Shown here one piece after another: positions 1 to 64,000 of a DNA stretch of 64,000 nt. Positions within the stretch are counted from its first letter, which is position 1, and each line of letters begins with the position of its first letter. The stretch lies in the IMG/VR virus record IMGVR_UViG_3300032167_005013, one strand, 5' to 3'. The notes under the pieces were generated by a model that worked only from the letters and a program-made list of their open reading frames with translations, was not told the DNA's origin and did not search any database. The stretch is from a virus. Taxonomy: Duplodnaviria > Heunggongvirae > Uroviricota > Caudoviricetes. Made by a program: the position numbers and the translations under genes.

Positions 1-61
1 AAAGGCTTCAAGTAATGTTGGTGGTAATTACATGTGGTTATTTGCAAGAACTAAATAAAAA

Positions 62-93
62 AGGAGGGATAATTTCCCTCCTTTATTTTTTAG
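62..93. terminator. rho-independent terminator hairpin (aggagggataatttccctcct) followed by a T-run; an A-run on the other side makes it plausibly bidirectional
   Basis: perfect 8-bp stem with taat loop, then ttattttttag; seen in sequence. Confidence 0.5.
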
Positions 94-394
94 AAAATAA
101 ATAATATGAGTTATACCGTTCTCCACGTTCAGGCGAATGAAATGAAACATCCCACCCATATTTTCCATACAAACCTTCAATATCCCAACAAAACAATTGG
201 TCACAGAAAGAACGGTCATCAAGCGGTCCAAGATAAGCGTTAACAATTTCATCAACTGTCACCTCGCTTTCTTGTTTATAAGAATTGTAATTTTTCTTAA
301 TTAGTTGGTTAATTGAATCTATAACCTCATCAGGAATCATTTCAAGCACAGATTCCTGTAGTTGACTAAATGAAATCGGTTCTATCTTTCCCAT
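83..394 (-). CDS. hypothetical protein (3' end overlaps the terminator hairpin, so the end is doubtful)
   Basis: 103-aa ORF; no motif recognised. Confidence 0.3.
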   Translation of the reverse strand: MGKIEPISFSQLQESVLEMIPDEVIDSINQLIKKNYNSYKQESEVTVDEIVNAYLGPLDDRSFCDQLFCWDIEGLYGKYGWDVSFHSPERGERYNSYYLFSKK

Positions 395-395
395 A

Positions 396-788
396 CTATT
401 CCACTCCTAAAAATTCCTTAAACTCAGTAAACGAAATTGGGTTTGTGGAAGTCGATTTACCGCCATTGAAAAATGATATAATGACCTCGTTCTTACCACC
501 TACCTTAGTAATAACCCAATGTTCTGCAGTTCTCATAAGTTCACCCACTTCAGATGGCCTGAGGTCCTCTAATGCAGGAAGATGCTCATATGTGAAAAGC
601 AGCCTATCATTATGCTTCATGAATTCATCAACAAGTTTATTTCTTGCAATGAAAAAATCTTTCGTCTTTTCCTCAACTTTTCTTGCAGTATTAACAAATT
701 CATCGAAAATACCTTTGGGTGTTTCCTTCTGCATTGTCTTGAAGTCATCGAGACTCATTGTTCTTGTAAAATTCTTTGCCATAATCAA
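396..788 (-). CDS. hypothetical protein
   Basis: 130-aa ORF preceded by a TTTG-N16-TATATTTGC promoter box. Confidence 0.5.
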   Translation of the reverse strand: MIMAKNFTRTMSLDDFKTMQKETPKGIFDEFVNTARKVEEKTKDFFIARNKLVDEFMKHNDRLLFTYEHLPALEDLRPSEVGELMRTAEHWVITKVGGKNEVIISFFNGGKSTSTNPISFTEFKEFLGVE

Positions 789-810
789 ATTCTTTTATGT
801 TCTTGACAAT

Positions 811-840
811 GCAAATATACAAATATCATGCCAAACAAAC
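811..840 (-). promoter_or_regulatory. Bacteroidetes-type sigma-A promoter (minus strand reads gtTTGtttggcatgatatttgTATATTTGC)
   Basis: TTTG-N16-TAnnTTTG architecture about 30 nt upstream of the ATG at 788. Confidence 0.5.
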
Positions 841-871
841 AAGTTTAATCAACTATTTATTATAAAATAAT

Positions 872-1285
872 ATGTTTTTTATGAAAACGGGAAGAGAATA
901 TATACAAGAAATGGTTGACAAGCTCGTTAAAGAAGCGATTAACGAGACTTTTCTTGGGGAAAAAGAGAAAGAAGGCAAAAAAATCAAATATCAGGACGAT
1001 GATAAATCAAAAGATGACGATTGGAGAGATAACCGCAAGAAAGAGAATAAAATCGCGGATGCCGCTTCAAAACGTGCACGTGTAATTCAATGGCTTAAAG
1101 ACGATTCAGTTAATTGTGCTGAAATTATGCGTAAACTTTGGAGGCCTTCAAAGAAAAAAGAGGATGCTGCAAGAAGTTATTTCTACAAATGTCGTGATGG
1201 AGAACTTAATGATACCGGAGTGCCATATTCATTTTCAGACAACGACATCAACAGGTTATATTCAATTAAGAATAATATGCTATAA
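872..1285 (+). CDS. hypothetical protein rich in K, D and E
   Basis: 137-aa ORF with an ATG start, followed by a strong terminator. Confidence 0.5.
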   Translation: MFFMKTGREYIQEMVDKLVKEAINETFLGEKEKEGKKIKYQDDDKSKDDDWRDNRKKENKIADAASKRARVIQWLKDDSVNCAEIMRKLWRPSKKKEDAARSYFYKCRDGELNDTGVPYSFSDNDINRLYSIKNNML

Positions 1286-1290
1286 TATAA

Positions 1291-1319
1291 AAGGGAGCAA
1301 CATTGCTCCCTTCTTTTTT
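1291..1319. terminator. bidirectional rho-independent terminator (aagggagcaacattgctccctt + T-run)
   Basis: perfect hairpin with a T-run; it sits between the convergent genes 872..1285 (+) and 1318..2178 (-). Confidence 0.6.
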
Positions 1320-2178
1320 AAATAGCCTTCTTCTTATAATAAGAATCATACCTACTACGCAATTTCTCGCATATCGAAGTTTTAAGTTGGCGTATTCTTT
1401 CCTTAGTCATACCCATTTCATCAGCGACATTTTCCATGTCCTTTTCCTCACATCCAATTCCAAACAGTGGCTTTATCACCTTTTGCTCTTTTTCAGTAAG
1501 CCCACTCAACATAAGACTAACAAGAGCCTCATTATATTCGGCAGTCACTGTTTTCTCATAATCGTTATATGAGGATGTTGCGTTGTTGAACTCAGGTGAG
1601 TCCTCAAAAAAAGATTCGCCGTCATCCAATGTTGAATTGATTGAACTATATGCAATGTCATATAAGTCACCAACATTTTTAATGGTCAACCCATAAACAT
1701 TTTTAAGTTCCTCAAGAAGTTCATCTGTGGTTGGATAACGCCCATTCAAAAGGAAAAACTCATTCTTCAACTTATTAGCCTTGCTATAAGTCTTATAATA
1801 GTTTGTTTTCTTAATCGGCTGATGCTCATTAAGTATATATTTGTTAAGGCGTTCTTTCATCCAAAAATTAGCATATGAACAAAGTCTGAAGCCTCTCGTA
1901 ACATCAAACCTGTTTATTGCCTCAATGAAACCGTCATTAGCCACATTTACAAGGTCAGTGACATTTTTACCATTGGAATACTGTCGGGCAAAAGAGAAAA
2001 TATATCTCTGATGTGACATAACAAGTTTATCCATTGCAGCCTGTTCACCTTCCTGTGCACGTGTTATGAGTTCAATTTCCTCTTCAGCGGAAATCAGTTC
2101 ATAATTCTTAATATCATCAAAGTAACGATGTAGATTGTTCGTTCTCTCAACCTCTTTTACAAATACACTTTTAATCAT
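1318..2178 (-). CDS. RNA polymerase sigma-70 family factor
   Basis: region 4 helix-turn-helix MGMTKERIRQLKTSICEKLR; region 2-like LCSYANFWMKERLNKYIL; 286 aa. Confidence 0.6.
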   Translation of the reverse strand: MIKSVFVKEVERTNNLHRYFDDIKNYELISAEEEIELITRAQEGEQAAMDKLVMSHQRYIFSFARQYSNGKNVTDLVNVANDGFIEAINRFDVTRGFRLCSYANFWMKERLNKYILNEHQPIKKTNYYKTYSKANKLKNEFFLLNGRYPTTDELLEELKNVYGLTIKNVGDLYDIAYSSINSTLDDGESFFEDSPEFNNATSSYNDYEKTVTAEYNEALVSLMLSGLTEKEQKVIKPLFGIGCEEKDMENVADEMGMTKERIRQLKTSICEKLRSRYDSYYKKKAI

Positions 2179-2202
2179 TCAATATCGTTTTAAATTTTTT
2201 AT

Positions 2203-2245
2203 TAAGTTTTCTTATCTTACCGCAAATACCATACCAAAAAGGTAA
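2203..2245 (-). promoter_or_regulatory. promoter and 5'UTR block upstream of the sigma factor gene; the same block recurs at 29371-29406
   Basis: about 36-nt near-identical block agttttcttatcttacYgcaaataccRtRccaaa at both sites; contains TTTGG...TATTTGC on the coding strand. Confidence 0.45.
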
Positions 2246-2270
2246 AATCAGCCACTTTGTGGCTGATTTT

Positions 2271-2603
2271 TTAAAGTTCACCACGAAGATATTCTTCAAG
2301 TCCCACATTTGCGAGGGCTTCCAAGGCAACTCTACCTCCATCAAGGTCATGATTTCCACACTTCTTGCAAGGATTCTTAAGAGCCATAGGCTTCAGCTTA
2401 ATTGTCTCCACTTCAAAACCTTCAGGGAGCGCAGCCAACATCTTCTCGTATGCAGGCTTAAGTACCGCTTCATTAACACAAACATAGCCGTTTTCCTCTC
2501 TGCGAGACCAAAGGCAATTAATGCACATCTTCTTTAAACCATATGCGTTAGGGCACTTACCCTCTACAAGTTCGCTTCCGCAAATAACACAAAATTCACT
2601 CAT
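2271..2603 (-). CDS. Zn-ribbon protein (several CxxC pairs)
   Basis: CVICGSELVEGKCP ... CINC ... CKKCGNH in 110 aa. Confidence 0.5.
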   Translation of the reverse strand: MSEFCVICGSELVEGKCPNAYGLKKMCINCLWSRREENGYVCVNEAVLKPAYEKMLAALPEGFEVETIKLKPMALKNPCKKCGNHDLDGGRVALEALANVGLEEYLRGEL

Positions 2604-2656
2604 ATTAAATCTATTTTTTAAATTATCGAAAATATACTACAAATATCATACCAAAT
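2601..2656 (-). repeat. 56-bp direct repeat (second copy at 3171-3226, one mismatch) covering the start codon, 5'UTR and promoter of two adjacent genes
   Basis: catattaaatctattttttaaattatcgaaaatatactacaaatatcatRccaaa occurs twice. Confidence 0.8.
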
Positions 2657-2750
2657 TATTAATATCATTAATTTCAAAAATTGTTATCAACTAAAGTCAT
2701 GTTTTTACCCATTCTATATATTAGTGATTTTATATTAGTTAAATTTTGTT

Positions 2751-3173
2751 TCATAAGTATAACACTTTTATTTCCAAATTATTCATGTTTTTTAAAAATC
2801 TATCACTTTCTTCAATCGCCAATTTTATTCGTTCAGTTTTTTCATTACATAATAGTAAAATATTATATTGTGTTTGTAAAATATTTTTACATTTCACTGT
2901 CAATTCTTTTACTTTTTGCTCATTAACAAATTCACTAAATACGGATAAAATTATATTTTCAGCAATTTCAATATCAGAGTCGCCATCCTCTTTAGCATAT
3001 TTTTTAACAATATTAATGCCATTCAAAATATATTCTTCACATTCTGATATAATGCTTTCGCATAAAGCAATATTGTCTACAATAAAACGGCCTTCAGAGT
3101 CTGCAATAATTCCATGTTTATTAAACATAAAGGCATGATATCCATGGCATTTCACATAATATTTTTTCTCCAT
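2751..3173 (-). CDS. hypothetical protein
   Basis: 140-aa ORF with the duplicated promoter and 5'UTR block upstream. Confidence 0.5.
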   Translation of the reverse strand: MEKKYYVKCHGYHAFMFNKHGIIADSEGRFIVDNIALCESIISECEEYILNGINIVKKYAKEDGDSDIEIAENIILSVFSEFVNEQKVKELTVKCKNILQTQYNILLLCNEKTERIKLAIEESDRFLKNMNNLEIKVLYL

Positions 3174-3236
3174 ATTAAATCTATTTTTTAAATTATCGAA
3201 AATATACTACAAATATCATGCCAAAAATTCTTAATA

Positions 3237-3776
3237 TTAAGAAACTCGTTCCCAATTAAGTTCATAGTCTAGACACTTATATGTACCTGGTTGTAGTCCA
3301 CCCTTCATACAGAATTCATGAACAAGGCTCTCAATGAATACAAGATTCTCCACAATATACTCATAAAGCCCATACATATATTCCTCAAGTTCCTCAGGGT
3401 AACGTCTTCCTGTTGGCTCTAATTCTGTGCCGGGAATAGCCTCACCCCATTTTCCTATAATAAGAGCAACATCTTCAAGGACATAAGTTCCGCCGAAAAG
3501 GTTATATTGGTCAATTGCCCAACCTATATGTGAGTGGGGGTTGAACTCATTGATTTCTTCCATAAGAACCTCGTTCTCCTTCATATAAAAATCCCATTCA
3601 TCATGTTTTGTGGATAACTTATTTTCAGGTTCCATTTTATCAACAAGATTAAGACGCCTTACAGTCCTCTTAAGTTGTGCAAGTTTTTCTTTATCATCGA
3701 AATCAAACGCTTCCACCTTAATTGCTGAAATTAGTTTCAAGTGGTCTTCGGTTAATGTAATCTTTTTTACTGCCAT
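3237..3776 (-). CDS. hypothetical protein
   Basis: 179-aa ORF. Confidence 0.5.
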   Translation of the reverse strand: MAVKKITLTEDHLKLISAIKVEAFDFDDKEKLAQLKRTVRRLNLVDKMEPENKLSTKHDEWDFYMKENEVLMEEINEFNPHSHIGWAIDQYNLFGGTYVLEDVALIIGKWGEAIPGTELEPTGRRYPEELEEYMYGLYEYIVENLVFIESLVHEFCMKGGLQPGTYKCLDYELNWERVS

Positions 3777-3831
3777 AATTTTCTATGATTTTATACTAAT
3801 AATATAAAAAAATGTTACACAAATGTCAATG

Positions 3832-4623
3832 TTATTGCTTCAAAAGCAATTTTTGACTTATGAAATCTGAAAATTTGACTTTAGTCTCCCCATTGGTTAA
3901 ACAAAGTTCATTCAGTTTGAACTTTACCTTTCCATCTTTATAACACCATCTAACTTCACCTGTATTATGAAGATGATTATAATCGTATATCATGAAAATG
4001 ATATCTCGTTTAGGAAGATGCGGGTGCTGTTTCACAAACTCATCCAGAAGATACTGTTTATTGAAAAAATTTGCTCTATCGTTTTTTAAAGAAATGTTCT
4101 TATTACCTAAAAAAGTCGATATCGGTTTAACCTGTATATATTCTTTAACAACACCATCTTTTTTAACTATGAGGTCAACGCCATATTCAGAATCCATCAC
4201 ACCATATGTTTCTTCAACATCATAACCTTTCTCAGAAAGAATCTTTACCAATTCTTTCTCAGGTTTATGACCATCAAAAGTTTCAATGATGACATGGCAA
4301 ATAATATCATCAAAAAATTCTTCCAAAGTAAATGTGTCGTCATTAACAAGTTCTTTATAACGTCCGGCCAGCATTTGAAGATGCTCTATTGAACGTCCGT
4401 ATTCTTTATCCCCCTTTAAATTCTTTGGAATATAATTGGGGGTCGGTAGATAAGTTGTGTATTTATCGAAGAAATCCTGATATGAAATAGGTTTTAATTT
4501 AGCGTATAATTTGCTATTATCCCCCACATATGGTTTAGGGGCGATATTATCTTTATATATCTGATTATATTTTGCCAACTTTTTTTTCAGATTCTGATAA
4601 TACTCAACACTTTTAAGAATCAT
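3832..4623 (-). CDS. hypothetical protein with a possible PD-(D/E)xK nuclease-like motif
   Basis: GVDLIVKKDGVVKEYIQVK (D...E-x-K pattern); weak. Confidence 0.3.
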   Translation of the reverse strand: MILKSVEYYQNLKKKLAKYNQIYKDNIAPKPYVGDNSKLYAKLKPISYQDFFDKYTTYLPTPNYIPKNLKGDKEYGRSIEHLQMLAGRYKELVNDDTFTLEEFFDDIICHVIIETFDGHKPEKELVKILSEKGYDVEETYGVMDSEYGVDLIVKKDGVVKEYIQVKPISTFLGNKNISLKNDRANFFNKQYLLDEFVKQHPHLPKRDIIFMIYDYNHLHNTGEVRWCYKDGKVKFKLNELCLTNGETKVKFSDFISQKLLLKQ

Positions 4624-4638
4624 ATTATTTCAAATAAT

Positions 4639-5364
4639 TTAGTGTTTATTTGGCACGTATCTTCCATATTTTTCCAATGCCTTCTCTCGTGCCTCTTCAA
4701 AAAGTTCACCTGAGCATTCAGTAAACTTATAGTATTCTTCAACATCACATCCCAAATATAAGTTACCATCATCACCAAGATGAAACATATTCTCAGAAGC
4801 AATATTCATTTCTGTTTGTGTTGTTAAACAACAAAATTTATAATCTTCCTCCGTTTGTTCCTGCAACCATATATAATCCTGAGGCATCCATTCGCCATCA
4901 AAACTTTTATCATATCTCTCATATAAAAACTGATATGACTCAAATTCTTGGACACATGGTAAACCAACAACCTGTATGACCGAACCTAAAGAATCACATT
5001 TAAATGTTTTTCCCAAAAGATAATCAAATTCTTCCCTTCTAACATTGAAGAACGAATCATTGTCATCGGATATCATAACAATATCTGTTTCAGCCTGTGG
5101 TTCAATATTGTCATAAAAATCAGTACTAGGAGAAAGATAAAAACCTGTCAACACATACTTACCCTTATCAAGATAGCCTTTAGGGACAAAATGCATCTTC
5201 CCACAAGATTCCTCGATAAGTCTAACAACATCATCGTTAATAATTTTTATAACGCCGATGGCATCACTTAAACATGTAATGTGTGGGTCATGCACATCAG
5301 AATCAATTAAAAATTCGTTTTTCTTATCCACCATAAACAACCATTGTATTATTATCCCAATCAA
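4639..5364 (-). CDS. hypothetical protein
   Basis: 241-aa ORF. Confidence 0.45.
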   Translation of the reverse strand: MIGIIIQWLFMVDKKNEFLIDSDVHDPHITCLSDAIGVIKIINDDVVRLIEESCGKMHFVPKGYLDKGKYVLTGFYLSPSTDFYDNIEPQAETDIVMISDDNDSFFNVRREEFDYLLGKTFKCDSLGSVIQVVGLPCVQEFESYQFLYERYDKSFDGEWMPQDYIWLQEQTEEDYKFCCLTTQTEMNIASENMFHLGDDGNLYLGCDVEEYYKFTECSGELFEEAREKALEKYGRYVPNKH

Positions 5365-5875
5365 ATGTCTTATAAATAAAAATCATATCAAAAATGGCAA
5401 ACTTATACATCCATGAACTACTTACGAGTTTTCTATCAGATAAATCAATATTGAAATAGTGCCTTTCACCATCATCTCCTAAATAACTACTCTCCCATTC
5501 TCTAATTTCATGCTCCCATTCCTTTACCAATTCAACAGTAAACCAATGCTTTGAAAATTCTTTTTCCTCAGGATGCTGATATAAGTCAAGAGATGCTTTC
5601 ATATAATCAATTATCCTCTGTCTGTATTCAAGAATAATCATCTTGAATCCTTCTTTGGTTATTGAATACACATCAACATCATCATGTTCGAACAAGCATT
5701 TGATTTCTTTTTGAAAATCTTCATTCTCCCCTTTTAGTTTAAGCCAAAATTCAGTACCGTTGTTATGACAAATTACCTCGCCGTTAATTTCAAACCACGG
5801 ATAACCGTTATCTTCTTCAACTTTTATTATCGGTTCATCCTTATCCGCTTTATACCAATTAACCCTCCAACCCAT
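5324..5875 (-). CDS. hypothetical protein
   Basis: 183-aa ORF. Confidence 0.45.
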   Translation of the reverse strand: MGWRVNWYKADKDEPIIKVEEDNGYPWFEINGEVICHNNGTEFWLKLKGENEDFQKEIKCLFEHDDVDVYSITKEGFKMIILEYRQRIIDYMKASLDLYQHPEEKEFSKHWFTVELVKEWEHEIREWESSYLGDDGERHYFNIDLSDRKLVSSSWMYKFAIFDMIFIYKTFDWDNNTMVVYGG

Positions 5876-6122
5876 ATGTTCCTAAAAGTTCTTCTATTAT
5901 TTTTTTATCAATTGCATCCGAAATATTTTTTGTCTGTTCGTTAAGAATATCATTCTCTATTGTTTTTTTCCATTCAGCATCCGGGACATATTGTTTTACA
6001 AGATAACAATGAATTACAGATTGCCCGTTACAATAACGCTGAAATTCGTCTCCTTCATTTCTACAACCTTTACAATGTTCTTTTCTTAACTTTTTGACAA
6101 AATCAGTCTCTGTGTATATCAT
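5859..6122 (-). CDS. small Cys-rich protein
   Basis: CKGCRNEGDEFQRYCNG. Confidence 0.35.
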   Translation of the reverse strand: MIYTETDFVKKLRKEHCKGCRNEGDEFQRYCNGQSVIHCYLVKQYVPDAEWKKTIENDILNEQTKNISDAIDKKIIEELLGTYGLEG

Positions 6123-6130
6123 AATTTTTT

Positions 6131-6697
6131 TTATAATTGAAATTTCGTGTTTATATAAAAAATATCTCCCTGTGGAGGTGAAAAAGGTTTCACAGCAATT
6201 TCATCGTATTTAGGGAATCTAAATTGTACAATTGGATAATATCTTTGTTTTTCATTGTTTGTTGTGTCGGAATACAATTTATCAGTTTCTATTTTATTTA
6301 ACAAATCATATTCCTTTTCAACCTTAAACTCCACAGTACCGTCTTTTTTGACACCTCTAAGATACTTTACCCAATCCACTGTGCATTCTTCCACCGATTC
6401 ATAGCCATAGTCACCAACTAATCTTGCTGTATTGATATGATTGGATTTTTCGAACTTCTCCCTTTCTTCTTTAAAAACTCGCTCAAGTTTTTCTTTTGTT
6501 TCACTGTTCGTTACAAACGAATAATATGGTCTGCACTTTTGAGGAATCTTGGATAACGCATCATCTATTGCCTTCCGACATTCAGCACAATAATACATTG
6601 AACAACCTTCCTCAGTACCATACTCAGGGCCATTACCATATGTACAATATGTGTATTCTTTTTGACAATGTTTACATCTTAATCTGAAATGCTGCAT
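6131..6697 (-). CDS. Zn-ribbon protein
   Basis: CKHCQKEYTYC ... CAECRKAIDD. Confidence 0.45.
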   Translation of the reverse strand: MQHFRLRCKHCQKEYTYCTYGNGPEYGTEEGCSMYYCAECRKAIDDALSKIPQKCRPYYSFVTNSETKEKLERVFKEEREKFEKSNHINTARLVGDYGYESVEECTVDWVKYLRGVKKDGTVEFKVEKEYDLLNKIETDKLYSDTTNNEKQRYYPIVQFRFPKYDEIAVKPFSPPQGDIFYINTKFQL

Positions 6698-6701
6698 ACT
6701 A

Positions 6702-7145
6702 TTAATCTACATTTACACTCAAATTATATAAATCAGCAAAATCATTAATAACAGTTTCTATGTATTCCCTTCTTCTGTGATAATGAAGTTGATTGTTAAT
6801 ATCATATTCACAATACTTATTACCGCTTCTCTCGTATAGCCATCCTCTTAATTCTTGAATTTCATGGGCTTCTCTAATGAATTCCCCATAGTCAAAACTG
6901 TCATCATTCCTTTTAGATTCCAAAAAACGTGTAATACCCTCCACACAAGGCAATACTTTTATTTCAGAACACCATAGTCCCTTGGTGTTTTCATGTTCGG
7001 ATTTTTTTTGATAAAACTCAATATCAAACATCACATCCCTATTCCCATAATATATTTGATATACCATAACTTTACTCTGTTTTTTTATTTTGTTCATTTG
7101 CATATTCATACCCTTGAATGAACATCTCATAGCAAAGCGATTCAA
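6702..7145 (-). CDS. hypothetical protein (start is probably an internal Met because it overlaps the upstream gene)
   Basis: 147-aa ORF. Confidence 0.4.
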   Translation of the reverse strand: MNRFAMRCSFKGMNMQMNKIKKQSKVMVYQIYYGNRDVMFDIEFYQKKSEHENTKGLWCSEIKVLPCVEGITRFLESKRNDDSFDYGEFIREAHEIQELRGWLYERSGNKYCEYDINNQLHYHRRREYIETVINDFADLYNLSVNVD

Positions 7146-7497
7146 TTATATCGGCAATTTCTCCTGCTTTTCTTTGATTTTCCATATACTTTGCCCTATA
7201 CTCTCTCGCACCTCTCATTCTATCGTCAATTGGATATATTTTATTTACTATCGTTTCCTTTACATCATGAAGTTTTGTCTCAAGATTTATATCATAAGGT
7301 AACTGAAGTTCATAAAACTCTTTATTAAGAATATCGATACAATCTTTATAAGCCTTTATTTGTGATTTCCTATCAGTAAAAGGACAGGACAATAAATCAT
7401 TTTCTAAGAAACCAATACGATTCAATATAACAGTTTTCATCTGTTCTGCCCTGAAATCATTTTGCAGCCGTTCACTCAATATTTCTTTTACATTCAT
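7072..7497 (-). CDS. hypothetical protein
   Basis: 141-aa ORF. Confidence 0.45.
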   Translation of the reverse strand: MNVKEILSERLQNDFRAEQMKTVILNRIGFLENDLLSCPFTDRKSQIKAYKDCIDILNKEFYELQLPYDINLETKLHDVKETIVNKIYPIDDRMRGAREYRAKYMENQRKAGEIADIIESLCYEMFIQGYEYANEQNKKTE

Positions 7498-7504
7498 ATT
7501 ACTT

Positions 7505-7720
7505 TTATAGTTTAATCATTTGTTTATCAAAACATCCATAATCAATGTTTGAACCATCATATTCCCCCCATTCATCCTCCCATTCACTTGCCCAAGCTTC
7601 ATATTCCCAAGGCATTTCATTTTTAATAAAATCAATTGCATCATTATAGTTTTTATCTATAACAATTTTATGCTCAATGTCACCTGAACCTGTTTTTAAT
7701 ACATAACTATAAATTTCCAT
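7505..7720 (-). CDS. small acidic hypothetical protein
   Basis: 71-aa ORF. Confidence 0.35.
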   Translation of the reverse strand: MEIYSYVLKTGSGDIEHKIVIDKNYNDAIDFIKNEMPWEYEAWASEWEDEWGEYDGSNIDYGCFDKQMIKL

Positions 7721-7745
7721 AATTAACTACTTTTAATTTTTATTA

Positions 7746-8516
7746 TTACTTTACCTCCCAAACTTTACCTTCAAGTTCCTGATTTTCACAATTCTCTAAA
7801 ATGTTAAAAAGGTTTGTCTTCTTAGCCTTCTTCTCATTCTTTTCAAAAACCCAAAATGTTGAAGTATATTTTCTTGCATGCTGTTGTGCCTTGTACTTAC
7901 CTGCAGAAATTAGTCTTGCTTTTGCTTCAAGAATAAACTCATCCTTAACATAAAAACCAAGTTTCTGAGCAGACATGAATGCAAATGGTACAGCCCAAAT
8001 TTCCAAGCCACCCGAAACTGTTGATTGCATTTTAAAAACACAGATTCCTCCGGGTTTAAGGACTCTATAAGCCTCTTTAATCCACCAATATTCATTTTCC
8101 ATAAGTTCACCCACAGGATAAAAGGATGAAAATCTCTTGGCTATCAATGATGAACCTTCTTTGTTATTAACAACACTTGGACAAGCCTTAGGAGAAATCA
8201 CAAATGGAAGGTCAATGACAATTGATTCGATGCTTTCATCTTCCAACGGAAGTTTTTCAAATGGGGTGATTTTACCAACCCTATCAAACTGAGGGAATAC
8301 ATCAAAAAGGTACTTTGGTTCAGGAATATGATATTCTTCACCTTTTCTATCTTCATAGAATTTCAATGTCGAGGCCGTAATATCACAATCAAATGGTTTA
8401 CCACCGTTATGCAGTGTCATAATATTATACAATATCTCTTTTTGGTCATAAGAAATATTGCGTATAATCGTACTGTTATTAAACTCTTCTTTTGTAAGTC
8501 TTGCGTTATCTTCCAT
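7746..8516 (-). CDS. putative SAM-dependent (N6/N4 DNA) methyltransferase-like protein
   Basis: IVIDLPF (a variant of the DPPY/F motif) followed by YRVLKPGGICVF (the RvLKpgG block of beta-class N6_N4 methyltransferases); no clear FxGxG; start moved to ATG 8514-8516 because the ORF-track start is TTG. Confidence 0.35.
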   Translation of the reverse strand: MEDNARLTKEEFNNSTIIRNISYDQKEILYNIMTLHNGGKPFDCDITASTLKFYEDRKGEEYHIPEPKYLFDVFPQFDRVGKITPFEKLPLEDESIESIVIDLPFVISPKACPSVVNNKEGSSLIAKRFSSFYPVGELMENEYWWIKEAYRVLKPGGICVFKMQSTVSGGLEIWAVPFAFMSAQKLGFYVKDEFILEAKARLISAGKYKAQQHARKYTSTFWVFEKNEKKAKKTNLFNILENCENQELEGKVWEVK

Positions 8517-8590
8517 ATATTTAAATTTTGTGCAAATATAGGTTTTTTTCTCCAAAAGACAAAACTATTTATTAAAAAATAAGTTAAGTC

Positions 8591-9022
8591 ATGTGGGGAA
8601 TTTTAAAACAAATATTCTTTATTATATGGCAGTTACCACAGGTACTTGTCGCATTGGTAATGTGGCCATTTCTTGGAAAGAAAAAACTGATTAGAAAAGA
8701 AAACTACTGTTGGATTTATGAATGTGAGGCGATGAGAGGTGGTATTTCTTTGGGTTGTTTCATTTATCTTTCCCCAAGTTGCGCCAAAAGAGAAACAACA
8801 ATACGCCATGAATTGGGACATGTAAAACAAAGCCATTACCTTGGGGTTTTATACTTGCTTATTATAGGCCTCCCAAGTATATTATGGGCTTGGTTAGGAG
8901 ATGACAATAAATGCTATTTTTCGTTCTACACAGAATCTTGGGCAAATAAACTTATGGAGTTGGAAGTTCGAAGTAACGGACGAAGATGTTATCTCTATCT
9001 ACCAAAAGAAAAGGATGCTTAA
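8591..9022 (+). CDS. membrane protein with an HExxH zinc-metallopeptidase motif
   Basis: N-terminal hydrophobic segment plus HELGHVKQSH; the only plus-strand gene within the first 14 kb of minus-strand genes. Confidence 0.4.
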   Translation: MWGILKQIFFIIWQLPQVLVALVMWPFLGKKKLIRKENYCWIYECEAMRGGISLGCFIYLSPSCAKRETTIRHELGHVKQSHYLGVLYLLIIGLPSILWAWLGDDNKCYFSFYTESWANKLMELEVRSNGRRCYLYLPKEKDA

Positions 9023-9023
9023 T

Positions 9024-9482
9024 TTAAGCATCCTTTTCTGTATACTCAACGTTTAAAATTAAAGGGGAGGTATCAGCATAATCAAAATGAAGTAGATTTG
9101 ATAAATCCACTCGGTGAAAACACATGTCTTCAAATTTTCTTTTTCTTACAACTTTTCCACAAGGGTCTAACAAAAGGAATTCAAAAGTAGTTAAAACATC
9201 TTGATTATTTTCAAATTCAGAAATAATTGCATCAATATCATCTTCCGTACCAAGACTAATACCAAATTTTAAAGATGCATTCCCAAAACTAACACTAGTT
9301 ATCCTTAATTCAGGTATTTCCATTCCCTTGGTTGTTCTTAACAACCATCTATGGTGCGTTAAAAAAAAATTATTTTCATTTTTTCCAATTTTTAATGATT
9401 CCATTTTTTTTAATTTAACATTTATTATGGATTGGCATATCAGGTTTAAGATATTGAAAACCCTTTCGCTTTTCCGTCTCAA
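9024..9482 (-). CDS. hypothetical protein
   Basis: 152-aa ORF. Confidence 0.4.
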   Translation of the reverse strand: MRRKSERVFNILNLICQSIINVKLKKMESLKIGKNENNFFLTHHRWLLRTTKGMEIPELRITSVSFGNASLKFGISLGTEDDIDAIISEFENNQDVLTTFEFLLLDPCGKVVRKRKFEDMCFHRVDLSNLLHFDYADTSPLILNVEYTEKDA

Positions 9483-9690
9483 TCAAACGTAGAAATGTTT
9501 GCTGATATTCCGCTGAAAGGAGCCCTCCATTATAATACACACAACCGTGTACCACTGAAATTTCCATACCCGCAGGGACTGCCATGTTTCCAAAACCCCA
9601 TTCTTTCTTAAAAACATATTTCTCAACATCGTTTATGCTACTCTTAGGGGCAAATGTATATGTCTTTATTCCGTTATTTTCCGTTACCAT
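9415..9690 (-). CDS. hypothetical protein
   Basis: 91-aa ORF. Confidence 0.35.
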   Translation of the reverse strand: MVTENNGIKTYTFAPKSSINDVEKYVFKKEWGFGNMAVPAGMEISVVHGCVYYNGGLLSAEYQQTFLRLIETEKRKGFQYLKPDMPIHNKC

Positions 9691-9710
9691 TGTTCAAAAA
9701 TATTTTAATA

Positions 9711-10175
9711 TTATTTTGTATATTGAATTCGATAAGTAGTACCTTTTGCAGCCATATTATATGAATCCACTAACATTTCAGTGACTTTTTTCCACTTATC
9801 CTCAGCTTCACTGAAATTACGTTGTTTTATCCCCATAAAAATCTCACTCTGAATTGTGGCCAACTGTGCGTAAAGAATATTAAGCGGCGAATAATAGTCA
9901 TCAATCTCAACAGACCCTTCACAATCTACACTAAATGTGGTCTCCCACTCTTTTGGAGTATTTTTAAGTTCTTTATAAGACTCAAACTTGGCATATCTTT
10001 CAGCCATATCACGTTCAAATGGGCTCTCCTTTGCTTTAATATCATCTAAAATTTCTTTAACACGCTTAGAATCGCTGTCAGTCCATTTGATTTTCAAACT
10101 GTTAACCTTTTTCTCTTCATTAGCCTTGATGTATTCATTCATCCTGCGTATAAGTTCAATATCGTAATTGTCCAT
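9711..10175 (-). CDS. hypothetical protein
   Basis: 154-aa ORF. Confidence 0.45.
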   Translation of the reverse strand: MDNYDIELIRRMNEYIKANEEKKVNSLKIKWTDSDSKRVKEILDDIKAKESPFERDMAERYAKFESYKELKNTPKEWETTFSVDCEGSVEIDDYYSPLNILYAQLATIQSEIFMGIKQRNFSEAEDKWKKVTEMLVDSYNMAAKGTTYRIQYTK

Positions 10176-10229
10176 AATTAAAAACTTTTTCTATAAAAAG
10201 ATAATTCTATTAAATAGTTTTGTAAATAA

Positions 10230-11123
10230 TTAATCGTGTATTAATGGTTTTAATTCTCTGTTTTTCAACGCTTCTTTAAGTGTGGCAACAAATTCCTCAA
10301 GATTAATCTTATCGTATGTACCATCAGGCTTAAGCCATAATATTCTTCGAGCAATGACTTTCAGCCCAACCTTTTCGAGACAATTCTGATATAAAGAAAG
10401 TTGTAACTTATATAAGTTCAAAGGCATGTCCAACAATTCTTCAAACGGTACAAGTAACTTCTTTTCTTTGAAATTCTTATAAAGATTCGCATTTGTCTTC
10501 CAATCCATTACTATAAGCCCACTTTTGTCAGGTTTCTTGCCTTCCAACTCCGCATCATAATAAAAAAGAATATCAAATGTCCCCGAATAACCCAAATCAG
10601 CGTCATATACCTTTGTTTCTGCCATAATAGGAATAATGCACTCCGGAATATCCTCATAGAATTTCACAACAGCCTCCTCCTTAGGGTCATAAGCAACAAA
10701 CCCCCCATCTTCAGTTAACCTATTCTTATAATCAGGGAGAATCTTATCATGTTGCCCTATCATATAATAAAAACAAGATTCCCCAAATTCATGCCTAAAT
10801 GTACCCGTTGTACATGCTTCATTGCTTATTTTTTTCCATGATGCCAAAATTTCATCGGCTGTCATTCCATAATACTTGGACTTAGGATTATTGAAGTTGC
10901 GTTCATAAGTCTCCTGTGCCTTTATCTTAGAATCAAAATGTTCTTGAAAAAGGTGGGTTACATCTGAAACACAAGTCATTGGCTTTCCGTTAAGGAAATA
11001 TTTATGTCCATCTTCAATAAAGACAAGCCCATTAAATGAACTGCGTATTTTCTCTCTTATTTCTTCATATTTCGGGTTATCCCAAATCCCCTCCCATTTA
11101 TTGTTTCTATATAACGTTCTCAT
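10230..11123 (-). CDS. PD-(D/E)xK family nuclease (YqaJ / lambda-exonuclease-like)
   Basis: GTFDILFYYD ... LIVMDWKTN (D...D/E-x-K core); ATG start. Confidence 0.5.
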   Translation of the reverse strand: MRTLYRNNKWEGIWDNPKYEEIREKIRSSFNGLVFIEDGHKYFLNGKPMTCVSDVTHLFQEHFDSKIKAQETYERNFNNPKSKYYGMTADEILASWKKISNEACTTGTFRHEFGESCFYYMIGQHDKILPDYKNRLTEDGGFVAYDPKEEAVVKFYEDIPECIIPIMAETKVYDADLGYSGTFDILFYYDAELEGKKPDKSGLIVMDWKTNANLYKNFKEKKLLVPFEELLDMPLNLYKLQLSLYQNCLEKVGLKVIARRILWLKPDGTYDKINLEEFVATLKEALKNRELKPLIHD

Positions 11124-11484
11124 TCTTAATCTTTTGAATTTTTTCTTTTATCAACCGTTTTTCAAGTTTTGACTTTATGATGTCAGCATGGCAACTGAGA
11201 GGTTTACAGAAGCAACCGAGATAGACATCCTCACCACTTTTGTAAATCTCATATATCTCATCAATCGCTTTGGTATAAGCAATGTTGGAACCATACATGA
11301 TGTCAAAATAATCCGAATAACGGTCAATAGCCTCTTCCCTGTCTTTTACCACATATATCGCTTTTGTCTTACGGTCCTTTATATGTGTGTAGGGATTACC
11401 TAAAACAGAGCCCCGTCCAACATAAAAACTATTTGGGCCATTATGCGTTTCCACTCTTAAATTATAAACGTATATCATATGCAA
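11107..11484 (-). CDS. DUF4326 domain protein
   Basis: YVGRGSVLGNPY and LGCFCKPLSCHADII, the two hallmark motifs of DUF4326. Confidence 0.55.
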   Translation of the reverse strand: MHMIYVYNLRVETHNGPNSFYVGRGSVLGNPYTHIKDRKTKAIYVVKDREEAIDRYSDYFDIMYGSNIAYTKAIDEIYEIYKSGEDVYLGCFCKPLSCHADIIKSKLEKRLIKEKIQKIKNENVI

Positions 11485-11962
11485 TATTTAACTCACCAAT
11501 AACTACATCATTCTTATATGCTGTAATAGAGGCATTATCCCCCGGTTTATAATGATAGATACAACAAGCATCTTGAATAATATCTCCTTTCACATCAATC
11601 CTATCCGGTTTATCTCCCCATTTTACAGTAAACGGAGTTTCTACGGCATATTTAACTTCTTTTATTTCAAGTACACCCACAACATGTTCTTCGCCTAATG
11701 TTAAATCTATTTTAAAATTCCCCTTTTTCCCTTTAAGTGGTATGGTATATTTTAAAAAAGTTTCATTCACAGATAACCACTTTTCTTTTGCGTCTACAAT
11801 AATCTTATATTTTCCCCAAGTTAAATATTTGACATGTATTTTTAGTTTTTCGGAACTTTGAGTGAAATCTAAAATATTTTTACAATACCAATAGTCTTCA
11901 AGGACATATTCTTTTCTACCCCCTTCTTTTGGTAAAGTTATTGTTACAATACTTGTATTCAT
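11462..11962 (-). CDS. hypothetical protein
   Basis: 166-aa ORF. Confidence 0.45.
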   Translation of the reverse strand: MNTSIVTITLPKEGGRKEYVLEDYWYCKNILDFTQSSEKLKIHVKYLTWGKYKIIVDAKEKWLSVNETFLKYTIPLKGKKGNFKIDLTLGEEHVVGVLEIKEVKYAVETPFTVKWGDKPDRIDVKGDIIQDACCIYHYKPGDNASITAYKNDVVIGELNIAYDIRL

Positions 11963-11983
11963 ATAATTTTTTTATTATTCTTA

Positions 11984-12571
11984 TTAAATCCAATTATCAA
12001 AATCCTCATCAGAATCATCTATGATATAATCAAGCGCATCGAACCTATTAATGAAAAATTTAACATCTTCTCTATTGAAATATTCCGGATATTTCTTAAG
12101 CAAGACTTCCAAATCAAGTTCATGATAAGCCCTTTTCATATTTTCTTCAGTAGGAGTTAAACATGTGTCAAAAAAATCATTAAGATATTTTTCAAACTCT
12201 TCTTTCGTTATTATTTCATATTCATCATCAATACTAAACTGTATGGTATTATATACATGATACCACCCGTCACCCGTTTTATCCAAACAGATTCCTTCAA
12301 ATAAAAAACGTGTTGTTACAGGTGATAATAGACGAGGGTTCTCCCGAACAGGGGTACCAATCACACCACCACCCGCATGCGTAATCATCATATATTCGTT
12401 TTTCCCTTTATTGCTCCGATTTATCTTAACATATAAAGGGTAACCTTGCGATGCAAAATCATCTTTCACCTCGTTATGCCACTCTCGATATAAATCATAT
12501 CTTTTATGTTCAATAAGAGCAGATTCATATTTTAACTCTCTTAATTTCTCCAATCTCTCTTCTTTTGTCAT
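11984..12571 (-). CDS. hypothetical protein
   Basis: 195-aa ORF. Confidence 0.45.
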   Translation of the reverse strand: MTKEERLEKLRELKYESALIEHKRYDLYREWHNEVKDDFASQGYPLYVKINRSNKGKNEYMMITHAGGGVIGTPVRENPRLLSPVTTRFLFEGICLDKTGDGWYHVYNTIQFSIDDEYEIITKEEFEKYLNDFFDTCLTPTEENMKRAYHELDLEVLLKKYPEYFNREDVKFFINRFDALDYIIDDSDEDFDNWI

Positions 12572-13299
12572 TATGCAATCCTCCCTGACAAATATAGTTT
12601 TAACATATTATCCTGAGGTTCATAAGCCTCATCAACATAAGAAACATTGGCAATTGCAGTACCATCAACAACTTGTAGTTTATGATTTCCTGAATGTATA
12701 TGTCCACAAAAAACATACTGTGGCTGTTTTTCCTTAATTGCAGCAGCAAGAATTGGACAGCCTGCATTACGTTTGTATGGTGTGCCCCAATCAACATATC
12801 CGTAGCCTTCAATATCAGGTGCCGAATGGGTTATAAGAACATCAAGGTCTTCAGGAATTTCAGCAAATTTCTTCCTTAATTTTGCATCAGAACGCATAAA
12901 AGCCCAATTACCAAAAATCTGACAATATGGGGTACCGAAGATTTTTAAATATGATGGCATACCTGAACCGTCATCAATATATTCAAAGCGGTATTCTTTA
13001 TTCCTGAGAACCACAAGACGGCCATTAGTCAACATTGAAAGCCGTTGATAATCATCCTCATTCCAACGTTCAAAAACCATATCATGATTTCCCGGGGTCA
13101 TAACCACCTTACTCCACACATTTTTAAAAGGGAGAGACAGAATCCATTCAACAAACTCATTTTCCACCCATTCTTTTTGAAATGAGAAATAATGGTCATG
13201 CGCAGGAACCACATCACCACATATCAACATGAGGTCAAATTCCTCAACAACTGTAGGTAAATTACCATGTAAATCTGATGTAACAATTGTCTTAAACAT
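12571..13299 (-). CDS. calcineurin-like metallophosphoesterase
   Basis: SDLHGN, GDVV, GNHD and GHIH motifs; start moved to ATG 13297-13299, which overlaps the stop of the upstream gene (TAATG). Confidence 0.6.
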   Translation of the reverse strand: MFKTIVTSDLHGNLPTVVEEFDLMLICGDVVPAHDHYFSFQKEWVENEFVEWILSLPFKNVWSKVVMTPGNHDMVFERWNEDDYQRLSMLTNGRLVVLRNKEYRFEYIDDGSGMPSYLKIFGTPYCQIFGNWAFMRSDAKLRKKFAEIPEDLDVLITHSAPDIEGYGYVDWGTPYKRNAGCPILAAAIKEKQPQYVFCGHIHSGNHKLQVVDGTAIANVSYVDEAYEPQDNMLKLYLSGRIA

Positions 13300-14111
13300 T
13301 ATATCCTCCAACCAAATTTAGATTTATCATTATTAACTTTCACGAGAACTCTACCTATTTTATGTATAAGTTCGTTTATACACTTTTCCACTTTTTTAAG
13401 ACTCCATTTGTATTCTTTAAGAATCTTCTTCAATTCAATATCATTTTTTACATCATCGAATATCTCAATTAACTCAATATATAACTTACCGACTTCACTG
13501 TTGCTTATGTTGCTATAATCATATGGGGGCGTTGCAAAATTATCAACCATACAATACGAATACAGCCCATTAATGAAGCCATCCTGTTCAGACTTAAGAC
13601 AACCATAAATCAATCTACCTACCTTATGGCGTTTTTCGTCAGACGATTCCATATCATTCCTCATCTTGGCATATAACGTATTGCTTGGAATTGTTTTCTG
13701 AGAACGAAACTGCTGCAAGATATGTTCCAATTCATGTTGAATCACTTCAACCGCCTTTTCCTTAACAATAGTACCATTAATACCATATAAATTGATATTA
13801 CATATTATATGATATCGTCCAAGATATGCAGAGCCACCTGTTACCAAACAACTTTCCCCATATTTATCAACTTCTTCCTTATTAAGGAAATTCCTATATT
13901 GATAGGAAATTTTAAACTGATGGTCGTCAATTTCAGCACCAACAGAACCTCTTTGGATGGTATATGAACCACCATCTTCTTTCTCCCTGTTTGGTAAATC
14001 ATTGACAATCGTTTTAAACACCCTTACAGCCTCATCATAAACACCTTGAAGAACGCCAAGTTCCTCTTTCACAAGAACTCGTAACTGATTTTCGTTTATA
14101 ATCAGCCTCAT
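13299..14111 (-). CDS. hypothetical protein with an HExxH motif (QHELEHI)
   Basis: 270-aa ORF. Confidence 0.4.
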   Translation of the reverse strand: MRLIINENQLRVLVKEELGVLQGVYDEAVRVFKTIVNDLPNREKEDGGSYTIQRGSVGAEIDDHQFKISYQYRNFLNKEEVDKYGESCLVTGGSAYLGRYHIICNINLYGINGTIVKEKAVEVIQHELEHILQQFRSQKTIPSNTLYAKMRNDMESSDEKRHKVGRLIYGCLKSEQDGFINGLYSYCMVDNFATPPYDYSNISNSEVGKLYIELIEIFDDVKNDIELKKILKEYKWSLKKVEKCINELIHKIGRVLVKVNNDKSKFGWRI

Positions 14112-14115
14112 GTTC

Positions 14116-14805
14116 TTAATATATAAACCAAGTTATACGTATGTCAGTCGCCTTAAGACATCCATATTGCTGTTCAACCAAAGTACGAATTCGACAGATT
14201 TCTCCATAAATCCTAAGAAGAAAATTGAATTTTTCCTTGAAAACATATTCATTGAAATTATCATCACCAGTTTCCTCATCATATATATGAAAACCAATAT
14301 TTTGAAGAAGCCTGTCAAGTTTCCAATTTATATCCTTAAGTTCGTCAGCCTTCATTAATCTCGGCACTGTATCCAAGAAATGTTCTTTCATTTCCCCATA
14401 TGCCCCAAGAAGGTCAATAAGATAAAAATAAGAAGGTATTGATGCATTGGACGCATAATCATTATATTTTTTTACCAATTCAGGTGAAGCATCCTTAGGC
14501 ATGCCAAGGTCTGATTCAATATATCCAAAATTATATTCTTTATTCAATAGGAAATCCTGAATTTCATAATCCTCCATAAAATGAGTCGTATCCTCAATAT
14601 ACCCAAATTCAATTGGCTCCTCACCCTCATCAAGATACTCTTTCGACATTTTCCAAGTAAGGTCTTTAGGAAATGCCCCATCTGCCTCGCAAGCAAGGTA
14701 ATCATCACGACGAAACTTTCTAAGGAGTTCCCATTTTCCACCATTACGGACCTCAATCATTGATACAACATATGTACTCATAAAACCAAATAATTTTTGT
14801 TGCAA
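14116..14805 (-). CDS. hypothetical protein
   Basis: 229-aa ORF. Confidence 0.45.
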   Translation of the reverse strand: MQQKLFGFMSTYVVSMIEVRNGGKWELLRKFRRDDYLACEADGAFPKDLTWKMSKEYLDEGEEPIEFGYIEDTTHFMEDYEIQDFLLNKEYNFGYIESDLGMPKDASPELVKKYNDYASNASIPSYFYLIDLLGAYGEMKEHFLDTVPRLMKADELKDINWKLDRLLQNIGFHIYDEETGDDNFNEYVFKEKFNFLLRIYGEICRIRTLVEQQYGCLKATDIRITWFIY

Positions 14806-14871
14806 AGATAGTGTTTTCTTTTGGATTAAACAAAAAATGTGAGAAATTATTTTTAACTAAGTGAGTTGTTT

Positions 14872-14907
14872 ACTTGATTTATAACTATTTATAGTTATAA
14901 ATCAAGT
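14872..14907. promoter_or_regulatory. perfect 15-bp inverted repeat (acttgatttataact N6 agttataaatcaagt), operator-like, in a divergent intergenic region
   Basis: seen in sequence; lies between the minus gene ending at 14805 and the plus gene starting at 14947. Confidence 0.5.
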
Positions 14908-14946
14908 GTATATTTTAATAACGAAAAGTAAAAATGTAAAATACAT

Positions 14947-15570
14947 ATGGCGACGGATAATAGTAATGCTATATACACAGCAGGAGAAATGCAAAATACA
15001 GGGAAGTTCAGTTTCAACACAACGAACATCAATAACGCATCATACATACCAAGTTTAGATATGTGTCCAACAAAAGCCCAAATTACTGCAGCAGCAAAAA
15101 CCGGTTATACTTTAACAATTTCAACAGCCTATAATGCTAAACAACTTGTACCAAGCAAAGATTGGTCTATGACAAAAAACATTGGTAAACTAACAATTCA
15201 TTTTTATACTAGTGCGTTAACATCAAACACAGTATTAAATGGATGGAGATATACAACTTCAACCCTCCCCTCGTTAAAATATAGCTCATTGGAAACAGGT
15301 ACATCTATTTTTTATTGTTCACCAGGTACTTTAAACTCAACTTATACCACAGGTGCGACATTAACCCTTAACACAAGCAAACACAGTACATGGCCAATAG
15401 GTTCTTACCTCTGTTATCTCGTATACATTTGTACAACTCAGACTGGTTATGCTGTATTATCTGGATATTATGAACCATCGGAAGCAAGTCAGTTAAATTC
15501 AGGAACTAACGTTGAAGCACTTAGGAACTGGTCAATACAAACCTTTACTTTTCAAGAATTTTATAGTTAA
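14947..15570 (+). CDS. Ser/Thr-rich hypothetical protein
   Basis: 207-aa ORF with an ATG start, between the operator-like palindrome and a strong terminator. Confidence 0.5.
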   Translation: MATDNSNAIYTAGEMQNTGKFSFNTTNINNASYIPSLDMCPTKAQITAAAKTGYTLTISTAYNAKQLVPSKDWSMTKNIGKLTIHFYTSALTSNTVLNGWRYTTSTLPSLKYSSLETGTSIFYCSPGTLNSTYTTGATLTLNTSKHSTWPIGSYLCYLVYICTTQTGYAVLSGYYEPSEASQLNSGTNVEALRNWSIQTFTFQEFYS

Positions 15571-15610
15571 TATTGAACATTTACTTACTTATTATATACT
15601 TACACACGAA

Positions 15611-15649
15611 AAAACGGGACCTGTCGTGAGACACATCCCGTTTTATTTT
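15611..15649 (+). terminator. rho-independent terminator (aaaacgggacctgtcgtgagacacatcccgtttt + T-run); the same hairpin recurs at 31163-31194
   Basis: 9-bp stem, then ttttatttta. Confidence 0.6.
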
Positions 15650-16460
15650 AAAATCGTCTAATCTTATCCAAATATCCCTCAGATAATTCAATGATATTTG
15701 CTTTGTTAGCAAGAGATTTAATAAGAAGTTGATTATGAAGAACAACAATAATTTGCACTGTTTGTGATGCATCAACCAAAAAATCCCTCAATGCTGCAAG
15801 ATTATCCACATCAAGCCCCTCATCAGGTTCATCCATAATGAAAACCGCTTTCTTTGGGAGTGTATCATCATTAAAACCGTCAATAGCCTCTTTCGTTTTC
15901 TCAACAGCCTTTGTCCACATATCATTCATCGGTTTTTTAGGAAACAAAGAATCTTTGGTATATACCCCCATTTTTTCATTGGCCTCAATGATTGCCATTT
16001 TAAGCGTATTTATCATTCTCTGTCCTTTGCTCATTTTTCCTTCAGAAAAAAACTGTGCAAAATCACGGAAATTTTGAAAATTGTAACCGCCTCTCTTATT
16101 TTTCACACCCGTATCATCCATTCTATGAACAGGAGCATCATAATCATTGACAATTCTGAACATATCCTGCGGCTTATAAGCGGGGTCAAACCCTGATGAA
16201 TCAGGATAAAAAATCTTTACATCATCCCAAAACGTATATTCATTATTGAGGCCACCACGAGCAAGCGTCAACCTTGTTATTATATCAACCAATGTCGTCT
16301 TACCACAACCGTTTTCACCAATAACAAGATTCAACCCCGGTGTAAACTCAATCTTCTTAGGAAGAAGTTTTCTTTTTTTCTCATTTTCATCCTCACTAAG
16401 ATAATAATAGTCATTAACACTATTCTTTGCCTTATAGTTAATTTCAAGTGTTTTAATCAT
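15648..16460 (-). CDS. ABC/SMC-type P-loop ATPase
   Basis: Walker A GENGCGKTT, Walker B FIMDEPDEGLD, VVLHN; start moved to ATG 16458-16460. Confidence 0.55.
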   Translation of the reverse strand: MIKTLEINYKAKNSVNDYYYLSEDENEKKRKLLPKKIEFTPGLNLVIGENGCGKTTLVDIITRLTLARGGLNNEYTFWDDVKIFYPDSSGFDPAYKPQDMFRIVNDYDAPVHRMDDTGVKNKRGGYNFQNFRDFAQFFSEGKMSKGQRMINTLKMAIIEANEKMGVYTKDSLFPKKPMNDMWTKAVEKTKEAIDGFNDDTLPKKAVFIMDEPDEGLDVDNLAALRDFLVDASQTVQIIVVLHNQLLIKSLANKANIIELSEGYLDKIRRF

Positions 16461-16462
16461 AA

Positions 16463-17983
16463 TCAAACTGCATTATACTCACTAATACTCTCAATAAGGT
16501 CTGATAATGTCATAAGAACATATTCAGGGTACTTCTTTGAAACAAAATTTCCTGTCTTAGGGTCAATATCAGCAATTGCCGATATGCTCTTAGGTATATC
16601 CCCATCTTCAGCAAATGCTACTTTTTCATCATATGGCAGGGCTTCAAACGCCTCATTGAATGCATTACGAATTTCATTAATACCCTTTTCCTCTTCCTCA
16701 GCCATTCTCCTATCATAGTCAGCCACAATTTCCTCCCAATTCATAGAACATTCATCAATGAAAGGAATATCGAACTCAGGATGGGCTTTCCAAAAACGAA
16801 TCTCCTTATCTTCCATTGTCATCAACTGTTCATATGTATCTTGGTCGCCTTCCTTATTAGGTTGTCCCGAAGTAAGTACTGATTCTTCCTCGGTAAAATA
16901 TGGACGGTCCTCAGGATTGGTAATAAGAATACGTGTTCTAATATCTTTCGAGAAGCATACAAGAAGAGGTGTGATTCTCTTATTGAACATGTCAATATAC
17001 TTTGCTGAATTATATTCCTCACCTTCCTGACAATATACATCTGTTTCAGAATCAACAATATTCTGTGGAAGAAGTCGTGCGTTAAGAATAATCTCATCCT
17101 CTTTCTGAGCATATGGATAGGCCTTTGTTAAGAATTCATTCATTGTAAGGGACTTGTCCTCTTTCTTATGCGCCTTGAACTCCTTTTCAATTTTAGTGGT
17201 TACATCCACCTTCTCGTGTTCACCGTTTGATAAAGTCTGATATTCATAATATTTAGCCACTTTCTTGACATCAGCCTGTGACTTGCTTTTACCTGTATTT
17301 ACATAATACAAAGTCTCACCCTGCTTGACATCAAGCCCTTCCTTAATTGCCAATTCCATCCATGCCTGACGTGACTTAGGCCTACCTGCCTTAGTAAGCG
17401 TCTTGCAATCCTTAATATAATCTTTAATGTTCTTTTTTACCTTACCCTTGGATGCAATATCCTTAAGCGGAATCTGATAATTGTATATCTTTTCTATATA
17501 AGAATAATATTCATCCAAAAATCCTGAGCCATTGTTCTGCAGAAGCAACCTGATACCTTTTTCAAGAAACTTTGAAATATATATAGGCATTTTCTTGGAT
17601 TTAATGGTATTACCGACAAGTTTCACATCATTAGGAAATGGATTTTCCGGGAAATAATCTGCGTAATTTTTACGTGAGAAGTTGATGGTCGAATCAACAA
17701 TCTCATCTATGCCGAGTCCCATCTTTCCTCGCATATAAAGGTCATTGAACTCAGCGACATCGGCCTTGAAACCTGTATATTTTTGCCCTTCTACGACATT
17801 TCTATTTAGTCCTTTTCCAATGTAAGGGTTTTCGTCAGTATAACGATACTCTGACGGGAGTTTGAAGTTAAATCCGTCAGTATTTGAGATTACATTTAGT
17901 CCCAACGCATTTACAATTGTACCATCACATGAAATATCATAAACGTAATCATCTGTTTTTCCCTTTTTCTCTACTTTAATCAT
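16463..17983 (-). CDS. family-B DNA polymerase, C-terminal half, preceded by a 34-aa split-intein C-part
   Basis: opens MIKVEKKGKTDDYVYDISCDGTIVNALGLNVISN then TDGFNF; the DTDG motif-C remnant comes straight after the intein end; the TTG at 18013 is likely not the true start. Confidence 0.65.
   Translation of the reverse strand: MIKVEKKGKTDDYVYDISCDGTIVNALGLNVISNTDGFNFKLPSEYRYTDENPYIGKGLNRNVVEGQKYTGFKADVAEFNDLYMRGKMGLGIDEIVDSTINFSRKNYADYFPENPFPNDVKLVGNTIKSKKMPIYISKFLEKGIRLLLQNNGSGFLDEYYSYIEKIYNYQIPLKDIASKGKVKKNIKDYIKDCKTLTKAGRPKSRQAWMELAIKEGLDVKQGETLYYVNTGKSKSQADVKKVAKYYEYQTLSNGEHEKVDVTTKIEKEFKAHKKEDKSLTMNEFLTKAYPYAQKEDEIILNARLLPQNIVDSETDVYCQEGEEYNSAKYIDMFNKRITPLLVCFSKDIRTRILITNPEDRPYFTEEESVLTSGQPNKEGDQDTYEQLMTMEDKEIRFWKAHPEFDIPFIDECSMNWEEIVADYDRRMAEEEEKGINEIRNAFNEAFEALPYDEKVAFAEDGDIPKSISAIADIDPKTGNFVSKKYPEYVLMTLSDLIESISEYNAV
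17882..17983 (-). other. split-intein C-terminal part (Int-C, about 34 aa, ends ...VISN; the +1 residue is Thr)
   Basis: intein block F/G-like pattern DDYVYDISCDG..IVNALGLNVISN; inference from motifs. Confidence 0.55.
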
Positions 17984-18217
17984 ATTAAAATATTTTTCAT
18001 TAAGTTTTTGCAAAAATAAAAACTATTTTTCTTTTTTCCAAATATATTTTTTGGGAATGATATACAAGTTACACTAAAAATGCCATAAATAACTGAAGTC
18101 TATACGAAAATGTCTGGACTTTTTATGATATTTATTAAGAAAAAGTAGTATGAATTTACAATACGTTACTGCTAAAAATGTTAGAAATAATTTTTATAGT
18201 GAAAAATAAATATATAT

Positions 18218-18568
18218 ATGGAAAACCGAAATATAATACAACATCTACGTGGAAATTCACCATTATCAATTGGTAAAGCTAAAGAAATAGGAATGCTCCA
18301 AGGAGAAATTGCCATTAAACATGGTGTTAGCGGAGACTCAGAACTTTATGTATTATCACAAGATGGTGAAGCATTAGATATATTTGTTCCCAAATCGTAT
18401 ATTGATTCAAAACTGTTTTATGGTACACAGGCAGAATACGATGCGGCATATGCTGCTGGTAAAATTGCAATAGGCGCAATTGTTGTCATTATAGATGATG
18501 AAGAAAACACAAATGGCGCTTCATCTAAATTAGGTGAGGGTGTAATTGGAGAAATGATTTTAGAATAA
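18218..18568 (+). CDS. tail-fibre N-terminal-domain protein
   Basis: GEIAIKHGVSGDSELYVLSQDGEALDIFVPK resembles the N-terminus of the 56789..58483 fibre. Confidence 0.45.
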   Translation: MENRNIIQHLRGNSPLSIGKAKEIGMLQGEIAIKHGVSGDSELYVLSQDGEALDIFVPKSYIDSKLFYGTQAEYDAAYAAGKIAIGAIVVIIDDEENTNGASSKLGEGVIGEMILE

Positions 18569-18583
18569 AAAATAAATAAAGAG

Positions 18584-19447
18584 ATGATTTTATATATTAA
18601 AGGTGCTAATTTTTCAGCATCAAATATAGGAACACTTAGCACTTATATTGTGCAAAAAACTATGGGTGCAGGTATATCGCACAATATTCCTAATTTTATT
18701 AATAGAAACGAGGAAAACGTAGTATGGACTGTTACATTATCACAAGATTATATATTTGGTGAATATAGTATTGTTATGGGTGGTGAGGTAATAGAACCAA
18801 ATATTCAAGATAATATTATGACTATAACAATTCCAGTAGTAACCAATAACATCAGTATTTCAATTGCAAGCATTTATGAAAATAATGGAGATGGAAGTGA
18901 TGGACAAGAAACAGTTATATTGTTAAACAATAATGTTAATTTCTCAGATTTAAGTGTTTCATCATATGGTCCTACTCAAGGTACAGGTGGTTCTTCATTC
19001 GTAGAAAGATGTGCTCTTTCAGGAGGTACATATGTAGATTATGTTGATTTTTATGTTATCACACCTAACAAAACTTTCCCTAGCGAACCTATAACTATTC
19101 CATATATTAAACTATATTTTGTGGATGCTGAAACAGAAACTGTCGAAGAATTAGTATATGACCAAGCAAATCAATCATCTATTTTATCTGATACTACCGA
19201 AACAAATGGTTATCAAATTATTAGATGTCCTATTAAACGTACATTGCAAAAAAATATTCATCTTGGTATTACAGTAAATGAAGGTTATAGTGATTATTCA
19301 TCATTGTATACTATCCCTTATGTAAATTATACGACTTCTAATAGTATACTTGGTAAACCTTATTTTGGTACAACAATTGTTTTGGGACAAACAGTTGCAG
19401 GAAAAACTGCTAATTATTATTGTCCTATGGTAATTTATGGTTATTAA
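18584..19447 (+). CDS. tail-associated hypothetical protein
   Basis: 287-aa ORF inside the fibre cassette. Confidence 0.4.
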   Translation: MILYIKGANFSASNIGTLSTYIVQKTMGAGISHNIPNFINRNEENVVWTVTLSQDYIFGEYSIVMGGEVIEPNIQDNIMTITIPVVTNNISISIASIYENNGDGSDGQETVILLNNNVNFSDLSVSSYGPTQGTGGSSFVERCALSGGTYVDYVDFYVITPNKTFPSEPITIPYIKLYFVDAETETVEELVYDQANQSSILSDTTETNGYQIIRCPIKRTLQKNIHLGITVNEGYSDYSSLYTIPYVNYTTSNSILGKPYFGTTIVLGQTVAGKTANYYCPMVIYGY

Positions 19448-19479
19448 AATATAATTTTTTTCAAAAAAAAATAATTGAC

Positions 19480-20598
19480 ATGGGTTATACAAAACAAGGG
19501 TTTGTGAAGGGAATGACATTAGAGCATACTCACCTTATTAATATGGAAGATGGAATAATAAGTGCTTCACAAGGAGGTGTAGAGGATATTTATGCATCGT
19601 CATATGGTGTAGTACCTGGTGTTGTTGATATGAGTAAAATGAATGAGTTATTATCAGCAGCCAATGGCAAAACTATTAGGTTTAATGATGGTGAATATAT
19701 TTTTCCTTCGCATATAACAGTCCCTTCTAACATATCATTTATCGGAAACACTAAAACCATATTTAAATTATCAAGTGATAGTGCATCTAATATTCTTTTT
19801 TACATCGTTGGTTCGACTAATGTGACAATTTCAAGAATGTTTATTGATGGCGGGGCATCTAAAGTGCAACCTACGGGTAATGTCGATGATATTCTTGATA
19901 AAACAAATTCAGGCAATCGTTATGGTATTTGGTGTGAAAAAACCAGACGTGTTAAAATTACTGATGTTGATGTTTTAGGATGGGACATGTGTGGACTATA
20001 TTGTGCAGACAACGATTCAGGAGGGGGTGAATATGGCCGTTTCTTCCATACTATAGAAGTGACACGTTCTAGTTTTTATTTTAATTATTATGGTTTGTGG
20101 TTTGCTCAATATGGCGAATATAATCAGGTGGAATGTTGTAATTTTGGTGACAACTTTATTGGTGTTCTAAATGAAGGTGGAAACAATATGTATGTTGGCA
20201 ACATGTTTTGTAACAATTATTGCGGTTTTGCTTTGAATGGGGACGGAATTACTAACGAGTCACACGGAGGCTGTTATAGTTGTACTTACAACCATAATTC
20301 AATTACTGGATTAGGTGGCGGTGTTGCAATTTACATGAATAAAAGCACCGTTGGATGGAATTTTACGGGACAAAATATTTGGTATGGTGCTGTTACATTA
20401 AAAGATTGTAAAGGAGTTATATTTAATGGAAATATTTGGGGTAATGTTCAATTTACAAGTACACATTCAGAAGGATTAAAAAATCAAAATATGGTAACAA
20501 ACACATACTTCCATACCAACCCAAGTGCGGTGTTAAATGGAAATGATGGTTCGACATTTTTTGGACCTTATTTACCTGGGGGTGTGGTTAATGAATAA
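19480..20598 (+). CDS. putative tailspike or depolymerase with a right-handed beta-helix (pectate-lyase-like)
   Basis: repeated N..G / G..N turns and Gly- and Asn-rich beta-helix-like composition; start moved to ATG 19480. Confidence 0.45.
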   Translation: MGYTKQGFVKGMTLEHTHLINMEDGIISASQGGVEDIYASSYGVVPGVVDMSKMNELLSAANGKTIRFNDGEYIFPSHITVPSNISFIGNTKTIFKLSSDSASNILFYIVGSTNVTISRMFIDGGASKVQPTGNVDDILDKTNSGNRYGIWCEKTRRVKITDVDVLGWDMCGLYCADNDSGGGEYGRFFHTIEVTRSSFYFNYYGLWFAQYGEYNQVECCNFGDNFIGVLNEGGNNMYVGNMFCNNYCGFALNGDGITNESHGGCYSCTYNHNSITGLGGGVAIYMNKSTVGWNFTGQNIWYGAVTLKDCKGVIFNGNIWGNVQFTSTHSEGLKNQNMVTNTYFHTNPSAVLNGNDGSTFFGPYLPGGVVNE

Positions 20599-20636
20599 CC
20601 ACACCCCATTTTATAAAACAATAAAAATAACAAGAT

Positions 20637-22520
20637 ATGGCAACATTTTATATACAATTATCCGATAAATTGCTTAAAATAGGTGATGATGTAACTAAAG
20701 AAACAATTCATAAGGCTTTGGGGTATACTCCAAGTAGTTTTTCGGGTAATTTTAATGATTTGACTGATAACCCATTCGCAATTACTGATGATGGGGAATT
20801 TAATATTGTTGACGAAAATGGTAATATAGTAGCAAAATTCGATGATAAAGGTCTGCACGTTATTGATGTTGAAGTTATTTCTGAAGATGGTATTCATAAA
20901 CTTTCTAATAAAGTAGATAAAAATTATGTAGATAATCTAATTTTTAATGCTAATGAAAATTTACCTTTTAAAGAAGATGAATCAGGCTCTTTTGATATTG
21001 CGGATTTAAATGGTAATATAATTACCAGCATAGATAGCAATGGTGTTTCTTCTGTAGAATTTAATGCACGTGGTCATAAATTAACTGAAAAAATTGATAA
21101 TAATATACTTGAAAACCGTTTAGATGATTTAACAACAACTAATTTTTCTTCAGGAGAATATGTTGATATTACTCTTAAACAAGAGAAAGGACGCATTACT
21201 AATGTTAAAATTAGTGACACTAAGTTATCAAACGCAATTAAAATTGATGAAGACCCCGCATTTCAAATATCCGATAACAAAAATAACATTGCATTTAAGG
21301 TTGACGAAAAAGGGGCCGAGGCAGTGGAATTTCGTGCAGGTAAACATTATCTTACTAATAAAACGGAAAGAACTTACGTTGACAATGAACTTTTAAAACT
21401 TCGAGTTGATACTCAAAAATCGATAGGGAATATTAAGTTTTCTGACTTAACTGAAAATCCATTTAACGATTCAGAGGAAGGTACTTTAAAAATTGTCGAT
21501 AATAAGACTAATATAATAGTAACTATAGATAACAATGGCGTAACTTCAACTGAGTTTATTGCAGGAAAGCATAAATTAACTGAAAAATCAGATTTAAATT
21601 ATGTAAATAATAATTTTTTAAACATCAACACTTCAGTTGGCACATTAAAAGACAATATCCAAAATAATGAAAAAAATATATCATCTTTAAGTGATGATGT
21701 AGAAACTTTAACAAATGAAGTTTCTTTAAATACATCTGCTATTACTGAATTGCAAAATATAAAATATGCTTCTTCATCAAGTAAAGGTGGTGCGGCTGAT
21801 AGTGTGGCTAATGCACTAACAATTAAAGCAGGGTCAAGTAAAAACTTTAGTATCGACATTTTCAATGGTAGTTCTGTGACAACAATACCGCTACCAACAA
21901 AAATTAGTCACCTTGAAAACGATTCTAATTTAACTGATGACTTTAACGATGAATTTCATATTATTGATAATGAGGGCAATAAAATTGCGACATTTAATAA
22001 TTATGGCTTATTTGTTTCGAAAGTTACAACTGTAGAACCTATAATTTCTCAAGATTTTATTGCAGGAGAACATAAGTTGTCCAATAAAGTTGATAAAAAT
22101 CATATCGGTGATTCAGTTAAAAATGTTTTATTAACAACAAATGATTTAACCAATGAAGAAAAACAAACAATTAGAAATAACATAGGTTCTGTAAATAGTT
22201 TTGAACAGTATAGTAGTGATGGAGGAATTCTTAACGAGGAACAGTATAGAATAATGTCAAAATATTTATATACCCCATTTATGATTTCTTCTAACAGTGT
22301 GACTACAATACCAGATGAATTATTGAATGAAAGTAAAACAAATTTTTTCTGTGATTGGTGTTGGAATATAATGAGAATAACAGGTGGTGAACCAATAGTT
22401 GTAGTTGAATGGGACGACTATGATAACCCAACTAAGTTTAAAGGTCTTTTGAATGGAGTTACATATGTAGTCAATCGCACTAATTGGACCATTGCTCCTG
22501 AAGACTATTCGGGGGAATAG
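20637..22520 (+). CDS. tail fibre with five copies of an F-x-AGKHKL(T/S)xK-x-D-x-NYVDN module
   Basis: VEFNARGHKLTEKIDNN, EFRAGKHYLTNK, EFIAGKHKLTEKSDLNYVNN, DFIAGEHKLSNKVDKNHIGD, IHKLSNKVDKNYVDN. Confidence 0.55.
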   Translation: MATFYIQLSDKLLKIGDDVTKETIHKALGYTPSSFSGNFNDLTDNPFAITDDGEFNIVDENGNIVAKFDDKGLHVIDVEVISEDGIHKLSNKVDKNYVDNLIFNANENLPFKEDESGSFDIADLNGNIITSIDSNGVSSVEFNARGHKLTEKIDNNILENRLDDLTTTNFSSGEYVDITLKQEKGRITNVKISDTKLSNAIKIDEDPAFQISDNKNNIAFKVDEKGAEAVEFRAGKHYLTNKTERTYVDNELLKLRVDTQKSIGNIKFSDLTENPFNDSEEGTLKIVDNKTNIIVTIDNNGVTSTEFIAGKHKLTEKSDLNYVNNNFLNINTSVGTLKDNIQNNEKNISSLSDDVETLTNEVSLNTSAITELQNIKYASSSSKGGAADSVANALTIKAGSSKNFSIDIFNGSSVTTIPLPTKISHLENDSNLTDDFNDEFHIIDNEGNKIATFNNYGLFVSKVTTVEPIISQDFIAGEHKLSNKVDKNHIGDSVKNVLLTTNDLTNEEKQTIRNNIGSVNSFEQYSSDGGILNEEQYRIMSKYLYTPFMISSNSVTTIPDELLNESKTNFFCDWCWNIMRITGGEPIVVVEWDDYDNPTKFKGLLNGVTYVVNRTNWTIAPEDYSGE

Positions 22521-22580
22521 CATAGACCCCGAAGATACATCAACTAATGATGAAAATGAAATCATAGAAGGAGAATAAAC

Positions 22581-22613
22581 AAACCCAGGATTTTATCCTG
22601 GGTTTACTTTTTT
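22581..22613. terminator. bidirectional terminator (aaacccaggattttatcctgggttt + T-run)
   Basis: 9-bp stem flanked by an A-run and a T-run, between convergent genes. Confidence 0.6.
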
Positions 22614-25146
22614 AACTATTTTTTATCATTTTCTTTACATATTGGAGACCTGCAACAATGGTTTTCGAGTACGTAACCCCCTCCTTATAATTCTCCATGA
22701 ACGAATCGTAGAAAATCTTCATATTCTCCTTTGTTGTATTGAAAATAACGCAGTTTATCTTGCCATTAGGATTGTTTGCCGCATCAATACCAATTTGTTT
22801 CCAATCATCATACGGGAAACGCTTCTGATTAAGCCCCTTTATCTCGCCCTCATAATACTCCAATTTCGTACTTTCATTTATCTCACTTGGTTTAATCTTA
22901 ACCTTATCAGAATTGAAGAGGCTGTGGTCCTCAGTTACTTCCACCCTCATATCACCCTCAGAAACCTCGTATATTGGCTTATCGCACCCATGACGATAAA
23001 TGTATTCAGGTGAAACCCAACCACTTCTACAAAGCACTTCAAACGGCTTTTCTGAATAATCGTATTCCCTACCAAGTTCATCTACTTTAATAGCAAATGG
23101 ATTGATAAGCGTTTCAACAGGAAGAATGTCAATCAGCCCACTATTTTTCCAACGGATAAATAATGGCGTGTCAGGAGTGAAAGAGTCACCAACGATAGGT
23201 TTATAGCCAAGACTATTAAAGTGAGAAATCATAAGGCGAAGGCACATACGACCTGTACATGTTGTCCTCTCAGCACATATCTTGCTTCCCCATGGAAAAA
23301 GATTCTCGGCCCCGTATGACCCGAAAAAGCTATTACCTAACACCTTCATTTGAAGCTGTTTTTTATCATTTGCTGATTCCTCTTTTTCCACCAATTTCAA
23401 TTTATCTTTTAACTCATTAAGTTCATCATCACTACCACTAAAGTTTTTTATACGTTCTTTTAGTTTATCTATTTCTTTTCCTGCTTTTTTCTTAAGTTTC
23501 TTATATTTCTCACGTTCAGTAAGCACATATTCAAGGAACTTAAGCATTGAATCCATAAGGTCTCTACCATGAGTAATTCCCCATGTAAGAATAATTGACG
23601 GATAAAGTGAGTTAAAGTCAAATTTCGCAACATTATCAACAAATCCTACTGTGAGAAGTCTTGAGAGACCACCTGTAAATGTTCCACCTTCACCGAACTG
23701 TGGGATTGCGAGACCGTTTTCATATGACCAAGCAAGCATCAAACTTTTCCACTGTCCCGCAGTTCCCATTGTACAACATTTCTGGTATGGGACCGGTAGC
23801 ATTTTACATATAAGAAAATTGGTTGTATTGTAACGATGTTCTACCTTATCACATTCCCAAAGGTCATCAAGAAGATAACGTTCAACAATGTACTTTCCTG
23901 TGGTAGGTAAATAACCGGCCTTAATTGGTTTATCTTCAGTTACTTTATACCAATCACCATTTTCATTATTCAATGCATATGTGTTAACAGTATCATTCCA
24001 TGTATCTGAAATCTTGTCACCCGGTACATAGACACGGTTAACCTTTTCCATCTTTGAATACTTGGTAACGTACTTAAGGTCAGCCTTAAGCATATTACTG
24101 TCAATTGCCTGAGCGCGTCTTACCGCATGGAGAGAATCTGTCACAATTATTCCCGGAACGATTGTCTGCTTGAACTGTTCCACCTCACCACCAAGTTTAA
24201 GGACTGTATCCTTGGTATTCTTTCTAATAACATCATCACCAAACATTTTCATCTCCTCACAAATGTACTCAATTGGATAGTCAAGTTGTTCACATCTTGT
24301 GATAATGAAGTTCCAGTCGAAGTTTTCTCCATTATGTGCCGTAATGACGTCAGGATTAAAATATTGAATCATTGAAAGGAATACCTTAATGTTGTGCAAC
24401 TCACTTGCATCACGTTCTTCCTTTGTGTTTCCTGTTACTGTGAGGATGCGTTCAAAATCAACTTTTTTACCCTTATACATCACAGGACGATTAAAACGCA
24501 CACCAATCTGATTGATTCTATTATATCGAGGGTCGAGGCCTTCAGTCTCCAAGTCGAATATCATCCTCAAGAGTTTATCATAATCTTCATACCCCTTAAA
24601 GAATCGTTTTCCTGTGGATATCATGAACTGTTCCTGTGGAGTTACCACAAGATACTGTCTTTCATCTGCTTTTGAAACGAAATTCTCATTTTCCTCTTCT
24701 TCTGAGTTATCATCAGCCTTTGATTTCGAATATAAAGGGTTTTCGGCTTCTTTAAAGAATTTTGAAAATCTCTGATATGACATCGGCCTTTTTGCATAGA
24801 ACATGAAGATATAGCCATTGTCAGCGATTTCGGGAACCACTTCACCTTGATTATTCTTTGTATCAAGGACTTTTATGCCAATTCCAAATTCACGCATTAG
24901 GCGTTGCACTTCAGAACGGTCTCCATTGCAAAGTTTCTCACAGGCTCTTCGTGTTGCCCACACGAATGGACGGAATGGTTCCATCTTGTAGTGTTTAACG
25001 TCATTTGCGTCCCTGTAGAACACTTTTATTTTATCTTCATTGTACTTATATTCAAGATTTACGATACGTTCCTGAGGGTCGGTACCATTAATAAATGAAT
25101 TGATTACATCGGTCGTAATCTCTGTTTTTCTCTGAGGTTCAAGCAT
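22612..25146 (-). CDS. family-B DNA polymerase, N-terminal part (3'-5' exonuclease plus polymerase motifs A and B), fused to a split-intein N-part
   Basis: Exo I FDLETEG; motif A DFNSLYPSII; motif B KVLGNSFFGSYG; Tx2GR TTCTGR; then ...YKPIVGD / SFTPDTPLFI (intein block A) ... VEVTEDHSLF (block B); ATG start. Confidence 0.75.
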   Translation of the reverse strand: MLEPQRKTEITTDVINSFINGTDPQERIVNLEYKYNEDKIKVFYRDANDVKHYKMEPFRPFVWATRRACEKLCNGDRSEVQRLMREFGIGIKVLDTKNNQGEVVPEIADNGYIFMFYAKRPMSYQRFSKFFKEAENPLYSKSKADDNSEEEENENFVSKADERQYLVVTPQEQFMISTGKRFFKGYEDYDKLLRMIFDLETEGLDPRYNRINQIGVRFNRPVMYKGKKVDFERILTVTGNTKEERDASELHNIKVFLSMIQYFNPDVITAHNGENFDWNFIITRCEQLDYPIEYICEEMKMFGDDVIRKNTKDTVLKLGGEVEQFKQTIVPGIIVTDSLHAVRRAQAIDSNMLKADLKYVTKYSKMEKVNRVYVPGDKISDTWNDTVNTYALNNENGDWYKVTEDKPIKAGYLPTTGKYIVERYLLDDLWECDKVEHRYNTTNFLICKMLPVPYQKCCTMGTAGQWKSLMLAWSYENGLAIPQFGEGGTFTGGLSRLLTVGFVDNVAKFDFNSLYPSIILTWGITHGRDLMDSMLKFLEYVLTEREKYKKLKKKAGKEIDKLKERIKNFSGSDDELNELKDKLKLVEKEESANDKKQLQMKVLGNSFFGSYGAENLFPWGSKICAERTTCTGRMCLRLMISHFNSLGYKPIVGDSFTPDTPLFIRWKNSGLIDILPVETLINPFAIKVDELGREYDYSEKPFEVLCRSGWVSPEYIYRHGCDKPIYEVSEGDMRVEVTEDHSLFNSDKVKIKPSEINESTKLEYYEGEIKGLNQKRFPYDDWKQIGIDAANNPNGKINCVIFNTTKENMKIFYDSFMENYKEGVTYSKTIVAGLQYVKKMIKNS
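22885..23184 (-). other. split-intein N-terminal part (Int-N core about 100 aa beginning with Ser at 23182-23184; roughly 90 more residues continue to the stop at 22612)
   Basis: block A SFTPDTPLFI (compare CLSYDTEILT) and block B TEDH; inference. Confidence 0.5.
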
Positions 25147-25224
25147 AAATTTTAAATTATATTTAATTGTTATTTTTGGTAAGGTTAAACCATAATCACT
25201 ATGGTATCATTTACCACCATATAA

Positions 25225-25255
25225 TAATATATGTGCAAATATAGAAATAAGGTTT
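25225..25255 (-). promoter_or_regulatory. CTATATTTGCAC -7 box upstream of the polymerase N-half gene (the 13-mer tgtgcaaatatag also occurs at 8531-8545)
   Basis: TAnnTTTG consensus; seen in sequence. Confidence 0.4.
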
Positions 25256-25268
25256 GAATAAAACAAAA

Positions 25269-25295
25269 ATAAAGAGTCTTATTCAAACTCTTTAT
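25269..25295 (-). terminator. terminator hairpin (ataaagagtcttattcaaactctttat) with a T-run on the minus strand
   Basis: 7-bp stem; on the minus strand it is followed by atttttgtttt. Confidence 0.45.
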
Positions 25296-25845
25296 TCAGG
25301 TGTTTTTTTAATATAAACAAATATTCAGTTGTATGAATATCTCGTTCTCTAAGGTTTCTGCTGCCTCTAAACGCAACGTAATCAATATTTTTAACTTTTA
25401 ATTCCCCATATTTAGAAAGCATTTCTACCATTTCCTCATAAGAAATAAACCCTTCATTGTTATATGATATAATCAAATATTTTGAATCAATATCACTAAC
25501 AAGTTCTTCAAATGTTTTTAGGGCGTCATTTTTCTTATTATAAGACGATTTGTTCCAATCATCAGGTATTCCCGCGACTTTACTAATGTTAGAACCTATT
25601 TCATTCTTTATAATAGTATTAAGCATGAAATAATTAGAACCATATGGATGTTGATTATATGGTGGGTCTATATAAGTTATATCAAGCCCTTTAAGATGTT
25701 TTACCAAGACATTAGCATCCTCTTGAAAGAGACGCACATTTGAATTATAATTGGAAAACACGGGTTTTTTTAACTCTATTTTTCCCATTATACGTTCAAG
25801 GGCATTTAAACCGTTTGTCAATCTTCTTTGTAATCTTATCACCAA
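25279..25845 (-). CDS. orphan C-terminal half of a Dam-type (D12 class) N6-adenine DNA methyltransferase
   Basis: SNVRLFQEDANVLVKHLKGLDITYIDPPYNQ aligns with the E. coli Dam segment ending VVYCDPPY; no FxGxG motif I; ORF-track start is TTG and the first ATG is at 25788. Confidence 0.55.
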   Translation of the reverse strand: MVIRLQRRLTNGLNALERIMGKIELKKPVFSNYNSNVRLFQEDANVLVKHLKGLDITYIDPPYNQHPYGSNYFMLNTIIKNEIGSNISKVAGIPDDWNKSSYNKKNDALKTFEELVSDIDSKYLIISYNNEGFISYEEMVEMLSKYGELKVKNIDYVAFRGSRNLRERDIHTTEYLFILKKHLNKEFE

Positions 25846-25908
25846 TATTGTACATATAAAATAGTGTTTTAAAATTATAATTTAAGTTACGACAAAAAAC
25901 GTGCCAAA

Positions 25909-26637
25909 CTATATTATCATTTCATAAATTTCTAAAATTGCAGATGGTGGGATATTATCTTTGGTATAAACTCCATAACTATAATTGGGGTCAAGATAGA
26001 AATCAATGTTTTCAGGAATCTTACTTACATCAATTATTAACAAACAATGCTTATCCTCGTCCTGTTTTACGGTTTTAAGTTGTTTTGTAAGGCTGTATAT
26101 ATCATCAGGAGGTGTATCTTCAACAAATAGGTACACTCGTTCAGGATAAGAGAATAGTGGGTTTTTAAATCTCGGTGATAAACCTATTTTACTAATCTTT
26201 TCAACGTTCTTTTCGGAGGTAACATGATATATTCTATCCATACTCCTTACATACTTGTTTACATCATCCTGATTTTTAGGTTCAAAGTTAAGATATACCC
26301 AATTATCAATATACGGATAATCATTTTCAACAGAACAAAAATAGCCACATAAATCCATTGCTTTCTTCACTTTGTCAATGATGTTCTCATTGTTAGGTAT
26401 GATTACACGAAGTTTTTCAACTTTGTTATTACTGAAAACCTCTATCTGACTATCATCAAAATCATATAAATCAATGATATATTTTCTCGTTTTCTCTATT
26501 GGATAGGTTCTAATTAGGCCTTCCTCCAAGAAATTTCGTTTTTCATGAATCGCAATGGAAAGAGGGTTTCCATAAGAAAAATTCTCAATCACCCCTCTTT
26601 TCTCATTCCATTTCTTGATTATCCGCTTGCTAATCAT
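25909..26637 (-). CDS. hypothetical protein
   Basis: 242-aa ORF; no methyltransferase motifs. Confidence 0.45.
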   Translation of the reverse strand: MISKRIIKKWNEKRGVIENFSYGNPLSIAIHEKRNFLEEGLIRTYPIEKTRKYIIDLYDFDDSQIEVFSNNKVEKLRVIIPNNENIIDKVKKAMDLCGYFCSVENDYPYIDNWVYLNFEPKNQDDVNKYVRSMDRIYHVTSEKNVEKISKIGLSPRFKNPLFSYPERVYLFVEDTPPDDIYSLTKQLKTVKQDEDKHCLLIIDVSKIPENIDFYLDPNYSYGVYTKDNIPPSAILEIYEMII

Positions 26638-26644
26638 ATGTTAT

Positions 26645-26995
26645 TTATCTGTTAACCTTTACAAGAATATTTCTCTTAACCTTGCTTGGAATCTCATTCT
26701 CAGTCTTAAGGATGTTAAGAATTGTGTCATATACCTTCTGATAAACATCCACCCCAACAGAATCATAAGGCATTCCCACCTTACCATTAGAATTGAACTC
26801 ATGCATGTGGATATAGCCATTCATGATATCATATCTCACAGAGTGAACCCCTTCTACAGTGGTATTTCCCAACCATTTATTATAGTTTGCAAGCGAAATG
26901 GTTCTGAGCCCATAATTTCTCATAATTTCCTTAATTGCTCCACGCAACTGATACTTCTCATAGGAAGTATTGGTCTTAGCATTCTTCTTTCTCAT
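26645..26995 (-). CDS. hypothetical protein
   Basis: 116-aa ORF. Confidence 0.4.
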   Translation of the reverse strand: MRKKNAKTNTSYEKYQLRGAIKEIMRNYGLRTISLANYNKWLGNTTVEGVHSVRYDIMNGYIHMHEFNSNGKVGMPYDSVGVDVYQKVYDTILNILKTENEIPSKVKRNILVKVNR

Positions 26996-27058
26996 AAAAT
27001 TTTTCTTTTAAATTAGTAAATACAAATATATTGATTGTTTTTGAAAATACCAAAAATA

Positions 27059-27385
27059 TTAGTGTTCGATTTCAACTACGGAAACCAATTCAGTAAAATA
27101 ATCATAATCAGTGCGGGATGATTGTGTATTGTCTTTCTTTGCTTTATATACCTCAACCATTATTAGTGAGCCCGCTTGAATACTAACACCTTTCCAAAAG
27201 CCAACCAAACTCCTTTCCACCGTGTAGTTACGATATGTCACTTTTACCCATTTACCAATAAGATGGTCATATTGTCCGCCAATACTATCTGCATATTCCT
27301 TTTTAATGATTTCCTTCTTGGACTTTAACTCATGTATTTTCAAGTCAATATCAGCCATCCTATTTTCAAATTCCTTCTTTGTCAT
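27059..27385 (-). CDS. hypothetical protein
   Basis: 108-aa ORF. Confidence 0.4.
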   Translation of the reverse strand: MTKKEFENRMADIDLKIHELKSKKEIIKKEYADSIGGQYDHLIGKWVKVTYRNYTVERSLVGFWKGVSIQAGSLIMVEVYKAKKDNTQSSRTDYDYFTELVSVVEIEH

Positions 27386-27836
27386 CTTCTTCCTGTTTTT
27401 CTATTTTATATTTCTTTTCCAAAAGTTCTTTGGTCGCCCATAGAATCCCCTCATTCAATGCGGTTTCATAAGTGTGATAAAGCATATCCCATGCATCAGA
27501 GTCAATAAGTATGGAAATTTCATCCGCTACAATAAAACAATACCTCTTCAATGAAGGCATATTTGAAACCTCCACATCAATATTAAACGCCTCCCTCAAC
27601 CACCTCTGAGCATCATAATGAGTCGGAGCATCAATATTGTCGTATCCAAGACAATCATCAGGCAATGAATTATGAGAAAAAGAACAATCTTCAGCATATG
27701 AACCCCTAAACTGAGAAGAAATTCTTATGAGTTCTTCACCTTGACGGGTATAGTATCCAAATGTTCTTTCATTGAAACCCAATTTCTTAAGGTTTAAACT
27801 ACAATCTTTTGAACAAAAATCTTTATTAGACAACAT
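27366..27836 (-). CDS. hypothetical protein
   Basis: 156-aa ORF. Confidence 0.4.
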   Translation of the reverse strand: MLSNKDFCSKDCSLNLKKLGFNERTFGYYTRQGEELIRISSQFRGSYAEDCSFSHNSLPDDCLGYDNIDAPTHYDAQRWLREAFNIDVEVSNMPSLKRYCFIVADEISILIDSDAWDMLYHTYETALNEGILWATKELLEKKYKIEKQEEDDKEGI

Positions 27837-27837
27837 A

Positions 27838-28152
27838 TTATTTTTCTTTAATCGAATCTAAAATATCTTTAGCGAGTTCAGTCATTTCATTCAGACTCTT
27901 TTGAATTTCATTGGGCTCATAACAATCCATAACAACGTTATCCATGACCCAAGTACTCAATTTTGAACCATTTTCTTCCGAAAACTTTTTATATCTTTCA
28001 GGGTAAAGGTCACAATAATGTTCATAGCCAAGAAACTCGTTCCACACCATAAAAACTTTTCCGTTCGAATCAGTTTCTTCGCATCTTTTCATAAGAGACC
28101 TAATCTGTTGATGAACACATCCACCAGAACAATTACATCCTTTACATGCCAT
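27838..28152 (-). CDS. Cys-rich small protein (CKGCNCSGGC)
   Basis: 104-aa ORF with a Cys cluster near the N-terminus. Confidence 0.4.
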   Translation of the reverse strand: MACKGCNCSGGCVHQQIRSLMKRCEETDSNGKVFMVWNEFLGYEHYCDLYPERYKKFSEENGSKLSTWVMDNVVMDCYEPNEIQKSLNEMTELAKDILDSIKEK

Positions 28153-28164
28153 ATCTTTTACTAT

Positions 28165-28365
28165 TTATACAGGTTTAACTTCGTAATTCAAATCAAGCAT
28201 ATCTTGATAAGATTCGACCATTAATTTGTGTTTTACCGCCTTAGCAACCTTATGTGACTCGAAAACTCCTATACATATTCCATTCTCATATACTGCATGA
28301 GGCTTAGGCTTAAACATTTTTCTTTTTTCTTCTTTATTCATACCCCATTGCTTTTTTATAATCAT
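28165..28365 (-). CDS. hypothetical small protein
   Basis: 66-aa ORF. Confidence 0.3.
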   Translation of the reverse strand: MIIKKQWGMNKEEKRKMFKPKPHAVYENGICIGVFESHKVAKAVKHKLMVESYQDMLDLNYEVKPV

Positions 28366-28600
28366 CGTACATTAATCCAAACCTAACATCAGTAACATCC
28401 CCGGATATATAATCAAGAGCAAAATCCTTAAACCATTCAAAAGCCCTTTCCTCACCATATACAGCACCCTTGCAAAACTCATCCATCATTTCATTTTTGC
28501 TGAATTTTCTCATATCCAAACCAAGGCCCGTATTATAACTTTTAATTGATTTCAATGCAGCTTTAAACCTCTCAGGAGTTCTGTATTCTCGTTTATCCAT
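28334..28600 (-). CDS. hypothetical protein
   Basis: 88-aa ORF. Confidence 0.35.
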   Translation of the reverse strand: MDKREYRTPERFKAALKSIKSYNTGLGLDMRKFSKNEMMDEFCKGAVYGEERAFEWFKDFALDYISGDVTDVRFGLMYDDYKKAMGYE

Positions 28601-29355
28601 TACTCATCAAAATTTTCAAAATTCGTACCATATTGGAACGTGTCCCATTCTCTCCCAAAAACACTGAAAAGTCCATTGTCTTTAATCAGGAGTTCAATGA
28701 TTTGACCCTCATCAGCCCAAACATCATAAGCCGAACACCAACCCATTTGGTCTTCAGTTGCACGATATGTCTGACTGAAAATTTCATAAAGACGCATTTC
28801 TTTATTCACTGATTTAGCGTAAGACAGGGCATCAGCAATACATTCACTATTCTGTGGCAACCCAACGTGAGGCCTCCATCCGAAATCATATTTATTTAGT
28901 TCCCTCATCAACGCCCAAAATGAAAAATCGTCACGCACATTCACTGTCATCTCATGACCATAAGCATTATTATAAGGGAAAACCCATTTTTCTATGAACC
29001 CCTCACAATATAAAGGACTGATATCATTATTAGTACTATATAAATCGCCATATACAAGGTCCTTAGGAAGACTTACTATGAATGCGTCTCCCGGGGTCTT
29101 AACAGTTACAACCCACCCATGAAAATTGTCTCGACAAATTACAGTAATACCATTATTAAGTCTAAACATATATACGGGAAGTAAGCAACTCTTGCTCATA
29201 TGTGATGATACGACAAAACAAGGAGTTTTCAAGAGATTAGTACATATACTATCCCTAACAAAACATTCCTGTTTCTCTGCAGATTTCTTCCAAAGAAGGG
29301 TATCATCAAGGTCAAAACTTCTCTGTCTGTTTAAAATCAATTCATTAATTCTCAT
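28600..29355 (-). CDS. hypothetical protein
   Basis: 251-aa ORF preceded by the repeated promoter block at 29371-29406. Confidence 0.45.
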   Translation of the reverse strand: MRINELILNRQRSFDLDDTLLWKKSAEKQECFVRDSICTNLLKTPCFVVSSHMSKSCLLPVYMFRLNNGITVICRDNFHGWVVTVKTPGDAFIVSLPKDLVYGDLYSTNNDISPLYCEGFIEKWVFPYNNAYGHEMTVNVRDDFSFWALMRELNKYDFGWRPHVGLPQNSECIADALSYAKSVNKEMRLYEIFSQTYRATEDQMGWCSAYDVWADEGQIIELLIKDNGLFSVFGREWDTFQYGTNFENFDE

Positions 29356-29409
29356 AAAGTTTTTATTTAAAAGTTTTCTTATCTTACTGCAAATACCGTG
29401 CCAAAGTAA

Positions 29410-29613
29410 TTAGTCCCCAAAAATATTTTCACCTTTGTCAAACTTTCTTTGCTTATCAGCAACATCTTCCCTAAAATCATCCCATTCGAATAATGTAGGA
29501 ATATCCAAATTATCAGGAAACCAATCCATCCAAGAAAAAGGATTTCCATTAATTATCCACAATGGTCCTCCAAGAACAATTGTTGTAAAAAAGATAAAAA
29601 TACCCAAAATCAT
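29410..29613 (-). CDS. small membrane protein (MILGIFIFFTTIVLGG...), immediately downstream of the IS element's right end
   Basis: hydrophobic N-terminus; the ORF-track start at 29643 would lie inside the IS end, so the ATG at 29611-29613 is preferred. Confidence 0.35.
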   Translation of the reverse strand: MILGIFIFFTTIVLGGPLWIINGNPFSWMDWFPDNLDIPTLFEWDDFREDVADKQRKFDKGENIFGD

Positions 29614-29830
29614 GGTTATTCCATTGCAGTCAACTACACCCACCTAAAGGAGGGTGCTTGACACTGCCTCGTTAGAGGCATGTCGATTGGGAGGTTGACT
29701 GCTCCCTGCCTGTAAGGATAACCAATTGACCTTCAATTGGTAAAAAACTCGATACAGGGTGGTTGGACCTTTGTCCGATATTAATCGCAGCATTCCAATC
29801 TGAGTCAAAGACAACTCCGTCAACGCAGAT
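29600..29830 (-). ncRNA. candidate omega RNA (right-end RNA) overlapping the tnpB 3' end and extending past the IS right end
   Basis: GC-rich structured segment 29641-29720 (hairpin gacatgcctc-taac-gaggcagtgtc) in an otherwise AT-rich genome; position matches known TnpB omega RNAs; not verified. Confidence 0.3.
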
Positions 29831-30995
29831 ATATCTGCGACCACGGCGCTCTCCATCACGATTATTGGTGCGACAATCCATCTGACTTGTATACATCGGA
29901 GAAACTGTTTCCACCTGCTTGCCCGCAAGTGGTGCCTTGTAAGTCAATATACGTTTAAATTCATAAAATGGAATCTGAGATAAAGCATTGTTATGCTTCG
30001 CTCTCTTGTACCCCTCACTGGTACGTGAAGTTTTCTTTTTAATCTTTGTGAGGTCTTCCATCACAATGATGGAAGCATTTGTACTATTAATGAGTACTTT
30101 ACTTGCACGATAACACATGTCCTTAGAGAGGTTGCGTTCCTTGTTGCGAACTTTCTTAAGGTGGCGCTTTGCTGATTTGGTACCTTTCTCTTGTAGTTTA
30201 CGCTTAAGATAACGGATGTCCCTACGCTTCTTAAGATATGTTGTATCTTTAAATGCCTTACCCTCTGAGGTAACAAATATCATTCTTGCACCGAGGTCAA
30301 CACCTATGCACTCCTCAGAATGTAATGGTTTTTCAGGTACTTCGAAGGGTACTGAAAGGAAGAAATTCCCGTTTCTATAGAATATTGTAGGGTCATATGC
30401 CTTATAAGTACTAAGCATTTCTTTTGCCTTAGGATAGACATTAAAAGGTACGAAAGTACGTTTGTTTTTCTGTGCCCCAGTAATGGTTATTCCTTCAGAT
30501 GTAAGCACTCCGTAGAGGCGTTTATCGAGGGTCATTGTTAATGATTTTCTCTGTGGTACTTCAGCGTTCTTATGTTTGTTTGCTTTAATTGATTTCAAAG
30601 CAGACGCTGCTGCTTGTTCGCACTTGATTACCATCTGTGAAGATAAAGCAGGAAACTCTGTCCTAATTACGTTATAACACGCCTCGTGTACTTTTTTAAG
30701 TGACAGTGTTATTTTGTTATCATGTAGAATACGTGTACACCTATTGTACGCATCTCTTGCACATACAAGAAGATTGTACCAATGCGTTGCATTGGTATCA
30801 TCCATTATTAGAGGTATGTTATAGGTTTGTACAATCATAGCATTCACGTATGTGATTTCTATATATAAATATTATAATAAATTAAAAAGTTTTATTTTTT
30901 TTTAAAAGTTATATATTTACATTAAGAAAATAATGTTTAACCAAAAAGGGTTTAATCGTAGTTCCTCTCCACCCTAAAGGATGGAGTTTCCCTAC
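29620..30995 (-). mobile_element. IS200/IS605-family element carrying only tnpB (IS1341-like), about 1.35 kb
   Basis: TnpB ORF; related subterminal hairpins at the left end (ctccaccctaaaggatggag, 30968-30987) and right end (cacctaaaggagggtg, 29641-29656); 10-bp inverted repeats 29625-29635 / 29693-29702 bracket the right end; boundaries approximate. Confidence 0.5.
29672..30838 (-). CDS. tnpB: TnpB (OrfB), an RNA-guided nuclease of the IS200/IS605 family
   Basis: RuvC-I GVDLGARMIF; C-terminal zinc-ribbon / RuvC-III region RYICVDGVVFDSDWNAAINIGQR (compare the canonical HADxNAAxNI); N-terminal YNIPL...YN; GTG at 30847 or ATG at 30838. Confidence 0.7.
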   Translation of the reverse strand: MIVQTYNIPLIMDDTNATHWYNLLVCARDAYNRCTRILHDNKITLSLKKVHEACYNVIRTEFPALSSQMVIKCEQAAASALKSIKANKHKNAEVPQRKSLTMTLDKRLYGVLTSEGITITGAQKNKRTFVPFNVYPKAKEMLSTYKAYDPTIFYRNGNFFLSVPFEVPEKPLHSEECIGVDLGARMIFVTSEGKAFKDTTYLKKRRDIRYLKRKLQEKGTKSAKRHLKKVRNKERNLSKDMCYRASKVLINSTNASIIVMEDLTKIKKKTSRTSEGYKRAKHNNALSQIPFYEFKRILTYKAPLAGKQVETVSPMYTSQMDCRTNNRDGERRGRRYICVDGVVFDSDWNAAINIGQRSNHPVSSFLPIEGQLVILTGREQSTSQSTCL

Positions 30996-31100
30996 GATAA
31001 ATTTATATGAAAAAATAAGGAATTAACCAAAGTCTCAAACCGATTAATTTCAAATGTGTTTTAGTACGTTCTGTCATAAAATCATAATTTAACATTCTCA

Positions 31101-31135
31101 GGGCAAATATACAAAAACCATGCCAAACCTAAAAA
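31101..31135 (-). promoter_or_regulatory. orphan sigma-A-type promoter (TTTGGCATGG...GTATATTTGC) now about 250 nt upstream of tnpB, separated from any phage gene by the IS
   Basis: same motif family as the promoters at 811, 3206 and 29376. Confidence 0.4.
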
Positions 31136-31159
31136 AATTCTTTTTTTTGCTACTTATAT

Positions 31160-31197
31160 AAAAAACGGGACCTGTCGTGAGACACATCCCGTTTACT
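31160..31197. repeat. second copy of the 36-nt hairpin element aaaaaacgggacctgtcgtgagacacatcccgttt (first copy at 15608-15646)
   Basis: exact repeat; this copy has no downstream T-run on either strand. Confidence 0.7.
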
Positions 31198-31213
31198 TCT
31201 ATTATATCAACAT

Positions 31214-32773
31214 TTAGTCGTGAAGAATCTGTTTACCCGTTGCTTCAACCTCAACATGTCCACCCTTAAGCGAAACATTTCTATCGGTCTTAGCATTAAT
31301 TGTGTGGGACTCAAGAATCTTAGAAAGGTCCACGCCTGTCGCATTGGAAACCGTATCAAATGTCTGTTTGATGACCATTGGGACATTTGCTGATACGCCT
31401 GAGACACCATTATTATCACCGCCACCATAAATGGTAACATTATCAATTGACTTGATTGGTTCAGCAACGTTCTTGGCCATGTCAGGAAGAATACCAACAA
31501 GCATTTCAACAATTGCAGCATCATTATACTTCTGATAAGCGTCGGCTTTCTTGTTCATTGCTTCAGCCTCAGCCTCACCCTTCTTAAGAATTGCATAAGC
31601 CTCAGCTTCACCCTTAGCCTTGATACCGAGAGCCTCCTGTTCCATCTTAAACTTAAGTGCCTCAGCCTCCGCTCTCATAGCCTTTGCCCTCTGCTCAGCC
31701 TCATATGTCTCTGCTTCAGCCTTTCTCTTGCGCTGTTCAAGTTCTGCTGCAGCCGCAACTTCCTTATGATACTTATCAGCATCAGCCTTCTTATTTACTT
31801 CCGCCTCAAGAGTCTTCTGCATGATGGCAATTTCCTGAGCCTTCAATTCCTGTGTCTTGGCAGCCTTTTCAACCTCCGCCTCAACCTGCTTTGCATTGAT
31901 TTCCTTGCGTCTTTCAGCCTCAATAAGAGCCTCGGCAGCATGTGCCTCAACGGTCTTCACCTTAATGGTCTTTGCCTGTTCCTGCTTCTGAATTTCATAT
32001 GCAGCATCAGCCTCAGCACGTTTGATGTCTTCCGAAATCTTAAGTTCTGACTTCTTGATTGCAAGCTCATTGTTTTTCTCAGCAATCTTCGTCTCCGACG
32101 CAACACGTGCATCATTTGATTCCTGAAGAGCCTGAGCCTCTGCTACCTTCACATCCTTTGTGGCCTGTGCCTTATTAATGGCAGCCTCCTTAGTAATCTT
32201 GCATGTATTATCAGCACCGAGAGCCTCAATAAGCCCCTCACGGTCAGTTACTGACTGAATATTACATGAAAGAATTTCAATACCCAGGCGTTCCATATCA
32301 ACAGCAGCCTTCTTCTGAATCTGATTAGAGAAACCATCACGGTCTGTGTTAAGGGCGCGTAAGTCGAGTGTTCCAACAATCTCACGCATATTACCCTGAA
32401 GAACATCCTTCACCTGATGAGATATCATCTCAGGAGACATATTAAGAAAGTTCGCACTTGCAAGCCTAATCCCATCTTCAGTTGGCATAATTCTAACCTT
32501 TGCCACAGCATCCACATCTACATTGATGAAGTCTGAGGTTGGGACAGGGGTTGTTGTCTTTACATCAACTGTAATCTGTCCGGTATAAACCTTATCAAGT
32601 TTCTGAAAGAACGGAATCCTAAATCCACCTGAACCAATAAGAATTTTAGGCTTTTTAGTAAGTCCTGATATAATATAAGCAATCTGTGGCGATGTCTTAA
32701 CATAAGACGCAAAAATAAAAAGGACAAGGAATGCCACAATTCCAATGACCACATAAGTAAGTGTACTTGACAT
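31214..32773 (-). CDS. flotillin-like SPFH/band-7 membrane protein
   Basis: N-terminal transmembrane helix, SPFH-like region, then a long Ala/Glu/Lys-rich coiled coil typical of FloT/YuaG flotillins; 519 aa. Confidence 0.6.
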   Translation of the reverse strand: MSSTLTYVVIGIVAFLVLFIFASYVKTSPQIAYIISGLTKKPKILIGSGGFRIPFFQKLDKVYTGQITVDVKTTTPVPTSDFINVDVDAVAKVRIMPTEDGIRLASANFLNMSPEMISHQVKDVLQGNMREIVGTLDLRALNTDRDGFSNQIQKKAAVDMERLGIEILSCNIQSVTDREGLIEALGADNTCKITKEAAINKAQATKDVKVAEAQALQESNDARVASETKIAEKNNELAIKKSELKISEDIKRAEADAAYEIQKQEQAKTIKVKTVEAHAAEALIEAERRKEINAKQVEAEVEKAAKTQELKAQEIAIMQKTLEAEVNKKADADKYHKEVAAAAELEQRKRKAEAETYEAEQRAKAMRAEAEALKFKMEQEALGIKAKGEAEAYAILKKGEAEAEAMNKKADAYQKYNDAAIVEMLVGILPDMAKNVAEPIKSIDNVTIYGGGDNNGVSGVSANVPMVIKQTFDTVSNATGVDLSKILESHTINAKTDRNVSLKGGHVEVEATGKQILHD

Positions 32774-32792
32774 ATATTTAAAAAATTAAAAA

Positions 32793-33173
32793 TTATTTCC
32801 TATTTTTCTTTTCATTCCTAAGTTCAACAACAGTCATAACTGCGTAATTAGCAAGGTCAAGAAGAGTATCTTCAACGGATTCGTCCTTTACCTGAATCTG
32901 TCCTTTCTCATAAATGTTTTCAAGACGTTCCATCTTATCCGACAGCCTTAACAAGGCTGTAAGAAAACCCCATTTCTTAAATCTCTTATGGAAATTATTT
33001 CCATAATCGGCATTCTTTTTAGCATGAACAACGTCCATTTCATGCAGAACATCATTAAAGTAATCAACATATTCATCAGAAGCAGTTTCTTCTACAGGCA
33101 ATTCAACGTAATCACTTCCATAATCTTTTGCAAGATTATCACCACTAAGTGTAAAACAATCGTAATTCTCCAT
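32793..33173 (-). CDS. hypothetical protein, possibly an all-alpha NTP pyrophosphohydrolase (MazG/DUF1599-like)
   Basis: HAKKNADYG and EDTLLDLANYAVMTVVEL; start moved to ATG 33171-33173, which has a TATCTTTGC -7 box upstream. Confidence 0.3.
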   Translation of the reverse strand: MENYDCFTLSGDNLAKDYGSDYVELPVEETASDEYVDYFNDVLHEMDVVHAKKNADYGNNFHKRFKKWGFLTALLRLSDKMERLENIYEKGQIQVKDESVEDTLLDLANYAVMTVVELRNEKKNRK

Positions 33174-33362
33174 TTCTTTTTTTTTTCGCAAAGATAGAAA
33201 CTTTTTAGTAGAAAACAAAAAAACTCCAACGTTTCTTGCGCAGGGAACCGTTGGAGAGAAAAATGATATAGTGTGGTTAGAAACCGATGTGGCGGTTATT
33301 TGACGATAAATATCGTTCAAAATAAAAAAATCGCACTATTTATTATAAAAATTGAATTTATC

Positions 33363-33506
33363 ATGGCATGTGCTTGTAAAAATAGTAAAAAAAATGTACA
33401 ACCGGTAAAACAGGTTCAGAAAACCGTTAATAAACCAATTTCCCCAAGAACATCTCAAAAAGTAACAAAAACTGGAAAAAGAGTCATCATACGTCGCCCC
33501 ATTTAA
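33363..33506 (+). CDS. small basic protein (MACACKNSKKNVQPVKQ...RRPI)
   Basis: 47-aa ORF on the plus strand inside a minus-strand block, preceded by the acgataaatatcgt palindrome. Confidence 0.25.
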   Translation: MACACKNSKKNVQPVKQVQKTVNKPISPRTSQKVTKTGKRVIIRRPI

Positions 33507-33931
33507 ACGTATTTTTCAAGCCACCTGAATTTAACTGAAGGTCTCCACTGTCGCCATGTTGTGTTAGCAAGATTATATCCAATAAGGACCTTTCCAACGC
33601 ATTTCATCTTCACAGGAGCCTTTACCCAAACTTCTCTTGTGAACTCAGCATCCCATACCTGTTTTTCAGTTGGGATAACTATTTTATCATCAGGGACCGA
33701 TTCAATATTCTCAGGAACATGAACATACATCTCTTCGTATGCCCCATCAAAATTAATACCGAGGAATGCACCTGAAATGGTTTTAGAAAAGCATATTCGT
33801 TTTGTCTTTTTATCCTCAAGTTGTTCACATTCATAATCGCCTATAATGATATTATCAGGCACTCTTGGTTTAAATACTTCACCGTCATGATTTGCATGGC
33901 TAAGGTGATATAGTTTATTAATTTTTCTCAT
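33503..33931 (-). CDS. hypothetical protein
   Basis: 142-aa ORF. Confidence 0.4.
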   Translation of the reverse strand: MRKINKLYHLSHANHDGEVFKPRVPDNIIIGDYECEQLEDKKTKRICFSKTISGAFLGINFDGAYEEMYVHVPENIESVPDDKIVIPTEKQVWDAEFTREVWVKAPVKMKCVGKVLIGYNLANTTWRQWRPSVKFRWLEKYV

Positions 33932-34289
33932 GACAATTTTCTATAAAATTTTTCAATTCTGCTTTCTTCAATAAAAAACACTTTATTGGTATTCTTTCCA
34001 ACTAAAGTCAACTCTTTATCATTAATTTCAACCAATTCAAAAACATCGTCAGAGTAGCCTTTGGCTAAATAACAATCCCCTACTTTATGTTCAATCCCCA
34101 TATTTTATATGTTTGGTTTTAAATGGCAAAAATCCAAAATAGCAATCTTTGCATAACAATGTATGCAACCACATAATAGGATTCCAATAGAATATATAGA
34201 GAAGTCCCGTTTTCGAACTTCTCCAATATATCCCTCGTTTATCAACATGGTCATAAACCATTGGTTCAAAGTGAAATCTACCCATATTT

Positions 34290-34979
34290 CTACTTCTTTC
34301 TGATTACTGAATCAATAAGGCCAAATTCAACAGCCTCATCCGCAGTATACCACCTATCCAACTTACAAAGTTCTGCAATTTCGTCAATAGGCCTGTTTGT
34401 ATTTTCCGCAAGAATCTGATAAAGAGTATTCTTACACTTCTCCATCTGTTCATACTCAACACGAAGGTCCTCAGCTTTAATCCTTCCAATCCCGGTTGAT
34501 GGCTGATGAATCATAACCTCTGAATGTGGGAGTGAATATCTTTTTCCTGACGCCCCCGAAGACAAAAGAACTGCAGCCATTGATGCACATGTTCCCATGC
34601 AATAAGTTGAAACATCAGGTGTTACAAAATTCATGATATCATATAACATCAAGCCACTTGCGACACTTCCCCCAGGGGAATTAATATATAGTTTAATATC
34701 TTCGGTTTCATCCACAGAGTTAAGGAACATCAACTGTGAAGCAAGGATATTAGCACTATCAGAAGTAACCTCAGTTCCAAGGAAAAGAATACGGTCCTTA
34801 AACAGACGGCTAAATACAGACATCTGCGTTACATTCATCTCACGTTCCTCAAGAATGTATGGCTCCACGTATCCACCATTGGTTCTCTGAAGATACTTAT
34901 CATATTCATTCAACTTATTACTACCAATACCATACTCTGAACGAGCAAAAAGTTCATAATCTTTTCTAAATTTATCCAT
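34290..34979 (-). CDS. clpP: ClpP-family serine peptidase (S14)
   Basis: TCASMAAVLL (Ser), VMIHQPS (His), EAVEFGLIDSV (Asp region); ATG start. Confidence 0.7.
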   Translation of the reverse strand: MDKFRKDYELFARSEYGIGSNKLNEYDKYLQRTNGGYVEPYILEEREMNVTQMSVFSRLFKDRILFLGTEVTSDSANILASQLMFLNSVDETEDIKLYINSPGGSVASGLMLYDIMNFVTPDVSTYCMGTCASMAAVLLSSGASGKRYSLPHSEVMIHQPSTGIGRIKAEDLRVEYEQMEKCKNTLYQILAENTNRPIDEIAELCKLDRWYTADEAVEFGLIDSVIRKK

Positions 34980-34990
34980 ATTTTTTTTTA

Positions 34991-35827
34991 TTAAATGTTA
35001 ATCAATATCTCTTTATCTTCCTCAATATCAGTTTCTGATTCGATTATGAACTTATAAAAACCATAATCTTCATTTTTCACTTCAACAAGTTTATATGTGC
35101 ATTTTTCAACATCCCACACGACATATCCGTGCCCATAAATGCTTTCACCGTTATTCTGTTGAATCAATGAGCCACAGTACACAGCCTTAACACCATTCTT
35201 CTTTATCTCCTGATGTTTATGTATATGTCCTGCAATAACAAAATCAAGGCCCTCAAAAATGCTTGCATCAAGTCCATTTTCAGTCACTCTATTGGTATGA
35301 GATACCGCGCCATTAATATCAGCATGAATTACACCAACATAAGTCTTGTTTTCCCCATATTCTGACTTAGCCCATTCAATGTCAGGGCGATTGAAATCAT
35401 CAAATGATGAATAAAGACACCAAACAATGTTATCATCCACATACATTCCCGAAGTGTATTCAGTGTAAGAATCAAGATAAACCACATCTTCATTGCCTGC
35501 AATTTCTATAACAGGGGTCAATGAATCAACACGAGACTTATTGTTCATTAGAAAATCATGATTTCCACAAATCACAATTACCTTTGCCACTTTAGATAAT
35601 GAATTTAAAAACCATGATACCGCAAGATTAGCCTCATTTGATACTGTTATCTTATTTTCAAAGATATCACCGGCCACAACAATTCTTACTTCATCCCTTT
35701 CAAATCCACCATCTTCCATATCAATATGACATTTATTAATGAATTTGTTAAGCATGTCATAAGTCTCATCCATTCTTTTAAGATTGCGGATGTGAATATC
35801 CGCACAAGCAATAATTTTCTTTACCAT
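34991..35827 (-). CDS. sbcD: SbcD/Mre11-type metallophosphoesterase nuclease
   Basis: IACADIH, VVAGDIF, GNHD, GHIH; start moved to ATG 35825-35827; the TATATTTGC box directly abuts the start codon. Confidence 0.6.
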   Translation of the reverse strand: MVKKIIACADIHIRNLKRMDETYDMLNKFINKCHIDMEDGGFERDEVRIVVAGDIFENKITVSNEANLAVSWFLNSLSKVAKVIVICGNHDFLMNNKSRVDSLTPVIEIAGNEDVVYLDSYTEYTSGMYVDDNIVWCLYSSFDDFNRPDIEWAKSEYGENKTYVGVIHADINGAVSHTNRVTENGLDASIFEGLDFVIAGHIHKHQEIKKNGVKAVYCGSLIQQNNGESIYGHGYVVWDVEKCTYKLVEVKNEDYGFYKFIIESETDIEEDKEILINI

Positions 35828-35849
35828 GTTGCAAATATACAAATATTAT

Positions 35850-36851
35850 TCAAATCAGCAAATCAATTTCATCAAATTTTTTCGCAGATTTAATTGTTTC
35901 AATAATTCCTTTTTTCCCCAAAGCCTCATATACCTCACCGAAATCTTTATATTCATTGAGTTCAATATACTTTATTCTACCTCGTAATCTCCCCACATTA
36001 AGAAGATTATATATTCTCTTCGTTTCTTCTATAGTGGTATCCGAATCAAGACATATTATAATATCAGCATTGGCTTTGGAATACAGTTTTTTATATAATT
36101 CACTATCTTTCAACAAAAATTTACCGAGCATTGAAATAGCATTATTATAATAGATACAATCAAGAGCACCTTCAACCAGAACTATATCGGCATCGAAATT
36201 AATTAAACTTTCTTGGAAGACTATTTCTTTTTTATCAGCATCGCAATTCTTGTATTTCGTTTTCTTTTCGTATCCGGAAAAATCTCGCGACACCCAATAA
36301 TTAAGGAACCCATATTCATCATAAGACGGAATTACAATCCTGTTTCTCATTGTCCATGTCTCACCATCCCATTGTGTATAGCCTATATTGAAACGGTCAA
36401 CGATATCCTGCGTTATTTGGCGTTTTTCGAGGTAATTTTTAAGTTTTTTACTCTTAAGTGATGAAATATCTATCTTGGTATAAGTTTCTGGCAATTTAAG
36501 TGTTTTTCCATTCTTATCTGTATTGCCATATATCTCATCCATATACGACGACAAGTCGTACATTTTACTCTCTCTAATGGATTTTATTTCTTCCTCATAT
36601 ATCTTGAATTTTTCTTTACCACCATATCGTCGTATTAAATACGAAAGGTTCCCCTTCCCGTCACAAGCCCAACAATGATACTTGCCAATGGCAAATGAAA
36701 CCTCAAGATTATATTTCCCATCGGGCCCACCTTTTTCCTCAGCACAATCCATTATGCAATTGAACTGATACTGTGAACACCCTTTCATGTATCCACCCTG
36801 CTTTGATTCACCTAAAATTGAAACTAAAATATTATAAATCTTCTGAAACAT
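35850..36851 (-). CDS. DnaG-like DNA primase (zinc finger plus TOPRIM)
   Basis: CWACDGKGNLSYL zinc-binding motif; TOPRIM-like VLVEGALD ... IIICLDSD; start moved to the Met after the intergenic hairpin and -7 box. Confidence 0.55.
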   Translation of the reverse strand: MFQKIYNILVSILGESKQGGYMKGCSQYQFNCIMDCAEEKGGPDGKYNLEVSFAIGKYHCWACDGKGNLSYLIRRYGGKEKFKIYEEEIKSIRESKMYDLSSYMDEIYGNTDKNGKTLKLPETYTKIDISSLKSKKLKNYLEKRQITQDIVDRFNIGYTQWDGETWTMRNRIVIPSYDEYGFLNYWVSRDFSGYEKKTKYKNCDADKKEIVFQESLINFDADIVLVEGALDCIYYNNAISMLGKFLLKDSELYKKLYSKANADIIICLDSDTTIEETKRIYNLLNVGRLRGRIKYIELNEYKDFGEVYEALGKKGIIETIKSAKKFDEIDLLI

Positions 36852-36951
36852 TTGATAAAAAATTTTTCGCAAATATAGTGATAAAATATTAAAAAAACAA
36901 AAGGAAGACCGAAGTCCTCCTTTATATTCACTTATTTTATATACTCTGCCA

Positions 36952-37461
36952 TCAATATGTGCCGCAATCAACTTCATCATAGGTCCTGATTTGGCCATTC
37001 ACAATCAGATATGATTTATAATCTCTGTTTTTAACTCTGACTGACATGCCATCTTCAAAACGTTTTGTTTTTGTTGTCTGAGAATATCCTGTATCGTCCC
37101 TCTCTACCCCAATCTCAACAATATAATATGTTGCGGAGGTTATTCCGTTGGCATCTTCACCAACGAGGTAACGGTCACCCGGATTCAACATGCTGGGTAA
37201 TGCGGACACAATATCAATAACAGGTAAAAGTTGCCCAGTTGGTTCTGTTATAAGATTATCACCGAAATACTCTCTCCAAGTGATAACTCCCGTTTCCGAA
37301 TCAACCGACTTTACTGAATATCGGGTCCAATAATCCAACATATTAGCCTTAGCCAATAAATTATACCCTTCCTCAGTACCTCTCCAAAATTTTACCATGT
37401 TTTTGTTTTCTGCCATTTTGCCCAAAAACTTACTCGTTTTTATTAATGGCCATCCCCCCAT
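36952..37461 (-). CDS. hypothetical protein, possibly structural or fibre-associated (start may instead be ATG 37413)
   Basis: 169-aa ORF whose ATG lies inside the C10/G6 hairpin. Confidence 0.35.
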   Translation of the reverse strand: MGGWPLIKTSKFLGKMAENKNMVKFWRGTEEGYNLLAKANMLDYWTRYSVKSVDSETGVITWREYFGDNLITEPTGQLLPVIDIVSALPSMLNPGDRYLVGEDANGITSATYYIVEIGVERDDTGYSQTTKTKRFEDGMSVRVKNRDYKSYLIVNGQIRTYDEVDCGTY

Positions 37462-37475
37462 AGAACTATCCTAAT

Positions 37476-37485
37476 GGGGGGGGGG
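37476..37485. repeat. G10 homopolymer tract (pairs with the C6 run at 37454-37459 to form a hairpin over the start codon of 36952..37461)
   Basis: gggggggggg in an otherwise AT-rich genome. Confidence 0.8.
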
Positions 37486-37502
37486 TAGCCATTTATTAAT
37501 TA

Positions 37503-39551
37503 TTAATTCAGAACCTCTGCATCGTCGCCGTCATAGTACATGAAACCATAAAGGCCTTCACTACCTTTGACAAGTTCGATGTGTCCTGCAGCGACTGTCT
37601 CATCAGTTGCTGTTTCAACCTTAACCGAAACCTTAGGGTTGTTAGGGTCAGCGTTGTTTACTTCAATAGCATTGTCTGCGGAAGTAACTGAATTCACACC
37701 ACCCGCAACAGCAGCGCGAATGCTATCCTGAATACCCTGAAGGACTGTTGAAATCTTGGTATCTCCTGAATAAATCGCATCACCTGTTGCGCCAGTAATA
37801 TCACTACCGAGAGCAATATCCTTAGCAGCAATTTCGAGTTCAGCAACCTTACCCTCAGAAACTACAGCATCAATACCATTAACCTTAACAGCCTCAATTA
37901 CGTTAACCTGAGCGCCCTCAGCAATGTTATTAAGTTTCTCCTCATAAGAAGCCTCAAATTCATTGAAACCGTCTTTGGTTACGAAAGTATCGTCGCCATA
38001 CTTCTTAGCATCAGCAAGAACCTGAGCGTCAGCAGCAGCCCACTTCTTATCAATCTCAACCTCACGCTCATCGGTATAAGCCTTAGCGTCAGCAAGAGCC
38101 TGAGCAGCTGCGCCTGCAACCTCGTAGTTTCCTGCAAGGCCATCAGCATATTCTTTAGCAGCCCTAAGAACCTCATTATCAAGTTCAGTTATCTTATCAA
38201 GGAATGCTTGTGAAACTGCAATACCATTAGTTGTTACCTGAAGATAAGTGTTTGCAGTCTCATCAACCTTTACCTTGAACGTTTTACCATCAAGAACAAG
38301 GCCATCACCCGCAGCATAGTAATCAAGAAGGTCTGTTACATCCATGCGGATATCTTCTTTACCTGCAGCAGTATTGAAGGTCAATACGAGATATTTCTCA
38401 CCGGCCTCACCTTCTTTAGGTCCATCAAGAACAGCACCTTCAAGCATACCATCCTTAATGAAAGCAGTTGCATCAATTGATGAAACAACCTCACCATTAA
38501 TTCCCTGGAGACGAAGCACTGCATTCTGTTCATCTGAAGCCGGAACATAAGCAAGAGTAAGAGTTGTTTTCAATTTATCTCCATCAAGGGAAATAACTTT
38601 TTCACCATCAGCAACTCCCTGAACCGGAGCAGTTGGAACAATAACATCAACTGATTTATCAGCCTCTGCTATCACAAGAGCCTGTCCGTTAACTTTAACG
38701 ACCTCAAGTTTGTTAACCTGAGCACCTGCCTCGATATTACCAAGTTTAGTACCCTCATCATTAGTCATAAGACGAGAACCCTCAACCTTATCGACTTTCT
38801 TACCAAGTTCACCCTCTATTTCAGATTTAAGAGCAGCATCAGCACCTATATAAGCATCATGGTCAATTGCTTCAAGAACCTTAACGCGCCCATCCATAGC
38901 CTCGTCCTTACCATCGGCATAGTCTTTAGCGTCAGTAAGAGCCTGAGCAGCCTGTTCATCAGCATAAGTCTTTGCTGCATCCTCAGCATCGGCAATTTCT
39001 TTGTAAAGTCCTGTAGCAGCATCCTCGCCTGCAGCCGCTTTTCCTATTTCAGATTCAATACCTGAAACCTTAGTCTTAAGTTCAGCAACGTCAGCGTCAA
39101 GATTACCACTTGCAGTAGAAGCTGCGAGTTTCTGAAGTTGTCCCTGACCGATTACAATATAAGGAGCAGCGTCATATTCAACAGCAGCACCTTCACCTTC
39201 TCCGTCAGCATCATACTCAGATTTAGTCTTAACATAGATAACCTGACCAATATTATCATCAGTTGCAAGAGCAACTGCATCCTTATATTCTTCAACAGCA
39301 AGTGAACCATTTCCTGAACCTACGGCAACCCAAGCGTCTTCTGAAGTCGAATTAGCCGCATCTTTAAGCATGTATACCTGTCCATCTTCAACAACAGCAA
39401 CAAGCATACCGTTATATTTCGCCAAACCAAATGTATCATCAGCAAGCAAGTCAGCAAATGACTGTACTACTGTTCTATCATCAAGTGGCTGTGCACCGGT
39501 AGGTTTAATTGCCGATGCGAAGTTTATCATACCATTAAATAATTTTGCCAT
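37503..39551 (-). CDS. tail fibre protein, Ala/Asp-rich coiled coil, with an N-terminal domain shared with 41646..42578 and a GSGNGSLAVEEYKDAV domain shared with 54739..56685
   Basis: repeats of ADAKAYTDE / LADAKKYGDD type; shared domains noted in the findings. Confidence 0.6.
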   Translation of the reverse strand: MAKLFNGMINFASAIKPTGAQPLDDRTVVQSFADLLADDTFGLAKYNGMLVAVVEDGQVYMLKDAANSTSEDAWVAVGSGNGSLAVEEYKDAVALATDDNIGQVIYVKTKSEYDADGEGEGAAVEYDAAPYIVIGQGQLQKLAASTASGNLDADVAELKTKVSGIESEIGKAAAGEDAATGLYKEIADAEDAAKTYADEQAAQALTDAKDYADGKDEAMDGRVKVLEAIDHDAYIGADAALKSEIEGELGKKVDKVEGSRLMTNDEGTKLGNIEAGAQVNKLEVVKVNGQALVIAEADKSVDVIVPTAPVQGVADGEKVISLDGDKLKTTLTLAYVPASDEQNAVLRLQGINGEVVSSIDATAFIKDGMLEGAVLDGPKEGEAGEKYLVLTFNTAAGKEDIRMDVTDLLDYYAAGDGLVLDGKTFKVKVDETANTYLQVTTNGIAVSQAFLDKITELDNEVLRAAKEYADGLAGNYEVAGAAAQALADAKAYTDEREVEIDKKWAAADAQVLADAKKYGDDTFVTKDGFNEFEASYEEKLNNIAEGAQVNVIEAVKVNGIDAVVSEGKVAELEIAAKDIALGSDITGATGDAIYSGDTKISTVLQGIQDSIRAAVAGGVNSVTSADNAIEVNNADPNNPKVSVKVETATDETVAAGHIELVKGSEGLYGFMYYDGDDAEVLN

Positions 39552-39580
39552 ATCCTAAAATCAATATTCTTCAATTATTA

Positions 39581-41527
39581 TTAAGCCACTGTGAATTTAA
39601 CACGGTTAGGTCCTTCAGTTGAAGCCCACTCATAAACTGTATAAGTCACCTCTTTACCCTGAATAGTTCTTGTAACAGTACCGTTTGCGACGAACTTATC
39701 TTTACAATCAATAGCATATTTCGCTGTAGTTGGATTGATTGCCATTGCAGTTGTTACCTTCCAAGCACCAGGGAGGAAAAGACGGTATGGTTCAAGGCCC
39801 TGATTAGCAAATGAAACCGCAAATGAAGTATTTGATTTCATAAGAGCCAATTTAGTACCATCACCTGTTACTGGAGCAGCGAGGTCTGCCATAGCCGCAC
39901 CAGTTGCATCTGTAGTAGAAGCACTAACGCCATTGGTATATACAGGATAAACACCTGTTACAGTGAATGTTGCAGACTGATTAGAAGGGTCTTTTTCAAC
40001 ACCTGCCTGAGCAGCAATTGCAACTGATTTCTTCTCCTCACTTCTTCCACCAAGGTTTGAAACGATATAATAAGAAGCAACTCCATCATGTGAACCTGTA
40101 TGCTTAGGCGCATCCTCAGTTACTACATACTTATTAGTTCCTTCAACAGCAACAAGAGTACATGAAGCAAGCTTACATAAAGAAGCGGTAGCGTCTTGAA
40201 CTGTTGTTGGGAGTGTTCCTGTGAAACCGGTAGAAGCCGCTGAAAGTTCATAAACGTTGTTATTCATCTGTGAAACTGTCCAAGCACCTGAAACTGAAGT
40301 TGCGTCTACAACATCATCACCATCAACAGTAGCAGAATAACCATGCTCAAATCCACTTACTTTAGGCTCAGTCTTAGAAATTGAAACTGCATTTGCTGTA
40401 ACCTCACTGAATGTAATTGCCTGTCCAACTTCTACAAGCCCATTATTGTTTCCACCTGTTGCACTAACAGTTGGTGCTGAAATTGAAACACTATAACTTG
40501 GAGTATTCTTTGAAGGTACCGGATAGATTTCAACACAAAGAAGAGCCTTAAGAACTGCCTGAAGGTCAGTACCTGCAGGGATGACACCATCAGCAAAAGC
40601 AGATTTAACTGCATCAGAAGCAAGAGGGCCACCCTCAATTGTAATAGATTCCTTAAGAACTGTCTTATCAACTGTCATATCGTCAACAACAAGTTCATTG
40701 GATTCGTTAACTGAAAGGAAGTTGTTAGCCTCAGCAACCTTAACATTGAAAGTCACACCATCCTCAGCGAGTTCGAGTGCGGTACCTGCATTGTAAAGTT
40801 TCGCAAAATCAGAAACCTTAATCTCATCAGTCTTAGTTGACTCACCCTCAGTCTTCCAAGTGAAAATGATATATTTCTCACCATCTTCTTTAGTTTCAAC
40901 TTTAACATCCTCAAGAACGCTGTCTTTCAGGAAATCAGTTGCATCAAATCCTGCAATTTCCTCGCCACCAATTCCCGTAAGAGAGATTTTATTGTTCTCA
41001 TATTTAAGACCAATTGTTGATGAAAGAATACCGTCAGCAACATTAAGAACTTTGTCGCCTTCAGCAACATTCTTCACCATAATTTCAGTAAGTGAATCTT
41101 GAAGGTCCTTAATATCACCTTCAACTTCGTCGAAACGAGCAGTAACCTTAGCGAAAGCAGCAGCAAGATTTGCAAAATCCTCATCCATTACAGTGATTTT
41201 GCCTTCACCATCAAGACTAACATTTACAATACCTACCACCTTAAGAAGGGCTGCAGCTACATCAGCGCTCTCGTCATCAAGAGTGGCAATTTTATCAGCA
41301 AGAGATTCAATCTGTCCTTCCTGATAACGAGCATAGTGCTTTGTACCGAAATAAATGTCATAAATGTCGTTTCTTAAATCATTGTCATCCTGTACGCCCT
41401 CAGTGTTGGCATCAGAATCAACAACTGTTCTAACGAACCAAATATAACCTTTTCTATCAGCTGCAGCAACCTCTGCGAAAGTCGTACCAAGTACGGACTT
41501 AATACCTTTAAAAAGTTGTTTTGACAT
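39581..41527 (-). CDS. tail fibre protein
   Basis: 648 aa, low-complexity beta-rich, adjacent to other fibre genes. Confidence 0.5.
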   Translation of the reverse strand: MSKQLFKGIKSVLGTTFAEVAAADRKGYIWFVRTVVDSDANTEGVQDDNDLRNDIYDIYFGTKHYARYQEGQIESLADKIATLDDESADVAAALLKVVGIVNVSLDGEGKITVMDEDFANLAAAFAKVTARFDEVEGDIKDLQDSLTEIMVKNVAEGDKVLNVADGILSSTIGLKYENNKISLTGIGGEEIAGFDATDFLKDSVLEDVKVETKEDGEKYIIFTWKTEGESTKTDEIKVSDFAKLYNAGTALELAEDGVTFNVKVAEANNFLSVNESNELVVDDMTVDKTVLKESITIEGGPLASDAVKSAFADGVIPAGTDLQAVLKALLCVEIYPVPSKNTPSYSVSISAPTVSATGGNNNGLVEVGQAITFSEVTANAVSISKTEPKVSGFEHGYSATVDGDDVVDATSVSGAWTVSQMNNNVYELSAASTGFTGTLPTTVQDATASLCKLASCTLVAVEGTNKYVVTEDAPKHTGSHDGVASYYIVSNLGGRSEEKKSVAIAAQAGVEKDPSNQSATFTVTGVYPVYTNGVSASTTDATGAAMADLAAPVTGDGTKLALMKSNTSFAVSFANQGLEPYRLFLPGAWKVTTAMAINPTTAKYAIDCKDKFVANGTVTRTIQGKEVTYTVYEWASTEGPNRVKFTVA

Positions 41528-41645
41528 ATCTGATTATTATTTATTCTTATAATTCCAGTTTATTTTAACATTAAATTAATATCTCTTATAAATAATAATA
41601 TTATTTTAAATATTATATTTTTATTAAGATATTTTCTTACTTATA

Positions 41646-42578
41646 TTAGAGAATTTCGTTTTCCAAATCATCACCCGAAAGAGATATGCCCGTTGAATAA
41701 AGACCATCCTCATTAACAACCAAAACATTATCTTCAGCGTTTGAAATCTTCACGGAAAGTTTCTTATTCTCGTCTTTCTGAATTGTAATTCCATCAACAG
41801 CAACATCACCCTCACCACTTGTGATTGAATCAAGCCTGTCTTGAATTGTGATTACATCACCCGAAATTGTCTGAATCTTAGCGTCAGTGCTTGCGGTATA
41901 CTCATTAAATGATTCTTCCAAAGTCCCAACCTTTTTAGAAACATCTTGAATTTGCTGAGTATTGCCTGAAACCCTTGCTGAAATTGCTTCAATATTCTGA
42001 GTATTTACTGAAACATTTCCTGCTATTGAATTGATTCGTTCTGAAAGGCCTTCATCAGCCTTTTTATAGGCTTCATCAATTTCGCTGATACGGGTTTCAA
42101 CCTCAGTAAGGTCAACATCCGGAACTGAAGCGGAAATTACAAGACTGCCATCAATTTCTTCTACAAAAGCAATATTATCACCTGCTTTAAGTTTGTCAAT
42201 ACCCGCAATCTTTTCAATTTTTGAATTAAGGTTTGAAATACCGTTTGCATTTTCATCTGCCTTTGATGCTATATCCTTAATGCGTGAATCAAGATTTTTC
42301 AATTCACCCTCAACTGCATCAACACGCTCCTCGACTTTCCCCAAGTCAATAGAGCCATACTTCTCCCAAGAATAATCTTCAGTAAGAATATACTGTGCGG
42401 GGCCCTCACCAAGGCCATCATCAAGTACCATCACAACCATACCAGGCGTGTAATACTTGGCCAATACAAATGAACTGATTTTAGTCAGGTCTTCAATATT
42501 GGCGACAGGTGCAACCTTAGCATCAATATAACCCTTACCAGAGTATTTGAATTGGTCTGAATAATTTATAACTGCCAT
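41646..42578 (-). CDS. tail fibre protein (N-terminus FVLAKYYTPGMVVMVLDDG resembles that of 37503..39551)
   Basis: 310 aa with a coiled-coil segment. Confidence 0.5.
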   Translation of the reverse strand: MAVINYSDQFKYSGKGYIDAKVAPVANIEDLTKISSFVLAKYYTPGMVVMVLDDGLGEGPAQYILTEDYSWEKYGSIDLGKVEERVDAVEGELKNLDSRIKDIASKADENANGISNLNSKIEKIAGIDKLKAGDNIAFVEEIDGSLVISASVPDVDLTEVETRISEIDEAYKKADEGLSERINSIAGNVSVNTQNIEAISARVSGNTQQIQDVSKKVGTLEESFNEYTASTDAKIQTISGDVITIQDRLDSITSGEGDVAVDGITIQKDENKKLSVKISNAEDNVLVVNEDGLYSTGISLSGDDLENEIL

Positions 42579-42580
42579 CT

Positions 42581-43546
42581 TTATGCGTATTTGATTATAT
42601 AAGTTATTGAATCTTCTGGAATATCAATCACAGCCTCAGGAACTGCAGGGTCATAGACAGCAGAAAGTTCTGTGTCGTTAGCCGTCTTATACCATACATG
42701 GTAAGCAACGCCATCAATTATTGCATCATGCTCCCTTTTATTCCATCCTTCAATAACAGAATCGTTTGTGGAAGCAGCCAGAATATCAACAACCTCACGG
42801 TCAGTGATGATTATAATATCCTGAGCATTATTAAGAAGAACCTCAGTTATTTCAGCAGGGGACATTTCTGCAAGACCCTCTATTGCAATAGGTTCAATAT
42901 CAGCAACAAATGTCTCAGTTGCACTTTCACTCTCCATTGTTATGCTATCTATAACAGATATTGCATCAAAAATTTCTTCATCTGTCATAGTATCAATATG
43001 CCCTTTCATGGCTGCAATTTGATATGCAACTGGGAAAACTACCGGTGCATTAAGTGTTATCTGATACTTAAATTCCTCATCCTGATAAGTTTTCTTACCT
43101 GCAAGGGCATCGGTTTCAGAACCACCAATACCATAGTTTTCAATAGAGGCAATATCCCCAAGCCCGAATTGAATTCCTGAAGCGCCTGAAGTTCCTTTCT
43201 CTATTTTAACAGTGTATTGTTCATCACCATTGTAAGAAATTGCCACATACATATCAGAAGCAGTCGTTCCCGCAAACATAACAACAGCGTCACCATTCAC
43301 TATCTCAAGTGACATTGCCTTGGTTTGTATTGTAGGCGTTGTATCTCCGGTATTAGAATCAGAACCGGAACCTGAACCACTACCGTTGGTAATAAAAATA
43401 GTTTTTGAATATTCTTCTCCCGGAAGGTTGCAAAGGTCAATATATGCACCATTCCAATAATGACGTTCCTCTATCCTGTTATCACCCTCCCAAAGTTCAC
43501 CGTTTGGGCCGATTGAATTTTCACGTATATCTCCTAAGTAACTCAT
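42581..43546 (-). CDS. tail or baseplate-associated protein with a GSGSGSGS linker
   Basis: 321 aa; translationally coupled to the downstream fibre gene. Confidence 0.4.
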   Translation of the reverse strand: MSYLGDIRENSIGPNGELWEGDNRIEERHYWNGAYIDLCNLPGEEYSKTIFITNGSGSGSGSDSNTGDTTPTIQTKAMSLEIVNGDAVVMFAGTTASDMYVAISYNGDEQYTVKIEKGTSGASGIQFGLGDIASIENYGIGGSETDALAGKKTYQDEEFKYQITLNAPVVFPVAYQIAAMKGHIDTMTDEEIFDAISVIDSITMESESATETFVADIEPIAIEGLAEMSPAEITEVLLNNAQDIIIITDREVVDILAASTNDSVIEGWNKREHDAIIDGVAYHVWYKTANDTELSAVYDPAVPEAVIDIPEDSITYIIKYA

Positions 43547-43664
43547 GGTATACTAATTTAATTTCTTATAAATAGGTAAAAGACTAAGAAAAAGAAGCCT
43601 CTCTTATGAAAAATCCAAAAGAAAGACTTCGTGCAAAAATATATCAAGATTGACTGTAGGTTTC

Positions 43665-44480
43665 CTATTCAGTAGTCTTACCAAGTTCAAGACGTTTATC
43701 ATAGATATTACCCCAAATCTTTGTTGAATATCTAATAACGTAGCCGCCATCAGTTTTTTCAATATCAGGGTTGAATATCTCAGGTTTTTCAATTCCATAG
43801 CGATTAACATTAATGTATGCTAATGCACAAATCAAAGAATCACAAGCATCATAATTTTCTTTTTTAATCTCCCCTTTACCATTTCTTGACCATTCAATAT
43901 CAGGATAAAGGTTATTTACAAGGTCCATCATGATGACTTTCTTGTCAATATCATAAGGATAGGCACCAAAAAGAACGAGATTATTTGAATTAATATCTTT
44001 CTTTATATGTGCAAGAGGATATTCCTTTCCCTTTTTATTATATTTTCTTATTGAACACAACTCAGGGAAAGAAAAAGCACGAGAATCATATGATGAAATA
44101 AATTTAGGGACAATACCAAGATGATGATATATTGCCTCTGAAACCATACCATTGAATCGTATAAGTTTACCGACAGTCGAAATGTTATTGGATGATAAGA
44201 GAGGTTCCTCAATTATAACATCAGTTATACCAAATTCTTTTAATGGTACAATAAATTCATTCTCGAAAATTTGTTTCTTAATAAACAAAATCTCAATACC
44301 ACTAATATCTTTAGGCACTTTAGGTGAAATCTGAGTGATTTTTACTATTTCAGGTTTACTTACACCGTCATCAATAACAATTGATGCCCCAATGCATGAG
44401 GTACTAATATCAAGTCCCAAGATGACACGATGAATTTTGTCATCTTTCTCGGTAATTCGTATATTATCTGCTTCAGTCAT
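43665..44480 (-). CDS. RuvC-like Holliday junction resolvase
   Basis: ILGLDISTSCIGASIV at the N-terminus; DACDSLICALAY near the C-terminus. Confidence 0.55.
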   Translation of the reverse strand: MTEADNIRITEKDDKIHRVILGLDISTSCIGASIVIDDGVSKPEIVKITQISPKVPKDISGIEILFIKKQIFENEFIVPLKEFGITDVIIEEPLLSSNNISTVGKLIRFNGMVSEAIYHHLGIVPKFISSYDSRAFSFPELCSIRKYNKKGKEYPLAHIKKDINSNNLVLFGAYPYDIDKKVIMMDLVNNLYPDIEWSRNGKGEIKKENYDACDSLICALAYINVNRYGIEKPEIFNPDIEKTDGGYVIRYSTKIWGNIYDKRLELGKTTE

Positions 44481-44540
44481 TCAACATCTTTTAAAGAAAA
44501 ATAAGTTAAAAAAGTTTAAAAGTAAAGTTGTTAGTATCAA

Positions 44541-44572
44541 AATTTATCACTATATTTGCAACAAATATTTTT
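44541..44572 (+). promoter_or_regulatory. promoter box ttatcaCTATATTTGCaacaaatat (a near-identical copy is upstream of the primase gene at 36860-36890 on the minus strand)
   Basis: TAnnTTTG consensus 16 nt upstream of ATG 44576. Confidence 0.45.
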
Positions 44573-44575
44573 GTT

Positions 44576-44989
44576 ATGACAATTGACATTGAAAATAAAT
44601 TACATAATGACATAAAAGAATATTGTAGAATGAATGGTTTGGTGATGAAAGATTTTGTCAACAAACTTCTTAAAAAATCATTTACTGTAGAAAAATATGG
44701 GGAAACCCCATTTGGGGAGGTTTCATTAAAACCTAAAATTCATAATACTGAAGTAGACGGGCGTTTTTCTGATGTCCAATCAACCACAATACTCCACGAG
44801 CGAAACAATTCAATAAGTCAAACTGAAGTGGTGGAAAAAAAAATTCAAATTGTAGACGAACCTAAAACCATTTTTAATGATGATTGTGATATTGAACGTT
44901 ACAAAGGAGAGGTCCCGAAAAATTATTATGAAGAAATAAAAGTAACCCAAAAACAAACGGAAAAAAAAAGTAAAAAACGTAAATTATAA
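44576..44989 (+). CDS. hypothetical protein with a Lys-rich C-terminus
   Basis: ORF-track start is TTG at 44528; ATG at 44576. Confidence 0.4.
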   Translation: MTIDIENKLHNDIKEYCRMNGLVMKDFVNKLLKKSFTVEKYGETPFGEVSLKPKIHNTEVDGRFSDVQSTTILHERNNSISQTEVVEKKIQIVDEPKTIFNDDCDIERYKGEVPKNYYEEIKVTQKQTEKKSKKRKL

Positions 44990-44994
44990 AATTA

Positions 44995-47385
44995 ATGGCT
45001 AAAGATTTGAAAATTGGCGAAAACGCCAAAATAACAATTGAATGGAAAGTGCTTCCTGTTGATTTTTCAAAGGAAAAAGAAGAAAGTATCAGAGAAAACG
45101 TCGCAAAGAAATACGGTGTTCCATCAAAGAATGTAGAAATTGTTCCTATTTTTATCTCCTTAAATAATAAAGGAGAAAAGGTTGCATTGACCAATGACAC
45201 AATACAAAACATTCAGGACCCTAAATTTCAACAGCAACTTTTCCAAGCATATCTTGATGAAAACAATATCGAGGATTATGATTTTAATGAAATCATTAAA
45301 ATCGACAGTCATATTAACTCCCTCATAGATTATGAGGTATATGATAAGTTCAAGAGATATGAAATCAAGTGGTTAAAGTGGTCAAATTTCCTTTCTTATG
45401 GAGATGATAACTTTTTTGATTTTACAACTTTGAATGGTTTGGTTCTTCTTAATGGTGAACCTGCTAATCAGAGCGGTAAATCTACTTTTGCATATGACCT
45501 TCTTCATTTCGTACTCTTTGGTAAGACAACCTCGGGTAAGGCTGACGACCTTGCAGGTATCTTTAATAGATATCGTCCGGAAACAACAGAAGTTAAGGTT
45601 GAAGGTTGTATTGAAATAGACGGTGAAGATTATATCATTAGGCGCACACTTACTCGCCCCGCACATAAAAGACGTACAGCAAAAAGCAAGGTTACGCAGA
45701 AGGTGGAATATTTCAAAGTCGTCAACGGTGAAGAACAGGTTCTTGACGATATTGAAAACATGGAAGGTGAGAATAATGTTCAAACAACTAAAATCATTAA
45801 AGAGGCTATTGGTAACGAAAAAGATTTTGACCTCGTAATTTGTGCTAATTCCGACAATCTTAAGTCTTTAATTTCCCTTAAGGATACTGAAAGGGGGCGT
45901 CTTCTTTCTAAATGGATTGGTCTTCTACCTCTTGAGGAAAAAGATGCCATCGCACGTGAGAAGTGGAATAAAGAAATATCAAAGTCACTTCTTTCCAACA
46001 TATATAGTCGTGAAGTGTTGAAAACTGAAATTGATGCATTTAATCTCTCTATCGAAGATAATAGTAAAAGAATTGATGAGACTAAAGTAAAACACACTGA
46101 CTCTACCAAGAGATGCGATGAATTGGCTAAACAAAAAGAAGCACTTCTTTCAGCCAAGAGAGAAGTTGACTCCTCCCTTACCAAAGTAGATGTGCATACA
46201 ATTGAGCGTCAAATTGAAGATGTCACTGAGAAAGGAAAACAGACAAAGGCATTAATGGATAAAACGAAAAACGACCTTGATGCAATTGCTAATGTTGAAT
46301 TCTCCGAAAACGAATATCAGGACCTGCAAAATAAAAGGGAAAATCTTGCTGTTGAAATAAACGGTATTAAAAATACAATACGTCAACTCCGCGAGACAAA
46401 TAAAAATCTCGCTGCTTCAGAGTATTGCCCCACATGTAAAAGAAAACTTGAAGGGGTTAATTATAGCGCAACAATTGCAGAAAACGAAGAAAAAATTAAA
46501 ACTCTTATCAGTGATGGGGAGAAAAAGAACGGGAAATTAAACGAAATTAAGGAAAATATCGTTAAAATGGACGAAAATCGTCGTCTTTTTAATGAAAAAA
46601 GTCGTTTATCAATACTTATTGATAAGTATGATGCTGATTTAAAGGTTCTTAGACTTAAACTTAAAGACCTCAGGCAGACAATGAAAGCCCTTGAAGACAA
46701 TAAGGCTGTAATTGAAGCGAATAATAAGATAGAAAATTCACTTAATGTCCTTAATGTTTCATTAAAAACTGAAGAGGGTATTAGAGATAATCTTCTCCTT
46801 CAAATAAATGGCCTTGAAAATGAAAATAAAACTCTTCAAGACAACATTAAAAATAGAGAAAACATAATTTCTCAGATTGACAATGAGGAAAAAATTGTCA
46901 AGACGTGGAAAATATATCTCACTCTTGTTGGTAAGAATGGTATTGGAAAAATGGTTTTACGTCAGGCTCTACCTCTGATAAACGGAGAACTTAAACGTCT
47001 TCTCTCAGGAGTTTGTGATTTTGATGTTGAAGTTGTCATTGACGACCACAATGATGTTGCGTTTAATCTTGTAAGAAATAACACCGTTACAAAATTGTCA
47101 GGTGGTTCAGGATTTGAACAGACTGCAGCGGCATTGGCTTTGAGAGTTGTTCTTGGGAACATTTCGACATTAAGCCGTCCGTCAATTCTTCTTCTTGATG
47201 AGGTACTTGGTGGTGTAGCACAGGAAAACTATGAAAATATCAAACTTTTGTTTGACCGTATAGTAAAAGATTATAGTGTTGTCCTCCACATAACCCACCT
47301 TAATCAGATTATAGATTGGCACACGTCAATCATAACGGTAAGAAAAGAGAATCAGATATCGTCAATTAGCCAAAAGGCTGTTTAA
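44995..47385 (+). CDS. sbcC: SbcC/Rad50-family ATPase
   Basis: Walker A NGEPANQSGKST; long coiled coil; signature LSGGSGFEQ; Walker B ILLLDEVLGG; H-loop HITH. Confidence 0.7.
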   Translation: MAKDLKIGENAKITIEWKVLPVDFSKEKEESIRENVAKKYGVPSKNVEIVPIFISLNNKGEKVALTNDTIQNIQDPKFQQQLFQAYLDENNIEDYDFNEIIKIDSHINSLIDYEVYDKFKRYEIKWLKWSNFLSYGDDNFFDFTTLNGLVLLNGEPANQSGKSTFAYDLLHFVLFGKTTSGKADDLAGIFNRYRPETTEVKVEGCIEIDGEDYIIRRTLTRPAHKRRTAKSKVTQKVEYFKVVNGEEQVLDDIENMEGENNVQTTKIIKEAIGNEKDFDLVICANSDNLKSLISLKDTERGRLLSKWIGLLPLEEKDAIAREKWNKEISKSLLSNIYSREVLKTEIDAFNLSIEDNSKRIDETKVKHTDSTKRCDELAKQKEALLSAKREVDSSLTKVDVHTIERQIEDVTEKGKQTKALMDKTKNDLDAIANVEFSENEYQDLQNKRENLAVEINGIKNTIRQLRETNKNLAASEYCPTCKRKLEGVNYSATIAENEEKIKTLISDGEKKNGKLNEIKENIVKMDENRRLFNEKSRLSILIDKYDADLKVLRLKLKDLRQTMKALEDNKAVIEANNKIENSLNVLNVSLKTEEGIRDNLLLQINGLENENKTLQDNIKNRENIISQIDNEEKIVKTWKIYLTLVGKNGIGKMVLRQALPLINGELKRLLSGVCDFDVEVVIDDHNDVAFNLVRNNTVTKLSGGSGFEQTAAALALRVVLGNISTLSRPSILLLDEVLGGVAQENYENIKLLFDRIVKDYSVVLHITHLNQIIDWHTSIITVRKENQISSISQKAV

Positions 47386-47411
47386 AATAAAAAAAGAAAC
47401 ATGAGAATGTA

Positions 47412-48125
47412 ATGTTAAAAGATTTTAATAATATCTATGACGTAAACGCAGGATATTATTTTAAAGACATAACAAACACTAAGCCCTTAACAAGGGCTGA
47501 AGAAAGAAGACTCTCAAAAAGATGGAGAGAAAAAAAAGATGTAAATGCACGAAATAAGTTGGTTCAATCAAATCTGAAATTCGCTGCAAATATTGCGAAA
47601 AATTATAAAGGGCTTGGATTATCATATTCTGATTTAATTCAAGAAGCGAATGCAGGGCTTTTTAAGGCTGCAGATAAATTTGAACCTGAACTTGGTAATA
47701 AATTTATATCTTATGCAGTAAATTGGATTAGGGAGTCGATATTATCAGCCCTTAAGAAAAGAAATTCTCTCCCCTCAGAAGAATTGCCTGTTGAATACAA
47801 TGAATTGGAAACCTATGAGGAGGCTGATTACATTGATGAAAAAATGAGTGATGATATCTACATTGAAGATAACTCTGAATCTGAAAGAGAAAAGGATATT
47901 AATACAGTTGTAAACCTTCTCTTAAAAGATTTAACCCCAAGAGAACAATTCATTGTTACTAAATATAGCGGCATTGGTGAACGCAAGCCTAAAACATTAG
48001 AAGAAATTGGAAATGAATTGGGATTAACTAAAGAACGAGTTAGACAGATATATGAAAAAGCAATGAAAAAACTACGTGTTTCGGCACTTGAGAATTGCTT
48101 TTCTAAAGATATTTATAAAAGATAA
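47412..48125 (+). CDS. RNA polymerase sigma-70 family factor (second copy)
   Basis: region 2 FISYAVNWIRESI; region 4 LEEIGNELGLTKERVRQIYEKAMKKLR. Confidence 0.65.
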   Translation: MLKDFNNIYDVNAGYYFKDITNTKPLTRAEERRLSKRWREKKDVNARNKLVQSNLKFAANIAKNYKGLGLSYSDLIQEANAGLFKAADKFEPELGNKFISYAVNWIRESILSALKKRNSLPSEELPVEYNELETYEEADYIDEKMSDDIYIEDNSESEREKDINTVVNLLLKDLTPREQFIVTKYSGIGERKPKTLEEIGNELGLTKERVRQIYEKAMKKLRVSALENCFSKDIYKR

Positions 48126-48139
48126 ATTTTGTTTTGAAA

Positions 48140-48502
48140 ATGGTTAAAAAGAGTACAAAGACAACTGAAACCCCTGAGGTTCAGTCTGAGGTGACATTAA
48201 TGGAACAGCAGATACAAACTGAAATTGAAACGCAAGTTGAAAATGAAATTTCAGACATAAAAGAACAGATGGAAAACCTGCAACCTGCAGAAAATGTTAT
48301 TGAAACAATTATGGCTTCAGAACCGGAGGAAGTTGAAGAAATTATTGACAATGAGTTAAAAAAAGTAGATGAACTCGTTGCAACAGTAGCGGAAAAAATT
48401 AACGAGATGGAAGAAAAATATCCTGAAATCACAAAAGTTGTTGAGAAGGTTAAGAAAGCGAATCCTCGTTTTACTAACGTTTGGAATGGCATAGCATATT
48501 AA
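48140..48502 (+). CDS. highly acidic Glu-rich protein
   Basis: 120 aa, immediately downstream of the sigma factor gene. Confidence 0.45.
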   Translation: MVKKSTKTTETPEVQSEVTLMEQQIQTEIETQVENEISDIKEQMENLQPAENVIETIMASEPEEVEEIIDNELKKVDELVATVAEKINEMEEKYPEITKVVEKVKKANPRFTNVWNGIAY

Positions 48503-48516
48503 AAAATATTAATAAA

Positions 48517-49029
48517 ATGGCAAAAAGTAGTTATTCAACCGCATGTGATATGCTTGATGCTATACGTCGCGGAATTGTAGAAAATACGGAGGCAAAAAAA
48601 GGACTCATCAAGGAAGAGGCTGAGGCACAAACAATTGAAAGTGCGATTGCAATAACCGATGACCCTAAATTCGGTGATAATGTTCTGACAAACCAAATGA
48701 ATCAGTTCTTATCTTCAGTTGATAGTGGTGCACAGTTTACTAAGCCAAATGAAGAAAATCCTGCAGATAGTCCACTTATCTATATGCCTGAAACCGGTAA
48801 TATGGTTTTTTCTGGAACAATACCAAGCCTTAATAATTTAAAATGGCAGTTTGTGTTGAAAAATAACACAGGCGATGGTTGTTTCATGTGGGCCGATGGT
48901 TTAATTCTTAATAAAGAAAACTTAAAGACTCTCAATAAGTTAATGGGATTTTATAATAATTGGAAAACCCAATGGCAAACATCCGCTAAAGAATTGGAAC
49001 AACTTGAAAATCTTGTTAGGAAAAATTAA
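48517..49029 (+). CDS. hypothetical protein
   Basis: start moved to an ATG. Confidence 0.4.
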   Translation: MAKSSYSTACDMLDAIRRGIVENTEAKKGLIKEEAEAQTIESAIAITDDPKFGDNVLTNQMNQFLSSVDSGAQFTKPNEENPADSPLIYMPETGNMVFSGTIPSLNNLKWQFVLKNNTGDGCFMWADGLILNKENLKTLNKLMGFYNNWKTQWQTSAKELEQLENLVRKN

Positions 49030-49034
49030 ATAAC

Positions 49035-49066
49035 AAAAACCACTCAGAAATGAGTGGTTTTTTAGT
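49035..49066 (+). terminator. terminator (aaaaaccactcagaaatgagtggttttt)
   Basis: perfect hairpin with a T-run. Confidence 0.6.
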
Positions 49067-49102
49067 TTTATATTGCTATTTATCAGTAATAGAAAAAGAT
49101 AA

Positions 49103-49282
49103 ATGAAAAACTGTAAAAAACATATAAGAGAGGAGTTCGACAGAGATGATGTCATGCAGTTAATCAAGCGTGATAAAGAATTTGAAAAACGAATCAAAGA
49201 AATCACAACTGATGTGGTTACTGACCTCTTTCGTGTGCTTTGGCAAAGGAAATCTTCTTACGAATCAGAACTTAAGAGATAA
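49103..49282 (+). CDS. possible small basic protein (59 aa, below the ORF-track cutoff)
   Basis: ATG-initiated ORF in an otherwise empty 220-nt gap. Confidence 0.2.
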   Translation: MKNCKKHIREEFDRDDVMQLIKRDKEFEKRIKEITTDVVTDLFRVLWQRKSSYESELKR

Positions 49283-49288
49283 TAAAAC

Positions 49289-49915
49289 ATGAGAACCATA
49301 CTTATAAATGAGTCTCAGGTTAATGCCTTGAGAAAAAATATTGAGATGATTAATGAGGAAGTCACCTTCTTCAGTTTCATGTCTCATATCAAGGCGTATC
49401 TAAAACAACTTTTAACCGACCCCATATATGCAAAACCCGATGCTTTTCTTATTGCTAATGGGTTAGATGGTGAAAAAGCATTATCATTGCTTATTGATAA
49501 CGGGGTTATTATTAAAGATGAAAAAATCGACAGTTCAGGGGATAAAGACCAATTTACAATTTCATACAAAATCCCTCGTCAGAACTTTGAAAGAAAAATC
49601 AAAAGGCTTTATACTAAACTATTTGAAATCAACATCGCTGATGGTTGTGTAATTAATGAGGAGGATGGCGGTGCAACATCTGCAGATGCTTCAGGTGCTT
49701 TTGAACAGCCTCTTTTTGGTAAACCACTCAGGCGAAAAACAATTTACGTCACACAAGAACAATATGACAGGCTCCAAGCATTGAAAGAGGAGGCTGTAAT
49801 GGATACTGCAATAGGTGATTTCGGTTATGATGCTCCACCTTTTGAAAAGGATGATGACCCTACATACAATCATAAGGACTTGATTAAAACTTCTGTGGAG
49901 GACGGTAAAAAATGA
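49289..49915 (+). CDS. hypothetical protein
   Basis: 208-aa ORF. Confidence 0.45.
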   Translation: MRTILINESQVNALRKNIEMINEEVTFFSFMSHIKAYLKQLLTDPIYAKPDAFLIANGLDGEKALSLLIDNGVIIKDEKIDSSGDKDQFTISYKIPRQNFERKIKRLYTKLFEINIADGCVINEEDGGATSADASGAFEQPLFGKPLRRKTIYVTQEQYDRLQALKEEAVMDTAIGDFGYDAPPFEKDDDPTYNHKDLIKTSVEDGKK

Positions 49916-50106
49916 CACGATTTGACTATTATTCCAATATAAATCCTGATGCAGCAAAAAAAATAATGAAAATTGCTGAGGAACTTGAGGATGAAAAGCA
50001 ACAAATCATTCCCGATGAAGAAAAAATGAAAAAATTGGTTTACAGACAATTTATGGCGGGAATGGAAATAAACACAGGACAAGGTAGAAACTATAAATTA
50101 TATTAA
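49912..50106 (+). CDS. hypothetical small protein
   Basis: 64-aa ORF, start overlaps the upstream stop (ATGA). Confidence 0.35.
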   Translation: MTRFDYYSNINPDAAKKIMKIAEELEDEKQQIIPDEEKMKKLVYRQFMAGMEINTGQGRNYKLY

Positions 50107-50116
50107 ACTATAAACA

Positions 50117-50932
50117 ATGGACAAAAGTATTACAGTAGGAAGGATGAGAGAACTCATCAAGGAAAGTCAAGGCCAATTCAATCCTGTAATTGGAGATGGC
50201 GTTGAGAGCGAAAACAAGAAAAACAATGAAAAGTCCTACAAAGATGCCAAAACCAAAACTGACGCAAAAGAGGTGAAAGTTAAACATGATGTTCCTAAAA
50301 AGGAAGATAAAAACAAAACAACCCTCGATTACACATTCAATTCTGACCCGGGTAAAGAATATAAAGAAAGGGTTCACGCGCAAGCCAAAGGTTATACAAG
50401 CAAGGCTGAAGAAGAGAATGACATTGAAAAAAATGCTGAATTTGGTGATGATTTTTATAAAGTGGCAAAAGAGGCAGGACAGGAACTTCATCAGAAGGAA
50501 GAAGACTTGAAAAAATCAGGGTTACAGGCTCGTGAACTTCCTGACGGAACATTCAAAAAGGAAGACATGTATGAAGAAAAAAGTGTCAAAACCGTGAGAT
50601 TCAAAAGGACTGAATTCCTTACTGAAGAACACATGATGTCAAAGATTCCTGATGAAATGAAAATTGAAGGACGACGTTTCAGGATGAAGGATATGAATGA
50701 CCAAACATATCTTCTCGAATGGACTAAAAATCAGTACAGTGGTAAAGAAAGTGCTGTCATTCTTGAACACACTAATGAAAAGAAAGTTAACGAAAGTATT
50801 GAACGCATGAAAGCACTGTATGGTTTCAAATTGGGTGAAAAAACAACAAGAACAACTTCACAAGGAAGGATGTATGAAAATAATGATGGGGTGCGTGAAA
50901 CCCTGAATAATATAAGAAATTATAAGAAATAA
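50117..50932 (+). CDS. Lys/Glu-rich hypothetical protein
   Basis: 271-aa ORF. Confidence 0.45.
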   Translation: MDKSITVGRMRELIKESQGQFNPVIGDGVESENKKNNEKSYKDAKTKTDAKEVKVKHDVPKKEDKNKTTLDYTFNSDPGKEYKERVHAQAKGYTSKAEEENDIEKNAEFGDDFYKVAKEAGQELHQKEEDLKKSGLQARELPDGTFKKEDMYEEKSVKTVRFKRTEFLTEEHMMSKIPDEMKIEGRRFRMKDMNDQTYLLEWTKNQYSGKESAVILEHTNEKKVNESIERMKALYGFKLGEKTTRTTSQGRMYENNDGVRETLNNIRNYKK

Positions 50933-50940
50933 GGGTTATC

Positions 50941-51645
50941 ATGGAAGAAAAGATTGACAAAGGGTTAAATTGGTTTGAGAAAGCACTGCAGATTGTTGAG
51001 AAATACAAATTCAAGACAATTTTTAAGGCAGTTATCTATATATTGATTATTGCAGCAACAATAGGCTTCATTAAAAACCCAACATGGATTTTCGAACAAT
51101 ATCAAACTTGGTTGGACAAACAACATGAGGTGGCAATGATTGACCGTGAACATATTGATATGAAAATTCACACAATTATAGAAAAACTGAACTTTAAAAC
51201 AAATAGTGCACGTGTCTTTATTCTCGAATATCATAATGGTACTGAAAGTGTAACGGGTCTCCCTTTTCGTAAATGTTCTGCAACTTATGAAGCAATAAAT
51301 GTTGGCGTCATGCCCATTGCCCATGATTATGCTGAAATCAATTTAAGTTTAATGCCATTTGCAAGCCACATGGCGACAACAGGATATTGGTGTGGGGATA
51401 TTCATGATATGGAAGACATTGACCGCTCATTCTGTTATAGACTTAAGGCAAGCGGCGTAGAGCATTTTACGGCTGTCACCATTGAAGGTGTAGATAAACC
51501 TCTTGCGCTTCTGATTGTTTCCTATGATGAAAGATACATTGACCATAACTGTGATGAAGTAAGAGAAAATATTAGACACTGCGCTCTTGAACTCTCCCTT
51601 TTGTTTGAAATCAACCAACAATACGGTGAACGAATTAAAATATAA
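50941..51645 (+). CDS. membrane-anchored hypothetical protein
   Basis: N-terminal transmembrane segment IYILIIAATIGF. Confidence 0.45.
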   Translation: MEEKIDKGLNWFEKALQIVEKYKFKTIFKAVIYILIIAATIGFIKNPTWIFEQYQTWLDKQHEVAMIDREHIDMKIHTIIEKLNFKTNSARVFILEYHNGTESVTGLPFRKCSATYEAINVGVMPIAHDYAEINLSLMPFASHMATTGYWCGDIHDMEDIDRSFCYRLKASGVEHFTAVTIEGVDKPLALLIVSYDERYIDHNCDEVRENIRHCALELSLLFEINQQYGERIKI

Positions 51646-51662
51646 CATAAACATTTTGTATA

Positions 51663-51694
51663 AAAAAGGCGGTTTAAAACCGCCTTTTTCTTTT
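51663..51694 (+). terminator. terminator (aaaaaggcggtttaaaaccgccttttt)
   Basis: perfect hairpin with a T-run. Confidence 0.6.
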
Positions 51695-51731
51695 AATTAT
51701 TCTCCTATTTATTGTTATAAAACTAAAAAAT

Positions 51732-52268
51732 ATGGCTAACGCTGAAAAATTAATGCCACTTATATTGAAATGGGAAGGTGGATATTCTCACCATCCTTCA
51801 GATAAGGGTAGGTGTACCATGAAAGGGATAACAATCGGAACCTATCAAAAATTCTACGGTTATTCAAAAACATGCACCGACCTTAAATGTATTACTGATG
51901 ATGAATGGCTTGCAATTTTCAAAAATGGATATTGGGACCCCATGTGTGGAGATTCCATTAAAAACCAAAGCATTGCTAATATTATTGTAGATTGGGCGTG
52001 GATGAGCGGTGTTAAAACAGTGTCAAAAAAAATACAGAAAATATTAGGCGTCAAAGATGATGGGATTGTAGGACCAATTACAATGTCATCATTAAATTCA
52101 ATGGAACAGAAACCTTTGTTCGATAAGATTTACAAAGAGCGCGAAAACTTCTATTATAATATATGCAAAAATAACCCAAGTCAAGAGGTTTTCCTAAAAG
52201 GATGGTTAAATAGACTTGCTGATTATACATTCGAGGAAGAAATCCCCGAAGAAAAAAAAAATAACTGA
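51732..52268 (+). CDS. endolysin: GH108 lysozyme-like domain plus a PG_binding_3-like C-terminus
   Basis: ILKWEGGYSHHPSDKGRCTMKGITIGTY matches the GH108 N-terminal signature (EGGY...D.GG.T..GIT). Confidence 0.65.
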   Translation: MANAEKLMPLILKWEGGYSHHPSDKGRCTMKGITIGTYQKFYGYSKTCTDLKCITDDEWLAIFKNGYWDPMCGDSIKNQSIANIIVDWAWMSGVKTVSKKIQKILGVKDDGIVGPITMSSLNSMEQKPLFDKIYKERENFYYNICKNNPSQEVFLKGWLNRLADYTFEEEIPEEKKNN

Positions 52269-52273
52269 AGAAA

Positions 52274-52801
52274 ATGAAGAAAAACATGAAAAAAAACATT
52301 TTATTGACTATATTCGTGAGTTTTGTAATGCTTGCATCTTTAGGAGGATGCGGAACAATAAAACATGTGCCGGTAACCGATAAAACCGATGTGGCAACAC
52401 GTGATAGCATTATTTTTCGAGACAGCACAAGAGTTATTGATTCTATTATTTATGTGCAAATCCCTCGTGAAAAAGTGATGGATATAATTTCACAAATCGA
52501 CACAAGCAATCTCGAAACAAGCGTGGCTAAATCAACTGCTTATGTTGACACAACCTCGTTAATGATAATCCATTCTTTGGAAAATAAAGATACTGTTATA
52601 TCTGAGAAAATCGTATATAAAGATAGGTATATTACAGAAGAAAAAATTGTATATCGTGATTCAATACAAATAAAAGAGGTGCCTGTTGAAGTGGAGGTGG
52701 AGAAAGTTAAATATCCTAAAACTTATTGGTGGCTGCTTGGGTTCTTTGTTATTGTCGTCGGAATTGGAATTGTAAAAATCTATTTAAAATTTAAAAAATA
52801 A
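52274..52801 (+). CDS. lipoprotein with a C-terminal transmembrane helix (unimolecular-spanin-like)
   Basis: signal peptide with lipobox SLGGC; C-terminal WWLLGFFVIVVGIGIV; position next to the endolysin. Confidence 0.45.
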   Translation: MKKNMKKNILLTIFVSFVMLASLGGCGTIKHVPVTDKTDVATRDSIIFRDSTRVIDSIIYVQIPREKVMDIISQIDTSNLETSVAKSTAYVDTTSLMIIHSLENKDTVISEKIVYKDRYITEEKIVYRDSIQIKEVPVEVEVEKVKYPKTYWWLLGFFVIVVGIGIVKIYLKFKK

Positions 52802-52803
52802 CG

Positions 52804-52835
52804 ACAGGTGCTTTTAAAAGCACCTGTTTTTGTTT
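52804..52835 (+). terminator. terminator (acaggtgcttttaaaagcacctgt + T-run)
   Basis: perfect hairpin. Confidence 0.6.
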
Positions 52836-52882
52836 ACTATAAACCATAAAATAACTATTTTCATTATAAAATATGTTAAGAT

Positions 52883-53065
52883 ATGGTGACTAAGATTTTT
52901 GTTTTTATACTTATATTCGCAATCCTTAATCTTATCAAAGAAGGATTTATATTCTATCGTTCATTACGTATGGGAGAGTCTGACATGACAACAACACGAC
53001 TTTGGGGTATAGGTTTGTCATTGGCTTACATTTTTACAATAATCTTTACAGGAATTGGATTCTAA
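52883..53065 (+). CDS. small two-transmembrane protein, holin candidate
   Basis: 60 aa with two hydrophobic helices. Confidence 0.35.
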   Translation: MVTKIFVFILIFAILNLIKEGFIFYRSLRMGESDMTTTRLWGIGLSLAYIFTIIFTGIGF

Positions 53066-53511
53066 TGGAACTTAATGATAAAATTGCAAAGTTGGGGTCA
53101 AGGTTCAGAAAAATGAACATTGCTGAGGGAATCATATTCCTTACTGTGGATTTTCCTAAAGAGTGGAAAATAAGTGAGAAAATCATTGCAAAACATGATG
53201 TGAAAGTAATGCCCACAGAAGATGGCGTTGGATATTATTTTGCAGCGACACTTGCAACAGGAATTGATAAAATTTTTAATGCAATTGATGAAACAATTAC
53301 ATTTAATGAGGTTGCGGGTATTAAAAAATCACTTTTCTTGGAAAAGGTAAACGAACTTCAAACAATATTCGAGGAAGAACCTCTTGATGTACTTCAAACA
53401 ATAGAATTCAAATATAGAAAGAAAAAACCAAAAAACACCCGTAAAACTGAAGAAAATATCGAAGATAATAATGAAAAAATAGAAGAAGGTGAATCATGTC
53501 TAGCTGGTTAA
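53066..53511 (+). CDS. hypothetical protein
   Basis: ATG overlaps the upstream stop (TAATG). Confidence 0.4.
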
Positions 53512-53885
53512 TTGTTCTTTGTTATTCTATAATGGCTTATGGGATTTGTAATATTATTGTTTTTGGGTCCGGGCCATTTCGTATTTTTGAAAAATTAAGA
53601 TATTGGAGTGATTACATTGATGAACATTTTGGTCAACTTTTTTCCTGCATGATGTGTCTTCCAACCAATTTAGGAATTGTATTATCCATTATAAATTGGT
53701 TCCTAATTCCAATTGCATTTACACCGTTTAATATCATGTTTGGTAGTGTTACAGGCCTTTGGTGGTTAGCGGCTATTTGTGACGGAGCATTCACCTCAGG
53801 TATTGTATGGCTTATTCATCACATTGAAGAATATTTTGAAAATAAGGTTATAACATCAGGAGAAAAAGTTTACGAAGATGACTGA
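53496..53885 (+). CDS. multi-pass membrane protein (holin or antiholin candidate)
   Basis: three to four hydrophobic segments in 129 aa. Confidence 0.35.
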   Translation: MSSWLIVLCYSIMAYGICNIIVFGSGPFRIFEKLRYWSDYIDEHFGQLFSCMMCLPTNLGIVLSIINWFLIPIAFTPFNIMFGSVTGLWWLAAICDGAFTSGIVWLIHHIEEYFENKVITSGEKVYEDD

Positions 53886-54150
53886 GGAAATGAAAAATGA
53901 AATCATATTGAACGAGGTTTTAAGAAAGAACGATGAAACAAAAAGAAATAAAGAAATGAATTCGTTCGCAAAAGCCTTGAAAAATGGCTTAGGAGAGGAG
54001 ATAAAGAAAGAATTGGTCAACCCTTCAAAACCCAATAAAAAGGCGGGGAGAAGGCTTAAAAGACAACGTTTTTGGGGCAAATTAAAAGAAGATTTCAAGA
54101 TACTTTTCTTTAAGACGAATAAGGATGATAATGAGATTAGTTATGAATAA
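53878..54150 (+). CDS. small basic protein
   Basis: 90-aa ORF. Confidence 0.35.
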   Translation: MTEEMKNEIILNEVLRKNDETKRNKEMNSFAKALKNGLGEEIKKELVNPSKPNKKAGRRLKRQRFWGKLKEDFKILFFKTNKDDNEISYE

Positions 54151-54382
54151 AATTCCTAAGGGTGATATTCTAATTAGAATTGCTGATTTGCTAAAATCAG
54201 AATTTGAAAAAGAAATAGATTTCTCTATGATGGAAATACGTTTTAACGTTGGGAAAAACATGATACAGAAAGTCAATGAAGATTTCTATTATAGATATAA
54301 TAATGAAGGAGAACCTGAGCCTGCTGATGAAGTCGCAGTTACAACTAACGGAATTACATTCAAATACGTGGGGGAAGAATAA
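54125..54382 (+). CDS. hypothetical small protein
   Basis: 85-aa ORF. Confidence 0.35.
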   Translation: MIMRLVMNKIPKGDILIRIADLLKSEFEKEIDFSMMEIRFNVGKNMIQKVNEDFYYRYNNEGEPEPADEVAVTTNGITFKYVGEE

Positions 54383-54705
54383 TGGCTATAGTTTACATAC
54401 TTGGTGATTCAGGGCAAGATAATACTTTCAAAATTGGTGTGACACGTGGCCCTGTTGAAAAGAGAATCAAACAACTTCAAACAGGAAATGGTGGAGAAAT
54501 ATATCTTGTGAAAACATATGAAACGCAATATCCATTCTTCGTCGAAAGGCTTCTTCACCAAAAACTGTATCCAAAACAAAAACGCAATGAGTGGTTCAAT
54601 CTTGACGTTCAAGATATAGTTCTTTTTGAAAACTATTGCAAGGAAATTGAAAAACAGGCTGAGGCATTAAAAGAAAATCCATTCGCGAATAAGTTATTGA
54701 AATAA
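54382..54705 (+). CDS. T5orf172 (MUG113-like) domain protein
   Basis: VYILGDSGQDNTFKIGVT ... LQTGN ... LHQKL ... NEWF. Confidence 0.5.
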   Translation: MAIVYILGDSGQDNTFKIGVTRGPVEKRIKQLQTGNGGEIYLVKTYETQYPFFVERLLHQKLYPKQKRNEWFNLDVQDIVLFENYCKEIEKQAEALKENPFANKLLK

Positions 54706-54706
54706 T

Positions 54707-54733
54707 AAAGGGAGGTTTTAAAACCTCCCTTTT
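54707..54733. terminator. bidirectional terminator (aaagggaggttttaaaacctcccttt)
   Basis: perfect 12-bp stem between convergent genes. Confidence 0.6.
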
Positions 54734-54738
54734 CTATA

Positions 54739-56685
54739 TTAAAGTGCTATCATTTTAGTCCACTTAGCGAAATTGTGTTGAATTTCAAGCAAATAATTTG
54801 TATTAGTTTCCAAATCAGCAATCGGAATATTTGATAAAATTATATCTGCAGGAAGGGATATTGTTCCAAATGTATCACTTGTCTTGAACAGAACTGAATA
54901 ACGATAAGCAACCTCGCCCTCAGTTTCCTCATAAGTTAATGTTAAATTGGATACCGGTTCCTCAATAACATGCAATGTATTTGGTTTAATTGTAAGAGTA
55001 CCCTCCACCGGAACTGTTGTGTCTATAGCCCAATTCACCTGTGAATTAATATCATTAAGGGATGCTGTCATTGCAATAACAGTTGCCCCAAGAGTATTCT
55101 CAATTTTCCTCACAGCAGTATTGACGTTATCCCCCATTACAATTGAATCCATTGTATAAGATGCTTCTTCAAGAGTTTCATCAAGAACAATATCCTTGCC
55201 TTCAAGAACAACGCCATTTTCTTGGGAAATTGTATAACCATTTACGGTATATGCATCAATAGCCTCAGTCTTTTCATTGAAAGCTTTTCCCTGTTCCTCA
55301 ATTTTATCAGCAAGAACCTTAAGTTCATCCTGAGTACCGTCAGCAGATACTATATATGAAAGTTTTCCTTCACCTTCAACAAGATAAAATCCCTCAAGGT
55401 AAACAACCTCATTATACTCCGAATCCTTCTTGGTCTTAAAAATTTGTCCTACATTGTTTGCGGTGGCACGTTGAACTGCAGTGGCATAATTCTCAACTTC
55501 CTGAGGTTTTAAATTATTCATATTCAATTTCAACGAGGAAGTTTCGCCACTTATTGCCGAAATACTATCCGTATTACCTGATACTGTTTCTGAAAGACTT
55601 GCCAATTCCTCACTATATCCTGATACAACCATTGAAAGGTTCGCCAATTCTTCTGTATTACCTGATACTGTTTCTGAAAGACTTGCCAATTCTTCTGTGT
55701 GGCCACTAATTGTATCAGTAATTACCGATAAAATATTTTCAATCTCAGATATGCGTGTTTTAAACGTTTCAGCAATAACAAGACTACCATTTTCATCAAA
55801 TGCAAGAATAGTTTCATTTTCACCTAACCTAATTCCAATAATTTGGTTTTCTAAAGAAATGCCATCCCCCGAAGAGTATTGTTCAGTAAACATCTCTGAA
55901 ACGTCAACCATAATATCCTCTTTTTGGGCGGCTTCAGTAAATGTCAACACAAGGTATTTTACCCCATCAACCTCATCAATATAAACATTTTCAACTCTTC
56001 CATCAGCAACGCCTTCAATGTTATCAACAGAAACAGTAAATGCAACAGTCTTATCAGTAACCGGAAGTTCCTCACCATTTACAATGATTTTTTCAATAAC
56101 GTTAGCCTGAGCATTGGTTTCAATGCCCTGAAGTTTTGTGATATCTGAATCTGAAACAAGTGAGTAACCACTTTTAATATCAACTTTTTTATCAAGTTCA
56201 GAATTTAATTCCCCAACGCTTATTTTCAACCCTGCAATCTCAGTATCCACATCAGCATCACCGGAAGCAAGTGACATTGAAAGTTTCATGAGTTCACCTT
56301 CACCTATAACAATATAAGGCCCTGTGTAATATGTTTGATTGTCATATACACTATCGTTCTTAACGAATATAATTTGTCCAAGATTTTCGGCAGATGCTTC
56401 AATAACTGCGTCTTTATATTCCTCTACTGCAAGTGAACCGTTTCCGGATATTTTTACAACATCCCCCAATGTATTTTTAATGTATATGCTTGGGTCATTC
56501 GCATTATTGTTAATAACAAGAATACCTTTATTGAGTTCCAATTGTTCTGTTTTAAGAACATCATATAGAGGATGGTCAGGCTGAACGTCTATGAAAAATT
56601 TTGCAAGTTCATTATTAATTTCAGTCTGAGTTGTTCCCGTAACACGGTTTACATGGCCGTGCACAATGTTTCTATTATTTGCCAT
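54739..56685 (-). CDS. tail fibre protein with two copies of the GSLAVEEYKDAV-type domain and in-frame 28-aa tandem repeats
   Basis: shares a domain with 37503..39551; internal repeats VSGNTEELANLS... appear three times. Confidence 0.6.
   Translation of the reverse strand: MANNRNIVHGHVNRVTGTTQTEINNELAKFFIDVQPDHPLYDVLKTEQLELNKGILVINNNANDPSIYIKNTLGDVVKISGNGSLAVEEYKDAVIEASAENLGQIIFVKNDSVYDNQTYYTGPYIVIGEGELMKLSMSLASGDADVDTEIAGLKISVGELNSELDKKVDIKSGYSLVSDSDITKLQGIETNAQANVIEKIIVNGEELPVTDKTVAFTVSVDNIEGVADGRVENVYIDEVDGVKYLVLTFTEAAQKEDIMVDVSEMFTEQYSSGDGISLENQIIGIRLGENETILAFDENGSLVIAETFKTRISEIENILSVITDTISGHTEELASLSETVSGNTEELANLSMVVSGYSEELASLSETVSGNTDSISAISGETSSLKLNMNNLKPQEVENYATAVQRATANNVGQIFKTKKDSEYNEVVYLEGFYLVEGEGKLSYIVSADGTQDELKVLADKIEEQGKAFNEKTEAIDAYTVNGYTISQENGVVLEGKDIVLDETLEEASYTMDSIVMGDNVNTAVRKIENTLGATVIAMTASLNDINSQVNWAIDTTVPVEGTLTIKPNTLHVIEEPVSNLTLTYEETEGEVAYRYSVLFKTSDTFGTISLPADIILSNIPIADLETNTNYLLEIQHNFAKWTKMIAL
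55528..55720 (-). repeat. about three 84-nt in-frame tandem repeats inside the fibre gene (an exact 38-nt core at 55571-55608 and 55655-55692)
   Basis: seen in sequence. Confidence 0.7.
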
Positions 56686-56737
56686 TGATTATAACCTTTT
56701 TAATTATCTATAAATAGTTAAAATACATGTAAAAAAC

Positions 56738-56761
56738 AATGGGGGACCATTGGTCCCCCAT
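56738..56761 (-). terminator. terminator (atgggggaccattggtcccccat), with a T-run on the minus strand
   Basis: perfect 10-bp stem. Confidence 0.55.
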
Positions 56762-56788
56762 ATATTTTAACATAAACTATTAGGCCTA

Positions 56789-58483
56789 TTAATATTCGCC
56801 ACAGTCAATTGTCATGTTAGAAAAATCAATCGCTACTGCAGTACCTGTCTTAACGGCACTTACACCTGTAAGATTAGATACTGTAACACTCTGAACGGCT
56901 GTATCTGCGGTTGATTTAACACCTACAAGAGCATCAGCCGATGCAATATCATTTTCAGCAACATTTACAGCTGTAACCTTACCATCTTGCTCAATAACCT
57001 CAACAGCAACGTGCTTACCACTTGCAACAGTAGCAGTACCTGCTGTAGCATCAAGTGCTCCTATTGCGTCGCTAATCTGAGTTGCAACTGGAGTCTCGCC
57101 TACGAGCCCCTGAAGACCTGTAATTGCTGTTGCATTATTATCAGCCTTTGTCTGAGCAGCGGTTATTGCAGCCTGAATTGAACCCTGTGTAGTATATCCT
57201 GATGTTACTTTCTTAAGATTGTCGATATCACTAACCATCTGCGCTGATGAAGTTTCATCACTGGAAATCCAAGCAGCGATTTCTTGCAATGTATCAAAAT
57301 CTTCTGGTGCCTCAGCAATAACCTTCGCAACCTCTGCAGCGGCAATTTCACGAGCAGACATATCTTCATCGTCACCTACGAGTGTATTAACTTTTGTCTG
57401 AAGGGCTGAAAGGTCATCTGAAGTAGCGAACTCACTCATATCCTCAGTTACTGTAACACCTGTGATAACGCCATCAAGCTGGTCAACTTTAACTGTTACA
57501 TGAGCACTTGAACCTGTTTCAGATGCATCAAGTCCCCCTATTGCGTTGCTAATCTGAGTTGCAACTGCAGTGTCGCCTACAAGTTCCTCAAGAGCATCAA
57601 TTGCATCCGCATTGTCATCGGCTTTCTTATCAACAGCGCTAATTTGGCCATTAAGGGCTGTTGTAGTTGCAGTTATTGCAGAATCAACATAAGTTTTAGC
57701 ACTCGCAATTGCGTTACTCTCAGCATTATCCCATGCGTTAACCTTTGCTGATGTAATACCATCAATAACACCCTTATTATCATGGGTATGTGCAGATGAT
57801 TCAAGTGCTTCAATCTTTGTGCCGTGTCCTGCAATATTAGCAGTATTTGCACTAATTGCTGCAGTATTTGCACTAATTGCGGCAGTATTATCAGCAACGT
57901 CCTTTACGAGACCATCAGTACTGTCACCCACAAGTGCTTCGAGGTCAGATACACGACTTGTAAGGGTTTCGCCAGAACCTGCACCAACACCTACAGCAGC
58001 CTGAAGTTCTGCGATATCAGCCTCATTGTCCCCAACGCGAGTTCCGAGAGCGGTTAAATCAGCACCCTTAGCGAACTCACTCATATCCTCAGTTACTGTA
58101 ACACCTGTGATTTTACCACCAGCCTGGTCAACCTTAACTGTCACATGAGTACTGTTTCCTGAAGTACTTCCACTAAGAGCGGCAATATCAGCCTTTGTTG
58201 CTGCGCTGCTATCTCTGAAAGTTTCGAGAGCAGTAACTTTACCCTCTGCAGCACTTAAACGAGTATCAATTCCATTTACGTTATTTGAAATTGCACTTGT
58301 TAAACCCGTTACCTTATCAAGTGAAGGTATGTATACAAGAGCATCACCTGCGCTTGTCAATACAGCCAACTCAGTATCAGCCTTTGTTGCAGCATTACGT
58401 ACCGCAATCTCACCAAGATTAAGTTTTGTAGCATCGGCGAGTCGAGTCGTACCGTGTAAATGTATTAATGTTTGTCTTGCCAT
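56789..58483 (-). CDS. tail fibre protein with a 215-aa internal duplication and a 7-aa tandem repeat (AISANTA)
   Basis: exact 41-nt repeat at 57425-57466 and 58071-58111; N-terminus similar to the 18218..18568 product. Confidence 0.55.
   Translation of the reverse strand: MARQTLIHLHGTTRLADATKLNLGEIAVRNAATKADTELAVLTSAGDALVYIPSLDKVTGLTSAISNNVNGIDTRLSAAEGKVTALETFRDSSAATKADIAALSGSTSGNSTHVTVKVDQAGGKITGVTVTEDMSEFAKGADLTALGTRVGDNEADIAELQAAVGVGAGSGETLTSRVSDLEALVGDSTDGLVKDVADNTAAISANTAAISANTANIAGHGTKIEALESSAHTHDNKGVIDGITSAKVNAWDNAESNAIASAKTYVDSAITATTTALNGQISAVDKKADDNADAIDALEELVGDTAVATQISNAIGGLDASETGSSAHVTVKVDQLDGVITGVTVTEDMSEFATSDDLSALQTKVNTLVGDDEDMSAREIAAAEVAKVIAEAPEDFDTLQEIAAWISSDETSSAQMVSDIDNLKKVTSGYTTQGSIQAAITAAQTKADNNATAITGLQGLVGETPVATQISDAIGALDATAGTATVASGKHVAVEVIEQDGKVTAVNVAENDIASADALVGVKSTADTAVQSVTVSNLTGVSAVKTGTAVAIDFSNMTIDCGEY
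57840..57895 (-). repeat. 21-nt tandem repeat (gcagtatttgcactaattgcY, about 2.6 copies)
   Basis: seen in sequence; encodes AISANTAAISANTA. Confidence 0.7.
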
Positions 58484-58502
58484 ATATATATGTTATTTAA
58501 TT

Positions 58503-58994
58503 TTATATTTCATATAATTTCCAATCAATAGAATCCTTAACTACCCAACCTTCATTCAATACCGTTTGGATATGAGCGATTGCCCCCATATAAAATTCCT
58601 GAAGTTCATTCAGGTCTTCAAAAACATGATATTCAGGAGAAGTTGTTTCACCGAACTTAAACTTTAAAGGGAGTGTTGCACCATTAGTCTGCACTGCAAG
58701 GTCATATGCTGCCTTATAATTAAACTGATTTTCAGAAGAAAGCCATATATTATATCCTTTCCATTGATAACCATCTAATATATTTTCTTCAACCTTGGTA
58801 TTGTAATAAGAGATGATAATATCCTTGATTTCAGATTCGCTTGGTTTATGATTAAAACAGAATTCTTCCCAAATCCCAAGATTAGTTTCCTTACCGTTCT
58901 TGAAAATTGGCTGATAATCCCATGCTACGATATACTTGTTTTTACCAACAACTTTAATTGGCTTGTATTCGTTCTTTCTGTTCTTAATTTTCAT
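58503..58994 (-). CDS. hypothetical protein
   Basis: 163-aa ORF. Confidence 0.45.
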   Translation of the reverse strand: MKIKNRKNEYKPIKVVGKNKYIVAWDYQPIFKNGKETNLGIWEEFCFNHKPSESEIKDIIISYYNTKVEENILDGYQWKGYNIWLSSENQFNYKAAYDLAVQTNGATLPLKFKFGETTSPEYHVFEDLNELQEFYMGAIAHIQTVLNEGWVVKDSIDWKLYEI

Positions 58995-59007
58995 ATCAAC
59001 AATAAAT

Positions 59008-59044
59008 AGTTATTAGAAACCGGATATTTTACAATCCGGTTTCA
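59008..59044. terminator. hairpin gaaaccggatattttacaatccggtttc followed by a T-run on the plus strand
   Basis: seen in sequence; the neighbouring genes are on the minus strand, so its role is unclear. Confidence 0.35.
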
Positions 59045-59052
59045 TTTTTTTA

Positions 59053-62000
59053 TTAAAAAACAATCTTTTTACCAAAAATATAATATTTCATGGTAGCCCC
59101 TCTATCATAAGCATTTCCATCAAAACACCATGCTGTTTCAGTTCCCTGAGTTTCAGAAGTCCAACATCCGGTAAAATCAATATCCGTATTTTCGGCAACA
59201 ACAAGCATTTCCTCATATGAAGGGATATAACCTTTTATTGTCTTATCGCCGAAATTATTGTTTACTGCAATTGCAAACATTTCATTCTCAGGGTCAGCAG
59301 CGAGAACTGCATTAGTATTTTTAAAGCCATTTGCTGACGACATCATGACATCATCAACATCAGTTCCTTCAATTGCAATCCCCTTAGAACCCCATGGCAT
59401 TGCCCCGCTTACAGTATCGATGTAATAATCAGTATCGGAAAGTTTCACACAAATGACACTACCCACTGTTTCAACACCTATTTCAGTTTCATAGACAATT
59501 TCAAAATCGCCTTCAAATGATGCAGGAATTGTATCAATAACAGTATTAAACTTTTTACCGCCCTCAGTTACGAAACCATTAGCCTTTACATTGAAATTAT
59601 TCATTGGGAGCGTAAAATACATGGTTTCGCCCGAATATATTCGACGGTATTCATGCCCCTTGTTATCAACAAGTTCAATAACAGTTCCATATGGAATATC
59701 TTGGTCACATACCAATGTTATTGCAATAGGTCGCACATAATTTGTGGTATCATTAGAAAGTAACATTGCCGACATCATAGGGTCACTATATATCTTATTA
59801 CCAATTGTGTTAACAACCAAACCATCAATACCTGTACCAATAGAGTTTTCGCCCCTATATTTAAATATAATTGAATCATCGTTTAATGCAATGTTCAATT
59901 TTTTATTGAAACCATTGTCTCTCTTGAAATTCATAATTTCATCACCATTACCATTGGTTATGACCGCCCAACGATAATCAGACTGTGACCACTGTCCCAT
60001 TTCCACGTTAACCGATGATGTATCTGAAAGCATTGAAAGGTCGAACTCCATAGAAGTATGTACTGGAGAACTAGAAGTTCCACCTTCAAGTTTACCATTT
60101 CTAATACCCTCAAAACGTTTATCATAGAACCATCCGTTAGTTGCCATCAGAGCCTTAACCGAGTCATCATAAACACCTTTAGTGAAGTTATATCCCTCAC
60201 CCGAGAAAAGCATTGAATTATCGCCAAGATAAATCGTAGTGTATTGACCCTCAACAATACCAACCACTTCTCCGTTCAAAGTAATATTCAAATCAGTAAT
60301 GATATCGTCAGTTGTATACTTATGGTAATCACTTTCCTGAGTAGTTTCAAGACCGCCAACCATAATTATATTGTTTTCATCTGCCGAAAGAATTGCGCCA
60401 TCCTTAATAATGCGTACGTATCCTTCACTGAAAAGATGGGATATTCTAACGAGTGGTGAGAGAAGATTAATCTCTTTACCATTATCATTCGAAACAAAAC
60501 CTGTCGAGAATGCTTCATAAGCCTCCGGTTTAACTATAATTTCATCCAACGTCACATTGAAGAAATCTCCATTTACTGTAGTAGGTGGGGTTAAACCATT
60601 GAACTTTAATGTTTTTAACTGATTTGACAACCAGAAAGAATTTCCTCCAATTGACTCCAATGTTGAAGGGAATGTAATGGTTTTCAAATTACTTACGGAA
60701 TAGAAAGTCGAACTTCCAATTGTTTTTATTCCTTCAGGTATAATACAATTAATAGGATAACCATTTTGATAGAAACACTTATCAGGTATTAACGTTTCAT
60801 TGCTTGCAAAGGCATAGTTATTCCCATAATTTGTGTTGGTGAATAAATTTGTTGATTTATTATTTGTTAAACAATTCAACTTTATGCTTTGTCCTTCTGA
60901 CCCTTCAAATATGTACTGTCCATTAAGGATAACATTTTCAGGTATAACAACATTGGCTTCTCTTCTATATTGCATTGAATAGCCACACGCATATACAGGA
61001 ACTGTGTTAATGATATTGGCTGACGCTGTATCTTTACCCAAACGGATAAGAGTTATTGAATCATCATTCACCTCATAGAGGGCACCATCATAAACCTGAC
61101 ATTTACTTGCCTTTGAAACTCCGTCATACTCTGAACCAAGGAAATTGATGTTACGACATCCCTGGAATGGGTTATTATCAACACCATAAACAATTTCGAG
61201 AGTATCAATTGATGGAACCGCAAAGTCAGTCAATAATTCGCAACCCCTGAAAGCATGCTTTCCAATATATTCACAGTTATTACCAAGTTCAAATTTCTTC
61301 AACTGAGTACAACCTTCACAAAGTTGGGCTCCTATATATTTAAATGACAGCGGTTTATAAGTAGGGTTCTTTTCCTCATCATACCCACTCTGTGCTCCAT
61401 AAATACTTTCGAGGGCTGTACAACCTGAGAACATCTTTGCATTTGCATAGAAGAAACTTGGTGGGAATGCCACTTCTCTCATTCCACTACACCCTGCAAA
61501 GAAACCTTCAGGAATAAGTACCTGATTTACATTACCCTCCTGTGGCATTTGTCCGATAAGAGAACTTGTAAAATATTGGAATTCAAGGAATGATGTAATT
61601 TCAGGGTGATTAGCAAAGATAGAAGTCTTCTTACCGCTATAATCCGTTTTAAGGAGTTGTTCAATGGTAACATTAGCAGCCTCCATCTTATTAAGTTTAC
61701 CATAACCAGTCTCATCTTCCACAATAATTCCCGCATCAACAAGAATGTTATAAACAGGGGCGTTCATTGCTTCAGTGATAATTGTATTAGGGTCCTTAAA
61801 CCCAATTTCTTTAGTGTTGACACAAAGTTCTAAACCATCATAATCCCTTGTTACTGTACACTGAACCATAACGACGCCATCAAAACCCGCAGGGGCCTGA
61901 ATGTATGCCATCTCCTTATCAGTGTCAGTAAGAGAAACCTTATTTGCATATCCACTTGAACCGCCTATAATCTCCCATTTTACAGAGAATATACCACGGC

Positions 62001-63987
62001 CTTCGAGTTCTTCATCATTAACTGATGAAGGGATGAAATCAATCCAAAGTTTATTCTTATCGTCATCATCATACAAATCCTTTAATGACATAATTGACAG
62101 TTCTGAAGGGTAGATACGTTTCTTAATTGGGATAGAAAGTTGGAGTGGTATTTCATTTTTCTCATCCTCATATTCTATTGAAAGATTCAAATATGTATAA
62201 TTGTTGTTGCTCTCCAATACTTTAATGGTGAAATAATCCCTCTTAAGATTATCAGTATTCATTGTAATAATACCTTCAGTAGCCTCAATAATTTTGTTTA
62301 CTGAAGTACCATCCTCCTCAATTTCGTTGACTGTTGCATAAACAGATATCTCACCACCAAGTTGTGTACCTACTGTTGTTACGTCAATACGGATATCGCC
62401 ATCACCTTCATAAATGTACGGAACCTCTGTCGCATAAACACCTGTATATGCCTTAATATACACTGCAGAACCTTCCTTGAAACAATCTACTCCAAAAATC
62501 GACTTAAGTTGCGCAATGTCATTGAAGGTAAGGTCTGACTTAATCTCAATATTACCACGAACGTTCAATGATGATAACTGCGACTTACCAATTCCCGCCA
62601 AAGAGAACAGTTTGTTATAGTTGGTTCTATCGAATACCCAATTGATACCCTGCAGATTAAGATTAACTTTGTTAAGTTCATTCCTATTGCTCTTAACAGC
62701 AACCCAATTCAATACAAAGTTGAAATCATTCATAAGGTTCCTACAATTGTCAATTGTAAGGTTATTCAATCTCGCAAATGTCGGGTCTTCTGATACAATA
62801 CCATCATAATAAATCATTGATGACCTAGTCAATGAAAGTGTTTCAGTTGTTGACGGTAGTTCTACATATTGCACAAGGCAACCATCCGCAAATGTAAAAT
62901 TGGCAATCGAAGTACCTTTTGCAAATACGTTGCGGATATTAAGAAGTTTGTTAAGTCCATCAAGTTTATCAATATTCCTGATGTTAGTTACGTCAAGAAC
63001 CTCAAGTTTCTCAGCAACATCAAGTCCACTGAATTTCATTGCAGTACCGTTGTTCACTAAATCAGTTCGTGTATGGTCACCAACAAGAATTTCTTTCATT
63101 TTGGTACCGACTGAAGGAGAATAGCAACCGGTAACGTCAATTTCAGTCAACGCACCAACGCAGCCACGAAGGTCAAATGTAGAAATATTCGCAGCACCCA
63201 TTAGTTCAAGATATGAACCGATATTGAATGCTGACGCAGTTCTGAAAGTATGATTTGTACCTGCAATAAGTGCAGTAGGAGTCATCTCCGTAATAACATT
63301 ATCATGGCCCCATGCATAATAAACAGGTTCACCTGATTTAATGGTAAACTCAGAGCCTGCAGGGAGGTTTGTTGAACGGAACTTAATAAGTGATGCCCTA
63401 AAGTTAGCATTAGCAAAACGACTGTCAAACACGTTGAAACGGCGTCCAAGCCACCATTTTCTATGAGCCGAACGAGAACCCTGCACGTCATAGAGATAAT
63501 CCTCATAAACGTGAGTTGCGGTGCCCTCTTTATCGACCTTCTGTGTCCATCCCTCTACATAAGTCTTAATATATTTAGTTTCAGCATCTTTATTATAAAT
63601 GCGCTCACACCACATATCAGATTGATTTGTGTCATATTCTCTCAATGCATTTGCGTATGAAAGGCTATAAAGAGGGTTTGAAGTTGAATCAGTAAGTTTG
63701 TTGTCAACCTCAGTCACATGTTCCATGAACTCAACATCAGCCTCAAGGTTGTTCCAAAGTGTAGACTCACGGCCCGCATATACATAACCAGTACCATCCT
63801 TAGTCTCACGAGTAATGTAAGGGTCGAAAACAAGACGACCATCATTCTTCACACCGAGAATTGTATCGTTGTCATAGTTGATGAAAAACCAAAGAGAAGG
63901 CAATGTTGAATTAGGGTCACTTGTATTAGGTCCTTCAGTTGTCAACATACTATTCTTCACGGTTTGGTCAACACCACCAAAACGCAT
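59053..63987 (-). CDS. giant virion or tail protein (more than 1644 aa, N-terminus beyond the window) with BspA-type leucine-rich repeats
   Basis: repeats such as FAGCSGMREVAFPPSFFYANAKMFSGCTALESI, EGCTQLKKFELGNNCEYIGKHAFRGCELL and LKTITFPSTLESIGGNSFWLSNQLKTLKF follow the LRR_5 (BspA) pattern. Confidence 0.55.
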   Translation of the reverse strand: MRFGGVDQTVKNSMLTTEGPNTSDPNSTLPSLWFFINYDNDTILGVKNDGRLVFDPYITRETKDGTGYVYAGRESTLWNNLEADVEFMEHVTEVDNKLTDSTSNPLYSLSYANALREYDTNQSDMWCERIYNKDAETKYIKTYVEGWTQKVDKEGTATHVYEDYLYDVQGSRSAHRKWWLGRRFNVFDSRFANANFRASLIKFRSTNLPAGSEFTIKSGEPVYYAWGHDNVITEMTPTALIAGTNHTFRTASAFNIGSYLELMGAANISTFDLRGCVGALTEIDVTGCYSPSVGTKMKEILVGDHTRTDLVNNGTAMKFSGLDVAEKLEVLDVTNIRNIDKLDGLNKLLNIRNVFAKGTSIANFTFADGCLVQYVELPSTTETLSLTRSSMIYYDGIVSEDPTFARLNNLTIDNCRNLMNDFNFVLNWVAVKSNRNELNKVNLNLQGINWVFDRTNYNKLFSLAGIGKSQLSSLNVRGNIEIKSDLTFNDIAQLKSIFGVDCFKEGSAVYIKAYTGVYATEVPYIYEGDGDIRIDVTTVGTQLGGEISVYATVNEIEEDGTSVNKIIEATEGIITMNTDNLKRDYFTIKVLESNNNYTYLNLSIEYEDEKNEIPLQLSIPIKKRIYPSELSIMSLKDLYDDDDKNKLWIDFIPSSVNDEELEGRGIFSVKWEIIGGSSGYANKVSLTDTDKEMAYIQAPAGFDGVVMVQCTVTRDYDGLELCVNTKEIGFKDPNTIITEAMNAPVYNILVDAGIIVEDETGYGKLNKMEAANVTIEQLLKTDYSGKKTSIFANHPEITSFLEFQYFTSSLIGQMPQEGNVNQVLIPEGFFAGCSGMREVAFPPSFFYANAKMFSGCTALESIYGAQSGYDEEKNPTYKPLSFKYIGAQLCEGCTQLKKFELGNNCEYIGKHAFRGCELLTDFAVPSIDTLEIVYGVDNNPFQGCRNINFLGSEYDGVSKASKCQVYDGALYEVNDDSITLIRLGKDTASANIINTVPVYACGYSMQYRREANVVIPENVILNGQYIFEGSEGQSIKLNCLTNNKSTNLFTNTNYGNNYAFASNETLIPDKCFYQNGYPINCIIPEGIKTIGSSTFYSVSNLKTITFPSTLESIGGNSFWLSNQLKTLKFNGLTPPTTVNGDFFNVTLDEIIVKPEAYEAFSTGFVSNDNGKEINLLSPLVRISHLFSEGYVRIIKDGAILSADENNIIMVGGLETTQESDYHKYTTDDIITDLNITLNGEVVGIVEGQYTTIYLGDNSMLFSGEGYNFTKGVYDDSVKALMATNGWFYDKRFEGIRNGKLEGGTSSSPVHTSMEFDLSMLSDTSSVNVEMGQWSQSDYRWAVITNGNGDEIMNFKRDNGFNKKLNIALNDDSIIFKYRGENSIGTGIDGLVVNTIGNKIYSDPMMSAMLLSNDTTNYVRPIAITLVCDQDIPYGTVIELVDNKGHEYRRIYSGETMYFTLPMNNFNVKANGFVTEGGKKFNTVIDTIPASFEGDFEIVYETEIGVETVGSVICVKLSDTDYYIDTVSGAMPWGSKGIAIEGTDVDDVMMSSANGFKNTNAVLAADPENEMFAIAVNNNFGDKTIKGYIPSYEEMLVVAENTDIDFTGCWTSETQGTETAWCFDGNAYDRGATMKYYIFGKKIVF

Positions 63988-64000
63988 AAGATAGATATAA

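Follow-up and report, generated by a model that had tools for sequence, protein, structure and literature searches.

A phage family-B DNA polymerase encoded in two genes and very probably joined by a split intein at motif C

How can a phage make a DNA polymerase from a gene that is broken inside motif C, when the two pieces lie 4.6 kb apart and four genes on the opposite strand stand between them? We addressed this question in a window of 64,000 nucleotides (the whole stretch of DNA that was analysed) from the virus IMGVR_UViG_3300032167_005013, for which a first-pass annotation had proposed that a naturally split intein interrupts motif C of a family-B polymerase (PolB) whose halves are expressed separately. 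At the level of sequence, our analysis supports this proposal on four grounds: three states of the same site among relatives, profile and fold matches to inteins, invariant catalytic residues, and a terminator-like hairpin past the N-half together with Bacteroidota-type promoter motifs before each half. We conclude that a large gut or rumen jumbo phage very probably joins its polymerase halves at the protein level. The polymerase and intein features are as follows.

25236..25267, minus strand: candidate promoter motif of Bacteroidota type ahead of the N-half, TTTG N20 TAnnTTTG; pattern scan, consensus match only
23185..25146, minus strand: N-extein, PolB residues 1-654, with the exonuclease domain, motifs A and B and the first Asp of motif C
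22819..23184, minus strand: splicing (HINT) part of the N-intein, about 122 aa, Ser1 to ...TKLEYY
22615..22818, minus strand: tail of the N-intein, residues 777-844 (about 68 aa), a four-helix LAGLIDADG homing endonuclease remnant
22577..22609, unstranded: terminator-like hairpin, bidirectional, where the N-half and the 627-aa ORF converge; terminator scan
18011..18042, minus strand: candidate promoter motif of Bacteroidota type, TTTG N20 TATTTTTG, lying 28-59 nt before the ATG of the C-half; pattern scan
17882..17983, minus strand: C-intein, 34 aa, MIKVEKKGKTDDYVYDISCDGTIVNALGLNVISN, with blocks F and G and the terminal Asn
16463..17881, minus strand: C-extein, 472 aa from TDGFNF, plus stop codon, with the rest of motif C, the thumb and the C-terminal region

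The 844-aa minus-strand ORF (22612-25146, stop codon at 22612-22614) reads as a family-B polymerase as far as ...PIVGD654. The motifs previously quoted for it (FDLETEG, DFNSLYPSII, KVLGNSFFGSYG, TTCTGR and ...YKPIVGD) are all present in its translation, and both minus-strand ORFs lie where they had been placed. In a phmmer search against PDB, residues 488-654 align with residues 382-540 of Thermococcus/KOD PolB; since this alignment ends at D540 of KOD/Tgo, D654 corresponds to the first Asp of the motif C DTD. The N-extein carries the Pfam domains DNA_pol_B_exo1 and DNA_pol_B and has tblastn matches at 80 related loci.

The second ORF, which is without a Pfam domain, reads ...YVYDISCDG...VISN and then TDGFNF. 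While the boundary VISN/TDGFNF stands as first described, the TTG at 18013 listed as the start of this ORF does not: homologues begin at an internal Met, so translation in fact starts from the ATG at 17983, which gives a C-intein of 34 aa. Exactly this length is found in 67 of 86 distinct homologous C-inteins, and the C-intein aligns with the C-terminus of contiguous inteins as well as with the end of a TFIIB mini-intein (...VLHN). Alignment of the exteins to contiguous polB genes of related phages bears out the proposed junction, with PIVGDTDGFNF read across it (P0094, P0103, P0115, P0070). The predicted spliced product, on the other hand, is shorter than the roughly 1250 aa first suggested: 654 plus 472 residues make 1,126 aa, a length matched by the contiguous homologues.

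The 190 residues directly after D654 constitute the N-intein, with S655 as Ser1 following ...IVGD. Its splicing part contains block A (SFTPDTPLFI), an NX motif (Y-R-H) and block B (TEDH), extends about 30 aa past block B, and has the HINT fold, with PolB16 OarG as a structural match. Ser1 is invariant in alignments of 22 and 38 sequences, as are T84, D86 and H87 (the block B TxxH) in same-family alignments. In the window the NX motif is YIYRH; of its residues, H65 does not vary in any of the three alignments, and R64 is invariant in two and nearly so (90% or more) in the third. In inteins with Ser1 (oxyester) chemistry, an Arg or Lys precedes the His of this motif (PMC10189870). On the C-terminal side, D206 of block F and the terminal Asn, N224, are invariant, and Thr+1 occurs in all relatives. 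The penultimate His of block G is replaced by Ser in the window, as it is in most split homologues. Judged from these residues and from its insertion site, the intein is classed as a class-1, pol-c allele of the Ser1/Thr+1 type. The Pfam Intein_splicing profile (PF14890) matches the fused window intein at E=0.0028 and 17.9 bits, below the curated cut-off of 35.8 bits, and reports no match for the N-half alone; a contiguous relative, P0109, reaches just 27 bits against the same cut-off. This intein family is divergent from the Pfam seed. The fold match covers the N-intein, and association of the 34-residue C-intein with it is predicted.

The tail that follows the splicing part had been noted as an extra segment of about 90 aa with no assigned role. 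The tail is indeed present, but it is closer to 68 aa and is recognisable as a degenerate LAGLIDADG domain. Its first LAGLIDADG motif is decayed (IDAANNPNG), with D, N, E, K or S at the acidic position across relatives; block D is degenerate (KINCVIFN in the window, RVP..LN in relatives); and the second motif has no GDG, while block H (YSKT..AGLQYVKK) is retained. Active enzymes of this type span about 200 aa and hold catalytic acidic residues in both of their LAGLIDADG motifs; here about 130 aa are deleted. The tail is an inactivated LAGLIDADG remnant.

Relatives show what this site looks like in other states. A tblastn survey found a contiguous, intein-less polymerase with PIVGDTDGFNF across the predicted junction at about 42 related loci, a contiguous intein of 355-358 aa that includes a LAGLIDADG endonuclease at 8-9 loci, and a split gene at about 28 loci. 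Same-site contiguous inteins with Pfam LAGLIDADG_3 comprise P0109 and the IMG/VR loci L044, L058, L059, L062, L065, L066, L070 and L081. These contiguous inteins align end to end with the N-intein plus the C-intein, and the break maps between their endonuclease block H and block F, the canonical split site, which leaves C-parts of about 35-40 aa: the window gene stops after N-intein residue 190 and a fresh ATG opens the 34-aa C-intein. The insertion point, PIVGD/TDGFNF, is that of the pol-c site, between D and T of YxD/TD. The pattern of motifs in the two ORFs as a whole far exceeds chance. From this family we retrieved at least 85 distinct N-parts and at least 86 distinct C-parts. Among 23 distant split loci, identity is 62% in the N-intein HINT part and 72% in the C-intein, compared with 51-52% in the exteins, so that the splicing parts are more conserved than the polymerase itself.

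We regard it as highly likely that the window encodes a two-gene polymerase that is joined by a split intein into a 1,126-aa protein and that descends from a gene with a contiguous intein. Gene 1 would yield the 654-aa N-extein fused to the 190-aa N-intein, and gene 2 the 34-aa C-intein fused to the 472-aa C-extein. Each gene has its own promoter-like motif and gene 1 is closed by a terminator-like hairpin (stem of 15 pairs on the minus strand, 11 on the plus), suggesting separate transcription, with all of these promoter and terminator calls being consensus matches only. Upstream of the C-half, TAnnTTTG occurs in 15 of 25 distinct split loci (expected 5%) and the full promoter motif in 9 of 25 (expected 0.4%). 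The two intein pieces would then pair into a single HINT domain, Ser1 would act on the peptide bond before it, the N-extein would pass to Thr+1, and cyclisation of the terminal Asn would be followed by joining of the exteins. The resulting polymerase would have IVGDTDGF as its motif C and ...GYKPIVGDTDGFNFK as its junction peptide.

Could the two chains instead assemble non-covalently, the intein fragments serving as a dimerisation module without any splicing? Such an enzyme would be like the split PolB of Methanobacterium, or like gp43 in certain T4-like phages, which is split but has no intein. Precedents are on record: split, unspliced PolBs and a fragmented RNR assembled via interaction domains derived from mobile elements (PMC2677866, PMC3045599). 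In one relative (L025), moreover, the break in PolB lies 9 codons further downstream, and no intein was detected there. In the window, however, the break falls inside the metal-binding DTD, where an unspliced insert of 224 aa would wreck the active site, and all residues needed for splicing chemistry, beyond association alone, are invariant in more than 80 diverged sequences. We therefore consider non-covalent assembly quite unlikely.

Joining by the split intein, our preferred reading, also has to account for the 4,628 bp between the N-half stop and the C-half start, a measurement in agreement with the 4.6 kb given at the outset. The features of this gap are as follows.

18023..18052, minus strand: the last 8 codons (KYIWKKEK, then stop) of a free-standing endonuclease gene otherwise lost, left as a scar; by match to L086
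18218..18568, plus strand: cassette ORF A, 116 aa; gene order the same in independent contigs
18584..19447, plus strand: cassette ORF B, 287 aa; gene order the same in independent contigs
19480..20598, plus strand: cassette ORF C, with its ATG at 19480 and a length of 372 aa; weak match to a tail protein
20637..22520, plus strand: cassette ORF D, 627 aa, repeat-rich and tail-fibre-like by its homologues

Apart from the 8-codon scar, no endonuclease homologue was found in 18014-22611, and the earlier description of a gap without a homing endonuclease is right for the window. The window is nevertheless an exception, because most of the roughly 28 split relatives (e.g. L002, L003, L006, L009) carry a free-standing endonuclease gene at this position, with DUF723 repeats and a PD-(D/E)xK, Vsr-like segment, all parts on one strand. 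The scar stretch is identical to the end of an intact DUF723/Mom-type gene in L086, and a 16-codon remnant persists in L087.

The initial label of the four opposite-strand genes, a receptor-binding-protein cassette, is supported only in part; they are probably tail-fibre genes, with matches for two of them. ORF C, also called at 372 aa in L088 and L089 and with a terminator-like hairpin at 20579-20607, matches PHROG 25268 'tail protein' at E=4.4e-8 with just 62 residues aligned. ORF D has 102 homologues, some with Phage_fiber_2, SASA, GDPD or Big_2 domains, which sit in modules with Peptidase_S74 and GDSL esterases. The other two remain unannotated: ORF A had no Pfam or PHROG match, searches of the same databases gave no annotation for ORF B, and none of the cassette ORFs matched PDB sequences.

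Gap content varies greatly among relatives, and the C-half of L002, a close relative, seems to be frameshifted, as might be expected if the polymerase gene were a decaying pseudogene broken by the cassette in a phage that uses another polymerase. We judge this very unlikely: both ORFs are intact, intein and exteins are clearly constrained, the split architecture recurs across more than 1,400 protein clusters, with contigs of up to 392 kb carrying it, and no second polymerase was present among the scanned ORFs of the window. That the separation is a metagenomic misassembly of adjacent or contiguous halves, as the lower G+C of the cassette (29-32%, against 36-39% in the polymerase halves) might hint, has a negligible chance, since the identical 627-aa protein and the same flanking genes recur on at least 23 contigs from ENA, JGI and Logan assemblies (collapsing to two displayed places, L088 and L089, of the same gene order; longest contig 349,824 bp), the halves are cleanly bounded by stop codon, terminator, promoter motif and start codon, and split versions with different gap contents are common.

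The halves of the Neq Pol split intein lie about 83 kb apart in their genome, and its N-intein, of about 98 aa, is without an endonuclease remnant. This intein of Nanoarchaeum equitans PolB, reportedly described by Choi et al. in 2006, occupies the same pol-c site, in an archaeal hyperthermophile rather than a phage. The novelty implied by the first-pass annotation was in fact overstated: the pol-c insertion site (YGD/TDS) and the Nanoarchaeum split intein at it are published (PMC549080), as are split PolB inteins from Aeromonas phages (PMC11923092) and a sheep-gut metagenome (PMC10189870). Aes123 PolB1, from T4-like Aeromonas phages (PMC11923092; PDB 9HTH), comprises 120 + 39 aa with no LAGLIDADG remnant, belongs to another phage lineage, and is just 16-21% identical to the window intein. 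PolB16 OarG (PMC10189870; PDB 8CPN/8CPO) is likewise a split intein in PolB motif C, from a gut metagenome and with Ser1 oxyester chemistry, but it is inserted two residues later (past SGDTD), has Ser+1 and shows an atypical 15 + 168 aa split; the two are different inteins. Contiguous pol-c inteins of archaeal and Mimivirus PolB (PMC549080) agree with the window in Ser1, Thr+1, the terminal Asn and the point of insertion, and with its contiguous relatives (L058 and others) in having a LAGLIDADG endonuclease. They splice in cis; the window has no more than a vestige of the endonuclease and divides its intein between two genes. The Bacteroides/Phocaeicola phages known as Jug (jumbo gut) have genomes of 360-402 kb, a standard genetic code and many introns, inteins and endonucleases; the available portion of that report describes no split intein or polymerase trans-splicing (PMC12880540).

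The relatives of the window have the very arrangement of the 'fractured genes' of Dassa et al. 2009, in which an N-part with N-intein, a free-standing endonuclease gene and a C-intein with C-part succeed one another, although PolB is not among the enzymes in the quoted passages of that paper (PMC2677866). As the model is given there, the window fits its last step, endonuclease loss, differing from the fractured gene in that only 8 codons of the endonuclease are left as a scar and the gap is taken up by unrelated genes on the opposite strand. The ancestor would have been an unsplit intein of 355-358 aa, LAGLIDADG endonuclease included, a form surviving in related phages. This endonuclease would have been shortened by about 130 aa and stripped of its catalytic residues, after which the gene would have broken at the canonical endonuclease position, apparently via an invading free-standing DUF723/Vsr-like endonuclease gene. 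In the window lineage the invader would then have been lost and the four-gene, probably tail-fibre, cassette would have taken the gap.

A function for the split, beyond that of a scar which the phage tolerates, seems to us unlikely, if somewhat less so than the rivals above. It is a possibility that the dead LAGLIDADG remnant is retained for a new role, in N-fragment solubility or in binding of DNA or a partner; that the phage can time or gate polymerase assembly because each half has its own promoter and a late-type tail-fibre cassette lies in the middle; or that the gap of a fractured gene is a reusable landing pad for cargo genes.

The split-intein PolB arrangement is already known, and the window adds a member with tail-fibre-like gap genes instead of the usual homing endonuclease. 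With it, the few characterised split inteins of the Ser1/Thr+1 type are joined by a large family of wide natural diversity. Its members are possible tools for protein ligation under oxidising conditions, although non-catalytic cysteines are present in the native sequence. One phage clade shows all proposed steps of gene breaking at a single site (empty site; contiguous intein with endonuclease; split with free-standing endonuclease; split with the endonuclease lost and replaced), which makes the pathway testable by phylogeny. Finally, the C-half passes for a hypothetical protein in more than 1,400 clusters, and recognising it restores a complete polymerase in jumbo-phage genomes.

The polymerase of the window is encoded by two separate minus-strand ORFs, entered in the ORF listing as follows.

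22612-25146, minus strand: N-half of the polymerase, 844-aa ORF
16463-18013, minus strand: C-half of the polymerase, 516 aa as listed, with a TTG start at 18013

The N-half has Pfam matches to DNA_pol_B_exo1 and DNA_pol_B, and its translation contains every polymerase motif quoted in the first-pass annotation. By phmmer, residues 488-654 align with residues 382-540 of the Thermococcus/KOD polymerase, so the polymerase-like part ends at the equivalent of the first Asp of the motif C DTD. Following D654 are 190 residues beginning SFTPDTPLFI and then a stop codon, while the C-half ORF contains MIKVEKKGKTDDYVYDISCDGTIVNALGLNVISN and then TDGFNF. The initial observation of both ORFs, their motifs and a VISN-type end followed by TDGFNF was thus confirmed with small corrections. 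Because homologues start at an internal Met, the true start of the C-half is taken to be the ATG at 17983, giving a C-intein of 34 aa, the exact length found in 67 of 86 distinct C-inteins. As predicted from these boundaries, the spliced product would be 654 + 472 = 1,126 aa, weighing about 131 kDa, and the ligated polymerase would yield the junction tryptic peptide LMISHFNSLGYKPIVGDTDGFNFK. The C-half alone has no Pfam or PHROGs match. In the deposited-phage collection, searched at both the nucleotide and the protein level, no close match turned up; the only hits were Salinibacter phage PolBs, with 23-26% identity.

A search with the C-half recovered 1,412 related protein clusters, mostly stand-alone proteins of 505-530 aa on contigs of up to 372 kb. 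Three kinds of relatives settle the interpretation at the level of sequence comparison. Contiguous polymerases lacking an intein (P0094, P0103, P0115 and P0070) contain PIVGDTDGFNFKLP, the exact predicted ligation product. A second kind, represented by P0109, has an uninterrupted intein at this position, reading PIVGD/SVTYDTPILIQY...EDHSLF...LAGLIDADG domain...YVYDISANGTFVNALGMITCHN/TDGFNF. In the third, split form, C-halves begin MxKVxxKGK..YVYDISLDGTVVNALGxNVxSN/TDGFNF. When 80 IMG/VR loci fetched around relatives of the C-half were typed by tblastn (loci of related phages are numbered with the prefix L), about 42 were contiguous without an intein, 8 had a contiguous intein of 355-358 aa (L044, L058, L059, L062, L065, L066, L070 and L081), and about 28 were split, with an N-intein of 175-198 aa ending in a stop codon and a gap of 1.6-8.1 kb between the halves.

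Two loci depart from these states. At L025 (IMGVR_UViG_3300028591_000072, 8164-10000), an intein-less PolB is broken 9 codons past motif C (TDGFNFKLP/...) by about 1.8 kb containing a DUF723-type endonuclease gene; no intein pieces and no Rfam intron at the gathering threshold were detected in this interruption, for which the two readings are an unrecognised intron and an intein-free fracture. At L002 (4454-4714), the C-half consists of the C-intein and TDG, then a stop codon, and resumes 147 nt later at MRGKMG; its C-extein is 87% identical to that of the window at the protein level, and a frameshift, a pseudogene or an assembly error would account for the break. Repair at the RNA level by a group I intron was rejected for the window polymerase, as no Rfam family reached the gathering threshold in either the whole window or L025.

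The identity of the intein was examined with a profile that combined fused split inteins with contiguous ones. This profile matches the PDB entry of the fused Aes123 PolB1 split intein (9HTH, E=5.9e-5) and two TFIIB mini-inteins (E=3e-4 and 1e-3), with the C-terminal block aligning with their ...VLHN end. Taken alone, the fused window intein scores 17.9 bits against Pfam Intein_splicing, under the curated cut-off, and the contiguous relatives contain a clear LAGLIDADG_3 domain. An AlphaFold model based on a clean N-intein alignment has pLDDT values of 84-97 across N-intein residues 1-190; its alignment covers the N-intein only and the C-intein is left undocked, because fragment rows could not be aligned reliably. 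A Foldseek search with the first model, in which the C-intein region was misaligned, gave the same picture. The C-terminal helix of that first model was discarded as spurious, since MAFFT had placed the tails of other N-inteins on the query's C-intein.

Invariant residues comprise Ser1, D5-T6-P7 of block A, R64-H65, and T84, D86 and H87 of block B, as well as D206 of block F, N224 and Thr+1. The NX motif, reported to be specific to Ser1 inteins (PMC10189870), corresponds to the R-H pair of the window intein. Across 23 diverged split loci, identity is 62% for the HINT part of the N-intein and 72% for the C-intein, compared with 51-52% for the exteins, which argues that splicing function is under selection. 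The split-intein interpretation of the first-pass annotation is upheld by the junction comparison, profile matches, N-intein fold model and invariant residues; it has good support from sequence, from comparison and from the fold, and trans-splicing is predicted.

Alignment with the contiguous 355-358-aa inteins shows the N-intein tail to be what is left of a LAGLIDADG endonuclease that has lost about 88 and about 40 aa in two deletions; by hhalign, the profile of the tail falls on positions 230-283 of the contiguous intein (P=2.9e-5). Its first LAGLIDADG motif is degenerate (IGIDAANNPNG in the window; LANGxID, LADGEID and similar in relatives), and the acidic position of this motif is not conserved among relatives. 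Block D (RVP..LN) is degenerate in the window as KINCVIFN, the second LAGLIDADG helix is without GDG, and block H reads YSKT..AGLQ(Y/F)LK. The tail is conserved less than the splicing domain, with 43% identity where detectable, and tblastn did not detect it in 14 of the 23 diverged split loci. An inactive vestige is the best reading, though the tail possibly keeps a structural role.

In the relatives, the gap between the halves holds one to three genes on the same strand as the polymerase. These encode DUF723/DUF4379 zinc-ribbon repeats, match PD-(D/E)xK (REase_MTES_1575) weakly and in many cases include a Mom-like domain; tblastn finds genes like the L002 protein in the gap of most split loci. 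This layout is the "fractured gene" described by Dassa et al. 2009 (PMC2677866). Each genome has several DUF723/DUF4379 endonuclease-like genes (L002 2653-4338 and 11616-12749; L003 5811-9942), and in some of these the protein is joined to a Mom-like (DNA-modification) domain, which is unusual for a homing-endonuclease-like gene.

In the window, homology to the closest relatives ends at 18053 and 22618, and the gap instead holds four plus-strand ORFs.

18218-18568, plus strand: cassette ORF A, 116 aa
18584-19447, plus strand: cassette ORF B, 287 aa
19420/19480-20598, plus strand: cassette ORF C, 372 aa
20637-22520, plus strand: cassette ORF D, 627 aa

The claim that this gap lacks a homing endonuclease holds: there is no endonuclease homologue between 18053 and 22618, and only a scar is left, 27-30 nt at 18023-18052 encoding KYIWKKEK* (asterisk, stop). 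These residues are the C-terminus of the intact endonuclease gene preceding the C-half in L086; 16 of its codons are kept in L087. At its left edge (18053-18144), the cassette shares about 80% identity with L003:149-240, a terminator/hairpin-bearing intergenic stretch located after an InPase gene, elsewhere in that relative's genome. This resemblance suggests replacement by recombination, and may be the footprint of the event that introduced the cassette. GC skew switches sign over 18-22 kb, where G+C is 29-32% compared with 36-39% in the flanks.

The description of these ORFs as a receptor-binding cassette is borne out in part. ORF C has a short match to a PHROG "tail protein", and several of the 102 homologues of ORF D have Phage_fiber_2, SASA, GDPD, Big_2 or Laminin_G_3 domains; in other jumbo-phage contigs these homologues belong to long modules of genes in one direction that include Peptidase_S74 and GDSL esterase genes. 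ORFs A and B have no Pfam or PHROG matches. ORFs C and D had no hits among PDB sequences and no relatives in IMG/VR scans. A set of tail-fibre or host-recognition genes is plausible. No cassette homologues were present in the first 87 PolB-flanking loci (L001-L087). Contigs of up to 349,824 bp are on record with a protein identical to that of ORF D; the 23 contigs read collapse to two displayed places (L088 and L089) with the same neighbouring genes. Both share the order C-half, 116, 287, 372, 627, N-half, which rules out a one-off misassembly.

Further features were noted in the window and in relatives. A 242-aa ORF upstream of the N-half (25909-26637, minus strand) has a homologue at L003 6977-7702 (75% nucleotide identity) that sits between L003's two polymerase halves; gene content in and around the gap is reshuffled among close relatives. 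A TnpB/IS605 OrfB-like transposase gene (29672-30847, minus strand; PHROG 506, E=2e-42) is 89% identical in DNA to L003:20395-21535, compared with 74-80% for neighbouring shared genes, suggesting a recently shared mobile element. A D12-class adenine methyltransferase fragment (25279-25845, minus strand; 188 aa from a TTG start) matches the C-terminal part only of the Pfam and PHROG models, and possibly represents a truncated or split gene. A second plus-strand ORF standing alone (14947-15570; 207 aa, Ser/Thr/Asn-rich, no family match) sits among minus-strand replication genes just past the ATPase gene following the C-half, and is conserved in L088 and L089. The 274-kb contig of GCA_016648615.1 has a split PolB plus an IMPDH gene with intein domains (Hom_end_hint, PT-HINT), indicating that these phages are intein-rich; IMPDH is among the fractured enzymes of Dassa et al. 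2009 (PMC2677866).

Promoters and terminators in the window were called as consensus matches only. A 15-pair hairpin with a T-run lies directly 3' of the N-half stop (22577-22609) and is terminator-like on both strands. The Bacteroidota-type motif TTTG-N20-TAnnTTTG occurs 28-59 nt upstream of the C-half ATG, and a second such motif upstream of the N-half. Among 25 distinct split loci, TAnnTTTG is present within 90 nt upstream of the C-half in 15 (5% expected), and the full motif upstream of the C-half in 9 (0.4% expected). These signals, as consensus matches, fit separate transcription and a Bacteroidota host.

The window intein occupies the pol-c insertion point (YGD/TDS), an allele known in archaeal PolBs and Mimivirus (PMC549080), with Ser1, a terminal Asn and Thr+1. 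The split PolB intein of Nanoarchaeum equitans lies at the same position (PMC549080), and T4-like Aeromonas phages have the naturally split Aes123 PolB1 intein, of 120 + 39 aa (PMC11923092). PolB16 OarG, from a sheep-gut metagenome PolB, is a distinct intein with an atypical split, inserted in motif C two residues further downstream (PMC10189870). The available portions of the paper on Jug phages, jumbo gut phages of Bacteroides/Phocaeicola, do not describe split-intein trans-splicing (PMC12880540). Split inteins in PolB, including those of phages, are thus already known, and the window adds one more case. What is peculiar here is the LAGLIDADG domain, apparently vestigial, kept on the N-intein; a full evolutionary series at a single site inside one phage clade; and, in the lineage of the window, an opposite-strand, probably tail-fibre, cassette that has taken the place of the usual endonuclease gene.

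Follow-up and report, generated by a model that had tools for sequence, protein, structure and literature searches.

A candidate receptor-binding cassette in the gap of an intein-split DNA polymerase gene of a jumbo phage

How do four genes of apparent fibre or receptor-binding character come to lie inside the DNA polymerase gene of a phage? In the 64,000-nucleotide stretch of phage DNA analyzed here (hereafter, "the window"), a family B DNA polymerase (PolB) gene on the minus strand is divided into two halves (16463-18013 and 22612-25146) 4.6 kb apart, and four plus-strand genes (g1 to g4, 18218-22520) are sandwiched between them. An earlier interpretation made from the letters alone ("the sequence-only reading") had located the four genes, and their open reading frames are borne out at the positions it gave. 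The features of the locus, in order of position, are:

16463-17881, minus strand: PolB C-extein, 472 aa, starting TDGFNFKLP
17882-18013, minus strand: C-intein piece, 44 codons counted from a TTG start
18014-18217: divergent intergenic region, specific to this genome up to about 18180 (blastn, alignment)
18218-18568, plus strand: g1, 116 aa
18584-19447, plus strand: g2, 287 aa
19480-20598, plus strand: g3, 372 aa
20579-20607, plus strand: internal hairpin, GC-rich with a T-run, overlapping the g3 stop codon (terminator scan)
20637-22520, plus strand: g4, 627 aa
22581-22605: convergent hairpin between the cassette and the PolB N-half (terminator scan, inverted repeat I17)
22615-23184, minus strand: N-intein piece, 190 aa, with Ser1 (SFTPDTPLF) and block B TEDH
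23185-25146, minus strand: PolB N-extein, 654 aa, with exonuclease and polymerase motifs, through ...KPIVGD

The window derives from a metagenomic assembly and the coding strand changes at both ends of the cassette, as might be expected of a chimera in which the cassette was wrongly joined between two polymerase fragments. However, different samples, assembled independently (ENA, JGI, Logan), agree on the gene order (their contigs include one of 165 kb and the longest, of 349,824 bp), and the three independent assemblies shown for g3 do not differ in arrangement. Neither does any contig examined with either exact polymerase half; the collection blocks that index the exact proteins number 32 for the N-half and 10 for the C-half. 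With the gene order recurring in this way, an assembly artifact is rejected, and the probability of a chimera is vanishingly small. The phage is a jumbo phage of about 350 kb.

Comparison with relatives indicates that the polymerase is split by an intein at the position of the cassette. The N-extein matches Pfam DNA_pol_B_exo1 and DNA_pol_B as well as a PHROG DNA polymerase (E 1.5e-52), with tblastn matches in relatives, and the C-extein is 47-62% identical (tblastn) to the C-terminal part of relatives' contiguous PolB genes. At the identical site, PolB in relatives is either an uninterrupted gene or carries intein pieces, in agreement with the earlier assignment of the two halves as intein-split, and the predicted spliced junction, KPIVGD followed by TDGFNFKLP, is contiguous sequence in three relatives (L001, L007, L013). 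The N-intein piece shares 50-59% of its residues with its counterparts in split relatives and 39% with the contiguous intein of L034; a tail of ~75 aa is alignable with the second half of a LAGLIDADG domain. The C-intein piece ends ...YVYDISCDGTIVNALGLNVISN, followed by Thr+1. Its true start is likely the ATG at 17983, yielding 34 aa, and a 506-aa version of the C-half is called in one assembly. Seven split relatives have C-inteins that align with this piece, as do the C-terminal splicing blocks of L034 and L048, whose inteins are contiguous. The window's own intein pieces match no Pfam or NCBIfam intein profile and are assigned because they are homologous to those of relatives; the contiguous L034 intein, one of these homologues, matches TIGR01445 and LAGLIDADG_3.

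We infer that the two halves splice: each would be transcribed and translated separately, and the N-intein of 190 aa (with Ser1 and TEDH) would then associate with the C-intein of 34-44 aa (with the terminal Asn, before Thr+1) and trans-splice, restoring motif C (IVGD-TDG) in a 1126-aa polymerase. Alternatively, the two open reading frames might do without trans-splicing, as a non-covalent two-subunit enzyme or as decaying remnants with another polymerase in the remaining 285 kb. The missing profile matches would suit this alternative, as would the penultimate intein residue, which is Ser rather than the usual His, and T4-like phages have functional split gp43 genes without an intein (PMC2677866). 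Nevertheless, both frames are intact and the exteins keep all motifs at 45-64% identity to relatives. Split alleles, with identities of about 50-59% in the N-intein and 49-95% in the short C-intein, retain Ser1, TEDH, block F, the terminal Asn, and Thr+1. The Ser-Asn ending is common to most split relatives, which argues for selection. We therefore retain trans-splicing and regard its absence as very improbable.

What occupies the gap elsewhere was addressed by comparing the polymerase halves in relatives, in which the gene is intact or its halves flank endonuclease genes. The polymerase is split at the same site in about two dozen relatives, and nearly all of these have same-strand Vsr-like homing-endonuclease genes in the gap, as the sequence-only reading had expected from other fractured genes; domains of the gap proteins at these split loci include DUF723, DUF4379, and Vsr/REase_MTES_1575-like. 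A few gaps hold other cargo, namely an IS1595 transposase with a gp19-like gene (L020/L137), a 545-aa gene on the opposite strand (L148), or an ordinary phage gene (L011, L160). The C-half of L167 stands apart, with no N-half closer than 8 kb.

Genes broken into split-intein halves that flank a free-standing homing-endonuclease gene are known as fractured genes (Dassa et al. 2009, PMC2677866). As in those, a phage DNA-replication gene is broken here at an intein and the halves lie close together in the same order and orientation, and the Vsr-like endonuclease family described there is the type found in the gaps of the window's relatives. In contrast, the window's gap is without an endonuclease and holds four unrelated, putatively structural genes on the opposite strand, so that the halves cannot be co-transcribed. 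The locus thus corresponds, at short range, to that study's hypothetical step IV (endonuclease loss, then uncoupling). Split family B polymerases also occur in other jumbo phages: in Pseudomonas phage MIJ3, the split PolB comes with a split intein and an HNH endonuclease (PMC6892783), and gut Jug phages have polymerase genes "split by intervening endonuclease sequences" (PMC12880540). These share with the window an intein-split polymerase with Ser1, TEDH in block B, and VYDI in block F, but their gaps hold endonucleases, and tail-fibre cargo is not reported there. The split inteins of cyanobacterial DnaE and Nanoarchaeum equitans PolB (cited in PMC2677866) likewise join essential polymerase halves from separate transcription units with unrelated genes between them, by trans-splicing that is predicted for the window. 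Those, however, are cellular genomes with the halves at distant loci, whereas here the gap in a phage is 4.6 kb and both the endonuclease-bearing and the contiguous stage persist among sister alleles. What is new is the tail-fibre cargo in the gap of an otherwise known fractured-gene arrangement; by the example of the cassette, unrelated cargo can be accommodated within an essential gene whose product is predicted to be spliced.

We consider it likely that the locus is a fractured PolB gene in which the endonuclease gene has been replaced by a horizontally acquired four-gene fibre/receptor-binding cassette in inverse orientation. A contiguous intein with a LAGLIDADG domain would have given way to a split one whose gap contained a Vsr-like endonuclease gene, and in this lineage the cassette would then have come to occupy the endonuclease slot, which is possible because trans-splicing makes the content and distance between the halves irrelevant to polymerase function. 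The split predates the cassette, since endonuclease-bearing relatives share it, along with the N-intein's degenerate LAGLIDADG remnant; the cassette is therefore a secondary occupant of the slot. The sequence-only reading had proposed that the cassette used the intein split point as a site of gene fracture. Its occupation of the site stands, but the cassette as the cause of the fracture is ruled out, as endonuclease-bearing relatives have the same, older split. The order of events, endonuclease loss and then cassette gain, is suggested by polymerases that are only about 45-64% identical. No relative was found with the cassette at this locus and an unsplit polymerase elsewhere, an arrangement that had been named as a sign of ancestry rather than insertion, and no strain of the same phage with an empty site or an endonuclease occurs among the contigs carrying the exact polymerase halves.

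Judged by gene order, the cassette is portable and moves as a unit. The order g1-g2-g3-g4 recurs in L191 and L193 (the closest copies, at 74-76% nucleotide identity, with homology fading within g4), where the flanks are RNase_T and Cas genes rather than PolB, and is more distantly kept in L089, L092, L097, and L098. None of these six copies adjoins PolB; the L097 module lies downstream of a tape-measure gene and after a holin gene. In L100, the module adjoins Peptidase_S74 fibres. Ranked by GC3, g2, g1, and g4 are the lowest three of the window's 69 genes. The same order at unrelated loci and the low GC3 both fit the earlier suggestion of acquisition as a unit; neither recombination scars nor flanking repeats turned up.

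The absence of scars and flanking repeats at the cassette would accord with a genome rearrangement, in which an inversion or translocation parted already uncoupled halves or brought the halves to flank a resident fibre operon. There is no flanking synteny with relatives to polarize the event, L167 shows that the halves can lie far apart, and structural genes in jumbo phages are often scattered. We nonetheless find rearrangement distinctly improbable: the halves are only 4.6 kb apart in the order and orientation of endonuclease-bearing relatives, the cassette is a compositional outlier, and the complete cassette occurs in unrelated contexts, with homology from just upstream of g1.

The character of the cassette as fibre/receptor-binding is supported by sequence comparison and by a structural model. 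g1 combines a fibre N-terminal module (residues ~3-68) with a conserved C-terminal module (residues ~57-115). In a comparison with the window's ORFs, 56 aa of its N-terminus are 34% identical (E 5e-5) to the N-terminus of the 564-aa product of 56789-58483, as had been noticed from the letters, but the weaker match claimed to the 54739-56685 protein was not recovered by BLAST at E<1. The N-module also heads fibre-like proteins of 464-1028 aa and a protein with a Gp10_C baseplate domain (P0164), and in P0168 it is combined with a g4-type head. The C-module forms the C-terminus of proteins preceding g2 homologues in L092 and L097. From this domain co-occurrence, we propose that g1 is a short adaptor, with an N-module of the same family as the resident 564-aa fibre-like protein's N-terminus and a C-module that would dock proteins encoded downstream.

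g2 has a conserved ~100-aa N-terminal beta domain and a variable all-beta C-terminal domain (alignment of 12 homologues), and its homologues lie directly upstream of g3 homologues in L089, L092, L097, L098, L191, and L193. Its AF2 model is of low confidence (pLDDT 58.7), and a search with this predicted structure gave no significant fold match. It may be a binding protein with a swappable C-domain.

The start of g3 is the ATG at 19480, since an identical called protein (P0001) and all homologues start there. The structure prediction that had been recommended for the supposed pectate-lyase-like beta-helix returned a right-handed parallel beta-helix (AF2, pLDDT 88, pTM 0.84), for which Foldseek (PDB, BFVD) finds polygalacturonases and phage tailspikes as well as polysaccharide lyases, among them RbmB. 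g3 also matches a PHROG tail protein (E 4e-8), and Pfam Beta_helix is present in one homologue. The tailspikes or depolymerases of Sf6, CBA120 (TSP3), Fri1 (gp49), and phi29 (gp12) share this fold, as does RbmB (Foldseek probability 1.00, E 1e-7 to 1e-4), but at only 10-17% sequence identity with g3, which is much shorter and lacks an N-terminal particle-binding domain; its catalysis is putative, from the fold. We thus describe g3 as a putative glycan-degrading spike, a beta-helix glycanase by its model, and "tailspike" as a statement on predicted fold and context.

g4 would be a fibre with a repeat shaft and a C-terminal head. The five repeats reported previously for this 627-aa protein were located near residues 87, 147, 237, 312, and 479 (~45-50 aa each, motif ...G.HKL[ST].K.D..Y[VI].N), followed by a head of ~105 aa that is 50% identical over 101 aa to that of P0168. 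Phage_fiber_2, GDPD, SASA, Big_2, and Laminin_G_3 domains are found among g4 homologues; g4 itself has no recognizable anchor domain.

The g3 helix, the g4 fibre family, and the long fibre-like and Gp10_C proteins bearing the g1 N-module uphold the earlier view of a receptor-binding cassette, which would add receptor-binding proteins to the virion; incorporation of g1-g4 is presumed from these relationships. An accessory "moron"-like module acting outside the virion, such as a soluble depolymerase and surface-binding proteins that lysis sets free or that work on the envelope of the infected host, could account for the small size of g3 (372 aa), its short N-terminal helix, and its lack of a recognizable virion-anchor domain, for a g2 with no assignable fold, for a location among replication genes far from the fibre-like genes at 54.7-58.5 kb, and for the L097 copy following a holin gene. 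We think this unlikely, given that the g1 N-module heads long fibre-like proteins and a baseplate Gp10_C protein, that the g4 head occurs on a fibre with the same g1-type anchor, that g4 homologues include Phage_fiber_2, and that g3-type helices occur within multi-domain proteins of 819-844 aa, in tandem in L182. The cassette may be compared with receptor-binding systems that are branched or built of several proteins and use adaptors, such as the CBA120 tailspikes and G7C gp66/gp63.1. In these, several exchangeable spikes or fibres, with conserved N-terminal docking parts and variable distal domains, are attached through an adaptor module that is short or N-terminal. The likeness to the cassette is one of overall architecture as generally described, and docking by g1 is proposed on grounds other than sequence or structural homology to those adaptors.

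The cassette may form its own transcription unit, with a conserved leader of ~35 nt, a hairpin after g3, and a terminal hairpin, and we likewise infer the timing of its expression. Homology with L191 and L193 starts about 30-40 nt upstream of the g1 ATG. The region at 18014-18217 had been read as a divergent promoter region; the divergent gene geometry holds and is the basis for a possible promoter there, and sigma-70-like sites are not enriched (49 found vs 46 expected). The C-half would require its own promoter within 17984-18217, and the N-half transcript would stop at the 22581-22605 hairpin, which scores as a terminator on both strands and so matches the bidirectional terminator predicted after g4. 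The strong hairpin at 20579-20607, with a 12-pair stem including 7 GC pairs, is possibly an attenuator or terminator between g3 and g4.

Four plus-strand genes, g1 to g4 (the cassette, 18218-22520), lie between the two minus-strand halves of a family B DNA polymerase (PolB) gene. [quoted passage not shown]

The split polymerase and its cassette
16463-18013, minus strand, PolB C-half ORF, 516 aa
18218-18568, plus strand, g1, 116 aa
18584-19447, plus strand, g2, 287 aa
19480-20598, plus strand, g3, 372 aa, start codon ATG at 19480
20637-22520, plus strand, g4, 627 aa
22612-25146, minus strand, PolB N-half ORF, 844 aa

The window is AT-rich (35% GC) and is coded mostly on the minus strand. Because independent ENA, JGI and Logan assemblies, with a longest contig of 349,824 bp, agree on the gene order, we regard it as the real order of a jumbo phage genome. 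Every contig that carries the exact polymerase halves has the window's arrangement, and none of them represents a strain of this phage whose gap is empty or filled by an endonuclease gene. Nucleotide and protein searches found no close GenBank phage; megablast of 15.5-26 kb against a phage collection gave no match, tblastn of the polymerase halves against that collection gave distant Salinibacter phage matches only, or none, and an Rfam search of the window returned no hits.

We compared the polymerase with 88 IMG/VR and 80 metagenome loci (45-70% identity). Most of these relatives carry an uninterrupted single gene in which the equivalent of N-half residue 654 abuts that of C-half residue 45, and these contiguous genes are matched from end to end by residues 1-654 of the N-half and 45-516 of the C-half. 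The N-half contains the exonuclease domain and the first family B polymerase motifs (Pfam; PHROG DNA polymerase, E 1.5e-52). At the junction, both halves carry intein-like extras, 190 aa on the N-half and 44 aa (34-44 by start codon) on the C-half. The predicted spliced sequence (...KPIVGD joined to TDGFNFKLP...) is identical to that of three contiguous relatives (L001, L007, L013) and restores the DTD of polymerase motif C; the predicted junction peptide is ...KPIVGDTDGFNFK. The N-half extra starts with Ser (SFTPDTPLF) and includes TEDH, and the C-half extra ends in ...YVYDISCDGTIVNALGLNVISN directly before Thr+1. All the conserved splicing residues are in place: Ser1 (SFTPDTP), block B TEDH, block F YVYDIS, and ...VISN followed by T. 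The penultimate intein residue is Ser, not His, as in most split relatives. Since the junction matches intein-less relatives and the splicing blocks are conserved, the proposal that the polymerase is split at an intein point holds. Because every splicing block is conserved across the split alleles, whose N-inteins are ~50-59% and whose short C-inteins are 49-95% identical, we infer that the halves are joined by trans-splicing. A similar Ser1/TEDH split PolB intein has been published for Pseudomonas jumbo phage MIJ3 (PMC6892783).

The window's intein pieces match no Pfam or NCBIfam profile, and both align with contiguous 355-358 aa inteins at the same site in two relatives, L034 and L048. These contiguous inteins, each with two LAGLIDADG motifs, pass the profiles TIGR01445 and LAGLIDADG_3; that of L034, to which the window N-intein is 39% identical, scores 31.2 bits against TIGR01445 (cut-off 24.5). 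The last ~75 aa of the split N-intein (22615-22840, minus strand) align with the second LAGLIDADG half of L034 and L048 and are kept in all split alleles. This alignment marks the tail as a remnant, which may be either a retained piece of endonuclease or a repurposed domain. For the C-half, the ATG at 17983 (506 aa, with a 34-aa C-intein) is a more probable start than the TTG at 18013: the C-halves of relatives start at the equivalent Met, and the 506-aa form is called in one assembly.

About two dozen relatives are split at the window's site with both halves visible, in every case on the same strand and 1-8 kb apart. In nearly all, the gap holds one to three same-strand genes with products of 490-640 aa carrying DUF723, DUF4379 zinc-finger, and Vsr/REase_MTES_1575-like domains. 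Genes of this type encode the free-standing, Vsr-like endonucleases known from "fractured genes" (PMC2677866), in agreement with the earlier suggestion that homing-endonuclease genes occupy this position. The window differs from such split-intein fractured genes in that its gap is without a free-standing endonuclease gene: neither an endonuclease gene nor a remnant of one was found in 18014-22611. Conversely, no g1-g4 homologue was found at the other polymerase loci (88 IMG/VR and 80 metagenome). A few gaps contain other cargo, such as an IS1595 transposase with a gp19-like gene (L020/L137) or an ordinary phage gene (L011 and L160) with a window homologue at 13299-14111. A further case of non-endonuclease cargo in the same polymerase slot is seen in L148, on a 274 kb contig, in which an opposite-strand gene (6518-8155, minus strand; 545 aa, HExxH motif, weak DUF5710 match) sits beside the endonuclease gene.

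On the polymerase tree, the intein states form a scattered pattern. The exteins of L034, which has the contiguous LAGLIDADG intein, are nearly identical to those of L029, L030 and L032, which have a split intein and a Vsr-like endonuclease gene, a contrast that implies two intein types in rapid turnover or in competition. L172 carries at the same PolB site a contiguous mini-intein of ~188 aa (9533-10093) in which the N and C pieces are fused without an endonuclease; the split form may have arisen from such an intein or reverted to it. The polymerase halves of L167 are fully uncoupled: its C-half carries a C-intein, and no N-half is seen within 8 kb. More than 8 kb of same-strand genes precede this C-half (1-8035), among them a family 2 glycosyltransferase and a TnpB-like gene with a Cas12f1-like TNB domain; a second large ORF there is TnpB-like by eye and has no Pfam match, and a fragment with a DPPY motif resembles a methyltransferase. 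L033 combines the split intein with a group I intron in the C-extein (10326-10630; Rfam RF00028, 70.6 bits), which marks the polymerase gene as a target of inteins, introns and endonucleases alike. Interruptions of ~220-350 nt resembling that of L033 occur in L006, L028 and L040.

The cassette is also found away from polymerase genes. Its closest copies (L191, L193/L194) contain the same four genes, with products of 115/116, 285/288 and 368/372 aa and, in L191, 514 aa. Their proteins are 64-82% (g1), 55-62% (g2) and 85-89% (g3) identical to those of the window, and nucleotide identity is 74-76% over ~2.6-2.7 kb, beginning 30-40 nt 5' of the g1 ATG and fading past the first 40-80 codons of g4. 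On one side these copies adjoin DUF551 and RNase_T genes, on the other helicase, Cas7fv-like and Cas6 genes; PolB is not among the flanks. In L191 (6372-11619), the neighbourhood of helicase (ResIII/DEAD), Cas7fv-like and Cas6 genes resembles a type I-F-variant-like CRISPR-Cas cluster carried by a phage. The order of a small protein with a g1-type C-terminus, g2, g3 and a g4-like fibre recurs in more distant copies:

L092, distant copy on a 51 kb contig
L097, distant copy downstream of a tape-measure gene
L098, distant copy, an island on the plus strand next to gyrB and UvrD genes on the minus strand
L089, distant copy on a 202 kb contig
L100, partial copy beside Peptidase_S74 fibres

In L089 and L097, the N-terminal part of the small upstream protein is common to a fibre of its own genome, as is that of g1 in the window. 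The proposal that the cassette was acquired as a unit is supported by close copies in L191 and L193/L194 and by distant ones in L089, L092, L097 and L098, and by these comparisons the cassette is a portable unit. It encodes no transposase, integrase or recombinase-like product (Pfam, PHROGs), and a search of its flanks for micro-homology, recombination scars, target-site duplications, or direct, inverted or terminal repeats found none beyond chance; it does not qualify as a transposon, IS or integrative element. Three of its genes have the lowest GC3 of the 69 window genes (g2 0.12, g1 0.16, g4 0.18; mean 0.286, SD 0.053). As a separate observation, three fibre-cluster genes of L089 (7109-13602) contain four in-frame TAG codons, and 20 of 21 genes there end in TAA and none in TAG, which suggests TAG recoding, probably to Gln because one TAG falls on the Q of the Mtd_N motif IQLRRG.

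Neither Pfam nor PHROGs returned a significant match to g1, g2 or g4, or to either of the fibre-like proteins resident in the window. The g1 protein is bipartite. Its N-module (residues 3-68) matches residues 2-68 of proteins of 464-1028 aa with coiled or repetitive shafts, as well as those of a protein of 197 aa that carries the T4 baseplate domain Gp10_C, and this conservation at the N-terminus of fibre and baseplate proteins places g1 with them. Its C-module (residues 57-115) is always matched at the extreme C-terminus of mostly short proteins. Pfam Mtd_N, considered for g1, does not match it. The reported resemblance to the N-terminus of the resident 564-aa fibre-like protein (56789-58483) was recovered (34% identity over 56 aa), and the weaker one to 54739-56685 is not significant. 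A reading of g1 as a truncated pseudogene of the resident fibre is unlikely: equally short proteins in L191 and L193 are 82% and 64% identical to it, and it is nearer the fibres of other phages (53-63%) than the resident one (34%). In g2, a strongly conserved N-terminal domain of ~100 aa precedes a variable C-terminal domain; its structure prediction is of low confidence, and a fold search gave no assignable fold. The five-copy repeat module described for g4 is present as five repeats of ~45-50 aa. About 100 g4 homologues have diverse distal domains, including Phage_fiber_2, GDPD, SASA, Big_2 and Laminin_G_3, and g4 has the repeat shaft and exchangeable distal domains common to annotated tail-fibre families. 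A 464-aa protein, P0168, links the cassette parts: its N-terminus is of the g1 type, its shaft is coiled, and its head shares 50% identity with the C-terminal 101 aa of g4. PDB sequence searches with g4 and the 564-aa protein returned nothing.

For g3, the predicted fold is a right-handed parallel beta-helix (AF2 pLDDT 88, pTM 0.84). Foldseek matches in PDB and BFVD include the polysaccharide lyase RbmB, polygalacturonases, adenovirus LH3, and the tailspikes of Fri1, Sf6, CBA120, phi29 and crAss001, and g3 also matches a PHROG "tail protein". The beta-helix part of the original label, a depolymerase-type tailspike, is upheld by the model and by Foldseek. No N-terminal particle-binding (anchor) domain was found; a ~35-residue segment with one helix precedes the helix domain. 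We therefore treat g3 as a putative tailspike, assigned by fold and context. Among the homologues, some are extended at the N-terminus by DUF4988 or collagen sequence or form part of proteins of 819-844 aa. Relatives of g3 occur in metagenome-assembled genomes of Bacteroidales, Cryptobacteroides, Clostridia and Eubacteriales, host assignment from the bins being ambiguous; pattern scans of IMG/VR for g3 and g4 found no relatives.

A hairpin at 22581-22605, where the N-half and the cassette converge, has a terminator score on both strands, consistent with the bidirectional terminator proposed there. At the other end (18014-18217), the C-half and the cassette do diverge; a sigma-70 scan showed no enrichment in support of a divergent promoter region. 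The intergenic motif CTAAAAATG..AAATAA is not significant, its observed count being reached in 12 of 100 shuffles. AT-rich leaders of ~29 nt lie just 5' of the start codons of g1 (18192-18220) and g2 (18558-18586) and are 79% identical; that of g1 is also conserved in L191 and L193, and the element may act in translation initiation or as a late promoter.

On the model we favour, the polymerase halves would be separate transcription units, the C-half requiring its own promoter in 18014-18217, and the two polypeptides would be rejoined by trans-splicing. Expression of the cassette would be late and as one unit, a hairpin at 20579-20607 possibly acting as an attenuator, and the cassette would add a second set of receptor-binding proteins, g1 serving as an adaptor with the same N-terminal anchor class as the resident 564-aa protein. 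The split with its degenerate LAGLIDADG tail is common to the window and to endonuclease-bearing relatives, so the gene was presumably already fractured when the cassette came, and the cassette appears to be a secondary occupant of an endonuclease slot. Acquisition at the intein split point therefore stands as regards occupancy, and not as regards the cassette causing the fracture. As flank synteny with relatives is absent, synteny does not polarise the insertion; with neither synteny nor an empty or endonuclease-filled strain to order the events, we infer endonuclease loss and cassette gain as the likely steps. Overall, the initial observation is confirmed and its interpretation supported, with refinements to the cause of the fracture, the tailspike label, the 54739-56685 match, and the promoter.

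Split inteins and fractured genes were already known, including split PolB inteins with endonucleases in jumbo phages (PMC6892783, PMC12880540), and the present finding is a variation on that arrangement, not a new kind of system. Dassa et al. proposed a step of "endonuclease loss, then uncoupling" (PMC2677866); this stage had existed only as part of a model and had been deduced from remote examples in cells (DnaE, N. equitans PolB), and the window would represent it at short range in a phage. Because one polymerase family holds the full series (no intein; contiguous LAGLIDADG intein; mini-intein; split with one to three Vsr-like endonuclease genes; split with endonuclease plus cargo; and, in the window, pure cargo), the gene-breaking pathway becomes directly comparable. 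The arrangement also suggests that an essential early gene tolerates a late structural operon in its midst. The cassette itself would be a widely distributed four-gene receptor-binding module (small adaptor-like protein, g2, beta-helix, repeat fibre), most of whose parts lack Pfam or PHROGs annotation and which could be used for host-range prediction and engineering in gut phages. We offer only as a speculation, and one we think rather improbable, the broader reading that the gap of a trans-spliced essential gene is a recurrent "safe harbour" for foreign DNA in this family of gut and rumen jumbo phages and that the cassette is a self-contained host-range unit. Under such a reading, the gap of a split intein may take any insert, from endonuclease genes and IS elements to anti-restriction-like genes and complete tail-fibre cassettes, and endonuclease-induced breaks may actively promote capture; the cassette may be "plug-and-play", with the g1 N-module fitting the recipient's baseplate socket and the C-module docking g2-g4.

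Two features near the polymerase halves are recorded here as minor observations. A lone plus-strand ORF (14947-15570; 207 aa, Ser/Thr/Asn-rich, no Pfam or PHROG match), present in all assemblies of the window's phage, lies inside a minus-strand block between divergent and convergent intergenic regions and resembles another small island on the opposite strand; the C-half operon is 900 bp away. About 4.5 kb from the N-half, a minus-strand TnpB/IS605 OrfB-like gene (29672-30847) matches a PHROG transposase (E 2e-42), and its called protein has a Cas12f1-like TNB domain.

Follow-up and report, generated by a model that had tools for sequence, protein, structure and literature searches.

The minus-strand segment 29629-31006 of the 64-kb stretch of viral DNA analyzed here (the window) is, with a probability that we place at roughly 0.85, a non-autonomous, tnpB-only (IS1341-like) insertion sequence of the IS200/IS605 family that encodes a predicted TnpB guide RNA (omega RNA) and resides in the genome of a very large phage. 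The initial annotation, made from the sequence, had described a TnpB-only IS200/IS605-like element, and the locus is indeed a discrete element of 1,378 bp in which tnpB is the only gene. The element lies 3' of a TTCAT motif, in an intergenic location, and has neither terminal inverted repeats nor a target-site duplication, in agreement with membership in the IS200/IS605 family. The components of the element and its immediate surroundings are as follows.

31007-31011, minus strand: target or transposon-adjacent motif TTCAT, in the flank immediately 5' of the left end and outside the element
29629-31006, minus strand: whole element, 1,378 bp, with left end, tnpB, predicted omega RNA scaffold and right end
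30955-30998, minus strand: left-end subterminal stem-loop, in which an outer stem ATCGTAG/CTACGAT encloses the imperfect hairpin CTCCATCC-TTTA-GGGTGGAG (30967-30986)
29672-30838, minus strand: tnpB coding sequence, 388 aa from ATG, in an open frame that extends to a GTG at 30847 (391 aa)
30296-30298, 30056-30058 and 29798-29800, minus strand: catalytic codons of D184 (GAC), E264 (GAA) and D350 (GAT), read from the sequence
29629-29762, minus strand: minimum extent of the conserved, predicted omega RNA scaffold, overlapping the last ~30 tnpB codons and the right end
29709-29758, minus strand: predicted omega stem 1, an outer helix CCUGUA/UACAGG that encloses the hairpin ACCAAUUG-AAGGU-CAAUUGGU and an internal loop, within the tnpB coding sequence
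29689-29706, minus strand: pseudoknot-loop hairpin GGGAG-CAGUCAAC-CUCCC, the loop of which carries the 5' pseudoknot strand GUCAAC (29694-29699)
29660-29684, minus strand: variable hairpin GACAUGCCUC-UAAC-GAGGCAGUGUC, with the tnpB stop codon TAA (29672-29674) in its loop
29637-29656, minus strand: subterminal imperfect hairpin of the right end, CACCCUCC-UUUA-GGUGGGUG, containing a T-T mismatch and similar to its left-end counterpart
29629-29634, minus strand: terminal six bases of the element, GUUGAC, which form the 3' pseudoknot strand and the cleavage site of the right end and lie immediately 5' of the predicted guide
29609-29628, minus strand: predicted omega RNA guide template TGCAATGGAATAACCATGAT, flank DNA that begins at the first base past the right end
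29410-29613, minus strand: downstream gene for a 67-aa protein with a hydrophobic N-terminus, from the list of open reading frames and the gene calls in three related contigs (L034-L036); a neighbor outside the element

Six empty sites in relatives that are about 96% identical fix the ends of the element to the base. The empty-site contigs, with flanks 95.7% identical to those in the window, come from six sequencing runs (ERR11556857, SRR30535864, DRR768664, SRR26714010, SRR24653875 and SRR24653934) and were reached by a protein search with the 251-aa neighbor followed by contig look-ups by exact protein; the filled contigs come from ERZ27248436, ERZ27248446 and JGI 3300018493. The empty allele has the form TTCAT|TGCAATG... 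and the filled allele the form TTCAT[element]TGCAATG..., with TTCAT retained directly before TGCAATG in 6 of 6 empty sites. These sites read TTTTTTCAT|TGCAATGG, exactly at the junction predicted by deletion of the element in silico: removal of 29629-31006 reproduces one empty-site contig (L136) with 95% identity over 314 nt, and the other five agree with it on the element boundaries. The ends are also marked by the breaks of homology in a four-way alignment of copies from different contexts, and in the pairs of related elements compared at other locations, the preceding motif is TTCAC or TTCAT (TTCAY). A search of IMG/VR with the 251-aa neighboring protein gave no match, a metagenome scan with the same protein gave no confirmed match, and exact junction patterns gave 0 matches in viral and metagenome contigs. 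Neither a second copy of the element nor an orphan right end was found within the window. The existence of six empty sites answers the concern, raised at the outset, that the sequence could be ancestral at this location, and the claim of a recent insertion is borne out by close relatives without the element together with a 96.9%-identical copy in an unrelated context; we regard the insertion as fairly recent.

This copy (L031, 96.9% DNA identity) supports recent mobility, and two more copies (L032 and L033) occupy further contexts; together, selection on tnpB and the presence-absence polymorphism suggest that the element remains active. A DNA polymerase of phage type and an SbcC-like protein are encoded in the window, proteins identical to those in the flanks of the element are encoded on contigs of up to 349,824 bp, and relatives of the neighboring flotillin gene occur on IMG/VR contigs as long as 415 kb. 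No shared synteny was detected around the flotillin-like genes that encode these relatives (40-63% identity). Megablast of the segment 28000-33000 against 50,697 phage records gave no match, and tblastn against the same records yielded distant TnpBs alone, all below 33% identity. In 185,579 species genomes, we detected 411 TnpB relatives, and the 8 loci with at least 39% identity all belong to Bacteroidales or uncultured MAGs; the carrier is probably a phage of gut or rumen Bacteroidales, with Prevotella or another member of this order as the likely host. A scan for sigma-70 promoters returned fewer sites than shuffled sequences, the consensus being probably unsuited to the host.

Both ends of the element carry similar imperfect subterminal hairpins, as expected of the IS200/IS605 family. 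At the right end, the hairpin proposed initially at 29641-29656 is exact, and its full 8-bp version spans 29637-29656; as DNA, it reads CACCCTCC-TTTA-GGTGGGTG and forms a direct repeat (D9) with the left-end hairpin. The latter, reported as ctccaccctaaaggatggag at 30968-30987, is real but located one base away, at 30967-30986; the stem-loop that contains it was also picked up as an inverted repeat (I4), is kept in the three copies in other contexts, and has an architecture that recurs in distant relatives. The core shared by the two hairpins, CCTAAAGGAKGG, is found at 2 sites in the 64 kb, with 0.32 expected by chance and two reached in 6 of 100 shuffles. Across elements, the base pairs adjacent to the loop change jointly in the left and right ends (p = 0.0004 in a rough permutation, in which the automatic left-end finder picked the wrong hairpins in many loci). 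The right-end hairpin is presumed to be a recognition element for the TnpA transposase. Using an IS608 TnpA sequence as tblastn query, and then an HMM built from the matches (one seed sequence of which scores 148 bits on Pfam Y1_Tnp), we found TnpA solely at distant bacterial IS605 loci; this profile had no match anywhere in the 64 kb of the window, nor in the 3.5-10 kb around some 70 related loci, and a left-end pattern scan of IMG/VR produced six sites with tnpA at none of them. Given that both ends retain matching transposase-type hairpins and no tnpA is present nearby, new insertions would need a Y1 (HUH) TnpA, and we infer that this enzyme is supplied in trans.

The guide, taken to be 16-20 nt long as in other TnpBs, was initially thought to be read from about 29600-29640. 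The flank adjoining the right end is the expected source, but the predicted guide begins at 29628 and runs downward, and 29629-29640 belong to the RNA scaffold and the transposon end. The template takes in the start codon of the next gene together with its ribosome-binding region; this gene starts 15 nt beyond the right end and encodes the 67-aa protein, for which no Pfam match was obtained. The sole match of the guide in the window is the template itself, preceded there by TTGAC and not by TTCAY; with no TTCAY next to the guide target at its own locus, repression of the neighboring gene is not expected. The natural empty alleles at this site, TGCAATGGTAATAACC and TGCAATGATAATAACC, consist of TTCAT followed by the guide sequence, altered at position 9 by a 1-nt indel. 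This indel is present in every empty allele found, so the copy in the window may be unable to cut the empty sites represented in the databases.

The 391-aa open reading frame described initially exists at 29672-30847 on the minus strand, but MIVQTYNI is the N-terminus in homologs and gene calls, which makes the ATG at 30838 the likely start of tnpB and gives a protein of 388 aa. The RuvC-I motif GVDLGARMIF and the C-terminal block CVDGVVFDSDWNAAINIGQR that had suggested TnpB are both present in the translation. The protein matches the NCBIfam guided_TnpB profile (NF040570) with 139.4 bits against a cut-off of 100 and the Pfam Cas12f1-like_TNB domain (PF07282) with 56.5 bits against a cut-off of 26.3; OrfB_IS605 (PF01385) reaches 25.2 bits, under its cut-off of 30.5. 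Profile comparison retrieved solved TnpB and Cas12f chains, with ISDra2 at 2.6e-10. An AlphaFold model (pLDDT 82.5) aligned over its full length by Foldseek to AsCas12f, ISFba1 TnpB, ISDra2 TnpB and Fanzor2 (E from 1e-16 to 1e-10, probability 1.00, TM-scores 0.35-0.43), placing it in the TnpB/Cas12 fold. D184, E264 and D350, the residues of the split RuvC active site, match the GVDLG, VEDL and D-x-NAA motifs when aligned to an ISDra2-like solved nuclease and are invariant in an alignment of 20 sequences with 54-88% identity, so that the loss of catalytic residues, which would have counted against the initial proposal, is not observed. A Cas12 or CRISPR effector was rejected as an identity for the gene, which sits within a 1,378-bp element with transposon ends.

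The label "zinc-ribbon" attached to the C-terminal block does not hold: of the cysteines in the expected CxxC...CxxC arrangement, C341 alone is invariant in the family, and C325 varies between C, S and N. In ISDra2, the zinc finger binds zinc via C331/C334/C351/C354 (PMC10097598). The corresponding region contains 0-2 cysteines in the TnpB clade of the present element, compared with 4 in sister clades, although the TNB domain is still recognized by Pfam despite the missing cysteines. With the CCCC zinc finger absent from the clade, nuclease competence cannot be taken for granted.

The TldRs, nuclease-dead, TnpB-derived repressors found in prophages, similarly combine a phage TnpB relative with a degenerate zinc-finger region (bioRxiv 10.1101/2023.11.30.569447), and it is conceivable that the phage employs its TnpB and RNA as a nuclease-impaired regulator of this kind or, instead of its being a selfish transposon, as a weapon that cuts competing related phages in which the insertion is absent (marker exclusion, as by free-standing homing endonucleases). 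A role of this type would fit with the presence of the element in 23 of the 23 contigs read that carry identical flank proteins, the location of the TnpB clade mostly on viral contigs, with 8 of the 411 relatives' loci in species genomes reaching 39% identity, and a guide that spans the start region of the next gene; moreover, the concept of "non-restorative homing", directed at co-infecting phages, has been put forward (PMC13565253). However, the DED triad, degraded in TldRs, is invariant here, and both transposon ends, also lost in TldRs (bioRxiv 10.1101/2023.11.30.569447), are intact; furthermore, presence and absence are polymorphic at the site, copies occur at unrelated sites, and the guide does not match the observed empty alleles. 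We therefore consider a weapon or regulator unlikely, and an inactive relic, in which tnpB function was lost along with the zinc finger and the element persists as a passive passenger of the phage, appears even less plausible. Three of the four zinc ligands are missing and no transposase gene is nearby, as a relic would have it, but tnpB is intact and evolves under purifying selection, with dN/dS of 0.05-0.2 in comparisons with dS of up to about 1.5-1.9. The entire zinc-less clade retains the DED triad and the covarying RNA, and the 96.9% identity of the copy in an unrelated context exceeds the 95.7% between the filled and empty phage lineages.

The tnpB-only insertion sequence, as we read it, ends in a conserved RNA structure on the tnpB strand that overlaps both the 3' part of tnpB and the right end, the arrangement typical of omega RNAs. 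The GC-rich structured stretch across the tnpB stop codon noticed initially is evident (GC about 0.46, against about 0.30 in the flanks), and the 134-nt scaffold (29629-29762) has a folding energy of -52 kcal/mol (z = -5.7), a stability that 0 of 200 shuffles reached. In the tnpB codons that overlap the scaffold, synonymous divergence drops from about 1.9 to about 0.3. RNAalifold identified compensatory changes in 29 of 33 pairs; for the structure given above, pseudoknot included, double changes occur in 17 of 25 pairs, and 83.7% of cells are paired, compared with 69.1% in shuffles (0 of 500 as high) and 22-45% in slid controls. The right-end structure, the absence of which had been named as grounds for abandoning the proposal, is kept with compensatory changes in relatives down to 37% protein identity.

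The outer helix of stem 1 is paired in 96.4% of cells, with two-sided changes in 6 of 6 pairs; its inner register, when taken from the window sequence, is paired in 49% of cells, and the RNAalifold register is better. The GGGAG/CUCCC arms of the pseudoknot-loop hairpin are 97.4% paired, with 4 of 5 pairs compensatory and variants in relatives that include GGGAG/CTCCC, GGCAT/ATGCC, GGCCG/CGGCC and AGCCA/TGGCT. The hairpin gacatgcctc-taac-gaggcagtgtc from the initial annotation is real, at 29660-29684 on the minus strand with the TAA stop in its loop; its length and sequence differ between relatives while the hairpin itself is kept. The 10-bp inverted repeats thought to bracket this region are present as well but comprise 9 bp (29626-29634 and 29694-29702) and correspond to the omega RNA pseudoknot: the inner 6 bp, GTCAAC/GTTGAC, lie within the element and are conserved in relatives, and the outer 3 bp are flank sequence specific to this insertion. 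The pseudoknot GUCAAC/GUUGAC, another feature expected of an omega RNA, is 99.3% paired, with double changes in 2 of 6 pairs and one G-U variant, the remaining pairs being nearly invariant and thus uninformative; the covarying variants are ATCAAC/GTTGAT, TTCAAC/GTTGAA, GTCAAT/ATTGAC and GTCGAG/CTTGAC. A right-end scan of IMG/VR with a 20-base pattern returned 80 loci, and after 36 without GTCAAC at the fixed position were set aside, the same 3' module was recognized at 44 loci from several TnpB clades. The loci set aside are in part chance matches and in part variant right ends (GTCAAT).

An Rfam scan of the region gave no family at threshold, and a group I intron (as in an IStron) was rejected on these grounds. 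An IscB-type (HEARO) guide RNA on the plus strand, with the guide on the 5' side, is very unlikely: RF02033 does match the plus strand at 29629-29726 with 19.7 bits, and five related loci likewise have antisense matches, of 20-28 bits, at their right ends, but all these scores are far under the gathering score of 83, just the first ~50 model positions align, there is no IscB gene, the adjoining gene encodes TnpB on the opposite strand, and the excess of G-U over A-C pairs (72 against 9) indicates that the selected structure is read on the minus strand, that of tnpB.

By analogy with ISDra2 TnpB, the biology of which was reportedly established by Karvelis 2021 and Meers 2023, we expect this TnpB to be a nuclease, its RNA to be expressed and the element to home. 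The same biology is described by Nakagawa 2023 (PMC10097598). Under the proposed mechanism, the tnpB transcript would be processed to an omega RNA, the 3' 16-20 nt of which derive from the flank; TnpB with this RNA would cut DNA in which TTCAY is followed by the guide sequence, that is, the empty site, and recombination with an element-bearing copy would then restore or spread the element. The donor site would be spared given that the right end terminates in TTGAC, not TTCAY. Among many replicating copies of the phage genome, or in co-infections, the cut could act like a homing endonuclease. More tentatively, we suggest that the zinc-finger-less TnpB clade might be a phage-adapted, RNA-guided homing system that cuts empty alleles in co-infecting huge phages, such that TnpA would be unneeded in most transfers and the carrier would be favored, much as T-even phages profit from their free-standing homing endonucleases; the indel at guide position 9 could then be a trace of resistance to such cutting.

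TnpBs are the ancestors of Cas12 and are themselves compact genome editors. That TnpB elements occur frequently in phages is already known (PMC12607003), and the present element is a further case of a known element type, not a new type. It adds one fully delimited natural example, with defined ends, a TTCAY motif, a guide template and a pseudoknotted RNA supported by covariation, for which filled and empty alleles are known within the same phage lineage. The zinc-finger cysteines have been lost in a protein that keeps its catalytic triad under strong purifying selection; if this protein is active, such a scaffold can do without the zinc finger. Several tnpB-only elements that share their ends and have no visible transposase are found in huge phages of the gut and rumen, and these elements could serve as a natural test system for RNA-guided homing between viral genomes.

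Among characterized systems, ISDra2 TnpB of Deinococcus radiodurans (PDB 8EXA and 8H1J) shares with the present element the RuvC DED triad, a guide RNA (predicted here) whose sequence overlaps both the right end and the tnpB 3' end, a pseudoknot formed by the last scaffold bases beside the 3' guide, and a 5' motif that is the transposon target site, with no target duplication (PMC10097598). The two systems differ in that protein identity is 16-17% in structural alignments, the motif is TTCAY here and TTGAT in ISDra2, and the present element has a huge phage as its carrier, lacks tnpA and does not conserve the CCCC zinc finger. The reference for the Y1 TnpA mechanism, IS608 of Helicobacter pylori, likewise inserts 3' of a short specific motif, has an imperfect hairpin containing a mismatched T close to each end and lacks inverted terminal repeats, but it contains tnpA, absent here, and targets TTAC. 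The free-standing homing endonucleases of T-even phages (Seg and Mob) are also encoded between conserved phage genes and are polymorphic for presence and absence, as is our element among phages that are about 96% identical; the element could act likewise, cutting the element-less allele of a co-infecting genome and being copied in by repair (a concept from PMC13565253), although recognition would be by an RNA guide and not by protein, and the element has transposon ends and occupies many unrelated sites. The element also resembles the IS1341 group, with imperfect subterminal hairpins at both ends, tnpB as the sole gene and a presumed dependence on a transposase in trans (grouping according to PMC13565253), whereas the closest relatives of the present element are metagenome proteins without a name. 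Finally, tnpB-less miniature derivatives resembling PATEs, which consist of the ends and the RNA scaffold, are present in related phage contigs (L152, L208 and L158).

The tnpB-only element is polymorphic in presence, and related contigs define its ends, insertion and target motif. It lies on the minus strand between the genes for a flotillin-like protein and a 67-aa protein, the latter followed by the gene for a 251-aa protein.

29672..30847, minus strand: tnpB open reading frame, 391 aa counted from GTG
31214-32773, minus strand: upstream gene for a 519-aa SPFH/Band 7 flotillin-like protein

The 64-kb window contains one copy; close copies (84-98% protein identity) reside among unrelated neighbours on three other phage-like contigs (L031, L032 and L033), and in the alignment of the four loci homology begins with TTCATAT and ends with GTAGTTGAC. 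All 23 contigs read that have identical flanking proteins carry the element; empty sites were found via more distant homologues of the 251-aa protein and then their contigs. In six contigs from six sequencing runs, the flotillin-like gene, its terminator and the intergenic region are directly followed by the 67-aa and 251-aa protein genes, with the junction ...CCTTATTTTTTCAT/TGCAATGGTAATAACCATG... (TGCAATGATAATAACC in one variant). Because in-silico deletion of window 29629-31006 recreates this junction, the element is 1,378 bp long, is located 3' of TTCAT and has no target duplication; where related elements in other contexts were compared in pairs, the corresponding place has TTCAC or TTCAT. 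Such insertion fits the hallmarks of IS200/IS605 elements (summarised in PMC13565253), and the element belongs to the tnpB-only (IS1341-like) kind of this family, with a TnpB-type omega RNA. The flanks of the filled and empty lineages are 95.7% identical over 5.5 kb, and the L031 copy, at 96.9% DNA identity to the window element, exceeds this value, which argues that transposition is recent relative to the split of these phage lineages. Together, the empty sites and the L031 copy support the proposal of a recently inserted or still active mobile element made in the initial annotation.

The tnpB gene is intact and constrained (dN/dS 0.05-0.2 against the three close copies). The 391-aa TnpB-like frame recognised initially is present, with a probable start at the ATG at 30838, given that homologues and independent gene calls begin with MIVQTYNI. 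The resulting 388-aa protein scores 139.4 bits against the NCBIfam guided_TnpB model (cut-off 100) and passes for the Pfam Cas12f1-like TNB domain. A search of 5.8 billion proteins yielded 1,731 relatives at E <= 1e-5, the best 120 of which are 53-98% identical and nearly all unnamed. The catalytic residues D184 (GVDLG), E264 (MEDL) and D350 (DSDWNAA) do not vary among 20 aligned relatives (54-88% identity); a profile made from this alignment hits TnpB and Cas12f chains of known structure (ISDra2 TnpB, E = 2.6e-10), with the triad landing in the matching motifs (D191, E278 and D361 are the catalytic residues of ISDra2; PMC10097598). The AlphaFold model (pLDDT 82.5) matches AsCas12f, ISFba1 TnpB, ISDra2 TnpB and Fanzor2 across the full length.

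The zinc ribbon proposed initially is not borne out: the CxxC...CxxC finger of the TNB domain (window 29798-29900) is not conserved in the clade of the window TnpB, where C341 is the only invariant cysteine. Comparison of the window, L146, L149, L141, L196 and L188 with L216, L210, L199 and L165 shows 0-2 cysteines at non-conserved positions in the former versus four in the latter, sister clades. These sister clades carry the same right-end RNA module, and the clade that lacks the zinc-finger cysteines retains the invariant triad and low dN/dS.

One right-end architecture is kept, with covariation, in relatives down to 37% protein identity, in agreement with the expectation of a conserved structure at this end. 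Its elements, in order, are:

stem 1, within the last ~30 codons of tnpB
GGCA, then a 5-bp hairpin with GUCAAC in the loop
AAUCG, then a variable hairpin, which in the window contains the stop codon
CAAGC, then an imperfect hairpin with a UUUA loop
GUA, then the terminal GUUGAC

Stem 1 and the three hairpins were predicted by RNAalifold from 23 sequences, with compensatory changes in 29 of 33 pairs. In a separately defined structure that includes the pseudoknot GUCAAC:GUUGAC, 83.7% of cells are paired versus 69.1% in shuffles, and both sides change in 17 of 25 pairs; none of 500 shuffles reaches the observed values, and sliding of the partners, as a control, lowers pairing to 22-45%. The pseudoknot helix is mostly invariant, with the variants ATCAAC/GTTGAT, TTCAAC/GTTGAA, GTCAAT/ATTGAC and GTCGAG/CTTGAC; in the guide RNAs of TnpB and Cas12, the conserved feature is a pseudoknot close to the guide (PMC10097598). 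The window sequence folds by itself into the same hairpins (z = -5.7), and synonymous divergence drops from ~1.9 to ~0.3 in the tnpB codons that overlap the structure. The comparisons thus show a conserved predicted RNA structure, and the prevalence of G-U over A-C pairs (72 to 9) indicates that it is selected on the tnpB strand.

The hairpins, GC-rich stretch and inverted repeat noted initially are all present, with small corrections to their coordinates. The repeat, however, which had been thought to bracket the structure, consists of the omega RNA pseudoknot plus three chance flank bases; hence the predicted guide template begins at 29628 (TGCAATGGAATAACCATGAT), rather than being read from about 29600-29640, and spans the region where the next gene starts. 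In the filled allele, the template at window 29613-29628 is TGCAATGG-AATAACC; the empty alleles read TGCAATGGTAATAACC in five contigs and TGCAATGATAATAACC in one, so that a 1-nt indel at position 9 of the guide separates all six from it. The positions compared are:

L136, 193-208
L236, 3725-3740
L242, 166-181
L237, L238 and L243, the remaining empty-site contigs

The indel may be due to chance because the six contigs are interrelated and the flanks differ by 4.3%; persistence of only those empty alleles that resist cutting could also be its source.

By analogy with characterised TnpBs, the tnpB transcript would give rise to an omega RNA whose 3' guide comes from the flank, and the TnpB-RNA complex would cut TTCAY followed by the guide sequence, that is, the empty site. 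The element would then be restored or spread by recombination with a filled copy, and the donor site would be spared because the right end finishes in TTGAC. With many replicating phage copies or co-infection, cutting would amount to homing, a mode that has already been put forward (PMC13565253). TnpB genes have been reported as frequent in phages (PMC12607003); the points for specialists are the zinc-finger-less clade and possible homing between phages.

Sub-threshold Rfam matches (20-28 bits) to HEARO, the IscB guide RNA, coincide exactly with the right-end module at several loci, in each case antisense to tnpB:

window 29629-29726, plus strand
L155, 3498-3733
L210, 2888-3036
L153, 1303-1443
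L216, 1071-1218
L165, 1827-1949

The match covers the GUCAAC/GUUGAC outer helix, the UAAA-loop hairpin and CUUG. Identity as a HEARO/IscB RNA was rejected given the sub-threshold scores and the apparent selection on the tnpB strand; the antisense matches could stem from a transposon end that these elements and IscB elements have in common. A TldR assignment was rejected for a protein with invariant D184/E264/D350 in an element with alignment-defined ends, and an IStron was rejected by the Rfam search.

The left- and right-end hairpins are alike within an element and covary between elements, as expected if one protein reads both ends. With a TnpA profile, no Y1 TnpA turned up in the window, nor at ~70 related loci searched out to 3.5-10 kb; one member of the seed set of this profile scores 148 bits on Pfam Y1_Tnp. 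L031 contains a second, different tnpB-only element (5135-6648; 441-aa TnpB) ~3.2 kb from the 98% copy; at its left end, in the hairpin of its right end, in its terminus GTAGTTGAC and in its target TTCAT it is almost identical to the window element. Nearly the same ends and target with a different tnpB point to a single trans-acting transposase serving several cargoes. Miniature derivatives with the left end, an omega-like scaffold and the right end, without tnpB (L152 4411-4783, L208 10288-10651 and L158 ~2085-2228), look like PATE/MITE elements and would need TnpA and TnpB in trans.

The likely carrier is a huge phage, with Bacteroidales of the gut or rumen as its probable host. Relatives of the TnpB clade are common on IMG/VR contigs and rare in 185,579 species genomes, where the eight loci at >=39% identity all belong to Bacteroidales or uncultured gut MAGs. 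The window encodes a phage-type family B DNA polymerase and an SbcC-like protein; identical contigs also encode ClpP, a primase-like protein and a methyltransferase (gene calls), and contigs of up to 349,824 bp carry identical flank proteins. Relatives of the flotillin-like protein (40-63% identity) occur on many huge-phage contigs from IMG/VR, which reach 415 kb. Related huge phages hold several different TnpBs, including genes of other clades at L032 14793-16314 and L137 1532-2764; one of these, with an HTH_OrfB_IS605 domain, adjoins a MerR/HTH_17 gene, and another has inserted next to a gene homologous to that of the 251-aa protein. Matches to the intein splicing domain (PF14890) in neighbouring genes (L032 17933-21004) suggest that these phages contain inteins as well.
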